Origin: Prasinococcaceae sp. CCMP 1430
Lineage: Eukaryota; Plantae; Prasinodermophyta
Direction: 5' to 3'
NCBI GenBank assembly: GCA_013416795.1
Contig: RQSC01000002.1
Span: 348,603-412,602, forward strand
DNA length: 64,000 bases
In this document: positions 1 to 64,000 of the stretch, piece after piece
Position numbering within the stretch: the first letter of the stretch is position 1
Layout: the number at the start of each line of letters is the position of its first letter
The notes under the pieces: generated by a model
Seen by the model: the letters and a program-made list of their open reading frames with translations, nothing else
The model's database searches: none
Told to the model about the DNA's origin: nothing
Program-made: the position numbers and the translations under genes

Positions 1-13
1 GCTCGCCGGCAGC

Positions 14-2089
14 ATGCCGAGGCGGCGTACGAGGCGGCCTTACCTTGACGTCACCGTCGAGACGCTGCCCGAGCTCCGCTCGCAGGTGCGCACGCTAGAG
101 GAGCGGCTCGCCAAGATCTCCAACGAGAAGCGCCTCGGCGAGATCAGGCACGCCGCGGCGGTCGAGAGATACGAGCAGGAGGTGGCTGCGCTGCGCGATC
201 AGGCGGAGGCCGACCTCAGTGACGTGCTGCGTAGGCAGGAGGAGGTCGAGGCGGCCGCGCCGCTGCTGGCGGAGCAGATGGAGGCGGCTAGGGACGAGCT
301 GCGGAACTTCACCTTCGACGAAAAGAAATACGTGGCCGCGCGCCGCGCGGCCATCGGCAGCCGCACGCTGCGCGAAATGGTGGTGGTGGCCATCGGTGAC
401 GCGCTGGCCGACGCCAGCAGCGAGGCGGACAAGGCATTCAAAGACGCGGAGGCCGCACGCGCCGAGAGTGCGAGCGTCATGAGCGAGCTCTCGACGCTCC
501 GCCGTGACAACGTGCGGCTGTTGGCCGAGAACGAGCAGCTGCAGGAGGAGCTCGACACGGTGAACACGACGGCTGCCGCGCGGCTGGAGCGCCTGCAGAC
601 CGACCTTCGCTCCTCATCCACGCGGGCGGAGGTACTGCACGCCAAGGGTCAGATGTTTGATGAGGAGAAGGCCGCGCGCGATGCCGCCGAGCACCGCGCC
701 AGCGAGGCAGCTGCGGAGCTATCCTCAAAGGCAGCCTTGCTGGACACCGTCACAGATGAGCGAGATCGATACTGTCGCGAGGCGCGAGACCAGGCGCACA
801 CGACCGAGCTGCTGACGCGCGACAAGGCGCATCTGGAGGGCGCGCTCAGCACGGAGCGGGAGCGCGCCGAACGCGCCGAGCGCGAGGCAGAGACGCTCGC
901 CCAGCAACTGTCCGAGTCCAAGGCCAGCCGCGCCAAGTTGACGGAGCAGCTCATGGAGACTCGCTCCGACACCCAAAATGCATACGAGACGCGCCTGCAG
1001 GCGGAGCTCACGCGTCTCCAGTCGCAAGCGAAGAAGGACCTGGATGGTCTCACCACAGATGCAGCTGTCACGCATGAGCGCGAAACGCGCCTGCTCCGCG
1101 AGATGCGCGACGTGGCTGCGGCCGAGGCGGAGCGTGCGCGCGCCGACGCGCGCGAGGCTCGCGACGCCCACGAGGCGCTGCTCGGAAAGCACCGCGAGGC
1201 GATGACTGAGGCCGAGCGGCGGTCGACCGAGCTGTGGAGCGAGTTCAAGGTGGCGCGCTTCGAGCTCGATCGTGCCAAGGTCCTCGCTGAGGAGCAGGGC
1301 TCGCGCGCTCGCCAGGCGTCCTTGGAGGCAGAAAAGATGGGCGTTAAGCTGCGCGTGCTCACCGAGTCGTACCACGAGCTTGAGTCGAGCGCTGCCCGCA
1401 AGACAGCAGAGATGGAGGGCAACCTCAACGTTGTCCGCGAGCGCTTGCGCCACTACGAGGAGCTCGAGCGCGAGATTGACGACGCGGTGCTGTACCGCGC
1501 CAAGGACTCCGGAGAAGAGGAGGCCAACACGGAGATGCGGTGGCTGGAGAGCGTGGGCGGGACGATTCCCACGAGCATGCGTCGGCGCGTGCAGCAGTCG
1601 GTAGCCTTGGCTCGCCGCTGCCTGAAGCTTCAGACGGAGGGTGAGGCGCTTGAGGCGGAGCTCGCGAAGGAGCGCTCCACGGTGGCCGAGCTGACAGACA
1701 AAGTGACGACATTGGAGACCAAGTGGGCACGAGCGCAGCAGCCCGCATCCTACCTTGTGGCCTCTGTTCAGACCGCGGAGGCTGAGCTAACGGCTGCGCG
1801 CAGGCGCATCGAGATCCTCGAGACTGAGCTCTGCGATAAGCGCGAGCGCTGGCGGGCGACAGAGGATGCCAACACCTCGATGGCGAGCGATATGCAGCGC
1901 GTGCTGCAGGAGAGGGGCGCCATTGACGCCATGCGCAACCTGCTGGTGCCAGCTGCCGCGGCAGCGAAGGCGAATGCTGCTGCGAACCCCAGCACGACAG
2001 CTGGGGCCAAGGCGTCGAAAGTCCCTGCCGCAAAGGTCGGCGGCGCTGGCAGGAGGCCCTCCTCGAGCACTGGCAAGCGGCGTGTGTGA
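14..2089 (+). CDS. PIBF1: PIBF1/CEP90-like centriolar coiled-coil protein
   Basis: 691 aa all-coiled-coil ORF; C-terminal RRRVQQSVALARRCLKLQ and QQPASYLVASV resemble the PIBF1 segments RRLKQSVHLARR and QPYRYLIESV (recalled, not searched). The true start may lie upstream of the window. Confidence 0.7.
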   Translation: MPRRRTRRPYLDVTVETLPELRSQVRTLEERLAKISNEKRLGEIRHAAAVERYEQEVAALRDQAEADLSDVLRRQEEVEAAAPLLAEQMEAARDELRNFTFDEKKYVAARRAAIGSRTLREMVVVAIGDALADASSEADKAFKDAEAARAESASVMSELSTLRRDNVRLLAENEQLQEELDTVNTTAAARLERLQTDLRSSSTRAEVLHAKGQMFDEEKAARDAAEHRASEAAAELSSKAALLDTVTDERDRYCREARDQAHTTELLTRDKAHLEGALSTERERAERAEREAETLAQQLSESKASRAKLTEQLMETRSDTQNAYETRLQAELTRLQSQAKKDLDGLTTDAAVTHERETRLLREMRDVAAAEAERARADAREARDAHEALLGKHREAMTEAERRSTELWSEFKVARFELDRAKVLAEEQGSRARQASLEAEKMGVKLRVLTESYHELESSAARKTAEMEGNLNVVRERLRHYEELEREIDDAVLYRAKDSGEEEANTEMRWLESVGGTIPTSMRRRVQQSVALARRCLKLQTEGEALEAELAKERSTVAELTDKVTTLETKWARAQQPASYLVASVQTAEAELTAARRRIEILETELCDKRERWRATEDANTSMASDMQRVLQERGAIDAMRNLLVPAAAAAKANAAANPSTTAGAKASKVPAAKVGGAGRRPSSSTGKRRV

Positions 2090-2223
2090 GGGGCCGCGCG
2101 CGCGCCGATGGTGCTGGGCGCGCCGAGGACGACGGGGCGGGCTGGAAAATAGCGGAATGCGTATTAAATATCGTACAAGATCTCATCACTCGTGCCGGCG
2201 CTGGTGGCTAGGCATCCGTCAGC

Positions 2224-3499
2224 TCACGCTGCGATGCTGGTGCAGTCGTCCCGCATCGGTAGCACGGTGCGAGTGACACGCCCACCTGTCGCCAGCGCGA
2301 GCTTGTCGTGCTCGTACACGACATGCAGCTCTCCAATGCGCGCGCGCAGCCCACACAGCGACGCCGTCAGCTTTTCAGCGGCGACGGCGAGCGCCTCGGC
2401 GCCACCGCCTGGCACCTCGAAGAGCCTCGCCAGCGTGGTATGCAGCATGACAGGCTGGGCGGCGATTTGTTTGATTGGGCTGCGTGGGAGCGCGGCTCGC
2501 AGCTCGTTCCTGAGGGCGACGGGCTCGCTGGTGCCATCCCCGGCGCTCCCGGCAGGCGCCGTTGTGCGCCGACCGATGGTCCAGCACGCAAAGAGCACCC
2601 CGCCATCCGTGGCCACCACGCGGTCTAGCTCGAGCTCGAACGCGCAGTTCGAGGCCGCTACGGAGCGCACGGCCTCTATCTCGCTTTCGAGCTGCCCACC
2701 ATCGGCGGGCACCTCGTCCAAGTGGTGGCTCGCATGGTACAAGGTGGCGTGATAGGCCTTCGAATCTTGCGCCCACGCGCCAATCCCGTGCGACACGCCA
2801 AGTCCTTGCAGCGCCGTCTCCGTCGCTGCGCGAATGCCGCAGCGCGCGCGCGCGCGCGCGCGCGCGTCAGCGCCGCCTCGCCCCAGTCGCCGCAATCTCG
2901 CACGTTCGCACTCGCTCGTGCATCTCGCACCCGCACACTGCGCGCTCGCCCAGTGCGCACGCATTTGGCCACGCACCTTGACCAAGCGCACCGGCTGCAT
3001 CTACGTCGACGGACACTGGCACCACGATTGCACGCACGGGTACTTCGAGCGGTGGCAGCGAACGCGGCGTCCACTTGCCCCCCGGGCCACGCTCGTACAG
3101 GTCGGTAATCTGCAGACCCTGTGAGAGCACGCCGGCCGCCAAGGGCGCCAGCGACTGCGGCACGGGGCTCGATGAGGGGCCGTGGAGCAACTTGGCGGCG
3201 ATGCTCGAGTACAGCTCGGCGCGCTCGGCGTTGTGTGGCGTCGAGGAGAGCGCGAGGTGCTGTCTGCGCGCGCTGCAGCGGGCGTTCGACACCAGCTCGG
3301 CCGCGCGGACCCCTGCGCCCGGCACCACATCCGGCACGCCCGCTGGCCCGATGCCCGCCCACGCGCCCGCGTGCAGCCCCCCTCCCGCACGCGCGTTGCC
3401 TTTCGTGTGCAGCTCGTGCACGCCGCCCTCGACGGCCGCCGCCCTGAGCGCGAGGAGCCGCGCGCCCGCGAGCAGCAGGATGCCGCCGAGCGCCGCCGC
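2224..3499 (-). CDS. 2H phosphoesterase-superfamily protein with N-terminal hydrophobic segment (2 exons; start probably in the N gap)
   Basis: Two HxT motifs (AYHATLYHASHH, MLHTTLAR). Intron about 2827-2976 (GTGCGT...CAG) joins ORF 2867..3829 to ORF 2224..3000 in frame (LGQ/ATETAL). Confidence 0.6.
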
Positions 3500-3744
3500 N
3501 NNNNNNNNNNNNNNNNNNNNNNNNNNNNNNNNNNNNNNNNNNGGAGGGGGCACAACGGGCGCTGCGCGCTGCGCGGCGGCGGCGCGGTGCCCGCCGTTGG
3601 CGGCGGCACGTGGAAGCTCGGGGCAGGCCCGCGCGCGCGCCAGACGCAATGTTTGCAAACTATGTGACTCAACCTGTTGGGGGAATGGCCGACCGCGCAC
3701 AGTGCGGGCGCGCAGGCGCAGAGCGCACGTGCCCAGGCGTTGGC

Positions 3745-5355
3745 TCACTGGGCTGGTGCTGCCGAATACGTCTCCAGCAGCCACGCCTCTGCCTCCTCCT
3801 TGGTGGCATCGGGCCTGGCCAGCTGCCACTCGAGCGCCGCCGCGCTCATCTCGCCGACCACCTTGCCCTTGGCGCCGGTGGCAGCCATGATGGCTCGTCC
3901 GTCGAGGAGCGGCTTAATCTCCCAAGCACGCTCGAGCCCCATGCCGACCACGATGGCGGCCGCCTCAGCGCACGTGCGCGCAGCCGCCTCGGCATCGTCG
4001 CCACCACCGCCACCGCCGCTGCCAATGCTGTCGCAGTCGGCCGCCTCGCCGGCCGGCAGCGCCACGCCCGCGCCACCCTGCGCGCACACTGTGCCGAGTA
4101 GCAGCGACGCACGCCACAACGGCCCGCACGCGCGCACGAGCTTGCCGACCGTCACGCGCAGCGCGCCGGAGTCGTTGCCGCCGGCGCCCTGCTCGAGTTG
4201 TGGCAGCAGGGCCGCGAACGCTTCCGCGTGCGCGTGAAGATGCGCAACATCCTTCCCATCCTGCGCGCGCAGCTTGAGCCCCGCCGCCACGATCTGCAGG
4301 CTCAACGGCACATCCTTCTTCTTCACGCGCACCGTCTGTGCACGCAGCGGGAGCAGCGCAGCCGCAAGTGCCGTGATGCGCCTCTCCTCCGCGCTGAGGG
4401 CACCACCGTCTTGCTGGGACAGCAGCGCGTCCCACGCGCCGAGCGCAGCGGCTGCCGCCTCGGCCGCGGCCGCGCATGCCTCGCCCATGCGTGCACCGCC
4501 ACCAGGGACCACTGCGTTCACCTCCCACTCAGGTGACGCACCGGGAGCCGCGAACACCTCCGGCAGCACGCCCAGCTGCGCCATCGTGCGCACCGCGCTC
4601 TCAGGCCCCGGCCCCTTGAGCATGCCATTGATCTCCACGCCAAACCGCTCGCGGCTCACCTTTTGCGCGAGTGCATCCCGCACCTCCGGCAACCCCGCTG
4701 CCTCGGCAAGGGCGTCATCAACCGCAAAGCCGTAGCGCGTGGCGAAGCGAACGGCGCGCAGCACGCGCAGCGGGTCGTCCAGGAAGGTGGTGCGCGGTGG
4801 CAGCGGCGTTCGCACCACGCCCACGCGCAGGTCATCGAGGCCGCGTCCGGTGAGGTCCTCGACCGTGCGGGTATTGATGTTGTAGAAGAGCGCGTTGATG
4901 GTGAGGTCGCGGCGCAGCGCGTCCTCCTCGGCCGTGCCAAACTTCATCTCCGGGATGCGGCTGTCCTCGGCATACTCCTCGCTGCGAAGGTTGACGAGGT
5001 CGAGCTCCAGCCCGGCGACCTTCATGGTGGCCGTCTCCAGGTGCTTCGACTGGTCGGGGTTGGCCTGGATGACGTGGGCGCCGCGGACCTCTTCGCCGCC
5101 CTTGAGCTCGAGGTACTCCTTGACCTTCTCGGCGAATTCCCTCCCGAGCATGTCATCGAGCGCGATGTCCACGTCCTTGCACTCCTTGCCGAGTAGCTTG
5201 TCGCGCACCCAGCCGCCGGCGACTCGAAGCGTCGTGCCGAGGCCGAAGTGCGCGGCCGCGCCCAGAAGCGTGCGGAACACATCCTCCTCCTGCGGTGTGA
5301 GGCGCAGCGCTCCCTCGCTGAGCGCATCATCCGGCGGTTGCGGCACGCGTCGCAT
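3745..5355 (-). CDS. TRNT1: CCA-adding tRNA nucleotidyltransferase (class II)
   Basis: VAGGWVRDKLLG, DVDIALD, DLVNLRSEEY, EEDALRRDLTINALFYN and DDPLRVLRAVRF motifs. Confidence 0.95.
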   Translation of the reverse strand: MRRVPQPPDDALSEGALRLTPQEEDVFRTLLGAAAHFGLGTTLRVAGGWVRDKLLGKECKDVDIALDDMLGREFAEKVKEYLELKGGEEVRGAHVIQANPDQSKHLETATMKVAGLELDLVNLRSEEYAEDSRIPEMKFGTAEEDALRRDLTINALFYNINTRTVEDLTGRGLDDLRVGVVRTPLPPRTTFLDDPLRVLRAVRFATRYGFAVDDALAEAAGLPEVRDALAQKVSRERFGVEINGMLKGPGPESAVRTMAQLGVLPEVFAAPGASPEWEVNAVVPGGGARMGEACAAAAEAAAAALGAWDALLSQQDGGALSAEERRITALAAALLPLRAQTVRVKKKDVPLSLQIVAAGLKLRAQDGKDVAHLHAHAEAFAALLPQLEQGAGGNDSGALRVTVGKLVRACGPLWRASLLLGTVCAQGGAGVALPAGEAADCDSIGSGGGGGGDDAEAAARTCAEAAAIVVGMGLERAWEIKPLLDGRAIMAATGAKGKVVGEMSAAALEWQLARPDATKEEAEAWLLETYSAAPAQ

Positions 5356-5801
5356 CCTCGCCGCGGACGGCGGCGGCCGCGCGGTGCGGCAGGTGCTCGC
5401 GCTGCCGGCCGGCCGCGCGCACGCGGCGGCGCGCGGGGGCGAAGCCGCAACCAGGTCTACCCTCCAACTCCGGCGAAATAGACCTGGTATCGTCGAAACG
5501 AACAGGTGTGTTGCATCAATCCGCTGGGTGAATCCAGATCCATACCCCGTAGAGCGCGATGACGCTTACAATGAAAGAATATATATGTGTCTACATTTCC
5601 AAAAATACGGAGTGCACTAAGAAATTAATTCCGAAGTTTGCGCGCGGCTGGGCGGCGGCCGCCGGCGGCTGGAGGCCGCTGGGCTGCGGCGGCGCGCCAC
5701 AGCGCGCGCCAGGGGAAGGGAAAGGGTCCGCGCCGCGCTCCTGTCGCGAGCCGCCGAGCCGCCGAGGGGCCTCGCCGCGCCCGCTGCGCCTCGCCCGGCG
5801 C

Positions 5802-6077
5802 ATGGTCGACGTCATCCAGGGCGTGCTCGTCGAGTGCGACCCGCCGCTCAAGCAGTACCTGCTGGCGCTCGACGACAGGGAGACCGTCAAGTTCGTCGTC
5901 GACAAGCTGCCCTCGGACGACCGCGCGCTCTTCGTCAACCCCAGCGCCAAGGGGTTCGTCGACGAGAAGATCGCCGAGCTGTACGACAAGTACTCGGCAG
6001 ATCCCCGCGACGACCGCGAGGACAAGAGGAGGGCCGCCGCGGGGGGCGGTGCGGGGGGCAAGCGCAAGGCGCGGTAG
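5802..6077 (+). CDS. TFB5: TFIIH subunit Tfb5/TTDA
   Basis: MVDVIQGVLVECDPPLKQYLLALDD...FVVDKL...LFV matches the Tfb5 pattern; ATG at 5802. Confidence 0.85.
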   Translation: MVDVIQGVLVECDPPLKQYLLALDDRETVKFVVDKLPSDDRALFVNPSAKGFVDEKIAELYDKYSADPRDDREDKRRAAAGGGAGGKRKAR

Positions 6078-6161
6078 AGCGCGAGAGCAGCAGCAACAGC
6101 AGCGTCCACGCCGACGCCGACAGCCACGACACCAGCAGCAGCGCCCAAACAGTGCCTTGCG

Positions 6162-9100
6162 ATGGACATGGAGTTTGCCGGCGCGAGCGCCTTCGACGAG
6201 GCGCTCGATGAGCTGCTCGACGACGCCGAGCCAGAGTACGCCAGCGTGGAGCCGTGGCTGCGCGCGTGCAAGGCCGCGCTGGATGCGGCGCCTGCGGGTG
6301 TCGAGCTCACCGCACGCGACGTGCCCCACGCCGCGGCGCTACCGGGCGACGCCGCTGACGCGGTGTGCAAGTGCGAGCCGCCCGAGGCCGTCGCGCTGGT
6401 CGGGTCGGTGCTGCTGCGCACGTGCGTGACGCCGCCCTCGTCGGGCGAGCGCCCGCGCGCAGACCTGGCGGTAGTCATCCCCGCGAGCTGCGTGCTGGAG
6501 AAGGACTACCTGGACTACCGCTACCACGCGAAGCGTGCGCTCTACCTGCAGTACGTGGCCGACGCGCTCGCGGCCGCGGGGATCCTCGCCGAGGGCGTCG
6601 CCCGCGCCTACCTGGAGCCGCTCGCCGGTGATGTGCACAAGCCTGCACTCGTGCTCGCGCCGGTCACCGGCGGTGGCGGCGCCGCGCTCGGACTGGCGGA
6701 CACCGAGTTCGAGGTGCGCCTCATTCCCACGCTGGCTGAGGGCGCGTTTGCGCCCGCCAAGCTGGCGGCGTCGCGCTGCAACCTGCGCGCGCGCCGCGCT
6801 GCTGAGGATGCTGGCGTGACCGCCGGGGTCACTGCCGGGGACGCTGTGGCGCGCAAGGCCGGGCTGGACTACGCCGGGCCCCGCGAGGGCGGCGCTCCCA
6901 CGCCCAAGTACAACCATGCCATCGCCGAGGACGTGTACTCGGCGAGCAGCGGGGCGCAGCTGCGCGAGGCCTTTGCCGCGGACGCACGACTGGGGCTCGC
7001 GACGCGCGCGCTCAAGCTGTGGATGCGGCGGAGGGGCATGCTTGGGGGTGCGCACTCGCTGGGCGGCTGGGAGCTTGCTGCGCTCGTTGCTGCCCTGGGG
7101 TGCGGCGGAGAGCTGCGCGCTGCTGCCTCGGGGGCGCGCGCCGCCGCACAGCAGGTGCTGGCTGCGGTGGCTGCGCGCGGCGCGCTGCGCTCGCCGCGCG
7201 CTCTCGCCGGTGGCACGGCGTCGGTACCACTGGGCGAGTGCCCATGCTTGGTGGAGGACACTGCCGCGGGCGTGCGCGTGAACTTGCTCGCGCGCGTGCG
7301 CTCCGACACTCTGCGTGAGTTCGAGTGCGAGGCAGCGCGCGCGGTGCGCGCGCTCGCTGCGCGGACACCCGAGGCACTGGGTGCACTCTTCGCGGGTGCG
7401 CCCGCGCGCGCGTGCGAGCGTTTCGATGCGGTGCTGAGCCTCGACGCGCGAGCGGCGGCTGCGAGCACGCCTGCGAGCACGCTGTCGTCGCTGGAGACGT
7501 GCGCGCAGCGCGCGGCTGAGGAGCGCGCGACGGACGCGCTCGTGGCAGCGCTCGGCGCGCGCGCGCGCCGGGTCCGTCTGCTCGGTGCCGACGTGCCACG
7601 CGCGGACTTCGCAGCGTCGGCTGCCGCCGGCAAAGCCAAGAAGGCGAAGAAGGCCAAAGGGGGCGGGGGCGCGGCGGGCAGCGCGCTCACCTGGCGTGCG
7701 CCAGCGCTGGTGGCGACCGGAAGCGCGGCGGTTGGCGTCGTGCTCGACAAAGAGTTGTGCGAGAGAATCGTCGATATCGGCCCGCCGCAGAGCGACAAAC
7801 GCGCATGCGCGCGCTTCCGTGCCCTGTGGGGCGAGCGCTCGACGCTGCGCCGATTCCGCGACGGCGCGGTGTGTGAGGCGGCGGCATGGGACGATGTCGC
7901 GCGCGCGCAAGGGAGACATGCGATTGCATCAGAGGCCGCGCGCACGGTGCTCATGCGCATGTTGCCAGACGTGCCGGTGAGCTATGCGGCGACTGAGCTG
8001 GACACGGTGTCAAATAGCGATAGCGAGGCGCTGCCGGCGCTGCGCGCGGCTTTCGATGCGCTCGCGCGGCGCCTGCGTGCCCTTCCCGGCCTACCGCTGG
8101 GCGTACGCGCGGTGGCACCGGTTGCTGCAAGCCTGCGCGGCGCAGAGCCGTGTGTGCGCGGCGCTCACCCAGTGGCCGCAGGCGCATGGGCCGATGTGGA
8201 TGCCAGAGAGGGCAACGAAGCCAAGGCGAAGAAAAACAAGAGGAAGAGGAGCGGAGCATCGGGGGGCTCTGACGTGCTGGTGGATCGCTGCATGGACGCT
8301 CACGAGGTGCTGGTGGAGGTCGAGGGGAGCGGCCGGTGGCCGAACGAGCCGGCGGCGCTGGCTGCCACGCGCGGCGCTTACGTCCTTGCGTTGGGGGAGC
8401 AGCTGCGCACCGCGCACGGCGTGACGAGCAACGCCGTGGACGACGGCGCAAGCGAGGCTGCACTGGAGGTGTTCTTTGAGGGTTTCGCGTTTCGGCTTCG
8501 CGTGCACGATACGCGCCCCAAGGGTGATGCGAACGCGAGCGCGCAGTGGCACGAGCGCGAGCGCGCGAGAGAGTACGCCTCCGCTTTCGAGGCCGCGGCC
8601 GACGCCGCGCCGGCGCTGCCGGGCGCCGTGCGGCTTGCCAAGCGCTGGCTCGGCGCGCATCTGTTTGACCCCGATGCCTTCGGCGACGAGGGCGTGGAAC
8701 TCGTCACGCTAGCCGCGTTCGGCCACATGAATGGCATGGACGGGGCGGCTGCCGCCGACAGTGGTGCAGTGCCCGCGACTGCACTTGCAGGCTTCGCTCG
8801 CTTCCTGGCCCTGGTGGGCGGCTTCGACTGGAAGGGCTCGCCGCTGTTTGTCGCTGGCATGGGGGACGACTCTGGGGTGCGACAGGCGGCCGAGCGCGCG
8901 AAGGCGTCGGCCAAGGGGGCGCGCATGGTGGTCGCGAGCGCGGTGGAACCCGCAGGGACCTCGCGTGCGCGCCTGCGCGGCACGGAGCTCGCGAGGCTTT
9001 GCGCTCTTGCCCGCGCGTGCGGCGCGCGTCTTGACGCGCTGCTCACAGGCGGCTTCGGTGCACTCCGAGCAGGCGAAGCGCTCCCCGGCACGCAGACAGA

Positions 9101-9605
9101 GCGCTGGCTGCAGCTCTTCCGAGGCTCCTGCGCCCCCTTCGACTGCGCTGTGTGCTGCCACACGCGCGCATGCGCGCGTGCGACGGCGATGGATGCCATC
9201 GACCCTGCACTAGGCGAGGCGCTCGAAGACGAGGGCGCGCTGGCCGCCGCGAGCGCTGCTCTCATGCCGCTCGCCAAGCCTGCGGGTGTGCTCGGGGCAA
9301 AGGGCCCCGCCAAGTCGTTGCTTGTGGGCTTTGATCCTGTGGCCATCCTCGCTCGGCAGGTTGCGCGCATGCCCGGCGTAGCGTTCGTGGGCTGGGACCG
9401 GTACGGCGGGCGCACAATCGCCGTCGCGCTCAAAGCGGCCGCGCGCGGCGCGGGTGACGCGCTCGCCGAGGCCATCGCCGCCGTTGGGGAGGGACTGGTC
9501 GCGAGCGTGTGCGTGCGCGCCGACCAGCGCGAGCCCGAGGAGCCCGAGGAGGAGGCGCCTAAGGCTACGGGCAAGGGAAAGGGCAAGAAGCGCGCGCGCA
9601 AGTAA
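6162..9605 (+). CDS. UTP22: Nrap/NOL6/UTP22 U3 snoRNP-associated protein
   Basis: KDYLDYRYHAKRALYL, FRALWGERSTLRRFRDGAVCEAAAW, VEVEGSGRWP and AVRLAKRWLGAHL motifs; 1147 aa. Confidence 0.93.
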   Translation: MDMEFAGASAFDEALDELLDDAEPEYASVEPWLRACKAALDAAPAGVELTARDVPHAAALPGDAADAVCKCEPPEAVALVGSVLLRTCVTPPSSGERPRADLAVVIPASCVLEKDYLDYRYHAKRALYLQYVADALAAAGILAEGVARAYLEPLAGDVHKPALVLAPVTGGGGAALGLADTEFEVRLIPTLAEGAFAPAKLAASRCNLRARRAAEDAGVTAGVTAGDAVARKAGLDYAGPREGGAPTPKYNHAIAEDVYSASSGAQLREAFAADARLGLATRALKLWMRRRGMLGGAHSLGGWELAALVAALGCGGELRAAASGARAAAQQVLAAVAARGALRSPRALAGGTASVPLGECPCLVEDTAAGVRVNLLARVRSDTLREFECEAARAVRALAARTPEALGALFAGAPARACERFDAVLSLDARAAAASTPASTLSSLETCAQRAAEERATDALVAALGARARRVRLLGADVPRADFAASAAAGKAKKAKKAKGGGGAAGSALTWRAPALVATGSAAVGVVLDKELCERIVDIGPPQSDKRACARFRALWGERSTLRRFRDGAVCEAAAWDDVARAQGRHAIASEAARTVLMRMLPDVPVSYAATELDTVSNSDSEALPALRAAFDALARRLRALPGLPLGVRAVAPVAASLRGAEPCVRGAHPVAAGAWADVDAREGNEAKAKKNKRKRSGASGGSDVLVDRCMDAHEVLVEVEGSGRWPNEPAALAATRGAYVLALGEQLRTAHGVTSNAVDDGASEAALEVFFEGFAFRLRVHDTRPKGDANASAQWHERERAREYASAFEAAADAAPALPGAVRLAKRWLGAHLFDPDAFGDEGVELVTLAAFGHMNGMDGAAAADSGAVPATALAGFARFLALVGGFDWKGSPLFVAGMGDDSGVRQAAERAKASAKGARMVVASAVEPAGTSRARLRGTELARLCALARACGARLDALLTGGFGALRAGEALPGTQTERWLQLFRGSCAPFDCAVCCHTRACARATAMDAIDPALGEALEDEGALAAASAALMPLAKPAGVLGAKGPAKSLLVGFDPVAILARQVARMPGVAFVGWDRYGGRTIAVALKAAARGAGDALAEAIAAVGEGLVASVCVRADQREPEEPEEEAPKATGKGKGKKRARK

Positions 9606-9818
9606 TCCGTGGGTGGGCGGAAGGCGCGGCCTTTCGGAAGTATATTCTGCTTTACATGTGGCTGCCAGAGTGCGTAAGGGCGCAGCCAGTGTGGCCAGCG
9701 CGTCGCTTGACCCAGCCAGATATTTGGTTGTACCGCAGGGGTGTTGCTGCGCTTGCTGTCGCCGACGCCACCAGCGGCGCCGCCCGGGGGCTCGCTCGTA
9801 GCTCGCGTGCCATTGATA

Positions 9819-11507
9819 TTAGGAGCGGCGGGTCTTGGCGGGCTGTCCCAGGATGCCCTTGGTGTCGACCTCCTGCGGCGGCGTCGGCCCGCCGGCGGGC
9901 TGCGTGGGGCACAGCGCCTCCGCGGTGACGTCGCGGCAGCGGGCGAAGCGCCTCCACGACGAGCGATTGCCCGCGCCGGCGACGCCGTTGAAGTACGGGT
10001 GTGCGAGCGCGTCACGCGCGCTAATACGTTTGGTGGGGTCGTATGCAAGGAACTTGCCAAGCAAATCAATGCCGTCTTCGTCGAGCTGTGGCACCAGCTG
10101 GCTCAGTGGCTTTCCCTCCCACTGAGGAAAGGTGACCTGGTAGTCCGGCATGTCCTCCACGCCAGCCCACGTGTCCGGGCTGGGGGTTCCGAGAGCACGG
10201 AAGATATGGAAGAGCTGGTCGATCTCGATGTTCTCGCTGGGGAAGAGCGGCGCGCCTTTGGCCAGCTCGCCGAATACCGCGCCGACGCTCCACATGTCGA
10301 TCGGCATCGAGTACTTCACCTTTGGTCCGCCAAGCAGAATTTCGGGCGCCCGGTACCACAGCGTCACTACCTCGTGGGTGAGGTTGCCCACGGGTGGAGC
10401 CACCTGGCGGCTGAGACCCCATCCAGCGATCACGAGCCGACCCGTACGCCGCTCCACGAGCAGATTGTCCGGTTTGATGTCGCGGTGCAGGGTCGCCCGC
10501 GAGTGCGCAGCCTCGACACCCAGAAGCAGTTGCCACATGAGCATGCGCACCGTCTCTGCGTACAGCGGGACGTCCTCGTCCAGTGACGGGGGCGTCTGGT
10601 CCTCATCCAATTCTTCCGCGGCTTGGAAGAATTCTGGGGAATTCTTCCAAGCGTGGAGGGCCAAGTACTTACTTTCTCTCATAAACGTACTCATCCTCAC
10701 CGCTGGGCCCTCCACCGCTGGGCCCTCCGCGAGGGGGCCTATCTCGCGCTGCCTGAGTGCCCGCACCGAGGGGCTGGGGGGCGCGCTGCCCCCCGCCCCG
10801 GGATGGCTCGGCGCACACTCTTCGACGACGGTGACCGCGCTCCTGTACTCGGGCACCATCATGCCCTCCTCTTTCATGTCGCGCCAGACCTTGACGACCT
10901 CCATGTTGCTCGTGCCGCTCCGGTCGTGCTTCTTCGAGGCCGTCTCGCTCTGCGCCTTGAGGAGGGCCTCGGGCGCCCGGATGATCCACTCGCGCGGCGG
11001 CTGCCGCAGGTTGGTGTCCATGCGCTCAAAGACAATCCGCACTCGCGGCCCCATGTCCACCGCCGCGTGCAGCTTCACCACGCTCGGGCAGCCCTGCAGG
11101 TGTCGCAGCGCGCCCAGCTCGCGGACAGTGCCAATGGATAGCCCCTCCGCCTCACCCGACTCGGCGCACTTGATCGCAACGAGGCGGCCCGTGAGGCGGT
11201 CGCGTCCACGGTACACCGAGGTGCCAGGCGGGTCGGCGAAGAGGCGCTGGAAACGGTCCCCGGGCTTGCTGAGGCGCGAGATCGTGTACGCGCGGAAGGC
11301 ACGAGGCAGCACCACGGGAGGTGGCGCCGAGCCATAGAGACGCTTGTGCATCGCCTCCCACACCGACGGCTCGGCCGCAGCGGCACGCCACGAGCGGCAC
11401 ACGCGCGCAGCCTGCGACAGCCAGTTCGGCCATTCCACGTTCTCGAGCACCTTGGCGAGCACGTTCGCGTCCAGGTCGGGACCGCCAAGTACGCATGCGC
11501 GGCGCAT
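9819..11507 (-). CDS. F-box + CDK-like kinase-fold protein (probable pseudokinase)
   Basis: F-box-like LDANVLAKVLENV...AARVCRSWR...VW at about 11330-11480, then VAIK, SIGTVRE, HRDIKPDN, IAGWGL, THEVVTLWYRAPE and DPTKRISARDALAHPYF. ATG at 11507 is a candidate start only. Confidence 0.8.
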   Translation of the reverse strand: MRRACVLGGPDLDANVLAKVLENVEWPNWLSQAARVCRSWRAAAAEPSVWEAMHKRLYGSAPPPVVLPRAFRAYTISRLSKPGDRFQRLFADPPGTSVYRGRDRLTGRLVAIKCAESGEAEGLSIGTVRELGALRHLQGCPSVVKLHAAVDMGPRVRIVFERMDTNLRQPPREWIIRAPEALLKAQSETASKKHDRSGTSNMEVVKVWRDMKEEGMMVPEYRSAVTVVEECAPSHPGAGGSAPPSPSVRALRQREIGPLAEGPAVEGPAVRMSTFMRESKYLALHAWKNSPEFFQAAEELDEDQTPPSLDEDVPLYAETVRMLMWQLLLGVEAAHSRATLHRDIKPDNLLVERRTGRLVIAGWGLSRQVAPPVGNLTHEVVTLWYRAPEILLGGPKVKYSMPIDMWSVGAVFGELAKGAPLFPSENIEIDQLFHIFRALGTPSPDTWAGVEDMPDYQVTFPQWEGKPLSQLVPQLDEDGIDLLGKFLAYDPTKRISARDALAHPYFNGVAGAGNRSSWRRFARCRDVTAEALCPTQPAGGPTPPQEVDTKGILGQPAKTRRS

Positions 11508-11559
11508 CGCGTGGCACACGGGAGACACGCCGGGCACAACCTGACCCGCGCCGCCCCAG

Positions 11560-11905
11560 CGAAGAGGCGTCGGTGTCGGAGGCGTGCCGCCGCTGAGAAG
11601 CCCGCCTGCTGCGGATGCCGACGAGGCCGCCGGACCGCCGCCGCCGCTGCCGCTGCTGCCGCCGCCGCCGCCGCCGGGCGGGGCGAGCGAGGGCGCCGGC
11701 GCAGCCACGTCCTCGCCATCGCCAGCAACGGTCGCCCACAGCGCCAGCGCCGCCATGACCGCGAAAGGCAGCAGCACGTACGCGGTCATGGCCACCGAGC
11801 CGTCGCCGACAGCTCGCACGCCGCGCAGATTGAGCGCAGCGGCGACCGCGAGAACGCCGACCTTGGCGGCCCAGGCCGGCCAACCGCTGAGCCGGTCGCA
11901 GCCGT
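11560..11905 (-). pseudogene. Internal fragment of a PUT/LAT-type polyamine (APC) transporter
   Basis: LNLRGVRAVG...YVLLPFAVM resembles plant PUT/LAT LNYRGLTIVG...LPFAVM. Only about 2 TM helices are present, bounded upstream by a single N at 11906 and running in frame into the F-box ORF. Confidence 0.6.
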
Positions 11906-12714
11906 NGCCGGCAAACCGTTCGCGCCAGGCGCGCGCGCGCGCGGCGGCCGTTTCGAACCGCGCCGCGCGCCCCCGCGTGCGTTTTGACAAAGGAGCTCCC
12001 GTGGGTATTTCAATACAACATTTCATATTGGTATGTGACGCATCGTGCGCGGCACGCAAACACACCGCACATGTGACCGATGCGGGCCGAAACGCGAAAC
12101 GCGAAAGCGAAAACGTAAAAAAACGAGACCGAAAAAGGCGCGGCGTGGCAGCGCAGGTCGCTTTGAAGGCGGCTGCGCGTTTTGGTTGGGGGCGACGACG
12201 CCCGGAATTCGAGGGGCGCGCGCGCGCTGGCCGGCCGGCGCCGGCCGCGCGGGCCGCAGTTTGGGATCGATTCGACGCAGAAATGCGGCGGAGGGCGGCG
12301 GCGGCGAGGGCGATCCGCGGGTCGGAGCCCAGGCGTTGATCCGTTTCGGCGCACGGGCGCGCGCGCGCGCGCGCGCGCTCGGCCGCGGCGGCCGCGGCGG
12401 CCGGCAGGGAAGGGGGGGAGGGCTGCGTGGGCGGCGGGGGGTCTCGCCCGCGAGAGGGAGGCGGGGAGGGGAGGAGGAGAAAGGGAGGGAGCGGCCGTGT
12501 GTGTGTGTTTGTGTTTGGGGGAAGGGGGCAGGGGCGGTGCACTCGCCCGCGAGCCGCGCACCGGCCGGGGAGAGAGAGAGGGAGAGAGCTCCGCCACCGC
12601 CACGCGGCGCAGCGCACCCGGGTGGGCGAGCTCGAGGCGACAGGGCGCGCGTGAGGAAGGGCGAGGCTGTCGGGAAAGGGATTAATACGCGCCTGTGCCT
12701 CTCGCTCCGTCGCC

Positions 12715-13299
12715 ATGTCGGTGCGGCAACGCGCGGGCGCCCGAGGCGGCTCGGATAACGTCGTTGACATGAAGGCGCTCGGCGACCGCTCAGGCTCCGC
12801 CAACGCAAAGAAGGCGCCGCCGAAGGACGAGTTTGACGAGTTCATGGACTTCTGCGATGAGAACGCCGGCATGCTCGTGGGGCTGATCCTGATTGTGCTC
12901 GGCTTCGTGCTGCTGGTCATCGCGTGGATGATGTGTGCACAGCTGCGCGCCCGAGCGTTTCCCAATGGCCCGCGCGGGCGGATCGGCAAGGGCTACGCCC
13001 ACCGCCAATTCAACATGTTCGCGTCGCTGTGGTGGGTGGGGCTCGGGATGTGCGGGGTGCCTGCCATGGTGCTGCTGTACCAAGCCTACTCGGGCGACGA
13101 CCAGTGGATCGGCAAGATCCGAGGCGTGCTCACGCGCTTCGCGAAGCTGAAGGTTGTGAACCGCGTACGCAAGGCGGCGTACCTAATGCGCTGGCGTGCC
13201 AAGGAGATGGCCGAGGAGCGCCGCGTCGCGCAGTCCCGCACGACCGCTGCGGGCGCAGCGCCCACGTACGCGCCCACACGGGCCAAGAATATGGTCTAG
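12715..13299 (+). CDS. Hypothetical 2-TM membrane protein
   Basis: 194 aa ORF with coding-like composition and two hydrophobic segments (MLVGLILIVLGFVLLVIAWMM; FASLWWVGLGMCGVPAMVLLY). Family not recognised. Confidence 0.7.
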   Translation: MSVRQRAGARGGSDNVVDMKALGDRSGSANAKKAPPKDEFDEFMDFCDENAGMLVGLILIVLGFVLLVIAWMMCAQLRARAFPNGPRGRIGKGYAHRQFNMFASLWWVGLGMCGVPAMVLLYQAYSGDDQWIGKIRGVLTRFAKLKVVNRVRKAAYLMRWRAKEMAEERRVAQSRTTAAGAAPTYAPTRAKNMV

Positions 13300-13467
13300 C
13301 CAGACCCCGCATTTAATCACGCACGCGCGAATGCATGCATACAACGACCAGCCACCGGCGCACACGCACAGAGAGAGAGGAGCGGCGCGGGGCCGTGACA
13401 TCGAATACGATGTGTGCTCACCGCGCGCGATATCTCAGGTGCTCATGCGCACGCGTGCCTTCGCGCC

Positions 13468-14559
13468 TTAGCTGGACATGACCATCGGCGCCTGTGAGGT
13501 CGATTCGTACGTCGTCTGGAAGATGGTCGCTGTGGCGTCCTCCGCCTCCTTACCGGGCTTGGTCCCGAATTTGGCCTTGAGCTGTTTCTTGTATGCCATC
13601 AGCACTGCGTCCGAGCCCTGAGGCCGGCGCGCGCGTGCGCACGGAAGAGAGGCGCGTGCGTGTCGCGTTAGTTGCCACCTGCCCACGGCGTGTGTGGGAG
13701 GGGGGGAGCAGGGAGCGGGAGCAGCGAGCGCGAGAGCATCTTTGCGCTCGCGCATTGCATGCCGCGCGCGCGTGAGTGCTGCCGCACCTTTCCATCCGCC
13801 ACCGAGTACTTGTCCTTGAGCCCCTCGATGGCCTTTGCGCCGTCGTTGTCCTCTTTGAACCATACGAAGCAGAACGCCTTGCCGTCGACCACACCGTCAT
13901 TCGGAAAGTGCACCTTGCTCACCTGTGCACCATGGGCAAGAGGCACGCATCACGTGGGTGTGATGATGCACGTGATTCGATGCGTGCACGCGTGAGCACA
14001 CGCGTGCGTGACTGTGCGCGAGCGAGCGTGCGTGCGCATCTTCTGCTCAACGCTTCGTCTTCCCTCCTGTACCCCCGCATACTCTGCGCACCTATGCGAT
14101 ATGGCGAGCGCCGGCAAGCGTGCAGCGCGCGCACCTCGCCGAATTCCTCGAAGGCGCCTTTGATGCTCTCCGCCTCAATTTCCGGCTCCAGATCCTTGCC
14201 GTGCGCGCGCGTTGGCTTCGTCAGCTTGCTGCGGGGGTATGCTGCAGCGCGCTCGCGCGCGTTCGCAAGGTGCGCGCGACCGTGCATTCAGAGGTACGCT
14301 AGCAAGAGCGAGCGAGCGAGAGAGAGGCCGAGAGAGAAGACACGCGCATGCGCGTGCGTTTGCTCACGCGTGCACGCGGGAGACAGGTACATACACACAC
14401 AGATGCAGATAGCGTGCGCGTCCGTCACGCGCAGAGCTTTGTCCGTTGCCTCCTCTTTCCACACCTCACCTTGACGAGCACCGGGTTGTAGTGCACCGGG
14501 TAGTACGGCCCAGGGTCCTCCCACATCGCATACTTCGTGCGGCCACCCGGCGGCGGCAT
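13468..14559 (-). CDS. RRM-domain RNA-binding protein (about 5 exons)
   Basis: Spliced exons MPPPGG...PVLVK / ...IEAESIKGAFEEFGE / VSKVHFP...KAFCFVWF (RNP1-like) / GSDAV...MSS*, with GTGAG/GTGCG donors. Confidence 0.7.
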
Positions 14560-14684
14560 GACGGCGGCGAGCTGGGGAGGGAGGAAGGCGGAGCAGCTGG
14601 GGCAGCGCCGTCGCGTGTTGTGCCGCCCCGCGCCCGCGCGCCCGCCGCCGCTGCCGCCGCCCCCCACTGCAGCGCCCGGACNGC

Positions 14685-16928
14685 GTGCATCCAAGCATGC
14701 AGCTGACGTCGTCCAGCACGGCGTCGGAGTCGTTCTGGGAGTTGAAGAGCTTGACATCCTGTTGGGCGGGCTCACGGCGCCGGGCGGGCACGCGGGCGGT
14801 CAGCGGCTGCGCGCCGCAGGCGCCGAGCTTCGCGTCGGCGGCGCTCGCACCCGCGGGTCTGTGCCCCGGGTGCGGCGTCCCGCTGCAGGACCACGACCCG
14901 CAGGCGCCGGGATTCTACGTTAAGCCGCGCCGTAGCTCGCCAGGAGCGGAGTCGGAGGAGCCAGCCGGCGCGGCGGCGAGGCTCGGAGCGGCCGCTGCTG
15001 CCGCCGGTGTGAGCGCCGACGAGCTGGACGCGCTCGTCGCAGACACACAGGCTGAGCTGGACGCGGCGGCGGAGGCGGAGGCGGGGGCGGAGGGTGAGGC
15101 AGACCTCTTTGCCCGCGCTCCAGCGGGCGGGGACTACGTCACGTACGACTCAGACGGGCGTGTGCTCAACGACCCGACCTCCGAAGCGCTCTTCGAGGCG
15201 CTGCGCAACAATGACCTGGAGGAGGCCTATGCTCTCGCCGAGTCGCGCGCGGCTGAGGAGCGCGGTGAGGAGGGAGACAACAGCGCCGCCTTTCAGGACG
15301 CGCTCGCGGCATACATCGCCGCGAACCCGGAGGCCGTGCGCGATTTTGAGAGGGGCGGCACGGCGGGCGAAAGCGACCTCGTGGGCGATGTCGACCTCGA
15401 CGGCCTCGACCTCGATGCTGACGACCGCGAGTTCGGCGACTTTGACGACGACTACGAGGACGACGGCGACTTCGATGCTGGTCTCGAGGGGGCTAACATA
15501 GGCCCCGCCGCCGATGCGGCCGCCGCCGAAACCACTGCGGAGGCGTCACCGGCACTGAAGCGCGAGCGGCCAATCGTGTGCGCCCGCTGCTACTCGCTAA
15601 CGCACCGCAACAGGCTGCAGGACGGCGGCGTCGACGAGGCGCTCATGCCGGGCTTCGACTTCACGCGCGTGCTCGGCAGCAAGTTCAGGAAGGCGTACGA
15701 GTACCGACGGCTCGTAGTGCTGCTGGTGGTCGACGTGCAGGACTTCGATGGCAGCTTCCCGCGCGAGGCGGCCGACCTGCTCGCGGCCGTGGCGGCCGAG
15801 CGCGACGCAGACATGCGCTACGCCGCCGGCAAGGAAAACATCAGCGGCAGCGGCAGCAAGGCGGCGCGCCGCGCGCCGCCGCTCACTGTGTGCGTTGCCG
15901 CCAACAAGGCGGACCTCATGCCCACGTGCGCAACGCACAACCGCCTGCGCAACTGGGTGCGCGAGCGGGCGGTCGCGTATGGCTGCCCGAGGCCCGATGC
16001 GGTGCACATGGTGAGCGCCAAGACGGGTGTGGGCGTCAAGGATTTGATGAAGGACCTCGACCACAAGATCGGCAGCCGCGGCGACGTGTGGATCTTAGGA
16101 GCGCAGAACGCTGGCAAGTCGAGCCTTATCAACTCGCTGCGTCGCCATCGCGCGCTGCTCGAGGGGCCCGACTCGGACGCCGCGAAGGCGGCGGAGGTCA
16201 CCGAGGCCCACGTGCCAGGGACTACCATCGGTGTGCTGCGCCTGCCCGGCGTGCTTGCAAGTGGTGGCCGCCTCTTCGACACCCCCGGCCTGGAGCATGT
16301 GCATCAGCTTACGAGCAGGCTAGGACCAGAGGCGGTGAAGGCCCTCATGCCTGGCGGGCGGCTGCGGCCGCGCACGTGGCGCATGGCCGCGGGGCAGAGT
16401 CTCGCGCTAGGCGGCGTGGCGCGCATCGAGGTGGTGAACTCGCGCTCGAGCGGTGGAGGCGCGCTCTACCTCACCGCCTGGCTCAGTGGCGAGGTCCCGT
16501 GCCACATGGGGAAGACCGAGCGCGTGCTCGAGATCTTCGAGCGCGACCAGGGCAGCTCTCTCTGGCCGCCTCTCTCCCCCGAGGCCGCATCCGAGCTCGG
16601 CGCGCTTGTCCCCACCGAAGTCGAGGTCTCAAGCGACGACTGGATGGCTGCTCAGACCGACGTGTGCGTCGCAGGCCTCGGGTGGGTGGGCGTGGGCGTT
16701 AAGGGCACCACGCGCCTGCGCGTGTGGGTGCCTGAGGGCACGGCAGTCACCACCCGCCCCGCAATGATACCCGACATGGCCGACAAGTGGGAGCGGCCGG
16801 GGCGCTCAGTTGCCATCAAGAAGGCAGGCAAGGGCGCGCGCGGCGGTGGCAAGAAGGGCGGTGGCAAGAAACACGATCGCAAGAAGAAGAGCAGAAGTAA
16901 GGGCGCGCACGACGACGACGACTGGTGA
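14685..16928 (+). CDS. BPG2: YqeH/NOA1-family circularly permuted GTPase, BPG2-like (plastid ribosome biogenesis)
   Basis: Zn ligands CPGCG and CARC; G4 NKAD, G5 VSAK, G1 GAQNAGKS, G2 PGTT, G3 DTPG in permuted order; C-terminal DVCVAGLGW. Confidence 0.88.
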
Positions 16929-17079
16929 GCCGCGCGTGACGGCGCGTCGTAAGCATAATCAGTTGGGCACGTCCGCCCGGGGCGCCCGCGCCCGCGCTGC
17001 CAAAGACGCCTTTGAGAAAGCGTTCCTTAGTCGACGTGTATTAGGTGCATGCTCAGCCGCGATCGCGCTGGTGAGGTGT

Positions 17080-18642
17080 TTAGTAGAGGGTGCGAGGCTC
17101 GAGCAAGTTGCGTGGCGAGATGCCGCCGCTCGATATCCTCCCGCCGCTCTTGCGGCGATGCTTCATCTCCATCGCGCGCTGCTCCGCCCGGACGTTGCGC
17201 AGCTCGTGCGAGTACGCCGGGTCGTGCATCTGCACATAGGCCTGCGGCGTGCAGAGCTGCGGGTAGGTGGCGAAAAAGTCCTTGTAGCCGCCCTTGAGCA
17301 GGAAGAGGTGCGGGAAGGACAGCGCGGGGTACTCGATGGCGTGCACGTTGCGGTCAGTGTTGCGCAGGTGGCGGCACAGCCTGGGCGCGCGCGCGGAGCT
17401 GAACTCGCAGTGGAAGATGATCGCCGGCCTGCTGGCTGCCTCGGGTGACTCGGGCGCACACGCGGGCGGCCGCTGGTGGATGAAGTACTCCTCTATGTCC
17501 TCCGGGCGCCAGAGGTTGACGGAGTTGCGGACGTGCCCGCCGTTGTGCTCGTATGGAAAGCGGCAGTCCACCACCAGGAAAGTTGAGATGCCCCAGGCGG
17601 TGGGCTCGTGCAGCAGCCGCGCGAGCGTGTGGCAGTCGATCGAGTGCAGGTCGTCGTGGGGCACCGTCGGCAGAATGGGGCGCAGCGCCCCCGTCAGCGG
17701 GCAGAAGGATGGGCTGACAAGGCCGATCTTCGCCTGCTCCTCCGCCGCGGTCGCCATCGCCGCGCGCCCCGGCGTCGCGTCGGCCGATGGCGCGCAACGC
17801 GAAAACGCCACCGCCGCATCCTCGCCGTCCGCGAACGGGCAGCCGCCGAACGCCGACATCACGTTGCTGGGCGACGTCGCGACGGCGCCCTCCCCACCAA
17901 GTGCGTGCGGCGCGGGCAGGCGCGGCGGCGGCGAACACATGCTGTCGCACGCGCGCCGCTTCGCCGAGCGCCGCTGCCGGCCCGGCGATCGCTCCGAGGC
18001 CGAGCGCCCGCGCGTCCTTCTGCTCATGCCCCCGCCGTCGCCGACTGGCACGAGCGGCGGCATGGACGCCGTCCGTGGCGCCGCCAGGGGCGTCGACGCG
18101 CCGAGAGGTGGGATGGGCGGCATCGCGGGCCACGCGGTGGGCCTGCGCTGCGCTGACGCAAGCGAAAACGGCGAGCCTGCCATGAAGTTCGCGAGCGCCG
18201 TCACCGGGGAGACGAGGCCCGCCCCACCGAGCGGCGGCGCGACGGGCGCGCCCGCTGGCGCGCCGAAAGCCGCCGAGTGCGATGGGGGCGAGAGGAACCC
18301 CGCCTGGCCCGGGATCTGCTCCTGCGCGCTCACCGGAGGCGCAGCCTGCTGCATCCGCGCCTGCGCCTGCGCTCCACCGGCACCGAATGTGTACGCGAAT
18401 TGGCGCGCGGCCGCCCGCTCCGCACCGCCCATCGGCGTCGCCGCGCCTGCGGCGAGGGGCGTGCGCAGGCCGTCGTCGCAATCCATTCCACCGCCACTCG
18501 CGAGCGGGTCGCGCTCATCGAGCACCGAAACTGGCGTGACGTGCCGATGGTGCGCATGCGCTTGCTGCGGCTTGCCCGCGAGCGCGCCGCCCTCCGCCGT
18601 CGAGTGCCTCTGCGCGCCGTAGTCCGCGTCGGCGGTCTCCAT
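17080..18642 (-). CDS. CDC25: M-phase inducer phosphatase Cdc25 (canonical, with long N-terminal regulatory region)
   Basis: VVDCRFPYEHNGGHV, catalytic HCEFSSAR (HCx5R), RNTDR, LLKGGYKDFF and YVQMHDP; ATG at 18642. Confidence 0.95.
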   Translation of the reverse strand: METADADYGAQRHSTAEGGALAGKPQQAHAHHRHVTPVSVLDERDPLASGGGMDCDDGLRTPLAAGAATPMGGAERAAARQFAYTFGAGGAQAQARMQQAAPPVSAQEQIPGQAGFLSPPSHSAAFGAPAGAPVAPPLGGAGLVSPVTALANFMAGSPFSLASAQRRPTAWPAMPPIPPLGASTPLAAPRTASMPPLVPVGDGGGMSRRTRGRSASERSPGRQRRSAKRRACDSMCSPPPRLPAPHALGGEGAVATSPSNVMSAFGGCPFADGEDAAVAFSRCAPSADATPGRAAMATAAEEQAKIGLVSPSFCPLTGALRPILPTVPHDDLHSIDCHTLARLLHEPTAWGISTFLVVDCRFPYEHNGGHVRNSVNLWRPEDIEEYFIHQRPPACAPESPEAASRPAIIFHCEFSSARAPRLCRHLRNTDRNVHAIEYPALSFPHLFLLKGGYKDFFATYPQLCTPQAYVQMHDPAYSHELRNVRAEQRAMEMKHRRKSGGRISSGGISPRNLLEPRTLY

Positions 18643-18893
18643 GTGCGCGGCGGCGACCGCACAGGGGCGGAGCGACGCAGCGCGGGGCGGGGCGCGGCGC
18701 GACGGGACGGGGCTGGAGTGGTCACCGCGATGCACCGAGCCTCCGCCGCAGTCGCCGGCGGATCGGCGCCACGACCGCCCCGCAGCCCGCGGCGCGGGAC
18801 CGGGCGCCGGCGCTTGCCCCAGAGGCGCGGAAGAGGGGCACAGCGAGCCGCGGAGGTTGGGGGGCAGGCGCGCGGGGCGGGCTGCCCGCGGTG

Positions 18894-18928
<35 letters not shown>

Positions 18929-19732
18929 TTAGCTTATCGACACGCACAGCGGCGCGAGTTTTTCGCGCGCGCGCGCCCGGCAGGGCGGGGCGGTTCGAAA
19001 GCGAACAGTCCTGCAAAGGGCGCCATCGCCATCAAATTCAATCGGGCCTGACTGATGAAAAACACGTATGTGCACGTACACTACGTAAGTTAAGGTTGTA
19101 TGTTTAGGGTATTAAAATCAGGGTGTAGAACTCCACGCGAGCGCGAGCGCGATTGCACAACGCTTTTTGCCTTTGTTTCGCGGGGCTTTGTTGCGGGCTC
19201 GCGGGGGCCGGCGCGGCCGGGTGCGTTTCGATGGGGCCGCGACGTTTCGGTTGCGTCGTTCGCGCGGCGCGGATTCGGCGATTCGGATCCGGATCCGCGG
19301 CCCAGTCCGTCCGGCCGCGGATCCCGCGCGCGCGCGCGCGCGCCCCGCTGGCGCGCACGGGTCGANNNNNNNNNNNNNNNNNNNNNNNNNNNNNNNNNNN
19401 NNNNNNNNNNNNNNNNNNNNNNNNNNNNNNNNNNNNNNNNNNNNNNNNNNNNNNNNNNNNNNNNNNNNNNNNNNNNNNNNNNNNNNNNNNNNNNNNNNNN
19501 NNNNNNNNNNNNNNNNNNNNNNNNNNNNNNNNNNNNNNCGCTCGCGAGCGCACGCGCACGCGCGGCGGGAGCGGGAGCGGGAGCGGCGGCAGGAACGGCC
19601 GTGGCGGCGGCAGCAGTGGCGCTGCAGGCGGGGCTGCGCAGCGCACGCAGGGTGTGGCGCACACGGATAGCGCACGCAGCTTCGTAGCCGGTGCCCTCGC
19701 GCAGGGATTAGGCCGTGAGGTGGCGAGCGGCG
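18643..19732. promoter_or_regulatory. Divergent CDC25/WEE1 intergenic region with E2F-like sites
   Basis: TTTCGCGC at 18961-18968 and TTTCGCGG at 19176-19183 fit the WTTSSCSS consensus. Also a C31 run at 18898-18928, TTTAGGG at 19103 and an N gap at 19366-19538. Confidence 0.5.
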
Positions 19733-21430
19733 ATGTTCGGCTACCCGAGCGGCGGCGGCGGCGGCGGGGCGATGGCGCCGCCGCCTGCGCCTGGAGGCAG
19801 GCGCCTCGCCGAGCACTTCAGCCAAGTGCAGCTGCGTGACGGCAAGGGGCAGGGCGAGAATGGAGGCTTCATGTACGATTTGCCCGATGACGCGGAGGAC
19901 ATGGCCGCCGACGGAAGTGGCGACGGGATGCAATGTGGCTCAGACGGCGGTGCGCAAGGGGGCGGGGGCGGCGGGCTCTTTGGCACGGGCGGCGGGAATA
20001 CCTTCATGCCACCGATTGAGTCCCAAGGGTGCGGTGGCGCAGGCGCGGGTGACTACGCGACACCCGCCGACGCTGCCGGCGCCTACGGCATGTACAGCAC
20101 CCAGGACAACCAGTACTGCACCCAGGAGGGCGACAAAGAGAACTACTGCACGCAGGAGGGTGCGGGCATCCAGGCCCAGACGCCGGGGTCGATGCCCCCC
20201 GTCGGCAAGATGCTCAAGCGCAGGCGCCCTGCGTGGCACAACAACAGCGGCGTGGGGGGCAGTCAGGTCTCGCATGGCTACGGCTCGCAGTTCAACGGCT
20301 CGTACATGAGCAACCCCTGGGACTCGTGCACCGAGCAGAGCACGCAGGAGACGGGCAACACGCGCATGGAGGCGCCGGGGGGGCTCTTCGGCACGCAGGG
20401 GGAGGCGACTTCGGGACCCGCCGCGGGCTCGCAGGGCATGCCGTACGTCATCGCCGCCCCGCGCGTCGGCCTCTCACGGTCGCGCAAGCCGGGCGTCAAA
20501 AACGCGCTCTCGTCGCCGGGCATCGCGCGCAACCCCTTCTTGGCCGATGAGGACGCCGGCAAGAGCAACAGCAGCCGCCCGCTGCCGCGCCTCAAGCCGA
20601 TGCCCAGCCGCTACCGCTCGGACTTCCGCGAAGAGGGCGAGCTGGGCAAGGGCGCCTACAGCAAGGTGTTCAAGTGCCGGCGGCGACTGGACGGCTGCCT
20701 GTACGCAGTCAAGTGCAGCCGGCAGCCGCTGCACAACGACGGCGACCGGCGACACGCCGTCGGCGAGGTGCAGGCGCTGGCGGCGATGGGATCGCATCCC
20801 AACCTGGTGCAGTACTTTGGGGCGTTCGAGGAGAACGCGCACCTGTACATTCAGCTCGAGCTATGCGCTGGCGGCGCCCTGGACTCGGCGCGCGAGGCCG
20901 GCACGCGGCTGACGGAGCGCACGCTGATCGCCATCGTCGCCAACATAAGCGCTGCGCTCGCGCACATGCACAGCAAGGGGGTCGCCCACATGGACGTCAA
21001 GCCCGACAACATCTACTGCACGGGCGACCTGCACGCACCTGAGGAGTGCTCGTTCAAGCTCGGCGACCTTGGCAGCGCCACGCACCTCGACGGCACGCAC
21101 GGCTTCAAAGAGGGTGACTGCCGATACATGCCCGCCGAGATCCTCAACGACGATTTCAGCGCGCTCGACAAGGCCGACGTCTGGAGCCTGGGCGCCACGG
21201 TGTATGAGCTCGCGCGACCACCGCCCGATGGCGAGTCGACTGTGGCACCGCTACCGCGCGAAGGCCCGCAGTTCGCCGCGATCCGCGCGGGCAAGCTCAC
21301 GCTGCTGCCTGGGCTCACGAGCTCCTTTCAGGCGCTGCTCAAGCGCATGATGGAGCGCGACTCGGCCAAGCGCCCGACCGCCGCAGAGGCAGCCAGCACG
21401 GCGATGAAGCTGCTGGCGCAGGCTGACTGA
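19733..21430 (+). CDS. WEE1: Wee1 protein kinase
   Basis: SRYRSDF, RRRLDGCLYAVK, HMDVKPDNI, KLGDLG, EGDCRYMPAEILN and DKADVWSLG, all Wee1-family signatures; ATG at 19733. Confidence 0.95.
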   Translation: MFGYPSGGGGGGAMAPPPAPGGRRLAEHFSQVQLRDGKGQGENGGFMYDLPDDAEDMAADGSGDGMQCGSDGGAQGGGGGGLFGTGGGNTFMPPIESQGCGGAGAGDYATPADAAGAYGMYSTQDNQYCTQEGDKENYCTQEGAGIQAQTPGSMPPVGKMLKRRRPAWHNNSGVGGSQVSHGYGSQFNGSYMSNPWDSCTEQSTQETGNTRMEAPGGLFGTQGEATSGPAAGSQGMPYVIAAPRVGLSRSRKPGVKNALSSPGIARNPFLADEDAGKSNSSRPLPRLKPMPSRYRSDFREEGELGKGAYSKVFKCRRRLDGCLYAVKCSRQPLHNDGDRRHAVGEVQALAAMGSHPNLVQYFGAFEENAHLYIQLELCAGGALDSAREAGTRLTERTLIAIVANISAALAHMHSKGVAHMDVKPDNIYCTGDLHAPEECSFKLGDLGSATHLDGTHGFKEGDCRYMPAEILNDDFSALDKADVWSLGATVYELARPPPDGESTVAPLPREGPQFAAIRAGKLTLLPGLTSSFQALLKRMMERDSAKRPTAAEAASTAMKLLAQAD

Positions 21431-21813
21431 GACACGAGCGCGCCGCCAGCGCGTTTGATCGTGCACGGCGGATGACAGGATGGCTAATGACTCCCGCCCT
21501 CTGAGCCGCAACTGTGAGCGCCTGAGGATGTAGAGAGAGACTATTATCGACCGCGGACGCGCTCGCGCTGCCCACGAGCCGCGGAGCGCGTGCGCGTGGC
21601 GAGGGCGCGCGCTCGCACGTGGATGTGTGCAACAACCGGCTCTGGCCCTTTACAGCGCGGCACAGGTGCCCTGATTGCTCCCCTAGTATCTCTAACGGGT
21701 CGCCGCGTCCCGGCTCCCGCGATTAGCCACCGCATACAGTACAGCACGCGCGGCGGACCCACGCGCGCGCGTGCGCGCGTGCCCGTCCCGCCGCGAACGC
21801 AAGCACGAGGGCC

Positions 21814-22500
21814 TCACGTGCTGCCCACTGCGAGGGCCCGAGCAGGGAGGATGCACGAGGAGGCGAGCGGTGGGGCGACACGCACGTCAGCACATACATC
21901 AGTCGCGGCCAGCAGCAGGGCGCTGCGCAGCGTGCGAGCGAGGAGGGGCACCGCGGATGGCGCGCAGGCCCTCCCATGCCCATCCTCCACTGGGCAAGCG
22001 CGTTGCGACGGGCGCTTTGCGCGGACCGCAACCCACGCACCGATGATGTTGTTGATGGGGATGAAGATGAGCTTGACGAAGAAGCCCACGAAGCCCATCA
22101 CCACAAAGCCCAGCGCCGTGCGGCTCGCCACCTTGGTGTACTCTGCCGAGCGCGTGCGCGTGGCGAGCGCGTGAGCGAGGCGGGGGTGGGGAGGGGAAGG
22201 GGCATGTTAGAACGATGGCAGGCACAGCTCACGAGAGGGGTTCGCGCGCGTCCGCCCGCGCGCCCGCGCAGGGCGGCACATCGCGCGTGTCGCAGCAAGG
22301 CCACGGCGCCACGCAGCAGCGCCGCCGATCGGCGGTGCGGTGCGCGCGCGAACAGCCCCTCCACCCCTGCGCCCTCGCGCGCCCCGCGCGTCCCGCGCGC
22401 GCGCACCCTTGCGGTCGGGCTTGGTGCACTTGTGCAGCAGGCGGATGGACTCCTTGGTGAAGTCCACCAGGGGCTCGCGCACGCCGTTGATCACGTCCAT
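21814..22500 (-). CDS. SEC61G: Sec61 gamma subunit (3 exons: 22500-22407, 22142-22041, 21827-21814)
   Basis: Spliced product [69 protein letters not shown] with canonical GT-AG junctions. Confidence 0.95.
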
Positions 22501-23899
22501 GGCGGCGGCGGCGGCGGCGGCTCCCCGGGGGCGTCGTGCGCACGCCGCGCGCGCTGTGTCGCCGTCGCCCCGCCACCGCGCGCGCGTGCATGCTGGGTTC
22601 CATTTTTTTTTTTGCGTTTTCCCCGTGTAATTTGGGAGGCCAGACAGAAAGCCACGCCGGCCCATACCGACTGGCCGGAGATTGCATCAGGCAAATTAAA
22701 CTTGGGAAAAATATTACGCTCGCGGAATCCGGGGGGCGCTGGGCGGAACCCCGGCCGCGATCGGCGGCCTCGCGCGGCGTGCGTGCGATTGGACCCGCGC
22801 GGTTCGGCAGCGCGGGGTCGCGCGTTTGGGGTGAATCCGGCCGTGCTGGGCGCAGGGTTTGGATCCCGCCCGGATCGCGCGGCTCCGGACGGGCAGGGGG
22901 TTCCCGCCCTCCTCAACCACTGGGGCACGTCCGTCTTGCCCTGGTGGGGCAAGGACGACGGCCTCGAGCCGTGCCACCATGAGCCGCTGCTCGAGTTCCA
23001 TGCTCGCAAGGTACCGCACCTCTCGAGGCCGTCGCGCCGGCTCTTCGAGTTCATGAGGTAGTTTGACAGAATGAGGCTGCTGACGCCGTTGTCCTTCGGC
23101 GGCGACGATCCATGCCGCCGCGCGGTGGTGGCAACCGATGCGCTGATCGCGCACATGCTATCTATCAACCCGCGGCTGGGCGAGGTGGTTGCGCTACGAC
23201 GACGCCATTGCATGCATGCGCATCGGTTGCAACACGCCCACTTTGTGGCGACGCGGGCCATCCTCGCTGACACGTCCCTCGGCGAGACCTTCGCCATGGA
23301 ACATGAAGGTGCTGAGCAACCCCCTTCGTCCGTGCTATTGGATTTGCATGGACGTTGCAGGTGCATGGTCGCTCAGTGCGTGCATCGCCATATTACGTTG
23401 TGCAGTAGGCCCCGGCCCGTACAACTCTTATTACGCGCACGCGCGTGCGCGTGCGCGCCTGCGCCATTGCGTTCGCATTCGCATGGGCGAGCGCGTGCGC
23501 ATGCGCGTGCGCGGGTATGCGGTGAAGGCGATCCACAAGCTGCCTAAAGACCGTGCGAATAGCCGGGGAACACGAAACGGCGACCACGAGGAGCCTTCCG
23601 CTCCCGCGCGGCGCACACCACAAAACGCATACAAAAGAACATCATTCGTTTATTCCACAGCTTGCCGCACGAAGTTGGAATACGTGTTACAGTACAGTCG
23701 CCGCAGTTAGAATCGATGTGCCGAGTAGCTCTCCCGTGGTTAAACGTTTTGGGAGCGGAGTGAAGCAGTGGCGCGCGCGCGGCGCTGCCGGGCTGGTGCG
23801 TCACACCGCGCGCAGCGACCCCCCACCCTCGCCTCCCTCCGCCCTCCTTTCGGCGCTCGTAGCGAGACCGAAGCCCCGGATCCCTTATCCTGCCGCGCG

Positions 23900-24552
23900 A
23901 TGGGGCTTCCAGGCGGCCACAGCGAGGTGAAGCCGGCGGACGACGCCGCGCGCCGCGCGCTCGAGGCCGTGCGCGCCGCGCTCGAGGCGGCCCGCGGGGC
24001 GGGGCCGTTCGAGAGGCTCGACGCCGTCGAGTACACGTCGCAGGTCGTCGCCGGGACGGTGCGCGGTCCGGACCCCTCCCCCCCCCCTCGCGCGATGTAG
24101 TGGATCCGCGCCTCGCCGCGCCTGCCGCGACGGCTTTGCACAGTCGAGGACGTGCAGGTGCTGACGGCGCGTACACCCATTGATTGGGCTCGCACGAATG
24201 CATGGGACCGCTCCATGAACTTCATACATCCGCTTACTCACGCGCGCAGGTGCTGCGCGTGCGCGCACAGACTGGGACAAACGAGTACCTCGTCGCCGGT
24301 ATCTTCGGTGCGTCGCGCGCTCGCGTGCCGTGCTGCTGCTCGCTCTGCCGCGTACCCGTGAGTGCTTCACGTGCGCCCCGGTACCCTCAGCATATGTACT
24401 GTATTGAGCGGCGTGACCTCCGATGCTGACACCGGCTGAGGGCATCGTCCCTGCGCTCAGTGCCGCTGCCCCACGAGAACGCCCTCCCGAGCCTGCATGC
24501 CAACTCGGGCCCGCCGCGCTTCGGTCTGACCGAGGAAGAGAGCAAGCTGTGA
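23900..24552 (+). CDS. Type-1 cystatin (stefin/cystatin B-like), 3 exons (23900-24058, 24250-24307, 24461-24552)
   Basis: N-terminal PGG, QVVAG reactive motif and LPHEN loop after in-frame splicing. Confidence 0.85.
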
Positions 24553-24680
24553 GCAGCGGCAGCGGCGCGCGCTCGCCCCGACTCACCCCACCCCACCCCA
24601 ACACAAGCTCTTGGGCGGCGACGAGAGGCTGGCCCGAGCGGATCGCGACGCTCGCAATTTTGTCTGTAGATACATGGTAG

Positions 24681-26959
24681 TCATACATCACCCCCTATTG
24701 CGGTGGCGGGGCTCTCAGCGGCGCGCGGCGCGGGCGGAGCTGTGGGCGCGGCTCCGGCTGTCGACGCCGTGGTGTTTTCTCTGAGTGCCGCCTCGACGGC
24801 GCTCTCCGCTTGCGCGGCGTCCATTGCGCCGATGATCGCCGCGTCCCCCTCCGAAAACTCGTCGCGGACGAGCGCCGCCAGCTGCGCGTGCGCCTCGAGC
24901 ACATTGGAGCGGATTGGCCCGATCAGCGCGGCACGCGTGGACTCGTCGGGTACGTACGCGCGCATGGCGGCCACCATGGGCTTGACCTCCGCCAGCAGCG
25001 CCTGCCGTGCCTTGGCCACCACCGCCTTGGCCTTCTCCGGCGAGGCGAAGGCATGCTCCGCGAGCGGCTTGCGCGGCTGAGTCGACACACGCACGGCGGT
25101 GACCTTGGTGATGAAACTCAGCACCGGCTCCACGGCGGCCTTGGTGGCGGCCATGATGAACTGCTCGCAGGCGGCCTTGAGGCGCTTCTCCACGTCGTCC
25201 TTGGCGTCCACCACCACATCGCGCACCTTGGGCGTGGAGCGCGTGAGCAGCGCCCCCAGCGCGTTGGCCGAGGTGAAGGCCGCCAGGCTAGCCTGCCCGC
25301 TGAGCATGCGCCGCAGATCCGACTGCACGTTGGAAAAATCGAGCTGCGCGTCGTGGCTGGTGAAGTCGACGTCGAAGGGTGCGATGCGCTCACGCAGGTA
25401 GAGCAGCGATCGCACGAGCAGCAGCCGGCCGTCGTTAGCGCCGGCGGACCTGGCCACCGCCGCGGTCGCAGCCTGCGCCGAGCGCACGGCCGCGGCGACC
25501 ACCTCCTGTGCGAGCTGCTGGAAGACGTGCGTCTCCAGCGCACCGTAGAGCGTGCCGAGCAGCCGCACGGCCCTCTCGAGCGGCACGATCGCGGCGGGCA
25601 CGTTCGCGCCGGAGAGCACCTTTGGGAAGTCCAGCTCGGCGGCGGAGAAGCCGTAGCCGTCGATCTCCGAGCGCACGAACGCGGCTGTGCGGAACGCGAG
25701 TCGCTCCTGCGCGTCGGCCGCGGCGCGAGTTGCCACGCGGTGAACGCTGGTGAGCTTCGCGGGGTCGAGCTTGGCACCCGCTTGGCCGTCCTGCGCGCCG
25801 CCGTCCGCGGCGGCCGCAACGCGCAGGGCGTCCACGAGTTCGCAGAGCGCGTCGAGCTCGACAGTGTGCACGAGCATGGGTCGAAGGAGGTCGTACAGCA
25901 CGCCGCAGAGCGGATCGAGCAGCGAAGATATGCCGGGCCCGACCGCCATCGCCTCGTCGCCCGCGCCGGCCCCCTCTCCGCCGTCGCCCGCGTCCCGCTG
26001 TCGCGCCGCTCCGGTCCCGCCCGGGAAGAAGTGCTCGAAGAGCGCGCGCTCGAGCTGGCACACCTGCGCCAGGTACGCACAGCCCGCGCGCGCGAGGTGG
26101 GCGGGGCCGCCCTCGGTGGCTAGCGACCGCACGCGGCGGTGCACGGTATCCGCTACGAGCTCCAGGCGACGCGCGCAGTATGTCGCGTGGCAGTCGGCGA
26201 GCAGCGCGCCGTACTCTCCGCCAGGCGTGGCGCCTGCCAAGTCGGCGGTGCCGCCGTTCGCCTCCTGCGCGAGCGCGGCCTGCGCGCGCCGCGCAAGCTC
26301 CGACGTGAGCGGGGCGAGCGCCGGGGCCGCCGCACGGAAGCGCACGTACAGCCCAGCCATCTCGCCCTTGCCCTCGGAGGCGGCGCCCGGCGCCTCGGCG
26401 CCCGAGCCGTCCGCCGCGCCCTTCTCAGCCTGCGCCGCGGGCGCCGGCGCCGCCTCCATCGCCGCGGAGGCGGCCTTCCGCAGCGACGACGTCACGTAGG
26501 TCTTGACGAGGCCCAGCGCGCGGCTTTGCAGCTGCTTGAACTTGACGGTGTACACGCCCGCGTCCTTGTAGTGCGCGTGCTGGCGGACGTACTCCATCGC
26601 CTCGTCGAGGCTCTTGAGGATCGGCAGGAAGGGCTCGGGCGAGCCGCTGGCGTTCGCCTCGGCGCTCGCCTTTGCGAACGCCGAGGACACCTCGTCGAGC
26701 GAGTCGAACATGCGCAGCTTGGCGTGCACGGCGTCGGCGAACGCCTCGAGGCGCGCCTTCTCGCCCGCGAGGCGCTCGCACTCGCCCGCGAGGGAGGACG
26801 CGTGGCTCGACGCGGCGGCGTGCGACTCGGACAGGGACGAGAAGCCACTGAGAAGCGCGTTGGTCTGCAGCGCGCGAGTGCAGAAGGAGGGACGGGCGCG
26901 GATCGGCAGGCACGCGTCCGCGTCAGCCCGCGAGCGCGCGTCGGGTGACGAGCGCGCTC

Positions 26960-26991
<32 letters not shown>

Positions 26992-27219
26992 CGTGCCGCG
27001 TACCTGATCCTTGAGCTCCTCGATGGTCGATGCGTAGCTCGCGAGATCGCGCGCGTACGACCGATACTTTTCCTCGGATCGCGCCTTCACCTCGGCCTCG
27101 AGCTCGGCGTGCGCCTTGTAGAACTGGTGGCTGTTGAGCAGTGGCACGTCTGCGCTGCCCTCCTGCTCGCCCGCGTCGCCGCCGCCCGCGGCGCCGCTCG
27201 CCGCGGCGTCGGCGGCGTC
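24681..27219 (-). CDS. COG3: Conserved oligomeric Golgi complex subunit 3 (5' end in gap; intron 26865-27003)
   Basis: FLPILKSLDEAMEYV..H.HYKDA.VY.VKF.QLQSRALGL, DAQERLAFR, LLYLRERIAPFDVDF and KRLKAACEQFI. Confidence 0.9.
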
Positions 27220-27921
27220 NNNNNNNNNNNNNNNNNNNNNNNNNNNNNNNNNNNNNNNNNNNNNNNNNNNNNNNNNNNNNNNNNNNNNNNNNNNNNNNNN
27301 NNNNNNNNNNNNNNNNNNNNNNNNNNNNNNNNNNNNNNNNNNNNNNNNNNNNNNNNNNNNNNNNNNNNNNNNNNNNNNNNNNNNNNNNNNNNNNNNNNNN
27401 NNNNNNNNNNNNNNNNNNNNNNNNNNNNNNNNNNNNNNNNNNNNNNNNNNNNNNNNNNNNNNNNNNNNNNNNNNNNNNNNNNNNNNNNNNNNNNNNNNNN
27501 NNNNNNNNNNNNNNNNNNNNNNNNNNNNNNNNNNNNNNNNNNNNNNNNNNNNNNNNNNNNNNNNNNNNNNNNNNNNNNNNNNNNNNNNNNNNNNNNNNNN
27601 NNNNNNNNNNNNNNNNNNNNNNNNNNNNNNNNNNNNNNNNNNNNNNNNNNNNNNNNNNNNNNNNNNNNNNNNNNNNNNNNNNNNNNNNNNNNNNNNNNNN
27701 NNNNNNNNNNNNNNNNNNNNNNNNNNNNNNNNNNNNNNNNNNNNNNNNNNNNNNNNNNNNNNNNNNNNNNNNNNNNNNNNNNNNNNNNNNNNNNNNNNNN
27801 NNNNNNNNNNNNNNNNNNNNNNNNNNNNNNNNNNNNNNNNNNNNNNNNNNNNNNNNNNNNNNNNNNNNNNNNNNNNNNNNNNNNNNNNNNNNNNNNNNNN
27901 NNNNNNNNNNNNNNNNNNNNN
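27220..27921. other. Assembly gap (others: 3500-3542, 19366-19538, 51281-52029)
   Basis: N runs. Confidence 0.99.
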
Positions 27922-29018
27922 CGCCCGCGCCCGCGCCCGCGGCTGCGCCCGCGGCTGCGCCGGCCGATGGCGGCAACGGCGTGGCGGCGCCCGTCGCCGA
28001 CGACAACGCGCCCCGGGCGCGCAAGCCGTACACGATCACCAAGCAGCGCGAGTGCTGGACAGAGGCGGAGCACGCGCGCTTCGTGGCAGCGCTGAAGGCG
28101 CACGGCCGAGCGTGGAAGCGCATTGAGGCGGCCGTGCGCACCAAGACGGTCATTCAGATTCGGTCGCACGCGCAGAAGTACTTCCTGAAGGTCCAGAAGA
28201 ACGGCACGGGCGAGCACGTTCCCCCGCCGCGCGCCAAGCGCAAGGCGAGCCGCCCGTACCCTCACAATCCGCCGCCCCCGAGCAAGCCGCCCGCGGCAGC
28301 GCGCGACGCCGCCCGAAAGGGCGCTCGCAGCAGCAGCAAGCCGGCGGCGAGCAGTGGCGGCGACTGCGACGACAAGAGGAACAGGAAGCGCGCGCGAGCG
28401 AACAACGACAGCAGCATCACGGGCTCGACCATCGGCTCGTCCGGAGCGGTCGGGGGTGCGCTTGGCGCGACCGGGGGGCTTGGGGTGCCACTCGCCATGC
28501 ACGCGGGCGTGGGTGTGCCTGCCACTGGCTACCCCCAAGGCCTGCAACAGACGAAGGCATTCATGTTCGGGCAGGCACCGCAGGAGCAGGCTTTCGGGGG
28601 GCTGCCTCAGCAGGGAGGCGGCAGCAGCGGACTGATAGCGCAGCAGCAGGGGAAGGGGGCGCACCGACACCCGCACCAGCAGCACCAGCAGTACCACGAG
28701 CAGTGGGCTGCGCCGTCACACGGCACACACGCCCGTGCCCGCCCGCTCGCACCGGTCGTGTTGCTCGACCCCCGGCCCTGTGAAGTCCGCGCGGCGCCGG
28801 ACTTCGAGCACGTTTACACATTCGTGAGCACGCTCTTCGAAGACGAGTGCCCTCCACTCGGCCAGCCCGCCGCGCAGCCGCCCGCACCCGCCGGAGGCGC
28901 GTTGGAGTCGCTGCGCGCGCTCGGCACGGTGGAGCGTGAGACGGCGCTCGTGCTGCTTCAGAACATGACTTCCAACATGGAGAGTGGCGTTGACTGGGCG
29001 CGTTCGATGCTGCTGTGA
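27922..29018 (+). CDS. RVE8: REVEILLE/LCL-type single-MYB clock transcription factor (5' end in gap)
   Basis: [46 protein letters not shown], and C-terminal LCL domain [10 protein letters not shown]...[10 protein letters not shown]. Confidence 0.88.
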
Positions 29019-29191
29019 GCGGCGCGCCTCGCCGCGTGCAGCAGCCCAGAGGATAGTACAGTACCATGCATATTTTTTTAGGAGAGGAAGGCGAGGGAGA
29101 CGCTTCGGCGGAGTGGTGCGCGCACGTGTGCCAGGCAACCTCGTTTATGGGAACAATTTTGTACACAAAATCCCACGACGCACGAATGTGC

Positions 29192-30620
29192 TCACGCTCG
29201 AACGCGCTCGCCTCGAGTCGTGCGCAGCCTGCGACGCTTGCCCGCGCGTCGCCCCTCGCGAGGCTCCGAGTCCGAGTCGGACACGCGGTCTACGCTCGCT
29301 GCTGCGTCGCAGCAAGCGGCGGCGGCCTGCCGTGCGTGAGGTCGAGCCGGGCCCGCATCCGCTGGTTGCGTATCCAAGAGCAAAGGCTGCGTGGCTGTGG
29401 CCGACGGGCCCAGTCGGCGCTCAGTGCCCGCGCGGTCCGACGCGGCCACTCCCGTGCACATGGGCAAGAGCAACCGAGGAGGGGGGCGCTCAGGCGACCG
29501 GCAGATCCCTTTCAACGCGTCGCAGAAGGCCTCCCCCTCTGAGCCGGCCGCGTCTCCACCAGCACTGCAACCAACCTGCTGCGTGTCGAGCGTCCCGTCG
29601 CTTCGGGCGGGCGAGGCGGGCGAGGCGTCGCGGCCGTCGGCGCTATTGGCAAAGGCATCAGCATCAGCGTCGGAGTCGGCGTCGGCATCGCCCTGGTCGC
29701 TCTCGGAGAGCTCCATTGCGAGCGCAGCAAGGGCATCGCTGCCGCCGATGCCCTCGTGGTCATCGGAGCTCGCACGCGCTCGCACGCTTGCGTACGCGCA
29801 CGGCCCAGCGTTCTCCAGCGCTCGGGTTGCACGAACGCCCGATGCGAGGGTGGTCGCGGTCGCGAGCGATGGCAAGACTGGCGCGCTGCCAAGACCGTCC
29901 GCACCCACCAGCGTGCGCGTGTCGCCGTTGCCATCGTCGGCAGCGCAGCCGCCATCGCTGTCACCGCCGTCCGAGGCACGCCCGCCGCTGCGCAGCGTTG
30001 CGAGCGCCGCGCGCACGTCGGCGAGGGCGTCAACCGCGCGCGGCGCGCCCCAGCGGGCGCAGCCCGCACATGCGACATAGGACAGCCGCCGCACCCGCAG
30101 TTCGATGCCCGACGAGCCCAGTGCCCACACAGTCTCCACGTCGAACGCTTGCAGGGACAGAAGCGCGCCGATGGCCGCCGTGCCGAAGAGTGGCGGCTCG
30201 CCTCCTGCAAGCCAGCAGATGCGCGCGTCAGCGCGGGCAGTGTATGCGCGAATGAGATGAGTGTGTGCGCGCTTGCCAGGGCGAGCCCACGCCGTCGCGG
30301 GCGTTGACACGCGATCACGCACGAGCGCGGGCGCAGGCACGCGCGTCCGGCGCATTGCCCCGTACCTCCGCCACTCCCGCCGTCAGCAGCGAGCAGGGGG
30401 TGCCTCCGCAGCACCTCCCGCACAGCCGGGTCGTCCACCACCGCGACGGCGGCATGCGCCGTGTCGGAGACGACGAGTGTCCGCCCACCATCGGCAACCC
30501 CGATGATCTGCACGAGCGGCGCGGCGGCGGCCGCTGGCCTGTCCCGCGCGGCCTTGTGCGTGCGGTGCACGGCCGCCGCGAGCGCCTCGCGCACCGCCGT
30601 CGCGACACCGCGTGCCGCGC
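29192..30620 (-). CDS. TPP1/Est3-like OB-fold protein with low-complexity C-terminus (5' end unclear; intron 30205-30365)
   Basis: Spliced LVQIIGV...LVVSDTAHAAVAVV...IGALLSLQAFDV...ELRVRRLSYV...WGAPRAV follows the TPP1/Est3 OB-fold pattern; phase-1 GT-AG intron keeps the frame. Confidence 0.5.
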
Positions 30621-30639
30621 CGCCGCCCCCGCCGCCCCG

Positions 30640-31489
30640 CCCGCGCCCACCAGCGCGCCGGCCGCCGCGCCGCCCATGATGAGCAGCATGGACACGTGCA
30701 CGCCGATGGGCGCCAGGCGGCCCGCGAGGCCCTTGAAGGCGTACAGCTCGTGGTGGTGGTGGTGCTGCTGCTGCTGCGCTGTTTGCTCGGACGACGGGGG
30801 CTGCTGCCGCTCGGCGCTCGCCGCGTCGCGCAGGAACACCTCGTAGCCGCGGCGCAGCAGCTCGTCGGCGAGGTCGGCCGCGCGCGCGCCGTCGAGCGCC
30901 TGCGCGGCGTCGCCCGCGCGGCGCATGCGCGAGTACTCCGCCGGCCGGCCGGCGAAGCGCCAGCGGCGCGTCACGCGCACCATGGGTACCTGCCGCGTGT
31001 AGCTGCACGCCGCGAGCGAGGCGGCCAGGAGGACGAGCAGCGACAGGAAGGGGGGGGATGTGTACACGTGGTCGAGGCCCAGGAAGGTGATGGCGCGGCC
31101 GTCGAGGAGGTTGAAGAGGGCGGGGTTGTTGGGGGGGGTGTAGGCTTGGACGTAGAAGGACGCGGGCTCGTTCTATGTGTTGAGTGGTGGTGGTGGTGTT
31201 GTGGTGTTGTTGTGGTGTTTGGGGTTTGGGGTGAGGGGTCAGCGACGTGCTGGGTGTGCGTGTGCGAGGGCGAGGGAACCCCCTTTAAGAAGGGGGCTCC
31301 TCTCGCCGCAGGCACCGCGCGTCGCACCTGCTCCACGACGGTGCCCAGCGCGGAGAAGCCGCCGATGGCGGCGAGCTCGGCGAGCGCCAGCTTGAAGCTC
31401 GACAGGGCGCGCAGCGCGCCGCGTGTGGCTTGCCCGCATGCGCACGCACAGGCACGCCCCCAGGAACATGCGAACCCGGCTGCATCCAT
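30640..31489 (-). pseudogene. CCS1: N-terminal half of cytochrome c biogenesis protein CCS1/ResB (intron 31173-31327); C-terminal half absent here
   Basis: LSSFKLALAEL..LGTVVEQ/NEPASFY...LGLDHVY...ACSYTRQVPMVRVTRRW...LYAFKGLAGRLAPIGVH. The match stops after the third TM with no gap. Confidence 0.8.
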
Positions 31490-31699
31490 AGTGTACGCGA
31501 TTGTTGACCCGATTTAATTAGCACGAACCGGGAGTCAGACCGGGGTCACCAAAGGGTCAGACAGGGCGGGGGGGGGGGGGCGTTCTCGTTCTCGAACATC
31601 GACGCGCTGCCTGCGGGGGCCACAGTGGGTAGCGAGCGCGCGGAGCTGCGCCGCCCCCGCCCCTGGCACGACCGGCCAGTCCTCCCGGGGGATCGAGCG

Positions 31700-32516
31700 A
31701 TGCCCTCGCGGTGGGACTCGCCGCCGCGCGCGGGCGGCGGACGGGCGGGCGGCGGAGGAGGAGGAGGAGGGGACGGCGGAGGGGGCGGCGGCGGCGCGGT
31801 CGTGCAGCGAGGGGGGCGTGAGCGCGAGCGCGACGCACGCGGGGCCGGTGGCGGCCGCGATGACGGTGGAGACGGCGGCGGCAGCGGCACTGGACAGGAT
31901 ACCAACGCAGCCCCAACGTACGGTCTCAGCGGCGCGCTTGCCGCCGAGGCCAACGCCGTCGCACCGGGCCTGACGGCCGACTTTGCTCCGCCACCCGAGG
32001 CGCGCGTGCCGCGCAAGCGCTGGCGCCTGTATGTCTTCAAGAATGGCGAGTTGTTGGAGCCGCTGAGTGTGCACTCACAGAGCTCCTACGTGTTCGGCCG
32101 CGAGCCGCAGGTGCGCTGCCGCTCGCTGGCGTGCTCTGTCTTGCGTCCAGCGGTGGCAGAGTGATGGGCCCGTGCGCGAGCGCATGACGTACATCTTCAA
32201 GCGCGCGCTGACGCGGCGCCGCGCCCACACGTGCGTGTCCGCGCCCTTTGATCAGATCGCCGACATCAAGACAGAGCATCCGAGCTGCTCGAAGCAGCAC
32301 GCGGCGCTGGTGTTCCGCAGCACGACGAAGATCGACAAGGAGTCGCAGATGGAGGTGGCCGCCGTGCGCCCTTACATCATCGACCTCGGCTCGTCCAACG
32401 GCACGACCCTCAACGGCGAGCCGCTGCCGCCCAAGCGCTACGTCGAGCTCCTAAACAAGGACACGCTGCGGTTCGGGTGCTCCAGCAGGGAGTACACGCT
32501 GCTCGACGCCTCGTAG
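31700..32516 (+). CDS. SNIP1: FHA-domain protein SNIP1/DAWDLE/Pml1 (intron 32111-32255)
   Basis: LSGALAAEAN, PPPEARVP.KRWRLYVFK, HPSCSKQHA, PYIIDLGSSNGT and SSREY. Confidence 0.93.
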
Positions 32517-32952
32517 GCGCGCGCGGCCGCCGCCCGCGCGCGGCCTCTCCCGCCGCGCCCGCGTCCCCGCGCGAATTCCGCGAGTTCGGGTTAGGGTTAA
32601 CGAAATCGCAGCATTAGGGGTCACCGCGCGCGAGAGAGAGCCTCCGATCGCGCGCGACCCTTTGCCCCCATCGGAACAGAGTTCGGCCGCGGCGAATTCG
32701 CGCGTTCGCGGCGCGAAAAAGAAAAAGTTGCGCGCGGGCGCGCGCGCGCGCGAGGGCCGAGGGCGTCGCGGGGCGGGCCACACCGGGGCGCGGGTGCGGG
32801 CGGGCGGGCGGGTGGGGTGGGGTGGGGTGTGTGTGTGGGTGTGGGTGGGGTGGGGTGTGGGGGGTGACAGGTTCGTGTGGACGAGGGCGAGGGAGGTGAG
32901 TCGCACGCTTGAATTATACAGACAATGACAATAGAGCACGCACACTCACACG

Positions 32953-34002
32953 TTGGACGACCTCGAGGCGGGGGCGACGGGCGGCGGCGCCGAATGCGGC
33001 GAGGTGAACGCCGGCGGCACGAGCGCCCCCGCGCCTGCCGGGGCCAGCCCCACCGCGGGCCTTCCGGTGGGCGCGGCCGGCGATGGCGACAGCAAGGGCG
33101 ATGACGCGAGCGGTGCGGGCGACGAGCTGCCCGAGCTCGGCGTGGAAGAGGCAGCGGAGCGCATCGCCGAGGCGGACGCGCTCAAAGCGGAGGGCAACGC
33201 TCTCTTCAAGTCGGTGCGTGGGCGCCTGCGTACACCGAAGTGCGCGCGCTGGCACTCCCCCGCGCGCGCGACGGCGCGGCAGGCGATGCGCGTCGCGGAG
33301 TCTTGTGCACTCGGGCGCGTCCGCACATGTCGATGGCCGCAATCGATCTCACGTGCTGACACACGCACGCACGCGCCCACGCGTCGTTCAGGGCGACTTT
33401 GCGGGCGCGCGCGAGCGGTACAGCGCAGCGCTCGCCGCTGCTCCCGCTGCGCGCGGGGCAGGCGCGGCGGCGCTCGCGGCCGCGCGTGCCGTGTACCATG
33501 CGAACCGGGCGGCGGCCGCGCTGCAGGCAGGGGACGCGCGCACCGCACGTGACGACTGCGACGCGAGCCTGCGGCTAGCGCCAGGCGCGCCCAAGGTGCT
33601 CATGCGCCGCGCACGCGCGCTGGAAGCACTCGAGGAGGTTGAGGCGGCGCACGCGGACGCGCAAGCTGCCGCAGACGCAGCGGAGGACAATTCTGCGATA
33701 CAGAAAGACGCCAAAGGTGCGTGCTATTGCGCGCCACGCTGCCAAACGCGCCGATGCGCAGCGGGCGCGCTAACCCTCACTCCTCGCGCCCCCCCTCGAC
33801 CGTGTCCCCCGCGCGCGCAGCCATGGTGGTGCGCCTGCAGCCCGCCGTGGACGCCGCACGAGAGAAGCTCAAAGAGGAGACGATGGAGCAGCTGAAGGGG
33901 CTGGGCAACTCGGTGCTCGGCATGTTCGGAATGAGCCTCGACAACTTTGAGGCGAAGAAGGACCCTTCCACTGGCTCGTACTCGATCTCATTCAAGCAGT
34001 GA
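32953..34002 (+). CDS. TTC1: TPR protein TTC1-like (introns 33214-33391, 33717-33820; start codon unresolved)
   Basis: KAEGNALFK / NRAAA TPRs and C-terminal LKGLGNSVLGMFGMSLDNF...TGSYSISF. Confidence 0.88.
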
Positions 34003-34359
34003 AAGGGGCACGTGCGCCGCTGGGCCAGCCAGTGTCCGCAGGGCCAGCCCACGGGGTCGCGATACGGTGACCACTCACTCGACTTCAAGTAGCGAGCACT
34101 GCGTGCGCGCGCGCGAGCGCTCCTTGCTGCCGCCTGGACTGCAGAGGCGATATGTAATGGCAACCCCCGAGGCGCCCCCTCAGCGGAGCCGCGGCAGCTA
34201 GGTCCTCGCACGAAAGATGCACACCGCGCTGCATGCGCCGGCCGCGCAAGGGGCAGCTGTCGCACGCAGCATGCCGCAGCACCTGCCCCATTTGGACAAC
34301 ATATGCTCACTTATTTACTCGCAACGCACCCACTCGCCCTACGACCTGGGAGATGGCAC

Positions 34360-35382
34360 TTAGACGAGCTCAATGAAGCACATCTCGGAGTTGTCCCCGC
34401 GGCGCGGCATCGTCCTGCAGGGGCGGCGGCGGGGTGCAGCCAGTGGCGGGACGGCCGCGCGCTCAGCGTCAGCGCTCCGGCCGAACGAGCAGAGACGACT
34501 CGCGCGCAAAGATGGGTCGAACGTGCCGCGAGCGCAACGCGCCCACTTGCGGGTGCGCCGCCCGCAAACGCGCTCTCACACGCCCCGCGCATGTGTGTGC
34601 GCGAGGCGCGGGTGGGCGCACGCGGCGGTGCCCACAGCGGCGCGCGGTGGTGCGTACCTGATGATGCGAGTGTACCCGCCCTCCCTCTCGGCGTAGCGCT
34701 CCGGCGCGTCCTCAAACACCGCGTTCACGAGGTCCTTGTCGTACACCCACGCCATCGCCTGCCTGCGCTTGTGCAGCGAGCCGTCCTTGGCCAGCGTGAT
34801 GATGTGCTCGACGTGCTTGCGGACGGCCTTGGCCTGCACGCGCGTGCGGGCGCACGCACGCGGGGGAGGGTGCGGGCAATGCACGCGACGTGGAGCGCGT
34901 TCAGTCAGTCAGGCGCTCCAAGATGCAGCGTGCCACCTGCGAGCTCGCGCGCGGGCCTGGCCCTCCCGTCCGCCCAGGGCGCGCCCGAGCGCGCGCTCGA
35001 CCCTGGGGCCACGACCGCCGTGCAGCGCGCAGCCGACGCGCTCCCCGCGCGCGCGCGCCGTACCTTGGCCTTGGTCGTCTTGATGCGGCCGTGGCGCAGC
35101 ACCTCGGTGGTCAGCGAGCGCAGGAGCGCCTTGCGCTGGTCGGCCGGGCGGCCGAGGCGGTTGAGCTTGCTGCGGTGGCGCATCATGGTCACGAGGCCGC
35201 CGTTGGACACGGCGCCGCGGAGCTCCGGGGCCGCGCGCTCTGCACGGCGCGCGCGGGCCGACGTCGCGTGGATGGGCGGTGGTGACGAGCAGGCAGTGCG
35301 AGCAACACGTGACGGCGCGGCGAGGCGCGTGCGTACGCACGGCGCGCGCGCGTGCGAATGAGGACACAGAGAGTCAGCGCCA
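34360..35382 (-). CDS. rpl17: Plastid 50S ribosomal protein bL17 with transit peptide (multi-exon)
   Basis: [26 protein letters not shown]...IKTTKAK / AKAVRK...GGYTRIIR / [17 protein letters not shown]. Confidence 0.93.
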
Positions 35383-35629
35383 TCGCAGTATCGCGCTCGA
35401 GCGCACTCGCATCGAAGCGAACGTCCCGCGCCGGCTGAACCCCGCGGGCATCATACGGGCGCGTGCGGTGCCGGGGCTGCTCCGCGCGAGCTCGGAGCCC
35501 GTCATGACGGCTCAATACGCTCGATAGCTTCGCTACGGGCTCACTCCGGGGCAGTCGCAAGCGCAGGCTCGCGCCAGCGGCCACCCAGGCAGGCGGCGGC
35601 CGTGCGCGCCGGCGCCGCCCAAAACCCTC

Positions 35630-35637
35630 AAACCCTA
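35630..35637 (+). promoter_or_regulatory. Telo-box (AAACCCTA) in the divergent rpl17/RECX promoter
   Basis: Exact AAACCCTA, preceded by a variant AAAACCCTCA. Confidence 0.55.
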
Positions 35638-35687
35638 GCGCATTGGAGGCCGCACTGGCGGGCGGCGCGCATGGCGCCCGCTGGGGC

Positions 35688-36198
35688 ATGAGCAACGGCA
35701 GGCCCCCCCGGAGGGCGCCGCGGAGGGATCTGAATCCCACTCGCCCGCCCCTCGCGCCCCGCGCGCCCCCGCTCCTCCTCGTTCGCCCCCTCCCTCCCTC
35801 CTCCGCGGCGGCGCGCGCGCGTGGCGGACGCGGCGCGAAGAGGTGGGTGGTGCTCTCGCACGCTCGCGCACACACCCTCACACACATGCATGCATGCACG
35901 GCACGCTAACGCACCCGCACACACCCGCCGGCGCCCGTACACATTGACGCACACACACACACACACACATTCACACGCAGCGAGGAGGACCGCCTCCGCC
36001 GCGCGGAGCGCTCCGCGCTGGCGGCGCTCAACCGCCGCATGTACCTCGGCGCCGAGCTCCGCGCGTACCTCGTCGACAGGAGGGAGCACGCGCCCGACGC
36101 CGCCGAGCACGCGCTGGCGCGCGTGCGCGCGTGGGGGCTGCAGTCGGACGAGGCCTACGCCGCGGCGTATACGCGGCACGCATGGCGCGCCAAGAGGT

Positions 36199-36253
<55 letters not shown>

Positions 36254-36254
36254 N

Positions 36255-36320
<66 letters not shown>

Positions 36321-37317
36321 TGAGCGATGTGTGTATGTGCGCGCGCGTGTGTGTCTATGTATGCGTGGACGCGGTGGTTGGTGCGGCACGAGCGCGTCCG
36401 TACCGAGGGTGTGGTATGCGCTGACACACTCACATGCACGCACACGCACATGCACGCGTGCACACACGCGCGCTCGCGCGTGCGTGGCGCCGCTCCTCCA
36501 GGTGGGCGCCCTCGCGGGTGCGCCGCGAGCTCGCGCGGAAGGGGTGCGACCCCGCGCTGGCCGAGGCGGCCATCGAGGGCGTGTACGGCCCAGACGGCGG
36601 CAGGACGGCCTTCGACGCCGACGCCGACGCAGACGAAGACGCAGACGGTGCGTGTGTGCATGCGTGTGTGTGTGTGTGCTCGTGTGTGTGTGTGCGCGCG
36701 CGTGTGTAATGCGTGTGCGTGGGTGTCTTGTGCGTGCGTGTGCGGGTGTGTGATGCGTGTGTGTGTGTGCGTGCGCGCGCGTGTGTGTAATGCGTGTGTG
36801 TGCGTGTGCACGTGCTCATGCTCACGCGCATGCGCGCCTTACCACCTATCCATCCACGCTTGGGCGCAGTCGCCGACGGCGACGGCGCCTCTCCGCTCGG
36901 CGCGCCGGCGCCCGGCGACGGCGAAGGGGCGCGCGCGCGCATGCGCGCGGAGCTGGTGGCCGCCGCGCGGCGGCGGTGGAACGCAGGCGTGTGCGCGCGC
37001 AGGCGGACGGCCGAAGAGCGGTGCGTGCGCGCTCGTGCGCGTGTGTGTGCGCGCGTGTGTGCGTGTGTGTGCGCGCGCGCGTGCGCCCGAACGTACCCAC
37101 GCTCACGCACACACATCCTCGCGCGTGTGTGCGCACACACACGCACACACACACACACACATGGGCGTCGACGCGCGCGCACAGCGCGCGACCCGAGGAG
37201 GAGGAGCGCCGTCGGCGGCGGCTGTACTCGTGGATGGCCGCGCGCGGCCACGACTACGCCACCTTCCGCGACGTCCTCGACGAGGTGTTGCGCCTCGAGG
37301 CGGGCGGGGACGAGTGA
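35688..37317 (+). CDS. RECX: Organellar RecX-family regulator (multi-exon, microsatellite-rich introns)
   Basis: LQSDEAYAAAY..HAW / WAPSRVRRELARKG / RRRLYSWMAARGHDY resemble the RecX helical repeats. Exon 1 boundaries are uncertain. Confidence 0.8.
36200..36316. repeat. (GT)n microsatellite in a RECX intron
   Basis: About 115 bp of near-perfect GT repeat containing one N. Confidence 0.97.
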
Positions 37318-37336
37318 TTACACACACACACAACAC

Positions 37337-37373
<37 letters not shown>

Positions 37374-37688
37374 CACGCACACACACACACACACACACAC
37401 ACATGTACACGCGTGCAAACGACGATGTACAACAGTGCGTTACACGCCCAGGCTAATTCTCACCCCCCCGTAATGTCAATCAAACAACGCTCTGAAAAAT
37501 GGCACAAAAAAACAGCGTGCGGCGCGCGACTGATCAATGGGTGTTCGCACGCGACGTGACAGAAAGTTGGGAGTTGCTCGCGTGCAGGCACGCCCTGTAC
37601 CGCCTCTCGTCGCGCCGGCGCCGCCACTGGGCGTGCGTGCGGCGCTTCGGTGCGCGCGGGTGCCTTCGGCAACGTGGGCGCCGCCACC

Positions 37689-38987
37689 ATGCCGGCCAAC
37701 CTGGGGCGACGAGGGCACCGCGGTGACGTGTGCCGCGCAGCAACGAAAGGCCGCGCTCGCGCGCTTCAGCGACTGCTCGATGCAGGCGCTGACGCAAATG
37801 AAGCAAATGCCGATGGCTTTACTGCCGCCCTCATCGCAGCGCAATGCGGCCACACACAGTGCCTGCGGCTGCTCCTCGACGCGGGCGCAGACATCGACAG
37901 GCCGAGTGAGAATAGCCGTAATCCGCTGCTCGCCGCAGCTGCGTATGGACAAGCCGCGTGTCTGGAGTTGCTGCTCGAGAGGGGCGCCGACAAGAACAAG
38001 ACTGATAATAAGTCCTGCACTGCATTGATATTTGCAGCGAGGCATGGCTTCACAGATTGTGTTCGGCTTCTCCTCGAGGCGGGCGCCGACAAGGAGAAGC
38101 TGACAAGACTCGGGTTTACAGCTCTAATACTTGCAGCAACTGAGGGCAAAGCCGGATGCGTTCAGCTGCTACTCAAAGCGGGCGCCGACACAGAAGTGTA
38201 CGCCCCTAATGCCGGCAATGCCTTGATGGGTGCGGCTACGTATGACCGCACTGACTGTGCCCGCTTGCTGATCGAGGCGGGCGCCGACGTAAACGCAATC
38301 AACTCGAGTGGGTTGACTGTGTTGATGATAGCAGCCGAAAGCGGGAGCGCCGACCTCATCCGCGTGCTGCTCGAGGCGGGCGCCGATGTTTCTGTTACTG
38401 TATTCGATGACAAGACAGCACTCGATTATGCTGAGGTATTCGGCAACCTCGAGGCCGCCGACCTCCTGCGGGCCGCGGCTGCCGAGCGTCGAGCCGTCGG
38501 CGAGCTCGGTGAGCTCCGACTTGGCGAAGGCAGCGCCACGCGCACACCTTGCGGCGGTAACGCGTCGCGCAACGCCTGCGCGCACTGCGGCAAGACCTCC
38601 GCTGCGGCAAAGGCCGAGGGCGATAAGCTGCGCTCGTGCTCCGCTTGCCGCAGAGCCAAGAAGGAGGGCGCCGACGTGGTCCCTCCCCGCTACTGCAGCC
38701 GCGCGTGCCAGGTGGCGGCGTGGCCCCAGCACAAGCGTGAGTGCGCGGGGAGGTCGAGCTCGACCGAGAAGTCGTTGCGACGCGCTGCAGCACTGCATGA
38801 CAAGCTTAAGGCGGCACGCGCCGAAGCGGAAGCTCGTGCCAGTGCCGCTGAAGCAGCTCGACAGGAGGCGATGCAAATTGTGGCTCATCGCGAAGCAAAG
38901 CGGGCGGCTATGGAGGCTGCAGATGCTGCCGTGAAGCGTGCCGAGGCTGCCGAGATGGCCACTCGCAGGAGCAATGGAGAGCGTTAA
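37689..38987 (+). CDS. Ankyrin-repeat + MYND zinc-finger protein, copy 1
   Basis: About 7-8 ankyrin repeats (TALIFAARHGFTDCVRLLLEAGAD), then CAHC...CSAC...YCSRACQVAAWPQHKREC; intronless. Confidence 0.92.
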   Translation: MPANLGRRGHRGDVCRAATKGRARALQRLLDAGADANEANADGFTAALIAAQCGHTQCLRLLLDAGADIDRPSENSRNPLLAAAAYGQAACLELLLERGADKNKTDNKSCTALIFAARHGFTDCVRLLLEAGADKEKLTRLGFTALILAATEGKAGCVQLLLKAGADTEVYAPNAGNALMGAATYDRTDCARLLIEAGADVNAINSSGLTVLMIAAESGSADLIRVLLEAGADVSVTVFDDKTALDYAEVFGNLEAADLLRAAAAERRAVGELGELRLGEGSATRTPCGGNASRNACAHCGKTSAAAKAEGDKLRSCSACRRAKKEGADVVPPRYCSRACQVAAWPQHKRECAGRSSSTEKSLRRAAALHDKLKAARAEAEARASAAEAARQEAMQIVAHREAKRAAMEAADAAVKRAEAAEMATRRSNGER

Positions 38988-39654
38988 AACAGCGGAAGAG
39001 CGAGTTGCCGCATCGGAGGAAGCCCTGGCGTGAAGCGTCGAGGGCGTGCGAGGAGTGAGCCACGGCGGCCTCGCTACACACACACACACACGCACGCACG
39101 CACGCACGCGCGCGCGCACACACACACACACATACACATACGTATACGCATGCGAGAGACCATGCGATATGCATCGGTCGGTGGCCACCTATGCCCTCCT
39201 ATGTAGTACTGTACCGTGCGGCTGCACCACCACCTGCTTCCCCACCACCCGGTAATGTCCATCAAAGAGTGCTCTGAAAAATTGGCACGAAAAACGCAGC
39301 GAGCGGCGCGCGACTGATCGATGGGTGTGCGCACACGACGTGACGGAAATTAGGGCTTCGCGTGCAGGCACGCCCCGCGCCGCGCCACGCCCCGCCACGC
39401 TGCACCGGCGTCGCCACTGCGCGCGCGCGCGGCGCTGCAGCGCGCACAGGTAGGTGCCCCCGCAGACCCTCGTCACCCTTCCGTCTCCTCCCGGCTGCCT
39501 TGCCTGTACTCCAGCTCGGAGGGCTCCTCCGGCCTGGTGAGAGCACGAGTGGGCCGCTGAGGCCGCCGGGCTGGTCCTCGCCACGCCAAATATCTACGGC
39601 CGGCGCAGAGAGCTCGCTGGGCTTGCGAGTGCCTCCGTCAAGGAGGCCGCCACT

Positions 39655-41604
39655 ATGCGAGCGAACCTGAACCGCGCCAGGCGAGGGCGCCGTGGCGATG
39701 TTCACAGGGCAGCGGACGAAGGCCGCCTTCGCGCGCTCCGGCGACTCCTCGAGGCAGGCGCCAACGCGGATGACGCCAATGCCGAAGGCTTCACTGCAGC
39801 CATTGCCGCCGCGGTACGCGGCAACACCGAGTGTCTGCGGCTGCTGCTCGACGCAGGTGCAGATGTCGACAAACGAAGTGGCAATAGTTATTGCAGACGC
39901 ACTGCGTTGATGGCTTCAGCTGCGTATGACCGAGCCGACTGCATACAAATGCTGCTCGAGAGCGGCGCCGACAAGGACAAGGCGGACGCCAATGCCGCCA
40001 CTGCAGTGATGTTTGCGGCACAACATGGCCACGTCAAGTGCCTTCGGCTGCTGCTCGAGGCGGGCGCCGACAGGGACAAGCAATCATTCAGCGGGTTCAC
40101 AGCTTTGATGATGGCAACGGGTCGGGGGCATACCGACTGCGTTCGGCTGCTAATCCAGGCGGGCGCGGACATGGACATATTCAATCCCTCAGTCGGCACT
40201 GCGCTGAACGGCGCTGCTATGTTTGGCCACACCGACTGCGTCCGCTTGCTCCTCGAGGCGGGCGCAGACGTGTCCGTTGCTTCGATCGGTGGCAAGACGC
40301 CACTCGACCACGCTACGGACCAGGGCCACAAGGAGGCCGCCGCCCTCCTGCGCGCCGCAGGTGCACAGCGTGGAAGCGTCGCTGGGCGTTCAAGTGCCTC
40401 CGTCGATGAACGCACCAGTATACCGGCCAGGGCAGGGCGCCGCGGCGGTTTGGTTCTTTTTGCAGTCACGGGCATGGCTCGCGAGCTCCAGGAGCTCCTC
40501 GAGGCAGGCGCCGACGCAAATGAGGCTCACGACAAAGGCTTCACTGCAGCCATTGCCGCAGCGGGCCGTGGCAACGCTGAATGCCTCCGACTGCTGCTCG
40601 CAGCAGGCGCGGACGCAGACAAGGTCGACACTAATGGCGCCTCAGCGTTAATGCGCGCGGCGTTTCATGGCCACGCAGAGTGCGTACAGATGCTGCTCGA
40701 TGAGGGCGCCGATGTGAACAAGGTGGACTTTCGTGGCATGCCGGCACTCATGTATGCTGCGAAGGAGGGCCACACTAGCTGTCTCCGTATGCTTCTCGAG
40801 AAGGAGGCCGACGTCGACAAGGTCGATGTTGACGGCGCCTCGGCAGTAATGATCTCGGCAGGTGGTGGTCATGCTGACTGTCTCCAGTTGCTGCTCGAGG
40901 CGGGTGCTGACACGTGCAAAGCCGACGCCACCGGCCTCTCGGCTGTGATGCGTGCGGCCGGAAGTGGTGAAGCGAAGTGTCTCCGGCTCTTGCTCGAAAG
41001 AGGCGCTGAGATCAACAAGTTCGGTCCTACCGGCCACACCGCAGTAGGGGTCGCGGCATCAAATGGCCAAGCAGACTGTCTCAAGATTTTGCTCGAGGCG
41101 GGTGCCGACATACACAGACTCGGCCCGTACGGGACAACTGTGTTGATGCAAGCAGCCCTTGACGAAGAGGGCGACTGCATCCGCATGCTGCTCGATGCAG
41201 GCGCCGACGTGTCTACTACTACACCCAGTGGCATCACGGCACTCGATTTGGCTGAGACATCAGGTAACGTCAAGGGCGCGGCCCTGCTGCGGGCCGCGGC
41301 TGCCGAGAGCCGGGCAGTCGGCGAGCTCGGTGAGCTCCGACTTGGCGAAGGCAGCGCCACGGGCGTGCCCAGCGGCAGTAACGAGTCGCGCAACGCCTGC
41401 GCGCACTGCGGCAAGACCTCCGCCGATGCGAAGGCCGAGGGCGGCAAGCTGCGATCGTGCTCCGGCTGCTGCAATGCTAAGGCGGAGGGCGCCGACGTGG
41501 TCCCTCCACGCTACTGCAGCCGCGCGTGCCAGGTGGCGGCGTGGCCCCAGCACAAGCGTGAGTGCGCGGGGAGGTCGAGCTCGTCGAGGGCGCGCGACGA
41601 GTGA
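39655..41604 (+). CDS. Ankyrin-repeat + MYND zinc-finger protein, copy 2 (doubled ankyrin cassette)
   Basis: About 15 ankyrin repeats in two homologous blocks plus a MYND finger nearly identical to copy 1; intronless. Confidence 0.92.
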   Translation: MRANLNRARRGRRGDVHRAADEGRLRALRRLLEAGANADDANAEGFTAAIAAAVRGNTECLRLLLDAGADVDKRSGNSYCRRTALMASAAYDRADCIQMLLESGADKDKADANAATAVMFAAQHGHVKCLRLLLEAGADRDKQSFSGFTALMMATGRGHTDCVRLLIQAGADMDIFNPSVGTALNGAAMFGHTDCVRLLLEAGADVSVASIGGKTPLDHATDQGHKEAAALLRAAGAQRGSVAGRSSASVDERTSIPARAGRRGGLVLFAVTGMARELQELLEAGADANEAHDKGFTAAIAAAGRGNAECLRLLLAAGADADKVDTNGASALMRAAFHGHAECVQMLLDEGADVNKVDFRGMPALMYAAKEGHTSCLRMLLEKEADVDKVDVDGASAVMISAGGGHADCLQLLLEAGADTCKADATGLSAVMRAAGSGEAKCLRLLLERGAEINKFGPTGHTAVGVAASNGQADCLKILLEAGADIHRLGPYGTTVLMQAALDEEGDCIRMLLDAGADVSTTTPSGITALDLAETSGNVKGAALLRAAAAESRAVGELGELRLGEGSATGVPSGSNESRNACAHCGKTSADAKAEGGKLRSCSGCCNAKAEGADVVPPRYCSRACQVAAWPQHKRECAGRSSSSRARDE

Positions 41605-41959
41605 GCCACGGCGGCCTCGCTGCCATGGCCCGACGCGTCGCCGCTCGCACGAGGCACGCGCCACGCACTGGCGTGGTTGGCAGGCCCGCGATCGAGGGAG
41701 GGCGCAAGCCTGCAGCTGACTGTTGCGTGAGTGAGTGAGTGAGGGCGAGCGAGGCTGAGTGAGTGGTGGTGTTCAGGTTTGGGTTCACATAAGGGTATAG
41801 TGTAGGGTTTATATATCTTCTTGGATAAGGCCAGGGCCGCCGGCGCCGGCGCGGCGTGGCTGGTGGTGGAGGGGTGGCCCGCCCCCCTTCCCTCGGCCCA
41901 GCACCTCGAGCGAGCGCTCGTGCTGCAACGCATAGTCGCGGCGAGCGCGCGCCGCGTGC

Positions 41960-42733
41960 GCGGCGGCCGCCGCGGGGACGCTGTACGACATCCCCGTGAG
42001 CAACAACGGCGCGCGCGTGCGCCTGCTGCTGTACAAGGCTGGCCTCGAGGGCGAGGTCGAAATACAGTCCCCCGCGGCCCTCGGCGGCCTCAAGTCGGAG
42101 GAGTACCTTCAGCTGCACCCGCAGGGCAAGATGCCGCTGCTCGTCACCGAGACCGGCCTCGCGGTGCCGGAGTCGGAGGTCATCGTGTCGTACCTCCTGG
42201 ACAAGTACCCGGAAGAGACCGCGCCATTCGTGGCGCCGACCGTCGACGCGCGCACGCGCGCGGCGCTGCTCACGCGCCTGCACGACGTGTACATGTGCGG
42301 CGCGCCGCCGGGCGGCAACACCGTCATGGGGGGGCTCTACAAGCCAATGGGCGAGGACGAGCGCGAGGCGAAGCTCGCGAGCATGAACGCGCAGCTCGAC
42401 GACATCGAGGCGCTGCTCGCGGACGGTGCCAACGGTGGCGGGCCGTGGCTGGCCACCAGCGCGGCACCCTCCACGGCGGACTTCGCTCTCTTCCCTTCGA
42501 TGGTGTTCGTCCGTTTCATGGCGCCGCGATTCTTCGGCTGGGAGGACCCCTTCGCCGTCGAGCGCAGGCCGTACCTCGCGCGCTGGTGGGACGCATGCAT
42601 GGCGGACGCTGACTTCGCGCGCGTGCACGGCGAGGTCGCCGGCGCCCTCGAGGGGTGGGCCGACGGCGGGCGGTGGGACAAGATCGGCGCCAACGAGCAG
42701 GTCGCCGCCGCGCCGGATCGCTACAAGCACTAG
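41960..42733 (+). CDS. Glutathione S-transferase family protein (N-terminus unresolved)
   Basis: LYDIPVSNNGARVR, HPQGKMPLL, ESEVIVSYL and ADFALFP; an in-frame stop upstream implies a missing 5' exon or a sequence error. Confidence 0.85.
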   Translation, partial: AAAAAGTLYDIPVSNNGARVRLLLYKAGLEGEVEIQSPAALGGLKSEEYLQLHPQGKMPLLVTETGLAVPESEVIVSYLLDKYPEETAPFVAPTVDARTRAALLTRLHDVYMCGAPPGGNTVMGGLYKPMGEDEREAKLASMNAQLDDIEALLADGANGGGPWLATSAAPSTADFALFPSMVFVRFMAPRFFGWEDPFAVERRPYLARWWDACMADADFARVHGEVAGALEGWADGGRWDKIGANEQVAAAPDRYKH

Positions 42734-42953
42734 CTAGATGCCTAGCTAGGTCGGACCACGCACGGCAAATGGCTTGTTACAGAGGTATCGCACAGCCATC
42801 GCCCCATTGCGTCGCTGCGCGCACACGGATCGGCCGCGCGTCCTGTCGACAGGCGGCGCGAGCGTCAGGGAGCAGCATGCGCGCAATCGCACTGCCGCGT
42901 TGGTACCTCCTCATCGCACCGCACCGCAGCCCGCTCGCTCGATCGCCCACTAG

Positions 42954-45271
42954 CTAGTGCTCTCTTCGGTGGCGGGGGCAGTAGAGCGTAAGGACCTCCG
43001 GCTGCGCGCCCGCGAGGGGCGCGAAGTTGACGGCGTATGGTCGCACGGAGGGACGCGAGGCGGTCGCGTCCGTGCCACCGGCGCCGGTGCCGGCGGCACT
43101 GTCGCCGCCGTAGTAAAAGGCCTCGATGCCGCGAGCGTGCGAAGCGGCCACGCGGAGGTCCGCCCTGTCACCGGCCGTCACGTGCACGACCACAGGCTGG
43201 GCGACCGTCGCGGTGCCCTCCTGGTGGGCAACGGCGGCGTTCAGGTCGTTGTTGCTGGGGATGGGATCCTCTGGATGCGCCACGATGTCTGCGGAGCACT
43301 CGCCGACATTGACGCCCTTGTAGAACACGGGCACGTGCACCTCGAGGGCCGCTCGGATGCCGCGCAGCAGGAGCTCCACGCTGAGCGCCTTGCGGTAGAA
43401 GGCTGGGGAGGGCGCACGCCCAGTGGTGTCGATGCAGCGCGCGGGAGTCAGGCGCCGCTCTCGCGGGCGCGGGCGCGGGCGCTCCAGAAATGCGAAGAAC
43501 GGCACATGCACGCACGACAGCGGCGCACGCGCCCTCCACGCAGGCGCAACTTGCGCGCGCACACGCACACACGCACGCACGCACACGTGTCATGTCACGT
43601 GGCTTTCACAAACCTTTGTCATAGCCCGGCCCCAGCTCCGATGCAACCTCCTGCGCGGCGTCCACAAGGGCGCGATCGAAGTGTGTCTTGTGGTGGTCGG
43701 GCGGTGCCGCTGGGAGCGCGACCACCACAGCGTTTCCAACGCGCGCGCCCTTCGCGCCGGGGAGGGGCGACTGTGGTGCGTGTGCTCCCCTCTCGGCGGT
43801 GGTGGTGGGGCGGGACGCACCGGCGCCGGCAGCGCTGCCGTTGGCGGTCGCGCGAGTCGTCGGCGCGCCGTGCGCGCTCGCATGCTGTGGCGCGGCGGTG
43901 GCGACGTGCGTACCGGCGGCGTCCACGCTGAGGTGCAGCAGGCTGCCGCGCAGTGACTCGGTCTCGATATCGGTGCGCTCCCTTGTGACGGGCGACGCGC
44001 GGGGCGGCGAGGCACCCATGACGACGCCCTCATGCAGCCTCCTCGTGTGGCGCGCGTTCGTGAAGGCGGTGCTGGCGGCTGCGGCGGACGCCTTGGCGGC
44101 CTCGCGTGCCTCGTGCGGATGCGCGCGAGCGCGCGCGGGCCCCCACGCGACGACGACGCCGGCGCCGCCAGCGTCGTTCACGAAGGCGAGGAGGTCCGCG
44201 TGCGCCGTCGCGAGGTGCTTGAGGCGTCCGCCGAGGACGTCTTTGTCGCGCGGCTGGACGGCGTAGTACGTGCTCATGAGCGGCGCGGCGACGGCGCCCA
44301 CCACGCACCCCCCGCCGCTGCGCGCCGCGTCTACCGCGTGGTTGGCGGCCATCCACGCGTGCAGGCGCTCCACCGCAGCGCGCTCCTCGCCGCTGACGGA
44401 GGGGTTGACCAGGCCGCTGCCGCCAACACCGCGAGGCGCATTGTTGCCCGCGCCGCCGTAGTGCGCGTGCGCGTTGCCGCGGCCGCCGCCGACGGCGCGC
44501 ACGCCGAAGTTGGGCGCAGGGGCGTGGCGCGCCTGCTGCTGCTGCTGGCGTTGGTGGTGCTCGGAGGCTGGCCTGCTCGCAACGGCATGGACCGCCGCGA
44601 GGCTAGTGGGCAAGGCGCGGCGATCTTTGCGTGTGGAGGTAAAAGAGAGAGAGAGAGGGAGAAATCGTGCATGCCGTTGCGCATCCGCGCCGTCCGAGAG
44701 CGAGCTCGCGCCGTCTTCGCCGCCGCCGCCCTCGCCACCGTCGGAGCTCCTGGCGTAGCAGGAGCTGCCGCGGCTCCCCTCCTCAGCGGCGAGCGCCCAC
44801 GCGTTGCGCGCCGACGCGTTGCGCGCCGACACCACCGCGGCGGCACCAGCAACGGCGCTCTCACCAAAACCCCCCTCCGCGCCGGCCGCGTCCGATCCCG
44901 CGCTGATGAGCTCGTCAGTCGCGCCAACGCTGCCGGGCCCGTCTGAGCCGATCGCGGCCCGGCCGTCCGGCTCCTCCGCCGACGCCGCTGGCGCCGTCCC
45001 CGCGTCGGCGGAGTTGCTCGCCGGTAGGCTGGTGCTGCCTTCGGCCGGGGCGCCGCCGCGCGGCGCTCCATTCGCCCCCTCGGGCTCGGCGTCGCCTTCG
45101 GCGGCGGCGGCCATCCTGACCTCCGCTGCGGCCGTCATGACCGCCTCCCTCACCGCGGCGCGCTCGCCGCGCAGTCGATCTGCCAGCGCCGCCAGCACGT
45201 CCATGTCCAGGGCAGGCGCAACACCGGCGGCCGCCGCAGCGTCATCGCCGTCGGCGCCGCGCGCAAACATG
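42954..45271 (-). CDS. Low-complexity N-terminus + C-terminal GxxExxY-family (PD-(D/E)XK-like) domain; intron about 43403-43613
   Basis: Spliced AAQEVASELGPGYDK/AFYRKALSVELLLRGI...VPVFYKGVNVGECSADIV matches GxxExxY proteins. Start codon uncertain (candidates 45204, 45271, 45410). Confidence 0.72.
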
Positions 45272-45766
45272 CGCGTACGCAGTGACTCGCTGCCGGCGTC
45301 GGCGCCACCCGCGCCATTGACGGCGCGCGGGCTGTGGCCTTTGCAGCGGCGCTCGCGCGCCCCCGCCCTCGCAACAATCCCTCCCCGCGTGCCGCGTGCC
45401 GCCGCGCACATCCCCCGCCCGATCGAAGGGGGGGGCGTTGCCGCCACCAGCCAGGCGGCAGCTGCGCCTCCCTGGCTGCCAGTCCGCTCGCACGCGCGGC
45501 GACCACGGGCCGCCTCGGCCGCCGTTTTTTTTTCCCGGCAAAATTTTCCGCGCGCGCCGCCGATCGCGCCGCCTCCTTTGATTAGACCTTCGACCCAAAC
45601 GACGGGTCGAAATCTTTCGCGTCCCGATCACGAAAGACGTAATGTTACGATGATGATCGCATCCGAATCCGAATCCGTCGCATTCTTCGCCTGACAAAGA
45701 CACCCTAAGCCCTACATTGACAACTCCTGCTCATCGTCGGCCTCGCACGGCGCTCACATCTTGAGG

Positions 45767-45819
<53 letters not shown>

Positions 45820-45885
45820 TGTGTGTGTGTGTGTGTGTGTATGTGTGTGTGTGCATGTGTGTGTTTGCATGTGCATGTGCATGTG

Positions 45886-45944
<59 letters not shown>

Positions 45945-46250
45945 GTGTAGGTCAGGGTCGGTGTGGGTCAAGAACCGGGTGTGGGCGCGCGCGCGGCGTG
46001 TGTGTGCAGAGTGCGTGTGCGCGTGTGCCTGCGCGCGCTAGCGTGTGCGCACATGCTTGCGTGGCCACGCGCGTGGGCAGCGCGTGCGTGCGCCCTGCGC
46101 CCTCCACGTGCGCATGCCAGCGGCCTACAAAATGCCCGCAATGTGTGTGGCACACACACGCATGCCATGGGAGAATGTTCGTGCGTTCCGAGTCTGAATT
46201 GTGCGATATCGATGTCATCGAGTCGTGTGTGTGCGTGCGCGCGCGCGCGC

Positions 46251-46305
<55 letters not shown>
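45767..46305. repeat. Compound (GT)n/(GC)n microsatellite region
   Basis: Long GT tracts at 45767-45942 and 46265-46305 with an intervening (GC)n run. Confidence 0.95.
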
Positions 46306-46308
<3 letters not shown>

Positions 46309-46609
46309 CCATACACAGGACCCCATAACTAACCGCATAACTAACCGTAGGTTTTGAGCTGTATGTTGTCGGCGGCGTGTGCCCGGCACGCGCTCGATCC
46401 GCTTGGGAGCGCGTAACGGCGCGGGAGCGCTGGCAGCGCGCCGGCGGCTGCGGCCGCGGCTGCGGCCGGCTGGAGGCTGGTGGCTGGGATCCTAGCGAGA
46501 GGTCGATGGCACGGGGGGGGGGGGATGAGGCGCGCTGCGCGCCGCGCGCGCCACAGCGCATCCCTCGGTGAGAGCAGGCCGCGTCGCTCGAAAGGCACAC
46601 GCACACGCA

Positions 46610-47770
46610 ATGTCGCCCCACTGCATGCGCGCGCGCGCGCTCTCGGCGGCATCGGCCGCGGCGGCGTTTGCGCTGGTTGCCGGGCCGGCGGCCGTCGCCG
46701 CCGCGACCGCGCCCTCCCCCGTGCCGGCCGACGCCGGCATGATCGGCCTGCCGTGCATGGCAAACGCCGACAACCAGTTCGTGATGCGCGTGAGCTACAC
46801 CGCCCCCTCGGTGACGGGCCTGTACACCATCGACGGGTGCGAGGGCTTCGCGCCCACCCTGATGATCGAGCGCGGCGTCGAGTACGAGTTCGTCCAGGAG
46901 GACAGGAGCAACTACTACCACCCCGTGGGCTTCGCGTACTACCCCGACGGCGCGCACACCGGCGTGCCCGAGCTGGAGGTGCCCACCCCGGACGAGTGCT
47001 CGGAGCCGGAGTACGCCTGCAACCCGGAGGCCACCCAGGCGCCGCTCTACTGCGTGGCGGGCGTGTGCGAGACGCTCGACGACTGGAACAACCCCGACGC
47101 CACCGGCTCCGGCCTCGACGCCTACGAGCCCAGGTTCTTCCTGCCGATCGACCAGTGGGACGAGGCGGGCCCCTTCTCGGTGAAGCTCACCATCCCCGTG
47201 GATTCGCTCACCGAGATCTTCTACTACTTCTGCCACATCCACTCGGGCATGAGCGCGCAGATCCAGGTGGTCGACCCCTCGCCGGACGCCAACGAGCTCG
47301 TGCCGGGGCCCCTGACCAGCTTCGACCCCGAGACGTACTACCCTCCGATCGACGAGTTCGACATGGAGTGCGGCACGAGCGCCATCAGCGAGTACCACAC
47401 CGACCAGGACACGCTGTGCCCCAACCAGGAGTTCATGTGCTTCGGCGACCCCACCACCTTCAACGTCTGCTTCGAGGCGACCAACTGCAAGATGAACCAC
47501 GACATGCGCCTCGAGGCGAACGACAACAACATCGCGACCTTCATGACCCAGATGATCGCGCACCACGAGCAGGCGGTGTCGCAGTCGCGCGTCACGCTCA
47601 AGCACGCCATGGGCGACGTGGGCGCGGACGACGAGGACACCGACCTCGAGGGCCTGCTGTACTCCATCATCAACGTCCAGAACCAGCAGATCCAGGTGAT
47701 GCAGGCGTGGCTGGAAACGTACGCGCCCGACGCGGACACCACCGGCTCGTCGTCGTGCCCCACCTCGTAG
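46610..47770 (+). CDS. Secreted cupredoxin-like + DUF305 (ferritin-like) metal-binding protein
   Basis: Hydrophobic signal-like N-terminus; HP.GF and YYFCHIHSGM (type-1 Cu-like C-x2-H-x2-M); C-terminal MIAHHEQAV...I.NVQNQQIQVMQAWL typical of DUF305. Confidence 0.75.
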   Translation: MSPHCMRARALSAASAAAAFALVAGPAAVAAATAPSPVPADAGMIGLPCMANADNQFVMRVSYTAPSVTGLYTIDGCEGFAPTLMIERGVEYEFVQEDRSNYYHPVGFAYYPDGAHTGVPELEVPTPDECSEPEYACNPEATQAPLYCVAGVCETLDDWNNPDATGSGLDAYEPRFFLPIDQWDEAGPFSVKLTIPVDSLTEIFYYFCHIHSGMSAQIQVVDPSPDANELVPGPLTSFDPETYYPPIDEFDMECGTSAISEYHTDQDTLCPNQEFMCFGDPTTFNVCFEATNCKMNHDMRLEANDNNIATFMTQMIAHHEQAVSQSRVTLKHAMGDVGADDEDTDLEGLLYSIINVQNQQIQVMQAWLETYAPDADTTGSSSCPTS

Positions 47771-48402
47771 GCGCGCGCGCGATTCGGACGGAGCGGCATA
47801 GTATGCTATCCCCTCGTCTAAGTTCCAATTTGAGTGACGTGCCCACCCCCAGCCGCCGCCGCCCCCTGCATGTCTATGTCGACGTACTTGTCAAAAATTG
47901 CAGTAGATTTTAACAGGTACTACTCCAAGCAAAACCCTATCAAAACGCACCGGAGCGCGGGGCCAATGTGCCCTTGCCGTGGCTGGCGTTTCTGTTGCCG
48001 CCATCCTCCGGCCCGGGAAAAACGTCTCGAAATGTCATCAAAATGCATTGGATGCCACCCTCATTTTCATTTTTGAAATACTGCCGAAATGTGCGTTCAA
48101 ATTTTCCAGCGCCGAAAAAATCTTGCGCCCCGCTGGCAGCCGCCGGCCGGCGGGTGCGTACCGCAGCGGCGCCGGCGCTCGCGTGCGCGCGGCGCCACAC
48201 AGCCACGCAGCCCACACCGCGCGCGCGCCTTTCCTGCCTGCCTGCCGCCGCCGCCGCCCAGCCTGCTCGCCAAAGCAGAAGTCGGTCCGAGTCTCAGAGT
48301 TGGGGTGACCCACGCGGCCTGCGCGTACTACACACAGTACTGCCGTGGGCAGCCCGCAGGCCCGCTCGTCGCTCGGACAGTCGTGCGGGGGTTTTTGCGG
48401 AG

Positions 48403-48795
48403 ATGGTGCGCTACGAGAGCGTCGTGCTCGACGGCGCGGCGATCGACGCGTTGCTGGCGGACGACGCCGCGCGCGAGCGGCTGTGCGCCGAGCTCTTCGC
48501 GGAATACGACGCGAACAAGGACGGGAGCCTCAGCAAAGCGGAGATCAAGCCCGCGGTGCTCGGCCTGGGCATCGATATGGTGCGCGCGCGCGATGATTGG
48601 GGGATGGGGCCCGAGGCCATGCAGGCGGCGGCGCTGGGCGCCGCGGGAGGGGTGCTCATGGGTGAGGGCCGCGCGCCTCCATCCGCTCGCCTCAACCCGC
48701 ACCCACTCAACACGCCTCCCACCCCAGCCACCGACCCACCTACTGACCCACCGCCGCGCGGGCCGCTCGTGCGACCGCTGACGCGACCCCCCCCT

Positions 48796-48847
<52 letters not shown>

Positions 48848-50202
48848 GAAAGAGCGAGCGAGAGAGGAAAGTGGGGAGTGCGCGCGTGATCGTCGACACC
48901 ATTGGGCGCGCGCGCATTGTGTCTGTTGTGACGCATGTTGGGCGAGCGTTGTGTGCTCACGGGACTCTGTCTCTCTCTCCCTCTCTTTCGTGCGCACACA
49001 CGCTCATTCCCGGCCATCAGGGCCTGCCGCCGCCTGGCACCGAGGCGGAGGCCGATGCCCTCGTGGCGGAGGCGTTCAGGGAGATCGACGCCGATTCGAG
49101 CGGCGACGTGTCGCTCGCGGAATTTGAGGGCTTCGTGTGCGGCGTCCTGGCGCAGATCGCTGCGGGGCTCAGGCGCACGCCGGTCGTCGTCGAGAGCGCC
49201 ACCTTTGACGGCGACCTCATCCGCCGCCTTCTGAAGGACGAGGACGCGCCCGGCACCTTGGCGCTGATGTGTGCGGAGATGTTCAAAGAGCTCGACGTAG
49301 ACAAATCGGGCAAGCTCTCCAATGTGGAGCTGCGACCGCTGCTGGAAGGACTCGCCGAGAAGATGGACGTGCCGCCCGCTTCGCCCGAGTCAGTGGCCTT
49401 CTTCGACGCCGTCTTCGAGGCGGCAGACTGGAACGGCGACCGCGAGCTCGATGCGAGCGAGTTTGCCGATCTGATAAAAGGCATGCTGGAGGTTGTCGCC
49501 GACCGGCTCGCCGAGAACCCAATCACGGTGACCAAGAGCTCCACTGCCGAGGTCGACGTCTTCGACGGCACACTGCTCAAGGCGCTGCTCGCGGACGAAG
49601 GGGCAGCAGGTGGGGCCTTCAAGGAGGCCGTCGTAGAGCAGTTCAAGGCGCTCGACCAGAACGGTGCGCGCACATTTGTTTGCTGACGCGCGGAATGCTC
49701 GCGACGCGCTCGCTGCCAGCGCGTGCTCCGGGCGCGTGCCATTGACGCCATTGCTGTTGTGCGCGCTACCCAGTGCTGCCAAGCCTGCGATGATACGATG
49801 CGTGGGTGTGTCGCAGTGCCCGTGCCAGTGCTGACGCGCCCGCAAACCGACGAATATCGCTGCGCGGAACCTCACGAAGGCGACGGCAAACTGTCCCTCA
49901 GCGAGCTGCGCACTGCCATCGACACCATCACGCAAGACGACTCCGTGCCGCTCCCGCCCACCGCCCAGAACGACAAGGCGGCCGACCGCCTCGAGCTGAG
50001 CGTCTCGAAGGTCTTCGACGAGATTGACACCGACCACAGCGGCGAAGTGGATCTGGAGGAATTCGAAGCGCACACGCGCAAGGTGCTTGCTTCCGTGGCG
50101 AGCTTGCTCGAGGAGGCGCCCATCATCATTGTGCGCTCCAGCGAGTACACCACCGTTTCCGCCGAAGATGGAGCGCCTGCGCCAGCGGAGGGCGCCGAGT
50201 AG
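48403..50202 (+). CDS. Six-EF-hand protein: three tandem copies of a two-EF-hand module (exons 48403-48579, 49021-49663, 49880-50202)
   Basis: EF loops DANKDGSLSKAE, DADSSGDVSLAE, DVDKSGKLSNVE, DWNGDRELDASE, DQN/GDGKLSLSE and DTDHSGEVDLEE; each module opens with (L/F)DG..I. Confidence 0.88.
48796..48846 (+). repeat. G51 homopolymer in an EF-hand gene intron
   Basis: Uninterrupted G run. Confidence 0.9.
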
Positions 50203-50553
50203 GAGGCGGAGGCCCTCTAAGGCCCGCCGGCTATCAACGCTCGTTGCGCGCCGTTCCGCGCCGTTGCGCGTACGAGGGCGTCCGTTTTATGGAGTGCGTG
50301 TGCCGATGTGCACTCGCAAGTCGCGCGTCGTCTGTCCCCGACACTGGCACGCACGCGCGGACGCACCGCACGAGGCACACCAAGGTCATATCGTTTGCCA
50401 GGAGTCCAGCATCAGTCCACATGTATAAGACTGCAGCCTCTTCCTACTGTTGCACTCGGTTCCTCGCGGCGCGCTGTCGGGGCGCGGGTGTTAGACAGAC
50501 TTACTTACAAGTTGCGCACGCAGCAGCTGGCGCGCCCGGCCTGGGACGCCAGC

Positions 50554-51280
50554 TTACGCCGCCTTCACGTTGGCGATGATCTCCTTGGCGTTCTTGACGA
50601 GGCCGTCGTAGTCGCGCGCGCCCATGAGCGCCGGCGGGAAGAGCGGCGCCACGAAGCCCAGCGAGGAGGCGCCGTTCTGGAGGAAGGCGGCGGCGGTGTC
50701 CTTCTCGACGCCCGAGGTGGGGTTGACGGTGAGCATGGGCAGCGCCGCGGTGATGGCCTTGACGGTGTTGGCGCCGCCGGCGATGCCCGGGAAGAGCTTC
50801 TGGATCTGCGCGCCCATGCGGTACGCCGCGAAGAGCTCCGAGGGGGTCTGGCAGCCCGGCACGATGACGATGTTGCGGGCGACGGCCCACTCGATCACCT
50901 CGGGGATGATGCACGGCGACACCAGGAACTTGGCGCCGGCCGCCATGGCGGCCTCGGCCTGCTCCACGGTCATGACGGTGCCGCAGCCCACGAGCACGTC
51001 GTCGCGCGGCGAGTAGTCCTTCACCATCTTGAGGCAGCCCGGCGTGGTCAGCGTGAACTCGAGGATCTTGAACCCGCCCTCGATGGCGGCGTCCATCGCC
51101 TTGGGGGCGAACTCCTCGTCGTTCGTGCGCAGCACGGCGGTCGCCTTGTGCTCCTTGATGTACGCCAGCACGGCGGCCTCCTGCTCCTTGGTTTGCATGT
51201 GGTCGAGCGCCGCCGCCGCCGCGAAGCCGCGCGCGCGCGCGGCGGCCGACGAGAAGCGAGCGCGCGCGGCGGCGCCGCGG
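50554..51280 (-). CDS. eda: KDPG/KHG aldolase (Eda family) with Ala/Arg-rich presequence running into a gap
   Basis: AVLRT, GGFKILEFTLTTP, VGCGTV, GAKFLVSP, PGCQTPSE, Schiff-base KLFP and PTSGV. Confidence 0.9.
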
Positions 51281-52744
51281 NNNNNNNNNNNNNNNNNNNN
51301 NNNNNNNNNNNNNNNNNNNNNNNNNNNNNNNNNNNNNNNNNNNNNNNNNNNNNNNNNNNNNNNNNNNNNNNNNNNNNNNNNNNNNNNNNNNNNNNNNNNN
51401 NNNNNNNNNNNNNNNNNNNNNNNNNNNNNNNNNNNNNNNNNNNNNNNNNNNNNNNNNNNNNNNNNNNNNNNNNNNNNNNNNNNNNNNNNNNNNNNNNNNN
51501 NNNNNNNNNNNNNNNNNNNNNNNNNNNNNNNNNNNNNNNNNNNNNNNNNNNNNNNNNNNNNNNNNNNNNNNNNNNNNNNNNNNNNNNNNNNNNNNNNNNN
51601 NNNNNNNNNNNNNNNNNNNNNNNNNNNNNNNNNNNNNNNNNNNNNNNNNNNNNNNNNNNNNNNNNNNNNNNNNNNNNNNNNNNNNNNNNNNNNNNNNNNN
51701 NNNNNNNNNNNNNNNNNNNNNNNNNNNNNNNNNNNNNNNNNNNNNNNNNNNNNNNNNNNNNNNNNNNNNNNNNNNNNNNNNNNNNNNNNNNNNNNNNNNN
51801 NNNNNNNNNNNNNNNNNNNNNNNNNNNNNNNNNNNNNNNNNNNNNNNNNNNNNNNNNNNNNNNNNNNNNNNNNNNNNNNNNNNNNNNNNNNNNNNNNNNN
51901 NNNNNNNNNNNNNNNNNNNNNNNNNNNNNNNNNNNNNNNNNNNNNNNNNNNNNNNNNNNNNNNNNNNNNNNNNNNNNNNNNNNNNNNNNNNNNNNNNNNN
52001 NNNNNNNNNNNNNNNNNNNNNNNNNNNNNCCCCGCCCCCTCCCCCCCCCACCTTCCCGCGCGCCCAGCCGCCGGCGGCCGCCGCCAGCCCCGCGCGGAGC
52101 TCTGCGCCGCTCGCGCGCGGTATCCGCCACGCGTCACTATTTAGGGTTAATTTGAGTATAGGGTTCATAAGTGTTCGTTAAAAAGCACTGAAATGCCGCT
52201 TCATGGTGCCCCCGGGCGTGGCCAGCAACACCGGGTTTGGATTCCGCGCGTATCCGGGGTATAACGGTGGATTCCGCGGATGGGTTCCGTGTGCCGGCGC
52301 ACCCGCGCGCGTGTGGCTGCGCATCGCGCGCGCCCGAAACGCGGGGCCGAGTTTCGTGAGGGGTTTACGCGAAATGATCGAATAATGAACACAATGTGAG
52401 GTCTTATGTGAACCTCGAGAGAATTTAGAGTTCTGTCGGTTTTTGCAGTTAGATGCTCCCGCTTTTCGCACCCGCTTTTCCCGGCGTTTGCGCCAGGTGG
52501 AATCCCAATGCAACTTCGGTGGGAAATAGTGGATTCCATATCGGACTTGTATCGTAGTATGACGAATAAATGCAATGTTGGATTCGTTATTATTCAGCGT
52601 AAAATACGGAATCCACTTTGGTAGGCCGATTGCAGGTCAATCTGGGCTGGACCCCACCACCATAAGCGGATAAGGCTGCATTCCGCCCCGGGCGCAGGCG
52701 CGCGGGCGCGAGCGGGGGCGGGTGCAGGGCTCTGCCGGCGGCTG

Positions 52745-52773
52745 CGTGTGTATGTGTGTGTGCGTGTGTGTGT

Positions 52774-52816
<43 letters not shown>

Positions 52817-52825
52817 CGTGTGTGT

Positions 52826-52856
<31 letters not shown>

Positions 52857-53334
52857 AGCGCCTGCCCGCGCGGGCCGCGAGGCCGTCGCTCTCCCGCGCG
52901 TTCGCCGCGTCGGCCGCGCTGCCGTCGACGATGAAGGCCGCCGTCGTGCGCGAGACGGGCCCCGCGGAGAACCTCGTGGTGGAGACCGACTACCCCGTCC
53001 CCGCGCTGCCCGACGACGGCGTCATCGTCGCCAACGAGTACGCGGGCATCAACTTCATCGACACCTACCACCGCAAGGGGCTCTACGCGCGCGACATGCC
53101 CTTCGTCGGCGGGCAGGAGGGCAGCGGCACCATCGCGGCCGTCAGCGACAAGGCCAAGGTGAGCGCGCGCGGGCGACGCGAACGAGCGCGCGCGCGCAAA
53201 ACGCACGCACGCGCACGCGCTTGTGCGCACGCACACACACACGCACACACACACGCGTGCGCACACACTTACACGCGCGCGTGCAACACCCACACACACG
53301 CGCGCACGCGTAACACGCGCGCGCGCACACACAC

Positions 53335-53382
<48 letters not shown>

Positions 53383-54158
53383 GCAAGGCTGCGGGGTACG
53401 CCGTCGGCGACAAGGTGGCCTACTCCATCCTGCAGACGTACTCCGAGTTCGCCGCGGTGCCCACGGGGAAGCTCATGCCCGTGCCCGAGGGTCTCGGGAT
53501 GGACGTCGCCGCGTGCGTGCCCGTGCAGGTGAGCGGCGCGCGCGACGCGACGTTGCGCCCGCCGGCGGCGTCTCCCTCGGCGCGCGCTCAGTGCGCGCGG
53601 GCGAATGCGTGCGTGTGTGTGTGCGCGCGCGCGTGCGTGTGTGTTTGTGTTTGTGTGTGTGTGTGTATTTGTGTGTATGTGTGTGTGTGTGTGTGTGTGC
53701 GCGCGCGCTCGCGTGCGCGTGCAGGCGTGCCGTGGCGTCCTCCGCCTGCGTCCGTTTGCGTGGTGCGTTCGCCCCCCCTCTGACACAATCAATCAACCCT
53801 TTTCTCTCTCTCCCTCATACACACACACACACACGCACACGCGCGCACACGCACACACACACACACGCGCGCACACACATGCGCACGCCCACACGCACAC
53901 GCGTGCGCACACCCACGCGCTCGCAGGGCCTGACGGCGCACTACCTGACCACTGACGCGCACGCGGGCCTGTGCAAGCCCGGCGACTGGATGCTGATCCA
54001 CGGCGTGGGCGGCGGCACGTGCCAGTGGGCGGCGCAGATGGCCAAGATTCAAGGGTACAAGGTGAGCACGCGGGCCGCGCGCACGCGCGGGCGCACGCGC
54101 GAGCGCGGTGACGCGCACTCGCGCGCGTGAGAGGGGATACACACACGCACGCACGCAC

Positions 54159-54198
<40 letters not shown>

Positions 54199-55049
54199 GC
54201 ACACACACACTTACACACGCACGCACGCACACGCACGCGCACACCAACACACCAACACCGACGCCACTCGCGCACGCTCAAGGTGATCGGCACGACGTCC
54301 GAGGCGAAGCGCGAGGTGGCCGAGGCCACCGGCTGCGACGAGCTGATCGTGCTGAAGAACGCGCCCGGCGCGACGTTCGAGGACTACTCTTCGGTGGACG
54401 TGGCGGCGCGCGTGATGGAGGTCACGGGCGGCGCGGGCGCCAAGGCGGTGATCGACGGCATCGGCCTTGCGACGTGGGAGATCTCGCTGGCGAGCCTGGG
54501 CAGGCGCGGCATCTTCGTCTCCTTCGGCAACGCCAGCGGCACGGTGCCCGCCTTCGAGCCGCTCAAGCTCATCGGCAAGTCGCTCTTCATGACGCGGCCC
54601 AAGCTGCTCGACTACGTGCCCGACGTGCCCTCGATGAGGGCGCGCTCCGAGGAGGTCTTCGGCTGGATCAAGGAGGGCAAGCTCAAGGTGGGCGTCGACC
54701 GCAGCTTCAAGCTCGACGACGCCGCGGACGGGCACAAGTACCTCGAGTCGGGCGCGTCCACCGGAAAGGTGCTCTACCAGATCAAGTAGGGCCAAGAAGG
54801 CGCGAGGGCGCGCGAGGGCGCGTGTGCGCGCGCACACGCGCGCGCGTGTGTGTGTGTGCACGCACGCGCGCGCGCGTGTGTGTGTGTGCACGCACGCGCA
54901 CGCGCGCGCACACACGCGGCCACCGCCTGAAGACAGCACATTGATTGATTGAATTTGCTCGAGTGAGAGAGCGGCCGAGACGCGCGCGCGTGCGAGCGCA
55001 CGCGCAAGCACACGCGCTCGCGGTGTGCTGCGTGTGCGTGCGTGCGTGT

Positions 55050-55082
<33 letters not shown>

Positions 55083-55600
55083 CTGTGTGTGTGTGCTGTG
55101 TGTGTGTGTCCTGTGTGTGTGTGTGTGTGCGCGCGCGCGTACGACGTACCGTGTGTGTGTGTGTGTGTGTGTGCTGTGTGTGTGTGTCCTGTGTGTGTGT
55201 GTGTGCGCGCGCGCGTACGACGTACCGTGTGTGTGTGTGTGTGTGTGTGTACGCGTGTGTGTGCGTGTGTGGGTACGTGCACGCGCGCGCGTGTGTGTGC
55301 GTGTGAGATGTGGACAAAAGTGAGCATCTGCACGCCCAAGCGCCGCGCCGCGCAGTCTGCCTCCCGCCCGCGGCGTCCGACGTGGATAAACAGACTTTTT
55401 TGGCGTTCCCCGCGCAAGCAGGTCACACGGCGCGCACGCGCCTCGCCCCCCCCCCCTCCTTCCCCCCTTCCACCACACACACACACACACACACGCACAC
55501 ACACACACACACGCACACGCCCACAAGCACACAGCACACACAGCACACGCACACGCGCACGCGCAAACACACACGCGCATCCCCAAGCAAACACACACCT
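52745..55600. repeat. Dense (CA/GT)n microsatellite field in and around qor, including a duplicated unit of about 75 bp near 55090-55250
   Basis: CA/GT tracts fill all qor introns; gcgcgcgcgcgtacgacgtaccgtgtg occurs twice. Confidence 0.9.
52931..54789 (+). CDS. qor: NADPH:quinone oxidoreductase (zeta-crystallin/Qor, MDR family), 4 exons
   Basis: AGINFIDTYHRKGLY, GQEGSG / GYAVGDKVAY / QGLTAHYL...LIHGVGGGTCQWAAQMAK / FVSFGNASG...STGKVL. Confidence 0.93.
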
Positions 55601-55610
55601 GTCGTTTGTN

Positions 55611-56990
55611 CGAGGCCGCGCTGGCCGACTCGCGCGCCGCCGCTGCGGAGAACGCCGCCTCCGCCGCCAGGCTCGAGGCCGCGCTCGCGGACGAGAGCGC
55701 GCGCGCCAAGGAGCTCGAGCGCGAGGTGGACGGCTCGCGCGCGGCGCTCGCCGAGGCGAGCGTGGAGCTCGAGGCGCGGCGCGAGGCCGCCGAGGGCGCC
55801 GAGGCGCGCTGCGTGCGCCTGAGCGCCGAGATGGACGGCCTCGTGGCGCGGTGGATGCGCGAGAAGGAGGCCGCCGCCGACAAGCTCAACGCGGCCAACG
55901 AGGTGTACGAGGACGTCGTGCGCAACGCCAAGAGCCTCGAGCTGCACGCGCAGGCGGTGCGCAGGACGTCGAGCGGCGGCGCCGCCGGCGCGCGGGGGGG
56001 GCTCGCGCCGATGTCGCTGCTCGAGGCGGCGGCCGCGCGCGGCAACGCCAACGCGGCTGGAAATGGTATAGTACACCCTCATTCAGCGATGGTAGGTAGG
56101 GGGACGCCGCGCACGAGGGCGGCGCGCACGCGCTCGCCTACGCGCCCTCGGGCGAGAAGGTGTTCACGGGCGGCGCGGACCGCGCCGTGCGCGCGTGGGA
56201 CGCCGCCAGCGGCGCGTGCTCCGCGCTGGGGACCCTCTCCGGCGCCAACGCGACCGTGCTGGGGCTCGCGGCGAGCGCCGACGGGAAGCTGCTGCTGGGC
56301 GCATCGGCCGACAAGTCGCTGCGCCTGTGGGACATGCACACGGGCCGCCTGCGGCAGACCATGACGGGGCACGGCGACCGCGTCGTGGGCTGCGCGCTGC
56401 ACCCCGCGGACGCCGCGCTCGCCGCGAGCGCGGGGAAGGACCGCGTCGTCAAGCTGTGGGACCTGCACAAGGGGCTGTGCAAACGCAGCCTGCTCGTCGC
56501 GAGCAACGTCACCAGCGTGGCGTTCTCCGCGGACGGCGGAGCGGTGCTGTCCGGCCACCTGGACGGCTCGCTGCGGATATGGGACCCGCGCACGGGCCAC
56601 AGCGCCGGCGAGATCGCCGGCCTGCACGCGGCGGCGGTGGCGGGCGTGTGCGTGGACCCCACGCGCCCCAGCGAGGCCTTCACGCTCGGCCGCGACGGCG
56701 CGCTCAAGCGCGTGGACTGTCGGAGCACCTTCGAGGCGCTCGCCACGTACACCGCGCCGGGCTTTCGGGTGGGGCTCAACGAGTCCATGCCCGCGGTGGC
56801 GCCGGGGGGGGCGCTCGTCGCGGCCGGCGGCGCCGATGGCAACGTCTGCACCTGGGACGTGGCCACCGGCCGCCTGGAGCACCGCACGGCCAAGGGCCAC
56901 GCCGGCGCGGTGGCGGCAGTCACCTGGAGCCCCGCCGCCGGCCCGTTCTGCTCCGTGGACAAGACCGGCACTCTCATGATGTGGGAGTGA
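55611..56990 (+). CDS. ATG16: ATG16 (coiled coil + WD40); frame break near 56065-56102; 5' end unresolved
   Basis: LVARWMREKEAAADKLNAANEVYE (ATG16 coiled-coil end) followed by WD40 repeats AHEGGAHALAY...GGADRAVRAWD...GHGDRV...AGGADGNVCTWD. Confidence 0.82.
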
Positions 56991-57090
56991 CGCCGAGCGC
57001 GCGCGCGCGCGCGTGCGCGCGTGCGCGACGCTGTTGTAAAGAAATCAGTTGTTACCGCGGGCGCGCGCGCGCGCGCGCGGCGCGTGTCCG

Positions 57091-59600
57091 TTAAGGGCGT
57101 GCGGACTGCGTGGCCACGCCGTCGGCGCAACCGTCGCCGAGCTGCGCAGCTGCGGGCCTGAGGGCCCGAAACACCGACGCGAGCTCCTCGCATCGCATCG
57201 CGCCAGTCGGGCCCACGCGCGCCACAGCGGCGCTCAGCGCCTTCGAGAGACGCGCGAGGTCCTCCTCCTCGCGCGCGTACCGCGGCAGCGAGTCCAGCAG
57301 TGCGCTGAACGCCTGTGGCAGCAGCGACGAGCGGCGCATTGGTGTGCCCGTTGGGCCGGCGGTGGGTGCACCTTCCAGAGCGTGCTCGTAAGAGCGCGCG
57401 GGCGAGGCATCGCGCGCTGATGCTCTCCCCTCAGGTGCCTCCTCTGCATCGTTGCCTGCACCCGCCTCGTGGAGCCGCGCTCCCTCGCCGCGCGCGAACG
57501 ATGGCACAGGTGGGCTGACTGGCCCGTCTGGCAGCGCCGCGATGAGGGTCGAGAATACGTGCTCGTACATCTGCTGGGGCGGAAGAGCGTCCTCTGCCTC
57601 CGACGGCAACGACGCAGTGAGCGTCCGGAAAGCGTTGGCGATGGGCCCCGTTCCACCAGCGGGTGAACCCCTCGCACGCTTTGCGACGGGCCTTCCCTCG
57701 TCCGGCTCAGCGCCCGCGTCCTCCTGCGAAGATGGCGCGTCCATGATCGCCGCAGGGCAGAGCGGCGTCGCCGTCGCCGGCACCGCCACCTTTGTTTTGG
57801 CGTGGCCAGAAGGCACTGGGGAAGGCGTAAGGCCGTCGCGAAGACCACGCACTCGCTTGCTCATCGAACGTCCGCGGACGCGCGTTGGCACGCTCGGCGG
57901 GACAGCCACGGCAGAGGCTGCGACAGCGGTGGCCGCCGCCGCCGCGGCGGCCCGCGCTGCCGCGGCATCGGCTTCGGCTGCAACGTCCGAGCCAGGGCAC
58001 TCCGTCGCCTCCTGCTGAGTTTCTGGCACAGACTCATGGTCGAGCGTGGCGTGCACGACGTCCTCTGACGCAGTTGCGGGCAGCGTCGCCGGCACGACCT
58101 GGGACTCTCTCGGCGCGGGCGGCATTCCCACCGACGCTTGCGTCGGGTAGCGAGGAGGCGCGTCGAACGCTGCAGACACCAACGCCTGGACTTGCGTGTG
58201 CTCCGCGTTCGACTCGGGCATGGGGATTGTCTCCGGCACCGCCTCGAGGCTTCGCACCTGCAGAAGAGTCTCCGGTATCGGCTCCGGGTCGTGGCCAGCG
58301 CCTTCGCCAACACCAGGATCGTCGGCACAGGCCGAAGCTGTTGCTGGCTCGGGCGCCTGCGCGCTCTCAGCGCTCCCTCTCGCCGCTGTCACGGGAAGGG
58401 GTCCACCCGACGCGGGCTCTGCTGCGCCGTCGGTCGCCGGGTCTGCCTCTTGCTCAGGCGGACGCTCGCTGCCGTGCGTTTCTGGGCTGCTGCCGTCGTC
58501 CTGCTGCGACGGCACTGGCGCGGCGAACGCCGCGCCCCACTCTTGGGACTCGAGCATGCTCTGTGACTGCAACACCTCTGAGCATCGCAGCGACGGCGCG
58601 GCTGGCATTCGCTGTTGCTCTCTCTCGCGGCGCGCTGGCACGACCTCTGCGCTCTCTGGCAGGAGGCCCTCGCTGGCTGGCCCCTTGATGGCGCGATCCG
58701 GGGAAGAGCGCTCTGCCGGAGGCGCCTGCTTCGGCTGGAGCAGCCCCTCCTCATGCGCGCGCTGGGCGGAGGCCTGCGCGCCCCCGTTCTCCTGCTGGGG
58801 CGCGTCATCCTGGCTCAGATCCCATTCGCTCCCCTGCGTTTGCTCGCCGGTGTCGCGACGATCGGCCGCTTCGGACGCCACGAAGTCGTATTCGTCGCAG
58901 CCGGTCGCGGCGCGCGCGTTGCGCATCCGCTCGGCGGCGCTCACACACTGCGAACCCCACTCCGGCGCGGCGTTGAGCACAGCGCGCGCCTCTTCTGCGT
59001 TGATCACGTCGTGGAGGACCTCCGGCGAGGACGGCACCTTGTCGTCGTCGCTCCCAGCCGTAGCGTCGTCGATGCGGGCGCCCCCCTCCGCGCGCGAGGC
59101 GCGCGACGCGCCCGCCGTGGCGGCCTGCGAGGCATGCTCGCCGCCCTTGACCGAGCCGTCGACGTCAGCTCCGCCGTGAGAGCCAACGCCCGCGCCTTCC
59201 AATGGCGCGGGCGACGGCTCGCACTCGCGTACGACCGGTGCAGAGTGTTGCCCTTGCTGCTGGCGCTGCTGCTGGGGCTGCTGCTGCTGGGGCTGCTGCT
59301 GCTGGGGCTGCTGCTGCTGGTGATGCTGCTGCTGGGGCTGCTGCTGCTCGGGCTGCTGCTGCTGGTGATGCTGCTGCTGGGGCTGCTGCTGCTGGGGCTG
59401 GTGCTGCTGCTGCTGGTGGTCATGCTGCTGCTGCTGCTCCTGCACTGGCCCCTGCTCTAGGCGCGGCACCTGCGTCTGCTGGATCGGCATTGCCCCGAGC
59501 CCTTCCTGCGCGGCATCGGGGTCGGTCTCGTCGCGCACGGGCGCGTTTGCCAACGCGGCGCCTGGCGGCACGGACGCCGCGCCCTCGGCGCTGGCGATCG
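57091..59600 (-). CDS. Large intrinsically disordered Gln-rich, SQ/TQ-rich hypothetical protein (5' end unresolved)
   Basis: Stop-free frame over 2.5 kb with a polyQ tract and repeated VPET/IPET and SQ/TQ motifs. Family not recognised. Confidence 0.6.
59255..59440 (-). repeat. Coding (CAG)n polyQ/QQP repeat
   Basis: Imperfect ctgctgctggggctg repeats on the + strand. Confidence 0.9.
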
Positions 59601-59619
59601 CAGCGCCTGGGGCCGCGAC

Positions 59620-59900
59620 CAGCGCGGCGGGCGCGGCCGCCGCGGTGGGCGCGTCGAGCCACGTGCGTGCGCGGACCGGCGCGGAGCGGCGCGCAGCGTA
59701 CAGCCGCGAGCGCGCGCGTGTGCACGCCTGTGTCGCTGCTGCGTGTCTCTGATGCCCTTCCCTCTCCCTCCCTTCCCCACGCCGCCGGTGCCCGCGCAGC
59801 TTGACATGCTCAATGATGCGCCGCGCAACGCCGCGTATGCGGCGGCCCTGCGTGCGGCCGTCGAGCGCGCTGCCGCGCGGGCTGCCGCACGCGGCGGCGA
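59620..59900 (+). pseudogene. PRMT7: Short spliced fragment of PRMT7-like arginine methyltransferase
   Basis: VGASSH, then a GTGCGT...CAG intron (about 59663-59800), then LDMLNDAPRNAAYAAALRAAV; resembles the PRMT7 N-terminal T(S/T)YLDMLND..RN.AY motif. No SAM-binding domain follows. Confidence 0.55.
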
Positions 59901-62900
59901 TGGCGGCAGCCGCCTCCCCCGCGGCGCCAGCGGACGAGTTCAAGCTGAGCGAGGCGGAACAGAAAGAGTTCGACGCCGTCTCGTACGATGCCATCCAGGA
60001 GATCGCCGACGTGGGCAAGCTGCAGCGGCTCGAGCGCTACATGCGCGCCGAGGGGTTCGGCCCGACGGCCGACGCGGCGCTCGCGAGGCTGCGCGCGCTC
60101 GGCGCCGACGCTGTCGACACCTTCGCGCTCAGCCAGCGCGTGACGTCGACGGCGGACCGGGAGGCCACGGGCGTGCTGGAGGAGCTGCGCAGGTGGGAGG
60201 CGGACGCGAAGCGAAACGATTCCGCGCTCAACGCGAGCGAGGCCGGCGCGCGGGACGCCGGCGCAGCGCCCGTGCGCACGATCGTCAGGCCGACCGTGTC
60301 GCACACGCCACTGCCCGCGGAGAGCGAGGCGGACGAGCGGACGAATGACAAGAAGGGCCAGATTCAGGGCGGAAAGGATTACTTCGACCGCTGGGACAAG
60401 TTCGCGAAGGATGAGGTGAGCAAGGTCGAGGCCGACGACGAGCGCGAGGCCAGGGAGGCCGCGGAGCGCCTCGCGGGAAAGCGCAAGGCCGCCGCGGCCG
60501 CAGCGGCCAGAGCCGATTCCGCGGGCGCCGAGGCGCTCGGCGAGAGCGCGTTCGCCGCCGCGGTCGCTTCGGCCGCGGCGATGAGCCCGCAGGAGGCCGC
60601 CTTTGCCGGCGACGCTGAGAAGGACAAGGGCAACGAGGAGTTCAGGGCCAGGGAGTTCTCCGCGGCCGTTCGTTGCTACACCCTCAGCCTGCTGTACAAA
60701 CCAGGCGTGGCGGCGACGCACTGCAACCGCGCGGCGGCGTACCTCAAGCTCAAACGCTACGAGGACGTCGTCACCGACTGCAACTCTGCGCTGTCCTTCC
60801 AGCCTGGCTATGTGAAGGCGTTCAGCCGGCGGGGTGCGGCTTACCTAGAGCTAGGCAAGCCCGCGGAGGCGCTCGCCGACCTGCGGGCTGCCGCCGCCGC
60901 GCACCCCAGCGCCGAGCTGAGCCGTCTCATTGACCGCGCGGCGCGGGAGCATGAGCAGGAGCTTGAGAAGAAAGGTCTCAATCGCAAGACGCGCATAATG
61001 ATTGCGGAGGACAGCGACAGCGATGAGGATGCTGACGGTGCGAGGGCAAGCACCTCCACTGCAGCAGCCGCGCAGGGCCGCACAAAGCTGGTGATTGAGG
61101 AGGACGGCAGCGAGAGTGACGGCGAGCCGCAGCCTGCGCGGGCTACTGGAGCGACTCAGCGCACCAAGCTGGTCATTGAAGAGGAGAGCGATGACGAGGA
61201 GGGGGGGCAGGAGAGTGCCGAAGTGCTCTCTGAGCGCGAGCGGGAGCGCGGGAACGCGCTCTTCAAGGAGGGCAAGCTGGAGGCGGCGCTCGACGCATAT
61301 ACTGCGTCCGCGTCGCACAAGCCCACGGCAGCCGCGCACGCCAACGCTGCACTCGTGCTCCTGAGGCTGCACCGCGCGGCGGAGGCGGAGGCGCAGGCGA
61401 CGAGGGCTTTACAAAGCGAGTCTGGACATGTCAAGGCTCTCCATCGCCGCGCAAGCGCGCGACACATGCTGAACGACCTGGATGGAGCCGCTGCTGACTA
61501 CAAGGTGGTGGTGAAGGCCCTCCCAAATGAGCCGACCGTCAGAAAAGAGGCAAAAGCTGTCGAGAGAGCGATTGACCTGCGCGACTTGAAGGCGAATGGC
61601 ACGTCGCGCCTCATGGAAATGCGAAAAGGGCCCATGGTGATTGAGGAGCTCGAAGAGGACGAAGACAAGGAGGACGTCGTTCCGCCGCCACGACCTGCCC
61701 CGACACCCGCTGCACCAAAGCCCGAGCCAACGCCGAAACCCCGACCAAAGCCGGAGCCTGAATCTAACCCGGCGTCGGCACCCATGCGCGAGCAAGAGGC
61801 GGCGGGGACCAAGCCAGCGCAAGCGTCGGCCATGCCCGTGGAGCCAACGCCCGCGGAGAACTCGACTCCCACTCGAGGGGGACACGATACATCGGCTGCC
61901 GCTGAGAGGAAGGTCCAGGCAAAGGTGCACCAAGAGCTCGGCAACCGGCACTTCCGTGAGAAACGCCTCAAGGAAGCGGTCGAGTGCTACACGACCAGCC
62001 TGCAGCTCGCGCCTACCGCGGCGGTGCACTCTAACCGTGCGCTGTGCCGCATGAACCTAGGGGATGCGCGAGGCTGCGCCGAGGATTGCGATGCGGCGCT
62101 CGAGCTCGATTCGGGCTACGTCAAGGCGTTGCATCGCCGCTCAAACGCGCGCATGCAGCTCGGTGACGCTTTGGGAGCGTTGGCTGACCTACGAATGGTG
62201 GAGAAAGAGCTTCCAAACAATGCAAAAGTCAAGCGCGAGCTCTCGGCGGCCGAGGCGGCGGTGGCGGCGATGGATGTGGGAGGCGCCCAAGGGAGCGTGG
62301 ATCGGCAAAAGATCCCCACCACCGAAGTGGCGCAATTCGATGACGAGGGGGTAAAGCACAGGCCGCAGGCGGCCGCGCCGGCCGAGGTCGAGGCGCAGGA
62401 AGATGACAGCACCCGGGCAGCGCGGGCGCCGCTAGTTGCGGCGCGCGAGGAGGAACACTCTGGGACAAAACAGGTGATAGCGGAAGAGGTGGTGGAGACG
62501 GTGGCAGCCGCAACAAAGCTGGCGCCCACCACAACCCCCGCGTCGGCACGAGCGGGGCCCGCGCGCACGCCTTCGCCAACCGCGGCTGCTGCAGCTGCGA
62601 AGGCTGCTGGTGCCGCGCGTGCGGCTGCCATGACCCCGCCACGCACGCCAACCGACTTCGAGCGAAGCATGGCTACTCTGCGCGACGACCCAAAGACTGC
62701 GCAAGAGTTCGTGCTGAGCATCCCCCCCGACGCCTACAAGCAGCTGTTCCGCGACGCGCTGAGCGGCGCGGCGATCGCATCAGTGGCGGATGCGCATGGC
62801 GCAGCGTGCTCCGGTGAGCACGCTACGGGCGAGGTGGCGGCGGCTACTGCGGCGGCCGAGGCGCTCCTTGCGCTGTCCGCCGTGAATCGCTTCTCGATGG

Positions 62901-63022
62901 CGGTCATGCTGCTCGGCAAGGCCGAGAAGGCGCGCGTTAAGGCGGCAATAGATGCTGTCGCGGCAGCTGGCGCGGACGCTGAACGCATGTCGCTCGTGAG
63001 GCAGAGATACCGCATCAAGTAA
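59900..63022 (+). CDS. RPAP3/SPAG1-like HSP90 co-chaperone: three TPR clusters + RPAP3_C domain
   Basis: TPR groups beginning EKDKGNEEF, ERERGNALFK and HQELGNRHF; C-terminal PRTPTDFERS...FVLSIPPDAYKQLF...VNRFSMAVMLL. Confidence 0.85.
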   Translation: MAAAASPAAPADEFKLSEAEQKEFDAVSYDAIQEIADVGKLQRLERYMRAEGFGPTADAALARLRALGADAVDTFALSQRVTSTADREATGVLEELRRWEADAKRNDSALNASEAGARDAGAAPVRTIVRPTVSHTPLPAESEADERTNDKKGQIQGGKDYFDRWDKFAKDEVSKVEADDEREAREAAERLAGKRKAAAAAAARADSAGAEALGESAFAAAVASAAAMSPQEAAFAGDAEKDKGNEEFRAREFSAAVRCYTLSLLYKPGVAATHCNRAAAYLKLKRYEDVVTDCNSALSFQPGYVKAFSRRGAAYLELGKPAEALADLRAAAAAHPSAELSRLIDRAAREHEQELEKKGLNRKTRIMIAEDSDSDEDADGARASTSTAAAAQGRTKLVIEEDGSESDGEPQPARATGATQRTKLVIEEESDDEEGGQESAEVLSERERERGNALFKEGKLEAALDAYTASASHKPTAAAHANAALVLLRLHRAAEAEAQATRALQSESGHVKALHRRASARHMLNDLDGAAADYKVVVKALPNEPTVRKEAKAVERAIDLRDLKANGTSRLMEMRKGPMVIEELEEDEDKEDVVPPPRPAPTPAAPKPEPTPKPRPKPEPESNPASAPMREQEAAGTKPAQASAMPVEPTPAENSTPTRGGHDTSAAAERKVQAKVHQELGNRHFREKRLKEAVECYTTSLQLAPTAAVHSNRALCRMNLGDARGCAEDCDAALELDSGYVKALHRRSNARMQLGDALGALADLRMVEKELPNNAKVKRELSAAEAAVAAMDVGGAQGSVDRQKIPTTEVAQFDDEGVKHRPQAAAPAEVEAQEDDSTRAARAPLVAAREEEHSGTKQVIAEEVVETVAAATKLAPTTTPASARAGPARTPSPTAAAAAAKAAGAARAAAMTPPRTPTDFERSMATLRDDPKTAQEFVLSIPPDAYKQLFRDALSGAAIASVADAHGAACSGEHATGEVAAATAAAEALLALSAVNRFSMAVMLLGKAEKARVKAAIDAVAAAGADAERMSLVRQRYRIK

Positions 63023-63086
63023 TACTACAGTAGAGTAGCACACGCTAAACCCCATGTACACAGGCGCCGCGACGACGCAAAGCAGC

Positions 63087-64000
63087 TCAGCGCTGCCCCA
63101 CTACGGCGAGCGCGTCCTCCGGCACCCGATGGTCTTCCGCGCGGCATCCACACCGAGCGCAGAACTCGGTGAGGTCAATGCGGCCCAGACGAAGGCCCAC
63201 TGGCATCGCGAAGCGCTGCGCCTCAGCAATGCGCGGCGCCCAGTAGCCCGCGCACACTGTGAAGCGGTTGAGCTCATCGGTGGCCTTGGACATTCGCTTG
63301 GTGCATTCGGCACGTGGCACACCCTCGCCGTCCACCTGCAAGCGTGTGGGTGCGCCGGATATGTGAGCTTTGCAGCGCACGTCGCCAGACGCACATTGCA
63401 ATGCGAAAGCGCGTGCGGTGTGAGCGAGCGATCACGCACCTTGACACGTTGGAAAGGCTTTGGCGCGCCCAACGGGTGCTCCGCCTCTGCCGCACGGATT
63501 GCAGCGAGCACCGCGCGCTCCGCGAGGCGCTCATCGTCGTAAAAGCGCAGCTTGAGCTCCTCTTCGCGCACGTATTTGGCTTGCTCTGGCATCACGTAGG
63601 TTGGATCCTTGTGCATCTAGTCAATGTTGCGGCGCGGTCGCACGCGGGCAGCGGGTCAGTCGGCAAATGAGCGGATGCGTGCCCGGATGCACGCACGCGC
63701 CCGAGCGCGCGCCCGCATACGCCGGGCAGGTCCCTTCTCACCCTTTCAACATTCTTTCGCGACTCCTCCAGCTGTTCCTCGGAGGGGGGTGGCGGCATGT
63801 TCTTCATGAAGGCTCCTGGATTGTCGTCGTACTCCTCCCGCTGCCGATTGCGCTCAGCATCTTCGCTGGCAGCGCGCGCCTTTGCCTCCGCGAGGACCTT
63901 GTCGCGCTCCCTTTGCCGTTCGGAGGCGGAGGCGATAGCAGCGGCTACACGCGTGTCGGCCTCGCAGCGCGCCGCCGTCGCCGCGCCGCGCGAGGTTTTA
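63087..64000 (-). CDS. Hypothetical protein (partial, 3 exons visible) with C-terminal Cys/His cluster
   Basis: Exons ...KNMPPPP...KNVER / MHKDPTY...QRVK / VDGEG...CARCGCRAEDH...* joined by GT-AG introns. Confidence 0.55.

What the first reader, a model, noticed from the sequence alone, without database searches (positions are those of the whole stretch)
9819..11507. F-box fused to a CDK-like probable pseudokinase lacking the Tyr15 loop and the DFG aspartate
Seen: an F-box-like segment precedes a kinase fold whose C-lobe is strongly CDKA/B-like (THEVVTLWYRAPE, EIDQLFHIF, DPTKRISA). The GxGxxG loop carrying T14/Y15 is replaced by FADPPGTSVY, PSTAIRE is SIGTVRE, and DFG is GWG (codon GGA at 10424-10422). 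VAIK, HRD and the T-loop Thr are kept, and about 140 aa are inserted in frame between subdomains V and VIa. Known: loss of the DFG Asp usually abolishes catalysis, and F-boxes recruit substrates to SCF ligases. Inference: a CDK mimic used as an SCF substrate receptor (for cyclins, Cks or CKIs) that Wee1/Cdc25 cannot regulate.
Basis: partly seen in the sequence, partly recalled or inferred. Interest (0 to 1): 0.75.

Follow-up and report, generated by a model that had tools for sequence, protein, structure and literature searches.

The report
F-box fused to dead CDK-like kinase
A very GC-rich marine green alga (Prasinoderma coloniale according to earlier notes of this scan) has a real, conserved gene that joins an F-box, the handle that plugs proteins into SCF ubiquitin ligases, to a CDK1/2-like kinase domain that has lost key catalytic parts. 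It probably works as a CDK-shaped substrate or partner catcher rather than as an enzyme.

Summary
Window 9819-11507 (minus strand) is one uninterrupted 562-codon gene. It encodes an F-box-like domain (Pfam 25.5 bits, cut-off 24.3), a linker and a CDK1/2-like kinase domain. The glycine loop reads ADPPGT and DFG reads GWG. VAIK, HRD, the Mg-binding Asn, APE and the T-loop Thr are kept. About 136 disordered residues sit between the hinge and helix E. Two other species have the same protein with the same lesions, and their transcript contigs carry F-box and kinase on one mRNA. In one of them a 308-nt intron inside the F-box is spliced out. The F-box is under purifying selection (dN/dS 0.17). The deposited 510-aa model starts at Met53 and misses the F-box.

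An exhaustive profile search found only one 50%-identity cluster with this N-terminal architecture, so the family is lineage-restricted. The C-lobe surfaces (GDSEID/helix G, L14) are as CDK-like as in true CDKs. The N-lobe and PSTAIRE helix are much degraded.

The closest known kind is a large stramenopile/alveolate family of F-box + inactive CDK-like + cyclin fusions. Its kinase-cyclin part was published in 2010; the F-box appears only in database names. Whether the two families share descent is unresolved.

An SCF receptor function is inferred, not shown.

The parts
9819..11507 (-). Whole coding sequence, 562 codons plus stop, with no intron in this species
   Evidence: It is colinear with the spliced transcript of the relative (L004).
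11343..11477 (-). F-box (residues 11-55). It starts with LD instead of LP.
   Evidence: Pfam PF12937 25.5 bits against a cut-off of 24.3. Orthologues score 27.1 and 41.4 bits. The PDB profile search hits only F-box proteins. dN/dS is 0.17. AF2 predicts helices 14-23, 29-36, 38-44 and 47-58 at pLDDT 67-76.
11349..11351 (-). ATG of Met53, the start of the deposited 510-aa model, which omits the F-box
   Evidence: P0001 sequence and its sources UniRef and MMETSP
11253..11342 (-). Linker between F-box and kinase (residues 56-85), with a predicted helix at 68-78
   Evidence: dN/dS 0.33
10983..11252 (-). Kinase N-lobe (residues 86-175), strongly diverged from CDKs
   Evidence: Only 21.4 bits to the CDK1 N-lobe against 209.7 bits for the C-lobe. 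Segment identities to the CDK consensus are 0.20-0.43.
11220..11237 (-). ADPPGT in place of the GxGxxG glycine loop (no T14/Y15). The DPP is conserved in all three orthologues.
11169..11171 (-). VAIK lysine (K113), retained
   Evidence: Invariant
10986..11027 (-). Family-specific hinge/helix D motif ERMDTNLRQPPREW. It is 71% invariant within the family but only 20% like the CDK consensus.
10578..10982 (-). Insert of about 136 residues between hinge and helix E. It evolves fast, is predicted mostly disordered, and is absent from P0003.
   Evidence: alignment; GC3 0.85-1.0 over most of it; dN/dS about 1; pLDDT 29-66. It is retained in the transcript of the relative and in the MMETSP-sourced peptide P0001.
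9987..10577 (-). Kinase C-lobe (residues 311-507), strongly CDK1/2-like
   Evidence: 209.7 bits to human CDK1. Foldseek TM 0.86-0.90 to CDK2 and CDK3 chains. dN/dS 0.23.
10479..10487 (-). HRD, retained, followed by the retained K and N of HRDxKxxN
10416..10424 (-). GWG in place of DFG: the Mg-binding aspartate is lost
   Evidence: The same is seen in P0125, P0003, P0130, P0134 and P0132.
10377..10379 (-). T-loop threonine (T377, equivalent to CDK2 T160). Its three arginine partners (R129, R342, R367) are also invariant.
10215..10238 (-). SENIEIDQ, the GDSEID-like start of helix G (the CKS/KAP docking region in CDK2), with one extra residue
9822..9986 (-). C-terminal tail (residues 508-562), predicted disordered. 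It ends in the conserved motif QPAKTR (9822-9845).

Best explanation
This is a real, expressed, lineage-restricted gene for an F-box protein whose substrate- or partner-binding module is a catalytically impaired CDK1/2-like domain.

Shown:
- The architecture, its conservation and its purifying selection.
- The loss of the glycine loop and of the DFG aspartate.
- The near-canonical conservation of the CDK C-lobe docking surfaces and of the T-loop Thr with its arginine triad.

Inferred:
- The F-box binds SKP1 and places the pseudo-CDK in an SCF ligase.
- There the CDK-shaped domain holds a normal CDK partner and so brings that partner, or phosphoproteins bound to it such as CDK inhibitors, to ubiquitination.
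- The partner is most likely CKS on the GDSEID/L14 surface, and possibly a cyclin on the remnant xxT(I/V/L)RE helix.
- In effect it would be a hard-wired version of the animal Skp2-Cks1-CDK2 recognition module.
- The remodelled cleft (conserved DPP loop, GWG, ERMDTNLRxPPxxW hinge) is likely a binding site rather than an ATP-turnover site.
For: - F-box: Pfam over the cut-off in three species. The N-terminal family profile hits only F-box proteins among solved structures, best GID2, which also starts with LD.
- One mRNA: transcript contig L004 of the relative spans F-box and kinase, with a 308-nt GT-AG intron inside the F-box removed. Transcript L005 likewise carries both.
- Selection: dN/dS is 0.17 for the F-box and 0.23 for the C-lobe, against about 1 for the insert.
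- Lesions are conserved in all members: GWG and the DPP loop.
- CDK likeness: the best solved relatives are CDK1/2. The AF2 kinase core has pLDDT above 90, with TM 0.86-0.90 to cyclin-bound CDK2 and CDK3 chains.
- Identity to the CDK consensus is 0.79-0.90 on GDSEID/helix G, L14 and helix H-I, against 0.20-0.33 on glycine loop, helix C and hinge.
- A parallel family in stramenopiles and alveolates also joins an F-box to an inactive CDK-like domain, plus a cyclin (PMC3019232).
Against: - No binding or ubiquitination data exist.
- The F-box lacks the LP motif and only just passes the Pfam cut-off in the window species.
- K, E, HRD, N and APE are all retained, which could mean residual or Mg-independent catalysis.
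- The deposited and MMETSP-sourced protein of this species starts at Met53, so I have no transcript of this species that covers the F-box.
- No SKP1, CKS or cyclin of this genome was examined.
- The monomer AF2 model says nothing about complexes.
Confidence: 0.55

Rival explanations
1. It is an active, atypical kinase tethered to SCF. The domain would still phosphorylate substrates by an unusual, perhaps Mg-independent mechanism, as CASK does with GFG in place of DFG. The F-box would couple phosphorylation to ubiquitination, or control the kinase's own turnover.
For: VAIK Lys, helix C Glu, HRD Asp, the Mg-binding Asn, APE and the T-loop Thr are all invariant across three species whose synonymous divergence is near saturation. 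The catalytic loop is 69% invariant within the family. The CASK precedent rests on my own knowledge.
Against: Two ATP-handling elements are lost together. The glycine loop is replaced by a conserved Pro-Pro motif, and the DFG Asp is lost. The hinge is remodelled. These residues also have structural roles in pseudokinases.
Confidence: 0.2
2. It is a CDK decoy rather than a ligase receptor. The pseudo-CDK would titrate cyclin, CKS or CDK inhibitors away from the real CDKs. The F-box would mainly make the decoy itself unstable through SCF autoubiquitination, giving a timed sink.
For: The same conserved CDK partner surfaces and the conserved F-box fit this reading. That F-box proteins are commonly turned over by autoubiquitination is established knowledge.
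Against: Nothing in the sequence separates this from the receptor model. It shares all the untested steps.
Confidence: 0.15
3. In this species the F-box is not part of the protein. The deposited 510-aa model starting at Met53 would be right, and the upstream F-box-like stretch would be an untranslated leader or a relic.
For: The only protein on record for this species (P0001, sources UniRef and MMETSP) starts at Met53. No contig carrying exactly the 562-aa or the 510-aa product is on record.
Against: The F-box codons are in frame and uninterrupted, and their dN/dS of 0.17 against the relative is the lowest of any region. They are intact in independent environmental assemblies. Both relatives express the fusion. 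Nucleotide similarity to the relative begins at the upstream ATG at 11507. ORF callers often choose a downstream Met.
Confidence: 0.07

Closest known systems
Stramenopile/alveolate F-box + inactive CDK-like + cyclin fusion proteins. Examples are the Phytophthora infestans CDK-cyclin fusions of Judelson and Ah-Fong 2010 (PMC3019232). Database names include 'cyclin-dependent kinase with F-box domain' (Achlya) and UniRef 'Cyclin-F'.
   Same: An N-terminal F-box lies directly before a CDK-like domain with a degenerate glycine loop. The T-loop Thr and VVTLWYRxPE are retained, the C-lobe is well kept, and the kinase is predicted inactive. In the kinase tree they are the nearest clade, with weak support of 87/85.
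   Different: They carry Cyclin_N/C domains at the C-terminus, which this protein lacks. Their lesions are HRN, KPKH and DFA, whereas here HRD and Asn are intact and DFG is GWG. Common descent is unresolved: both are long branches, and a tree placing the green family with plant CDKA is not rejected (AU p 0.114). The 2010 paper does not mention the F-box (0 occurrences).
Animal SCF-Skp2 with Cks1 and CDK2-cyclin A/E, which recognises phosphorylated p27 (my knowledge; PDB entries such as 7b5l appear)
   Same: An F-box protein works together with a CDK-shaped scaffold and CKS to read a cell-cycle substrate. The CKS-docking region of the CDK C-lobe is conserved here.
   Different: There the F-box protein, Cks1 and an active CDK2 are separate chains. 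Here the F-box and an impaired CDK-like domain are one chain. No partner has been identified.
Cyclin F (FBXO1): an F-box fused to a cyclin domain used for substrate capture, not CDK activation (my knowledge)
   Same: A core cell-cycle fold is reused as the substrate-binding module of an F-box protein.
   Different: The reused fold is the cyclin, not the CDK.
Canonical CDK1/CDK2/CDKA
   Same: They are the best sequence and fold matches. The C-lobe scores 209.7 bits to human CDK1, and Foldseek TM to CDK2 and CDK3 chains is 0.86-0.90.
   Different: This protein has no GxGxxG loop with T14/Y15 and no DFG Asp. PSTAIRE is degraded to SIGTVRE. It carries an added F-box, a 136-residue insert and a conserved C-terminal tail.
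CASK and other pseudokinases that lack the DFG aspartate (my knowledge)
   Same: Gly replaces the DFG Asp while other catalytic residues are kept.
   Different: It belongs to a different kinase group. In addition, the glycine loop is lost here.

Membership tests
F-box proteins (Pfam PF12937/PF00646) | Profile match above the curated threshold | tested here: met
   PF12937 scores 25.5 bits against 24.3 in the window protein, 27.1 in P0125 and 41.4 in P0003. PF00646 scores 28.5 against 20.5 in P0003. A family profile hits only F-box proteins in the PDB.
F-box proteins (Pfam PF12937/PF00646) | Three-helix F-box fold | tested here: inconclusive
   AF2 predicts helices at 14-23, 29-36, 38-44 and 47-58, but pLDDT is only 67-76. 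I made no separate fold comparison of this part.
F-box proteins (Pfam PF12937/PF00646) | N-terminal Leu-Pro motif | tested here: not met
   All three orthologues read L-D. The solved plant F-box protein GID2, the best PDB match, also reads L-D, so this is a tolerated variant.
F-box proteins (Pfam PF12937/PF00646) | Binds SKP1 and assembles into SCF | not testable with these tools
   Needs pull-down, two-hybrid or complex prediction.
Cyclin-dependent kinases (CMGC/CDK) | Kinase fold most similar to CDK1/2 | tested here: met
Cyclin-dependent kinases (CMGC/CDK) | GxGxxG loop with the inhibitory T14/Y15 sites | tested here: not met
   The loop reads ADPPGT, RDPPGA or RDPPDS in the three orthologues.
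Cyclin-dependent kinases (CMGC/CDK) | Catalytic K / HRD Asp / DFG Asp | tested here: not met
   K113 and HRD are present. DFG is GWG in all members.
Cyclin-dependent kinases (CMGC/CDK) | PSTAIRE-type cyclin-binding helix | tested here: inconclusive
   Only the x-T-(V/L/I)-R-E core is kept. Identity to the CDK consensus is 0.27 in the window protein and 0.53 in P0003.
Cyclin-dependent kinases (CMGC/CDK) | T-loop Thr with its arginine triad | tested here: met
   T377, R129, R342 and R367 are invariant.
Cyclin-dependent kinases (CMGC/CDK) | Cyclin-dependent kinase activity | not testable with these tools
   Needs biochemistry.
Pseudokinases (sequence definition) | Lacks at least one of VAIK Lys, HRD Asp or DFG Asp | tested here: met
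   The DFG Asp is replaced by Gly, and the glycine loop is also lost. Actual inactivity is untested.
Stramenopile/alveolate F-box-CDK-like-cyclin fusions | N-terminal F-box directly before the CDK-like domain | tested here: met
Stramenopile/alveolate F-box-CDK-like-cyclin fusions | C-terminal Cyclin_N/Cyclin_C domains | tested here: not met
   There is no cyclin hit in the window protein or its orthologues. The tail is 55 residues and predicted disordered.
Stramenopile/alveolate F-box-CDK-like-cyclin fusions | HRN / KPKH / DFA signature | tested here: not met
   The window family has HRD, KPDN and GWG.
Stramenopile/alveolate F-box-CDK-like-cyclin fusions | Kinase domain groups with the family in a tree | tested here: inconclusive
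   It is the sister clade at 87/85 support on two long branches. The alternative placement with plant CDKA is not rejected, p-AU 0.114.

The most novel reading that the evidence does not exclude
CDK-shaped pseudokinases have been recruited more than once as degron readers of SCF ligases. In this green-alga lineage a single chain (F-box plus dead CDK), with CKS bound to its conserved C-lobe, would replace the three-protein Skp2-Cks1-CDK2 device that animals use to destroy phosphorylated CDK inhibitors. The stramenopile/alveolate F-box-CDK-cyclin fusions would be a second, fuller version of the same invention.
Probability: 0.25. Interest if true: 0.75.

Novelty: new variant of a known kind. Interest (0 to 1): 0.55.

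Why it matters
If the inference holds, this is a natural single-chain CDK mimic wired to a ubiquitin ligase. It would give a compact system for asking how CDK surfaces, rather than CDK activity, are read by the cell-cycle degradation machinery. It would also help show how early-branching green algae destroy cyclins or CDK inhibitors.

The work also corrects the gene model of this species, which lacks the F-box. And it points out that the F-box of the much larger stramenopile/alveolate CDK-cyclin fusion family has gone unremarked in the one paper I could find that describes the family.

On the other side, the green family is known from only three species, no function has been tested, and the organism is not a genetic model.

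Tried and rejected
- **Insert as an unspliced intron: rejected.** GC3 is 0.85-1.0 over most of it. The relative's transcript is 100% colinear with its genomic DNA through its own insert. The MMETSP-sourced peptide of this species contains the insert. Strain variants keep the frame. The low-GC stretch at about 10620-10700 has in-frame GT..AG candidates, but I found no evidence that it is spliced.
- **Same-species transcript covering the F-box: not found.** Exact look-ups of the 510-aa and 562-aa products found nothing. A scan of metagenome contigs with the N-terminal part found no relatives.
- **Wider distribution of the green family: not found.** The exhaustive profile search gave one cluster only. 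The other top hits are multi-F-box LRR proteins or plain or tandem kinases.
- **Long upstream ORF to 12989 as coding: rejected.** It crosses an N at 11905. Its frame is not shared with 99%-identical environmental variants upstream of a Gly-codon repeat. Similarity to the relative starts at 11511.
- **Literature:** four searches found no paper on an F-box-CDK-like protein in green algae and none noting the F-box of the oomycete fusions.
- **P0129**, a 49-aa Brassica fragment in the same 90% cluster, is unrelated in sequence and is a clustering artefact.
- **A first AU-test script** returned no answer. The rerun worked.

Full report
**What is there**

The window is about 69% G+C. Earlier notes of this scan assign the genome to the marine green alga Prasinoderma coloniale; I did not verify this myself. 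On the minus strand, 9819-11507 translates without interruption into 562 residues plus a stop.

Pfam finds F-box-like (PF12937) at residues 16-54 with 25.5 bits, against a curated cut-off of 24.3. It finds Pkinase with 146.7 bits in two stretches.

In CDK2 terms:
- The glycine loop GEGTYG is ADPPGT.
- The VAIK lysine (K113) and the helix C glutamate (E130) are kept.
- PSTAIRE is SIGTVRE.
- HRDxKxxN is intact.
- DFG is GWG.
- APE and the T-loop threonine (T377) are kept.
- The three arginines that hold the phosphothreonine in CDK2 (here R129, R342, R367) are kept.

**Relatives, and proof that the fusion is real**

The word-index search returned three close clusters and then ordinary CDKs:
- The species' own deposited protein P0001 (510 aa).
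- P0002/P0125 from a relative with 68% G+C.
- P0003 from a third organism with 55% G+C.

P0125 (565 aa) and P0003 (505 aa) both have the F-box, the DPP loop, GWG and the same C-terminal QPAKTR ending. Both pass the Pfam F-box threshold, at 27.1 and 41.4 bits.

Both come from culture-transcriptome contigs (L004, L005). I compared transcript L004 with genomic contigs of the same organism (L001-L003). A 308-nt GT-AG intron lies inside the F-box coding region of the relative (L001 5693-6000) and is removed in the transcript. The rest of the gene, including that species' own long insert, is 100% colinear. F-box and kinase are therefore on one spliced mRNA there. The window gene has no intron at that site.

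A Nei-Gojobori comparison of the window gene with L004 gives these dN/dS values:

| Region | dN/dS |
|---|---|
| F-box | 0.17 |
| Linker | 0.33 |
| N-lobe | 0.38 |
| Insert | about 1.0 |
| C-lobe | 0.23 |

The F-box is thus the most constrained part.

A profile of the first 73 residues of the three orthologues hits only F-box proteins among all solved structures. The best hit is the plant SCF receptor GID2 (E 7e-5), which shares the unusual L-D start.

GWG is present in three independent environmental assemblies of the same species. It is not a read error.

**Gene model**

The deposited protein (sources UniRef and MMETSP) starts at Met53 and lacks the F-box. I found no transcript of this species that covers the F-box. 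For this species the fusion therefore rests on conservation and on the relatives.

The same MMETSP-sourced peptide contains the whole insert, including the low-GC stretch near 10620-10700. GC3 in most of the insert is 0.85-1.0. The insert is coding, not an intron.

The long ORF upstream of 11507 is not credible as coding. It crosses an N, its frame is not shared with 99%-identical strain variants, and similarity to the relative begins at 11511.

**Distribution**

I ran an exhaustive HMMER search of 1.84 billion cluster representatives with a profile of the family-specific N-terminal part (F-box, linker, N-lobe). It found a single cluster at E below 1e-30, which is this family. The next hit, at 1.9e-17, is a multi-F-box LRR protein. 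The other ten I checked are plain or tandem kinases or F-box/LRR proteins. The family is known from three organisms only.

**What the kinase-like domain has kept and lost**

Against solved structures, the C-lobe scores 209.7 bits to human CDK1 and the N-lobe only 21.4.

The table gives identity to a consensus of 41 ordinary CDKs, by segment.

| Segment | This protein | True CDKs among themselves |
|---|---|---|
| Glycine loop | 0.33 | 0.74-0.83 |
| Helix C | 0.27 | 0.74-0.83 |
| Hinge / helix D | 0.20 | 0.74-0.83 |
| GDSEID / helix G | 0.79 | 0.79-0.83 |
| L14 / CMGC insert | 0.79 | 0.79-0.83 |
| Helices H-I | 0.90 | 0.79-0.83 |

Within the family the most invariant segments are:
- A family-specific hinge motif, ERMDTNLRxPPxxW (0.71).
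- The T-loop (0.70).
- The catalytic loop (0.69).
- GDSEID/helix G (0.67).

AlphaFold2 with a 50-sequence alignment gives a confident kinase core (pLDDT above 90) and a helical F-box at pLDDT 67-76. The insert and the tail are disordered. Foldseek's best matches are cyclin-bound CDK2 and CDK3 chains (TM 0.86-0.90). AlphaFold often predicts active-like kinase conformations, so the cyclin-bound matches are not evidence for cyclin binding.

**Interpretation**

The shown facts are a conserved F-box joined to a CDK1/2-derived domain. That domain has lost two ATP-handling elements but keeps the CDK C-lobe docking surfaces and the activation-loop phosphosite apparatus.

From established knowledge, F-boxes bind SKP1 and bring their second domain's ligands to SCF. 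In CDK2 the GDSEID helix and L14 loop are the CKS (and KAP) docking site. Skp2 uses Cks1 together with CDK2-cyclin to read phospho-p27.

My preferred reading is that the protein is an SCF receptor subunit. Its pseudo-CDK would hold CKS and perhaps a cyclin, and through them phosphorylated cell-cycle proteins.

This is inference. The conserved remodelled cleft (DPP loop, GWG, hinge motif) suggests a new binding function there, but I cannot say for what. The rivals are an atypical active kinase, a self-destructing decoy, and a short isoform without the F-box. They are listed with odds in their own section.

**Comparison with what is known**

Two hits of the first search, P0078 and P0102, have an F-box, a CDK-like domain and a cyclin domain. 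A search with P0102 shows a large family in oomycetes, relatives of brown algae, a labyrinthulid and a dinoflagellate. Many carry PF12937. Some are named 'cyclin-dependent kinase with F-box domain', and UniRef calls them 'Cyclin-F'.

All members that I inspected read HRN, KPKH and DFA, and keep the T-loop Thr.

Judelson and Ah-Fong 2010 described the kinase-cyclin fusion in Phytophthora. They confirmed it by RT-PCR and predicted it inactive because of the Asp-to-Asn change. They do not mention an F-box (PMC3019232). Further searches found no other paper.

In a maximum-likelihood tree of 38 kinase domains, the green family (100/100) is sister to that family with only 87/85 support, and both sit on long branches. 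A tree that forces the green family together with plant CDKA-type kinases is not rejected (p-AU 0.114).

Shared descent versus independent fusion is therefore open. The non-overlapping catalytic lesions show at least that inactivation happened separately.

I file the window gene as a new variant of a known kind, not as a member of that family. It lacks the cyclin domains and the HRN/DFA signature.

**Verdict**

- Observation: confirmed.
- Interpretation: partly supported, with a shift of emphasis from cyclin to C-lobe partners.
- Novelty: new variant of a known kind.
- Interest: moderate (0.55).

Noticed in passing
P0102, P0078 and about 60 relatives; no window coordinates: A large stramenopile/alveolate family combines an F-box, an inactive CDK-like domain (HRN, KPKH, DFA) and cyclin domains. 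The 2010 paper that described the kinase-cyclin fusion does not mention the F-box. Only database names do.
   Followed up: partly
window 10621-10652: A perfect 14-nt inverted repeat with a 4-nt loop (GCTTGGAAGAATTC / GAATTCTTCCAAGC) lies inside the coding insert, in its only low-GC stretch. It is a single copy in the window. Two further imperfect inverted repeats pair 10652-10665 with 10703-10715 and with 10718-10731. It may be a footprint of a small insertion.
   Followed up: partly
window 10701-10731: There is a tandem duplication of a 15-nt unit that encodes EGPAV twice, inside the fast-evolving insert.
   Followed up: no
window 9822-9845: The extreme C-terminus, QPAKTR(R/C)(S/Q), is conserved in all three orthologues although the 40 residues before it are not. 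It may be a localisation signal or a docking peptide. Its function is unknown.
   Followed up: no
L001 5693-6000: The relative's orthologue has a 308-nt GT-AG intron inside the F-box. The window gene has none, so an intron was gained or lost between close relatives.
   Followed up: yes
window 11508-12989, minus strand: The reading frame stays open for a further 494 codons upstream and crosses a single N at 11905. Length variation in a GGC repeat (about 11640-11680) shifts this frame in 99%-identical environmental variants. The stretch is probably a leader or promoter shared with the divergent gene at 12715-13299, not coding sequence.
   Followed up: partly
window 6162-9605, plus strand: The convergent neighbour is an Nrap/Utp22-type nucleolar protein (Pfam Nrap domains 1, 3, 4 and 5). 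Its stop lies 213 nt from the stop of the F-box-kinase gene.
   Followed up: yes
P0285: A protein deposited as Batrachochytrium salamandrivorans (a chytrid fungus) is 85% identical to P0102. In the tree it sits with labyrinthulid and dinoflagellate members of the F-box-CDK-cyclin family. This may be contamination of that assembly, or a transfer.
   Followed up: no
P0129: A 49-aa Brassica fragment is listed in the same 90% cluster as the window protein but shows no visible similarity to it. This is a clustering artefact in the collection.
   Followed up: yes

Follow-up and report, generated by a model that had tools for sequence, protein, structure and literature searches.

Two cell-cycle genes at the locus

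The window analyzed here, a stretch of 64,000 nucleotides from a genome of ~69% GC, carries a CDC25 gene on the minus strand and a WEE1 gene on the plus strand, arranged head to head around a single spacer. The features of the locus are listed below in window coordinates.

17080–18642, minus strand: CDC25 gene, single exon; stop 17080–17082, likely start ATG 18640–18642
17155–17673, minus strand: Cdc25 catalytic (rhodanese-fold) domain and C-terminal helix, from alignment to CDC25C and CDC25B
17389–17412, minus strand: HCEFSSAR active-site loop (HCX5R), read from the sequence; aligns with HCEFSSER of the human CDC25s
18643–19732, no strand: divergent intergenic spacer; length 1,090 bp in the assembly, ~1,391 bp in contig L003, which has no gap
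18961–19183, plus strand: two octamers resembling the E2F consensus, TTTCGCGC (18961) and TTTCGCGG (19176), from a motif scan
19035–19135, no strand: AT-richer island of 42–50% GC in a 69% GC genome, from the GC profile; ~400–500 bp upstream of the CDC25 ATG
19366–19538, no strand: assembly gap of 173 N, 483 bp in L003 (6731–7213); blastn colinear on both sides
19733–21430, plus strand: WEE1 gene, single exon in the window; likely start ATG 19733 (MFGYPS...), stop 21428–21430
20627–21397, plus strand: Wee1-type kinase domain (Pfam Pkinase, E 7.6e-47; alignment to human WEE1)

The open reading frame that contains CDC25 (17080–18735, minus strand) encodes 551 aa, with the catalytic domain at residues 355–527. 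A phmmer search against the PDB matched it to CDC25C (E 8.6e-40), CDC25B (1.4e-37), and CDC25A (6.8e-34), and the Pfam Rhodanese family scored 33 bits (cut-off 22.2). Besides the active-site loop, the protein has a DCRFPYE motif fitting the pattern DCR[FY]P[YF]E, and in an alignment of 18 Cdc25 sequences (A1), of which it is itself a member, it agrees with all invariant columns (D62 C63 R64 P66 E68 ... H114 C115 E116 R121). Judged by these matches, the product of 17080–18642 is a canonical Cdc25 phosphatase, as the initial annotation had proposed from the HCEFSSAR loop, and homology predicts that it removes the inhibitory phosphate from CDK Tyr15.

For the plus-strand frame (19715–21430), human WEE1 is the best PDB match (E 2.6e-47, 165 bits), followed by WEE2 (152 bits), MYT1 (124), and the next family, S6K (84). 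The human WEE1/WEE2 kinase domain (PDB 5V5Y, 1X8B, 5VDK) is the best match over the whole kinase domain. Aligned with human WEE1, the motifs read YAVK (with the catalytic Lys), HMDVKPDN, KLGDLGS (DLG replaces DFG), and KEGDCRYMPAE, such that HxDxKPxN, DLG for DFG, and EGDxRY are common to the window protein and human WEE1/WEE2. The N-terminal regulatory half, on the other hand, is unrelated to that of human WEE1, being of low complexity and containing an SQ/TQ cluster. The earlier naming as Wee1 is borne out by the top match and by the DLG and EGDCRY motifs: the product of 19733–21430 is, by homology, a Wee1-family kinase that is closer to WEE1 than to MYT1, and its predicted role is to add the inhibitory phosphate to CDK Tyr15. 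The best named matches for WEE1 and COG3 come from Viridiplantae (Coccomyxa, Chlorokybus, and Amborella; 37–41% identity). A plastid-type Ccs1/ResB gene was also found.

The database models of both proteins use later starts, namely 18486 for CDC25 (P0152, 468 aa) and 19871 for WEE1 (P0157, 519 aa). Upstream of the former, the motif HRHVTPxSVL is kept in a sister lineage (discussed below), whose CDC25 and WEE1 counterparts are 61% and 67% identical to those of the window. The N-terminus of WEE1, MFGYP...MAPPPA, is likewise kept, across an intron found in the sister lineage only. Because of this conservation, ATG 18642 (METADADYG) and ATG 19733 are supported as the likely starts of CDC25 and WEE1, respectively.

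The spacer and its assembly gap

As assembled, the two starts lie 1,090 bp apart including the 173-N gap, exactly the distance given in the initial annotation. An independent 17.5-kb assembly, L003, is ~96% identical to the window and colinear with positions 12835–29262 (blastn). Since it bridges the 173 N colinearly, the join, order, and orientation at the gap are right, and the real spacer measures ~1,391 bp (~1.39 kb with the L003 filling). The gap is located in intergenic DNA, and the reading frame across it is thus not an issue.

No recognizable gene lies between CDC25 and WEE1, in agreement with the first reading of the locus: the ungapped spacer has neither a coding-like ORF nor an Rfam match. 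The genes of this genome have a GC3 of 0.88–0.89 and a GC2 of 0.53–0.60, and this codon-position signature is absent from every ORF of the ungapped spacer, where GC is flat at ~0.75 at all three codon positions. The Rfam search, which included the 483-bp gap filling, gave no match, and tblastx between the spacers of both lineages gave no translated similarity. Two prokaryote-style gene calls on L003 were considered as hidden genes and rejected, the one at 5414–6430 being the frameshifted CDC25 N-terminus and the one at 6436–7335 being non-coding (GC flat at all codon positions).

At the nucleotide level, blastn at word size 7 between the window-lineage and sister-lineage spacers returned GC-rich low-complexity matches only and no alignable block. 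The 8-, 9-, and 10-mers common to both spacers show no excess over dinucleotide shuffles (in one count, 283 shared k-mers versus 316 ± 21). A shared cis-element conserved between species was thus not detected by blastn, tblastx, or k-mers, although transcription-factor sites, being so short, could escape these conservation tests.

Along the ungapped spacer, GC content falls in two distinct AT-richer dips ~550 bp apart. The island at 19035–19135 may represent a core promoter or a nucleosome-free region and is best treated as a candidate for either. Octamers of the E2F-like type occur 18 times in the 64 kb, from which ~0.26 would be expected in the sequenced portion of the spacer; two were found there, within 215 bp. 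TTTCGCGC (18961) is retained in L003 and TTTCGCGG (19176) is not, and a motif scan of the sister-lineage spacer found no E2F-like sites. As a hint of shared control, these putative E2F-like octamers are a weak lead. The MSA core AACGG occurs in the spacer in chance-like numbers (motif scan).

Distribution of the pair

The divergent pair recurs in seven contigs of the sister lineage (L001, L002, L092–L095, and L096), which has 70% GC and an ungapped spacer of 1.19 kb (1,193 bp in L001). The initial annotation would have been undermined had the pair been absent in all relatives; it is kept in the nearest one. Beyond this sister lineage the synteny check found no pairing, neither in Ostreococcus nor in the other distant lineages tested. 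At 24 long CDC25 loci of more distant lineages, among them Ostreococcus 'lucimarinus', no WEE1 lies within up to 10 kb, and no CDC25 lies beside WEE1 at four WEE1 loci (L004, L006, L098, and the P0058 contig). According to the gene tables, no partner gene is found near P0024 and P0058. In a third lineage of ~68% GC (L091), WEE1 is 49% identical and the contig has just 347 bp upstream of it. The surveyed Logan and ENA contigs are genomic. Human WEE1 is not known to have a CDC25 gene linked to it.

The pair is not the only piece of shared gene order. A small TM exon (window ~22035–22146), belonging to the gene that follows WEE1, is also conserved between both lineages, so that CDC25 and WEE1 are part of a residual synteny block instead of being uniquely preserved. 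Beyond CDC25, by contrast, none of the 10 kb in L092 occurs anywhere in the 64-kb window. Retention is confined to the sister lineage (61–67% protein identity), and no linkage was found across deeply diverged lineages. Because both lineages are close enough, inherited gene order suffices to explain what they share; the adjacency is lineage-restricted and explainable by ordinary gene-order inheritance. Prasinoderma coloniale has a comparable GC content of 69.8% (PMC7455551).

The closest precedent for a green-algal CDC25 is that of Ostreococcus tauri (Khadaroo et al. 2004, as cited in PMC4392632 and PMC13237563); the Mamiellales CDC25 loci recovered here (L048/L049) are from Ostreococcus sp. 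'lucimarinus'. Like the window, Ostreococcus combines a canonical metazoan/yeast-type Cdc25 catalytic domain with the intron-poor, compact genome of a green alga. The catalytic domains are ~38% identical, with YCEFSSER there and HCEFSSAR here, and the Ostreococcus CDC25, unlike that of the window, has no Wee1-like kinase within 10 kb on either side. [quoted passage not shown] The window adds a second, independent green-algal clade outside Mamiellales with a fully canonical Cdc25 alongside Wee1, consistent with a canonical CDC25 that was ancestral in green plants and later lost (PMC13237563).

Probable inheritance as neighbors and possible shared control

We consider it probable that CDC25 and WEE1 are an ordinary divergent neighbor pair, inherited within one small clade and served by separate promoters, with no selected operon-like device. 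Two intact, ordinary cell-cycle genes would then be divergently transcribed from either side of ~1.4 kb of non-coding DNA. The arrangement would have arisen in, or survived only in, one small clade of ~70% GC marine green algae, and both sampled lineages would have received the pair by descent, as neutral linkage. Each gene would most likely have its own core promoter within the common spacer, and any correlation in expression would reflect that both genes are proliferation-regulated and that the genome is compact, rather than a selected stoichiometry device. We further reason that when k functional partners can be recognized for each gene, chance should yield about k adjacent 'meaningful' pairs per genome.

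Some observations count against plain inheritance. The chance of these two exact genes adjoining is ~2/N, or ~0.03% at ~7,000 genes, a number that is the Prasinoderma count (PMC7455551) and merely assumed to fit this genome. Furthermore, the gene order breaks directly at the 3' end of CDC25 with the pair still intact, and the two E2F-like octamers, at ~0.26 expected, could be the sign of a cell-cycle control region common to both genes.

The main alternative, which we regard as possible but rather unlikely, is that the spacer acts as a genuine bidirectional control region common to both genes, which, driven for instance by E2F or MYB3R, co-switches CDC25 and WEE1 in S/G2-M and fixes the ratio of the antagonists, with selection keeping the linkage. 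It would fit the divergent orientation, the spacer of at most 1.4 kb with no gene in it, the survival of the pair in two lineages beside a synteny breakpoint abutting CDC25, and the clustering of the two E2F-like sites. A common input is also plausible, as transcript levels of both MpCDC25;1 and MpWEE go up in proliferating Marchantia cells that re-enter the cell cycle (PMC13237563). For the same reason, however, co-expression alone would not count as evidence for a shared promoter. Marchantia polymorpha resembles the window in having a canonical-clade CDC25 and a single WEE within the green lineage, and its two genes are described as separate, without reported linkage (PMC13237563).

Several results speak against such a region: comparing the spacers of both lineages gave neither conserved sequence nor a k-mer excess, the sister-lineage spacer lacks E2F-like sites, and the AT-richer dips are two, not one. 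Moreover, Ostreococcus and all other lineages tested lack the pairing, and the switch therefore works unpaired. Post-translational control is also the main determinant of the balance between Wee1 and Cdc25 in other eukaryotes (Perry and Kornbluth 2007, as cited in PMC4392632), which likewise argues against it.

The CDS starts are 1,090 bp (assembled), 1,391 bp (L003), and 1,193 bp (L001) apart, the TSSs would be closer than the CDS starts, and the criterion we used for a bidirectional pair is divergent TSSs less than ~1 kb apart. Histone H2A-H2B, yeast GAL1-GAL10, and human PRR11-SKA2 (for the last, PMC5372550) are, like the window pair, functionally connected genes arranged head to head around a short common spacer. 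Their shared elements have been shown experimentally, their spacers are mostly <1 kb, and their products cooperate, whereas the products in the window are antagonists, 1.2–1.4 kb separates their CDSs, and a shared element could not be detected. The proposal of the initial annotation that one bidirectional promoter balances both enzymes in an operon-like manner finds no support in the sequence, and for now the pair counts as a gene-order curiosity.

A more ambitious, clade-specific version seems to us quite improbable. Here, the kinase and the phosphatase that oppose each other at CDK Tyr15 would share one cell-cycle-regulated region, and selection for linkage would set their dosage ratio, and hence the G2/M threshold or the cell size at division, transcriptionally. 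If true, the balance of Wee1 and Cdc25 would be hard-wired in the genome, which is known from no other eukaryote. Functional linkage of this kind would offer a natural transcriptional control of the ratio in the Wee1/Cdc25 antagonism, a setter of mitotic entry and cell size, and a tiny alga whose genome is compact would allow a direct test of it.

It is very improbable that one or both genes are paralogs no longer acting on CDK Tyr15 (a rhodanese phosphatase that resembles Cdc25 but has another substrate, or a Wee1-like kinase other than the main one), in which case the label of a mitotic switch pair would be wrong. The idea draws on the SAR of the active-site loop, where SER is usual, and on a second Wee1-family type (654 aa, 31% identical) on L006, a 70% GC contig of unknown relation; in addition, no Tyr15 CDK was seen in the window, and a nearby CDK-like gene lacks Tyr15. 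Yet no invariant Cdc25 residue is missing, DLG and EGDxRY are found as Wee1 hallmarks, the window kinase matches PDB WEE1 far more strongly than the L006 protein does (E 3e-47 versus 2e-27), and the N-terminal regulatory regions of both proteins are conserved in the sister lineage.

A scaffold mis-join at 19366–19538, which the initial annotation had named as a possible flaw and which the 173-N gap between both genes could suggest, can be dismissed with near certainty, given that L003 crosses the gap colinearly with 483 bp in place of the 173 N and that the seven ungapped sister-lineage contigs, from various samples and assemblers, have the identical arrangement across the region. The analysis thereby corrects the size of the assembly gap and also improves the start codons of both genes.

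Identity of the divergent pair

A head-to-head arrangement of CDC25 and WEE1, as reported in the initial annotation, is confirmed by PDB and Pfam matches, by motifs, by the independent contig L003, and by contigs of a sister lineage. The features are the following.

17080-18735, minus strand: CDC25 open reading frame (ORF; PDB and Pfam matches)
17389-17412, minus strand: HCEFSSAR motif in the CDC25 ORF
19715-21430, plus strand: WEE1 ORF (kinase domain, PDB matches)
L001 about 2610-2740 (minus strand of L001), corresponding to window 19790-19810: intron of the sister-lineage WEE1
9819-11507, within ORF 9819-12989, minus strand: F-box-like domain followed by a CDK-like kinase (C-lobe similar to CDK1/CDK2, E 6e-68)

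The C-terminal domain of the CDC25 ORF resembles the human CDC25C, B, and A catalytic domains of known structure (PDB, E 8.6e-40 to 6.8e-34) and includes a Pfam Rhodanese match. A DCRFPYE motif lies upstream of HCEFSSAR, and all invariant columns in an alignment of 18 Cdc25 sequences are matched. A canonical CDC25 is expected in a deep-branching green alga, since a functional one is described for Ostreococcus tauri (Khadaroo 2004, as cited in PMC4392632) and a canonical clade occurs in many streptophytes, including Marchantia, with loss in vascular plants (PMC13237563, 2026). Against the PDB, the WEE1 kinase domain scores highest with WEE1 (165 bits) and WEE2, followed by MYT1 (124 bits), with other kinases at 84 bits or less; the Wee1 hallmarks HMDVKPDN, DLG (replacing DFG), and EGDCRY are present. 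The closest named homologues are all from Viridiplantae, Coccomyxa and Chlorokybus for WEE1 and Chlorokybus and Amborella for COG3, at an identity of only 37-41%. The window also contains a plastid-type Ccs1/ResB gene. Both observations point to a green alga distant from named relatives.

The database models P0152 (CDC25, 468 aa) and P0157 (WEE1, 519 aa) are single-exon and identical to the window ORFs, with later start codons. Upstream of these starts, the sister lineage keeps HRHVTPxSVL in CDC25 and the N-terminal segment MFGYP(S/G)GGGG...MAPPPA in WEE1, which supports ATG 18642 and ATG 19733, respectively; the starts of both EukProt-derived models are therefore too late. An intron of ~150 nt, absent from the window gene, divides the MFGYPG...MAPPPA exon from the main ORF in the sister-lineage WEE1, so prokaryote-style gene calls for that lineage begin too late.

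Both N-termini hold putative regulatory motifs. RGRSASERSP (CDC25 residues 242-251; window 17983-18012, minus strand) is common to both lineages within an Ala/Pro/Gly-rich and otherwise fast-evolving region; RxxS motifs of this kind are used to regulate animal Cdc25 through Chk1 or 14-3-3. In the N-terminal half of WEE1 (window 19733-20600, plus strand), at least eight S/T-Q motifs fall within ~130 residues (e.g., YCTQEG, STQET, and FGTQGEATSGP), a cluster that is largely kept in the sister lineage and suggests that this Wee1 is a direct target of ATM/ATR-type checkpoint kinases. Another type of Wee1-family kinase, common in marine assemblies, is found on the JGI contig L006 (609 kb, 70% GC; 10001-11965, 654 aa, 31% identical, PDB WEE1 E 2e-27); if L006 belongs to the same clade, the window clade would carry two Wee1-family genes.

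Spacer and assembly gap

The start-to-start distance of 1,090 bp (ATG 18642 to ATG 19733) is exact as assembled, both start codons being supported by sister-lineage conservation. The region has ~69% GC, matching the 69.8% of Prasinoderma coloniale (PMC7455551), a tentative affinity. L003 (ENA, 17.5 kb, ~96% identical), which stems from another strain or from an assembly of low coverage, runs colinearly with window 12835-29262 and carries the YqeH-like GTPase, CDC25, WEE1, and COG3 genes in the same order and orientation. Its alignment stops at window 19365 and resumes at 19539, with 483 bp (L003 6731-7213) in between. This colinearity means that the scaffold join is correct, that the gap is undersized by ~310 bp, and that the true spacer measures ~1,391 bp. 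A mis-join at the gap is thus ruled out, as L003 bridges the 173 N and shows the same order and orientation on both sides. As the gap lies in non-coding DNA, the reading frame across it is no issue.

That no recognizable gene separates the pair also holds. Spacer ORFs have a flat GC of ~0.75 over codon positions, versus GC3 of 0.88-0.89 and GC2 of 0.53-0.60 in CDC25 and WEE1, and the ungapped spacer contains neither an ORF with a gene-like codon-position pattern nor an Rfam match.

A 31-base poly-C run in the spacer (window 18898-18928), which precedes the CDC25 ATG by ~260 bp, is only C5 in L003; the homopolymer either varies between strains or is an artefact of assembly. L003 itself (ENA ERZ28548065) is recorded as 'chicken_3__NODE_2647' at a coverage of 0.68, though ~96% identical to a marine alga, and likely reflects carry-over from feed, water, or reagents; its single-base indels, which frameshift its CDC25, are due to the low coverage.

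Probable inheritance within one small clade

The sister lineage is represented by seven contigs (L001, L002, and L092-L096, all 70% GC) from marine assemblies, Tara Oceans among them. All seven have the same divergent pair, with a gap-free spacer 1,193 bp long. Identity to the window is 61% for CDC25 and 67% for WEE1, rising to 77% and 79%, respectively, when only the catalytic domains are compared, and the 61-74% across CDC25, WEE1, and COG3 is about the divergence between congeneric picoalgal species. A metagenome scan with a Cdc25 alignment returned 80 loci, and neighbours were assessed at all 32 fetched loci whose CDC25 is flanked by 5 kb or more. WEE1 is present in all eight window-clade loci (L003 and the sister-lineage contigs), and no Wee1-like kinase occurs in the flanks of the 24 others, whose CDC25 is at most 42% identical. 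One group among these 24, Ostreococcus sp. 'lucimarinus' (L048-L053, exact protein match), has no WEE1 in the complete 10 kb to either side of CDC25, nor does CDC25 lie near the WEE1 homologues at L004, L006, L098, and the P0058 contig. The linkage is thus confined to one small clade: pairing in relatives is borne out for the immediate clade and fails at the 24 distant CDC25 loci and the four WEE1 loci.

The most probable reading, at moderate confidence, is that CDC25 and WEE1 are simply divergent neighbours whose order was passed down by descent within this clade. Two of the three testable adjacencies between window and sister lineage are conserved, so retention of the pair is what background synteny predicts. 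The prior chance that these two genes specifically adjoin is small (~2/N); in a whole-genome scan for any meaningful neighbours, chance pairs roughly equal the mean number of recognizable functional partners per gene. No report of CDC25-WEE1 linkage or of a common promoter was found in the literature.

A small transmembrane-segment exon convergent with WEE1 (window 21814-22146, minus strand) is kept in the sister lineage; it resembles a Sec61-gamma/SecE tail anchor, although its ORF has no Pfam match.

The proposed shared control region and neighbouring genes

As to the bidirectional promoter initially proposed, we regard a truly shared, selected control region as unlikely, and its strong form as more unlikely still. 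Synteny breaks exactly at the CDC25 3' end (window 17080; L092 5594-15593), beyond which the window has the YqeH-like GTPase (14685-16928, tail to tail, 151 bp off) and the sister lineage an LRR/IQ gene (1,846 aa) followed by CS-domain, N6-adenine-methyltransferase-like, and SRP-receptor-beta (SRPRB)/Arf-type genes; the 64 kb window has none of these sister-lineage genes. The breakpoint abutting CDC25 is mildly suggestive, though a single event. Two E2F-consensus octamers (18961 and 19176) stand in the spacer; given 18 such sites in the 64 kb window, ~0.26 are expected in its sequenced portion. By inspection, the first is kept in L003 and the second is not, and neither occurs in the sister-lineage spacer; the octamer pair is a lead, not evidence.

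Against a shared region, the spacers of the two lineages can be aligned only through GC-rich low-complexity matches, show no translated similarity, and share no more k-mers than dinucleotide shuffles (8-mers, 283 vs 316 +/- 21; 9-mers, 138 vs 167 +/- 18; 10-mers, 73 vs 79 +/- 14). Moreover, GC content in the ungapped spacer falls twice: markedly, in an AT-richer island at ~400-500 bp from the CDC25 ATG, and more weakly at ~400 bp from the WEE1 ATG. A single core promoter fits this profile no better than a pair of them does. Judged from sequence, a shared regulatory reading of the spacer is unsupported. Co-expression of the two genes has already been seen in a distant relative, Marchantia, where the G2/M-specific MpCDC25;1 and MpWEE both increase when cells re-enter the cycle (PMC13237563).

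The CDK-like protein is a probable pseudokinase derived from a CDK, as it lacks the GxGxxG/Tyr15 loop and has SIGTVRE instead of PSTAIRE and GWG instead of DFG. Two genes separate it from CDC25, whose stop codon is 5.6 kb away, and because of this proximity to the pair the protein might serve as an SCF adaptor for CDK-binding proteins. L003 begins at window 12835 and thus excludes this region, and the sister-lineage flank on the CDC25 side consists of other genes, giving no sign of synteny.

In other lineages, the two genes face different replication or division genes: WEE1 is head to head with an MCM helicase gene (L098 541-4421), and CDC25 with a WD40 protein (L007 7778-10970; L009 5394-8692) that matches CDC20/Fizzy-type propeller models, among many others. 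Cell-cycle genes may generally be inclined to share divergent spacers, or these pairs may be due to chance.
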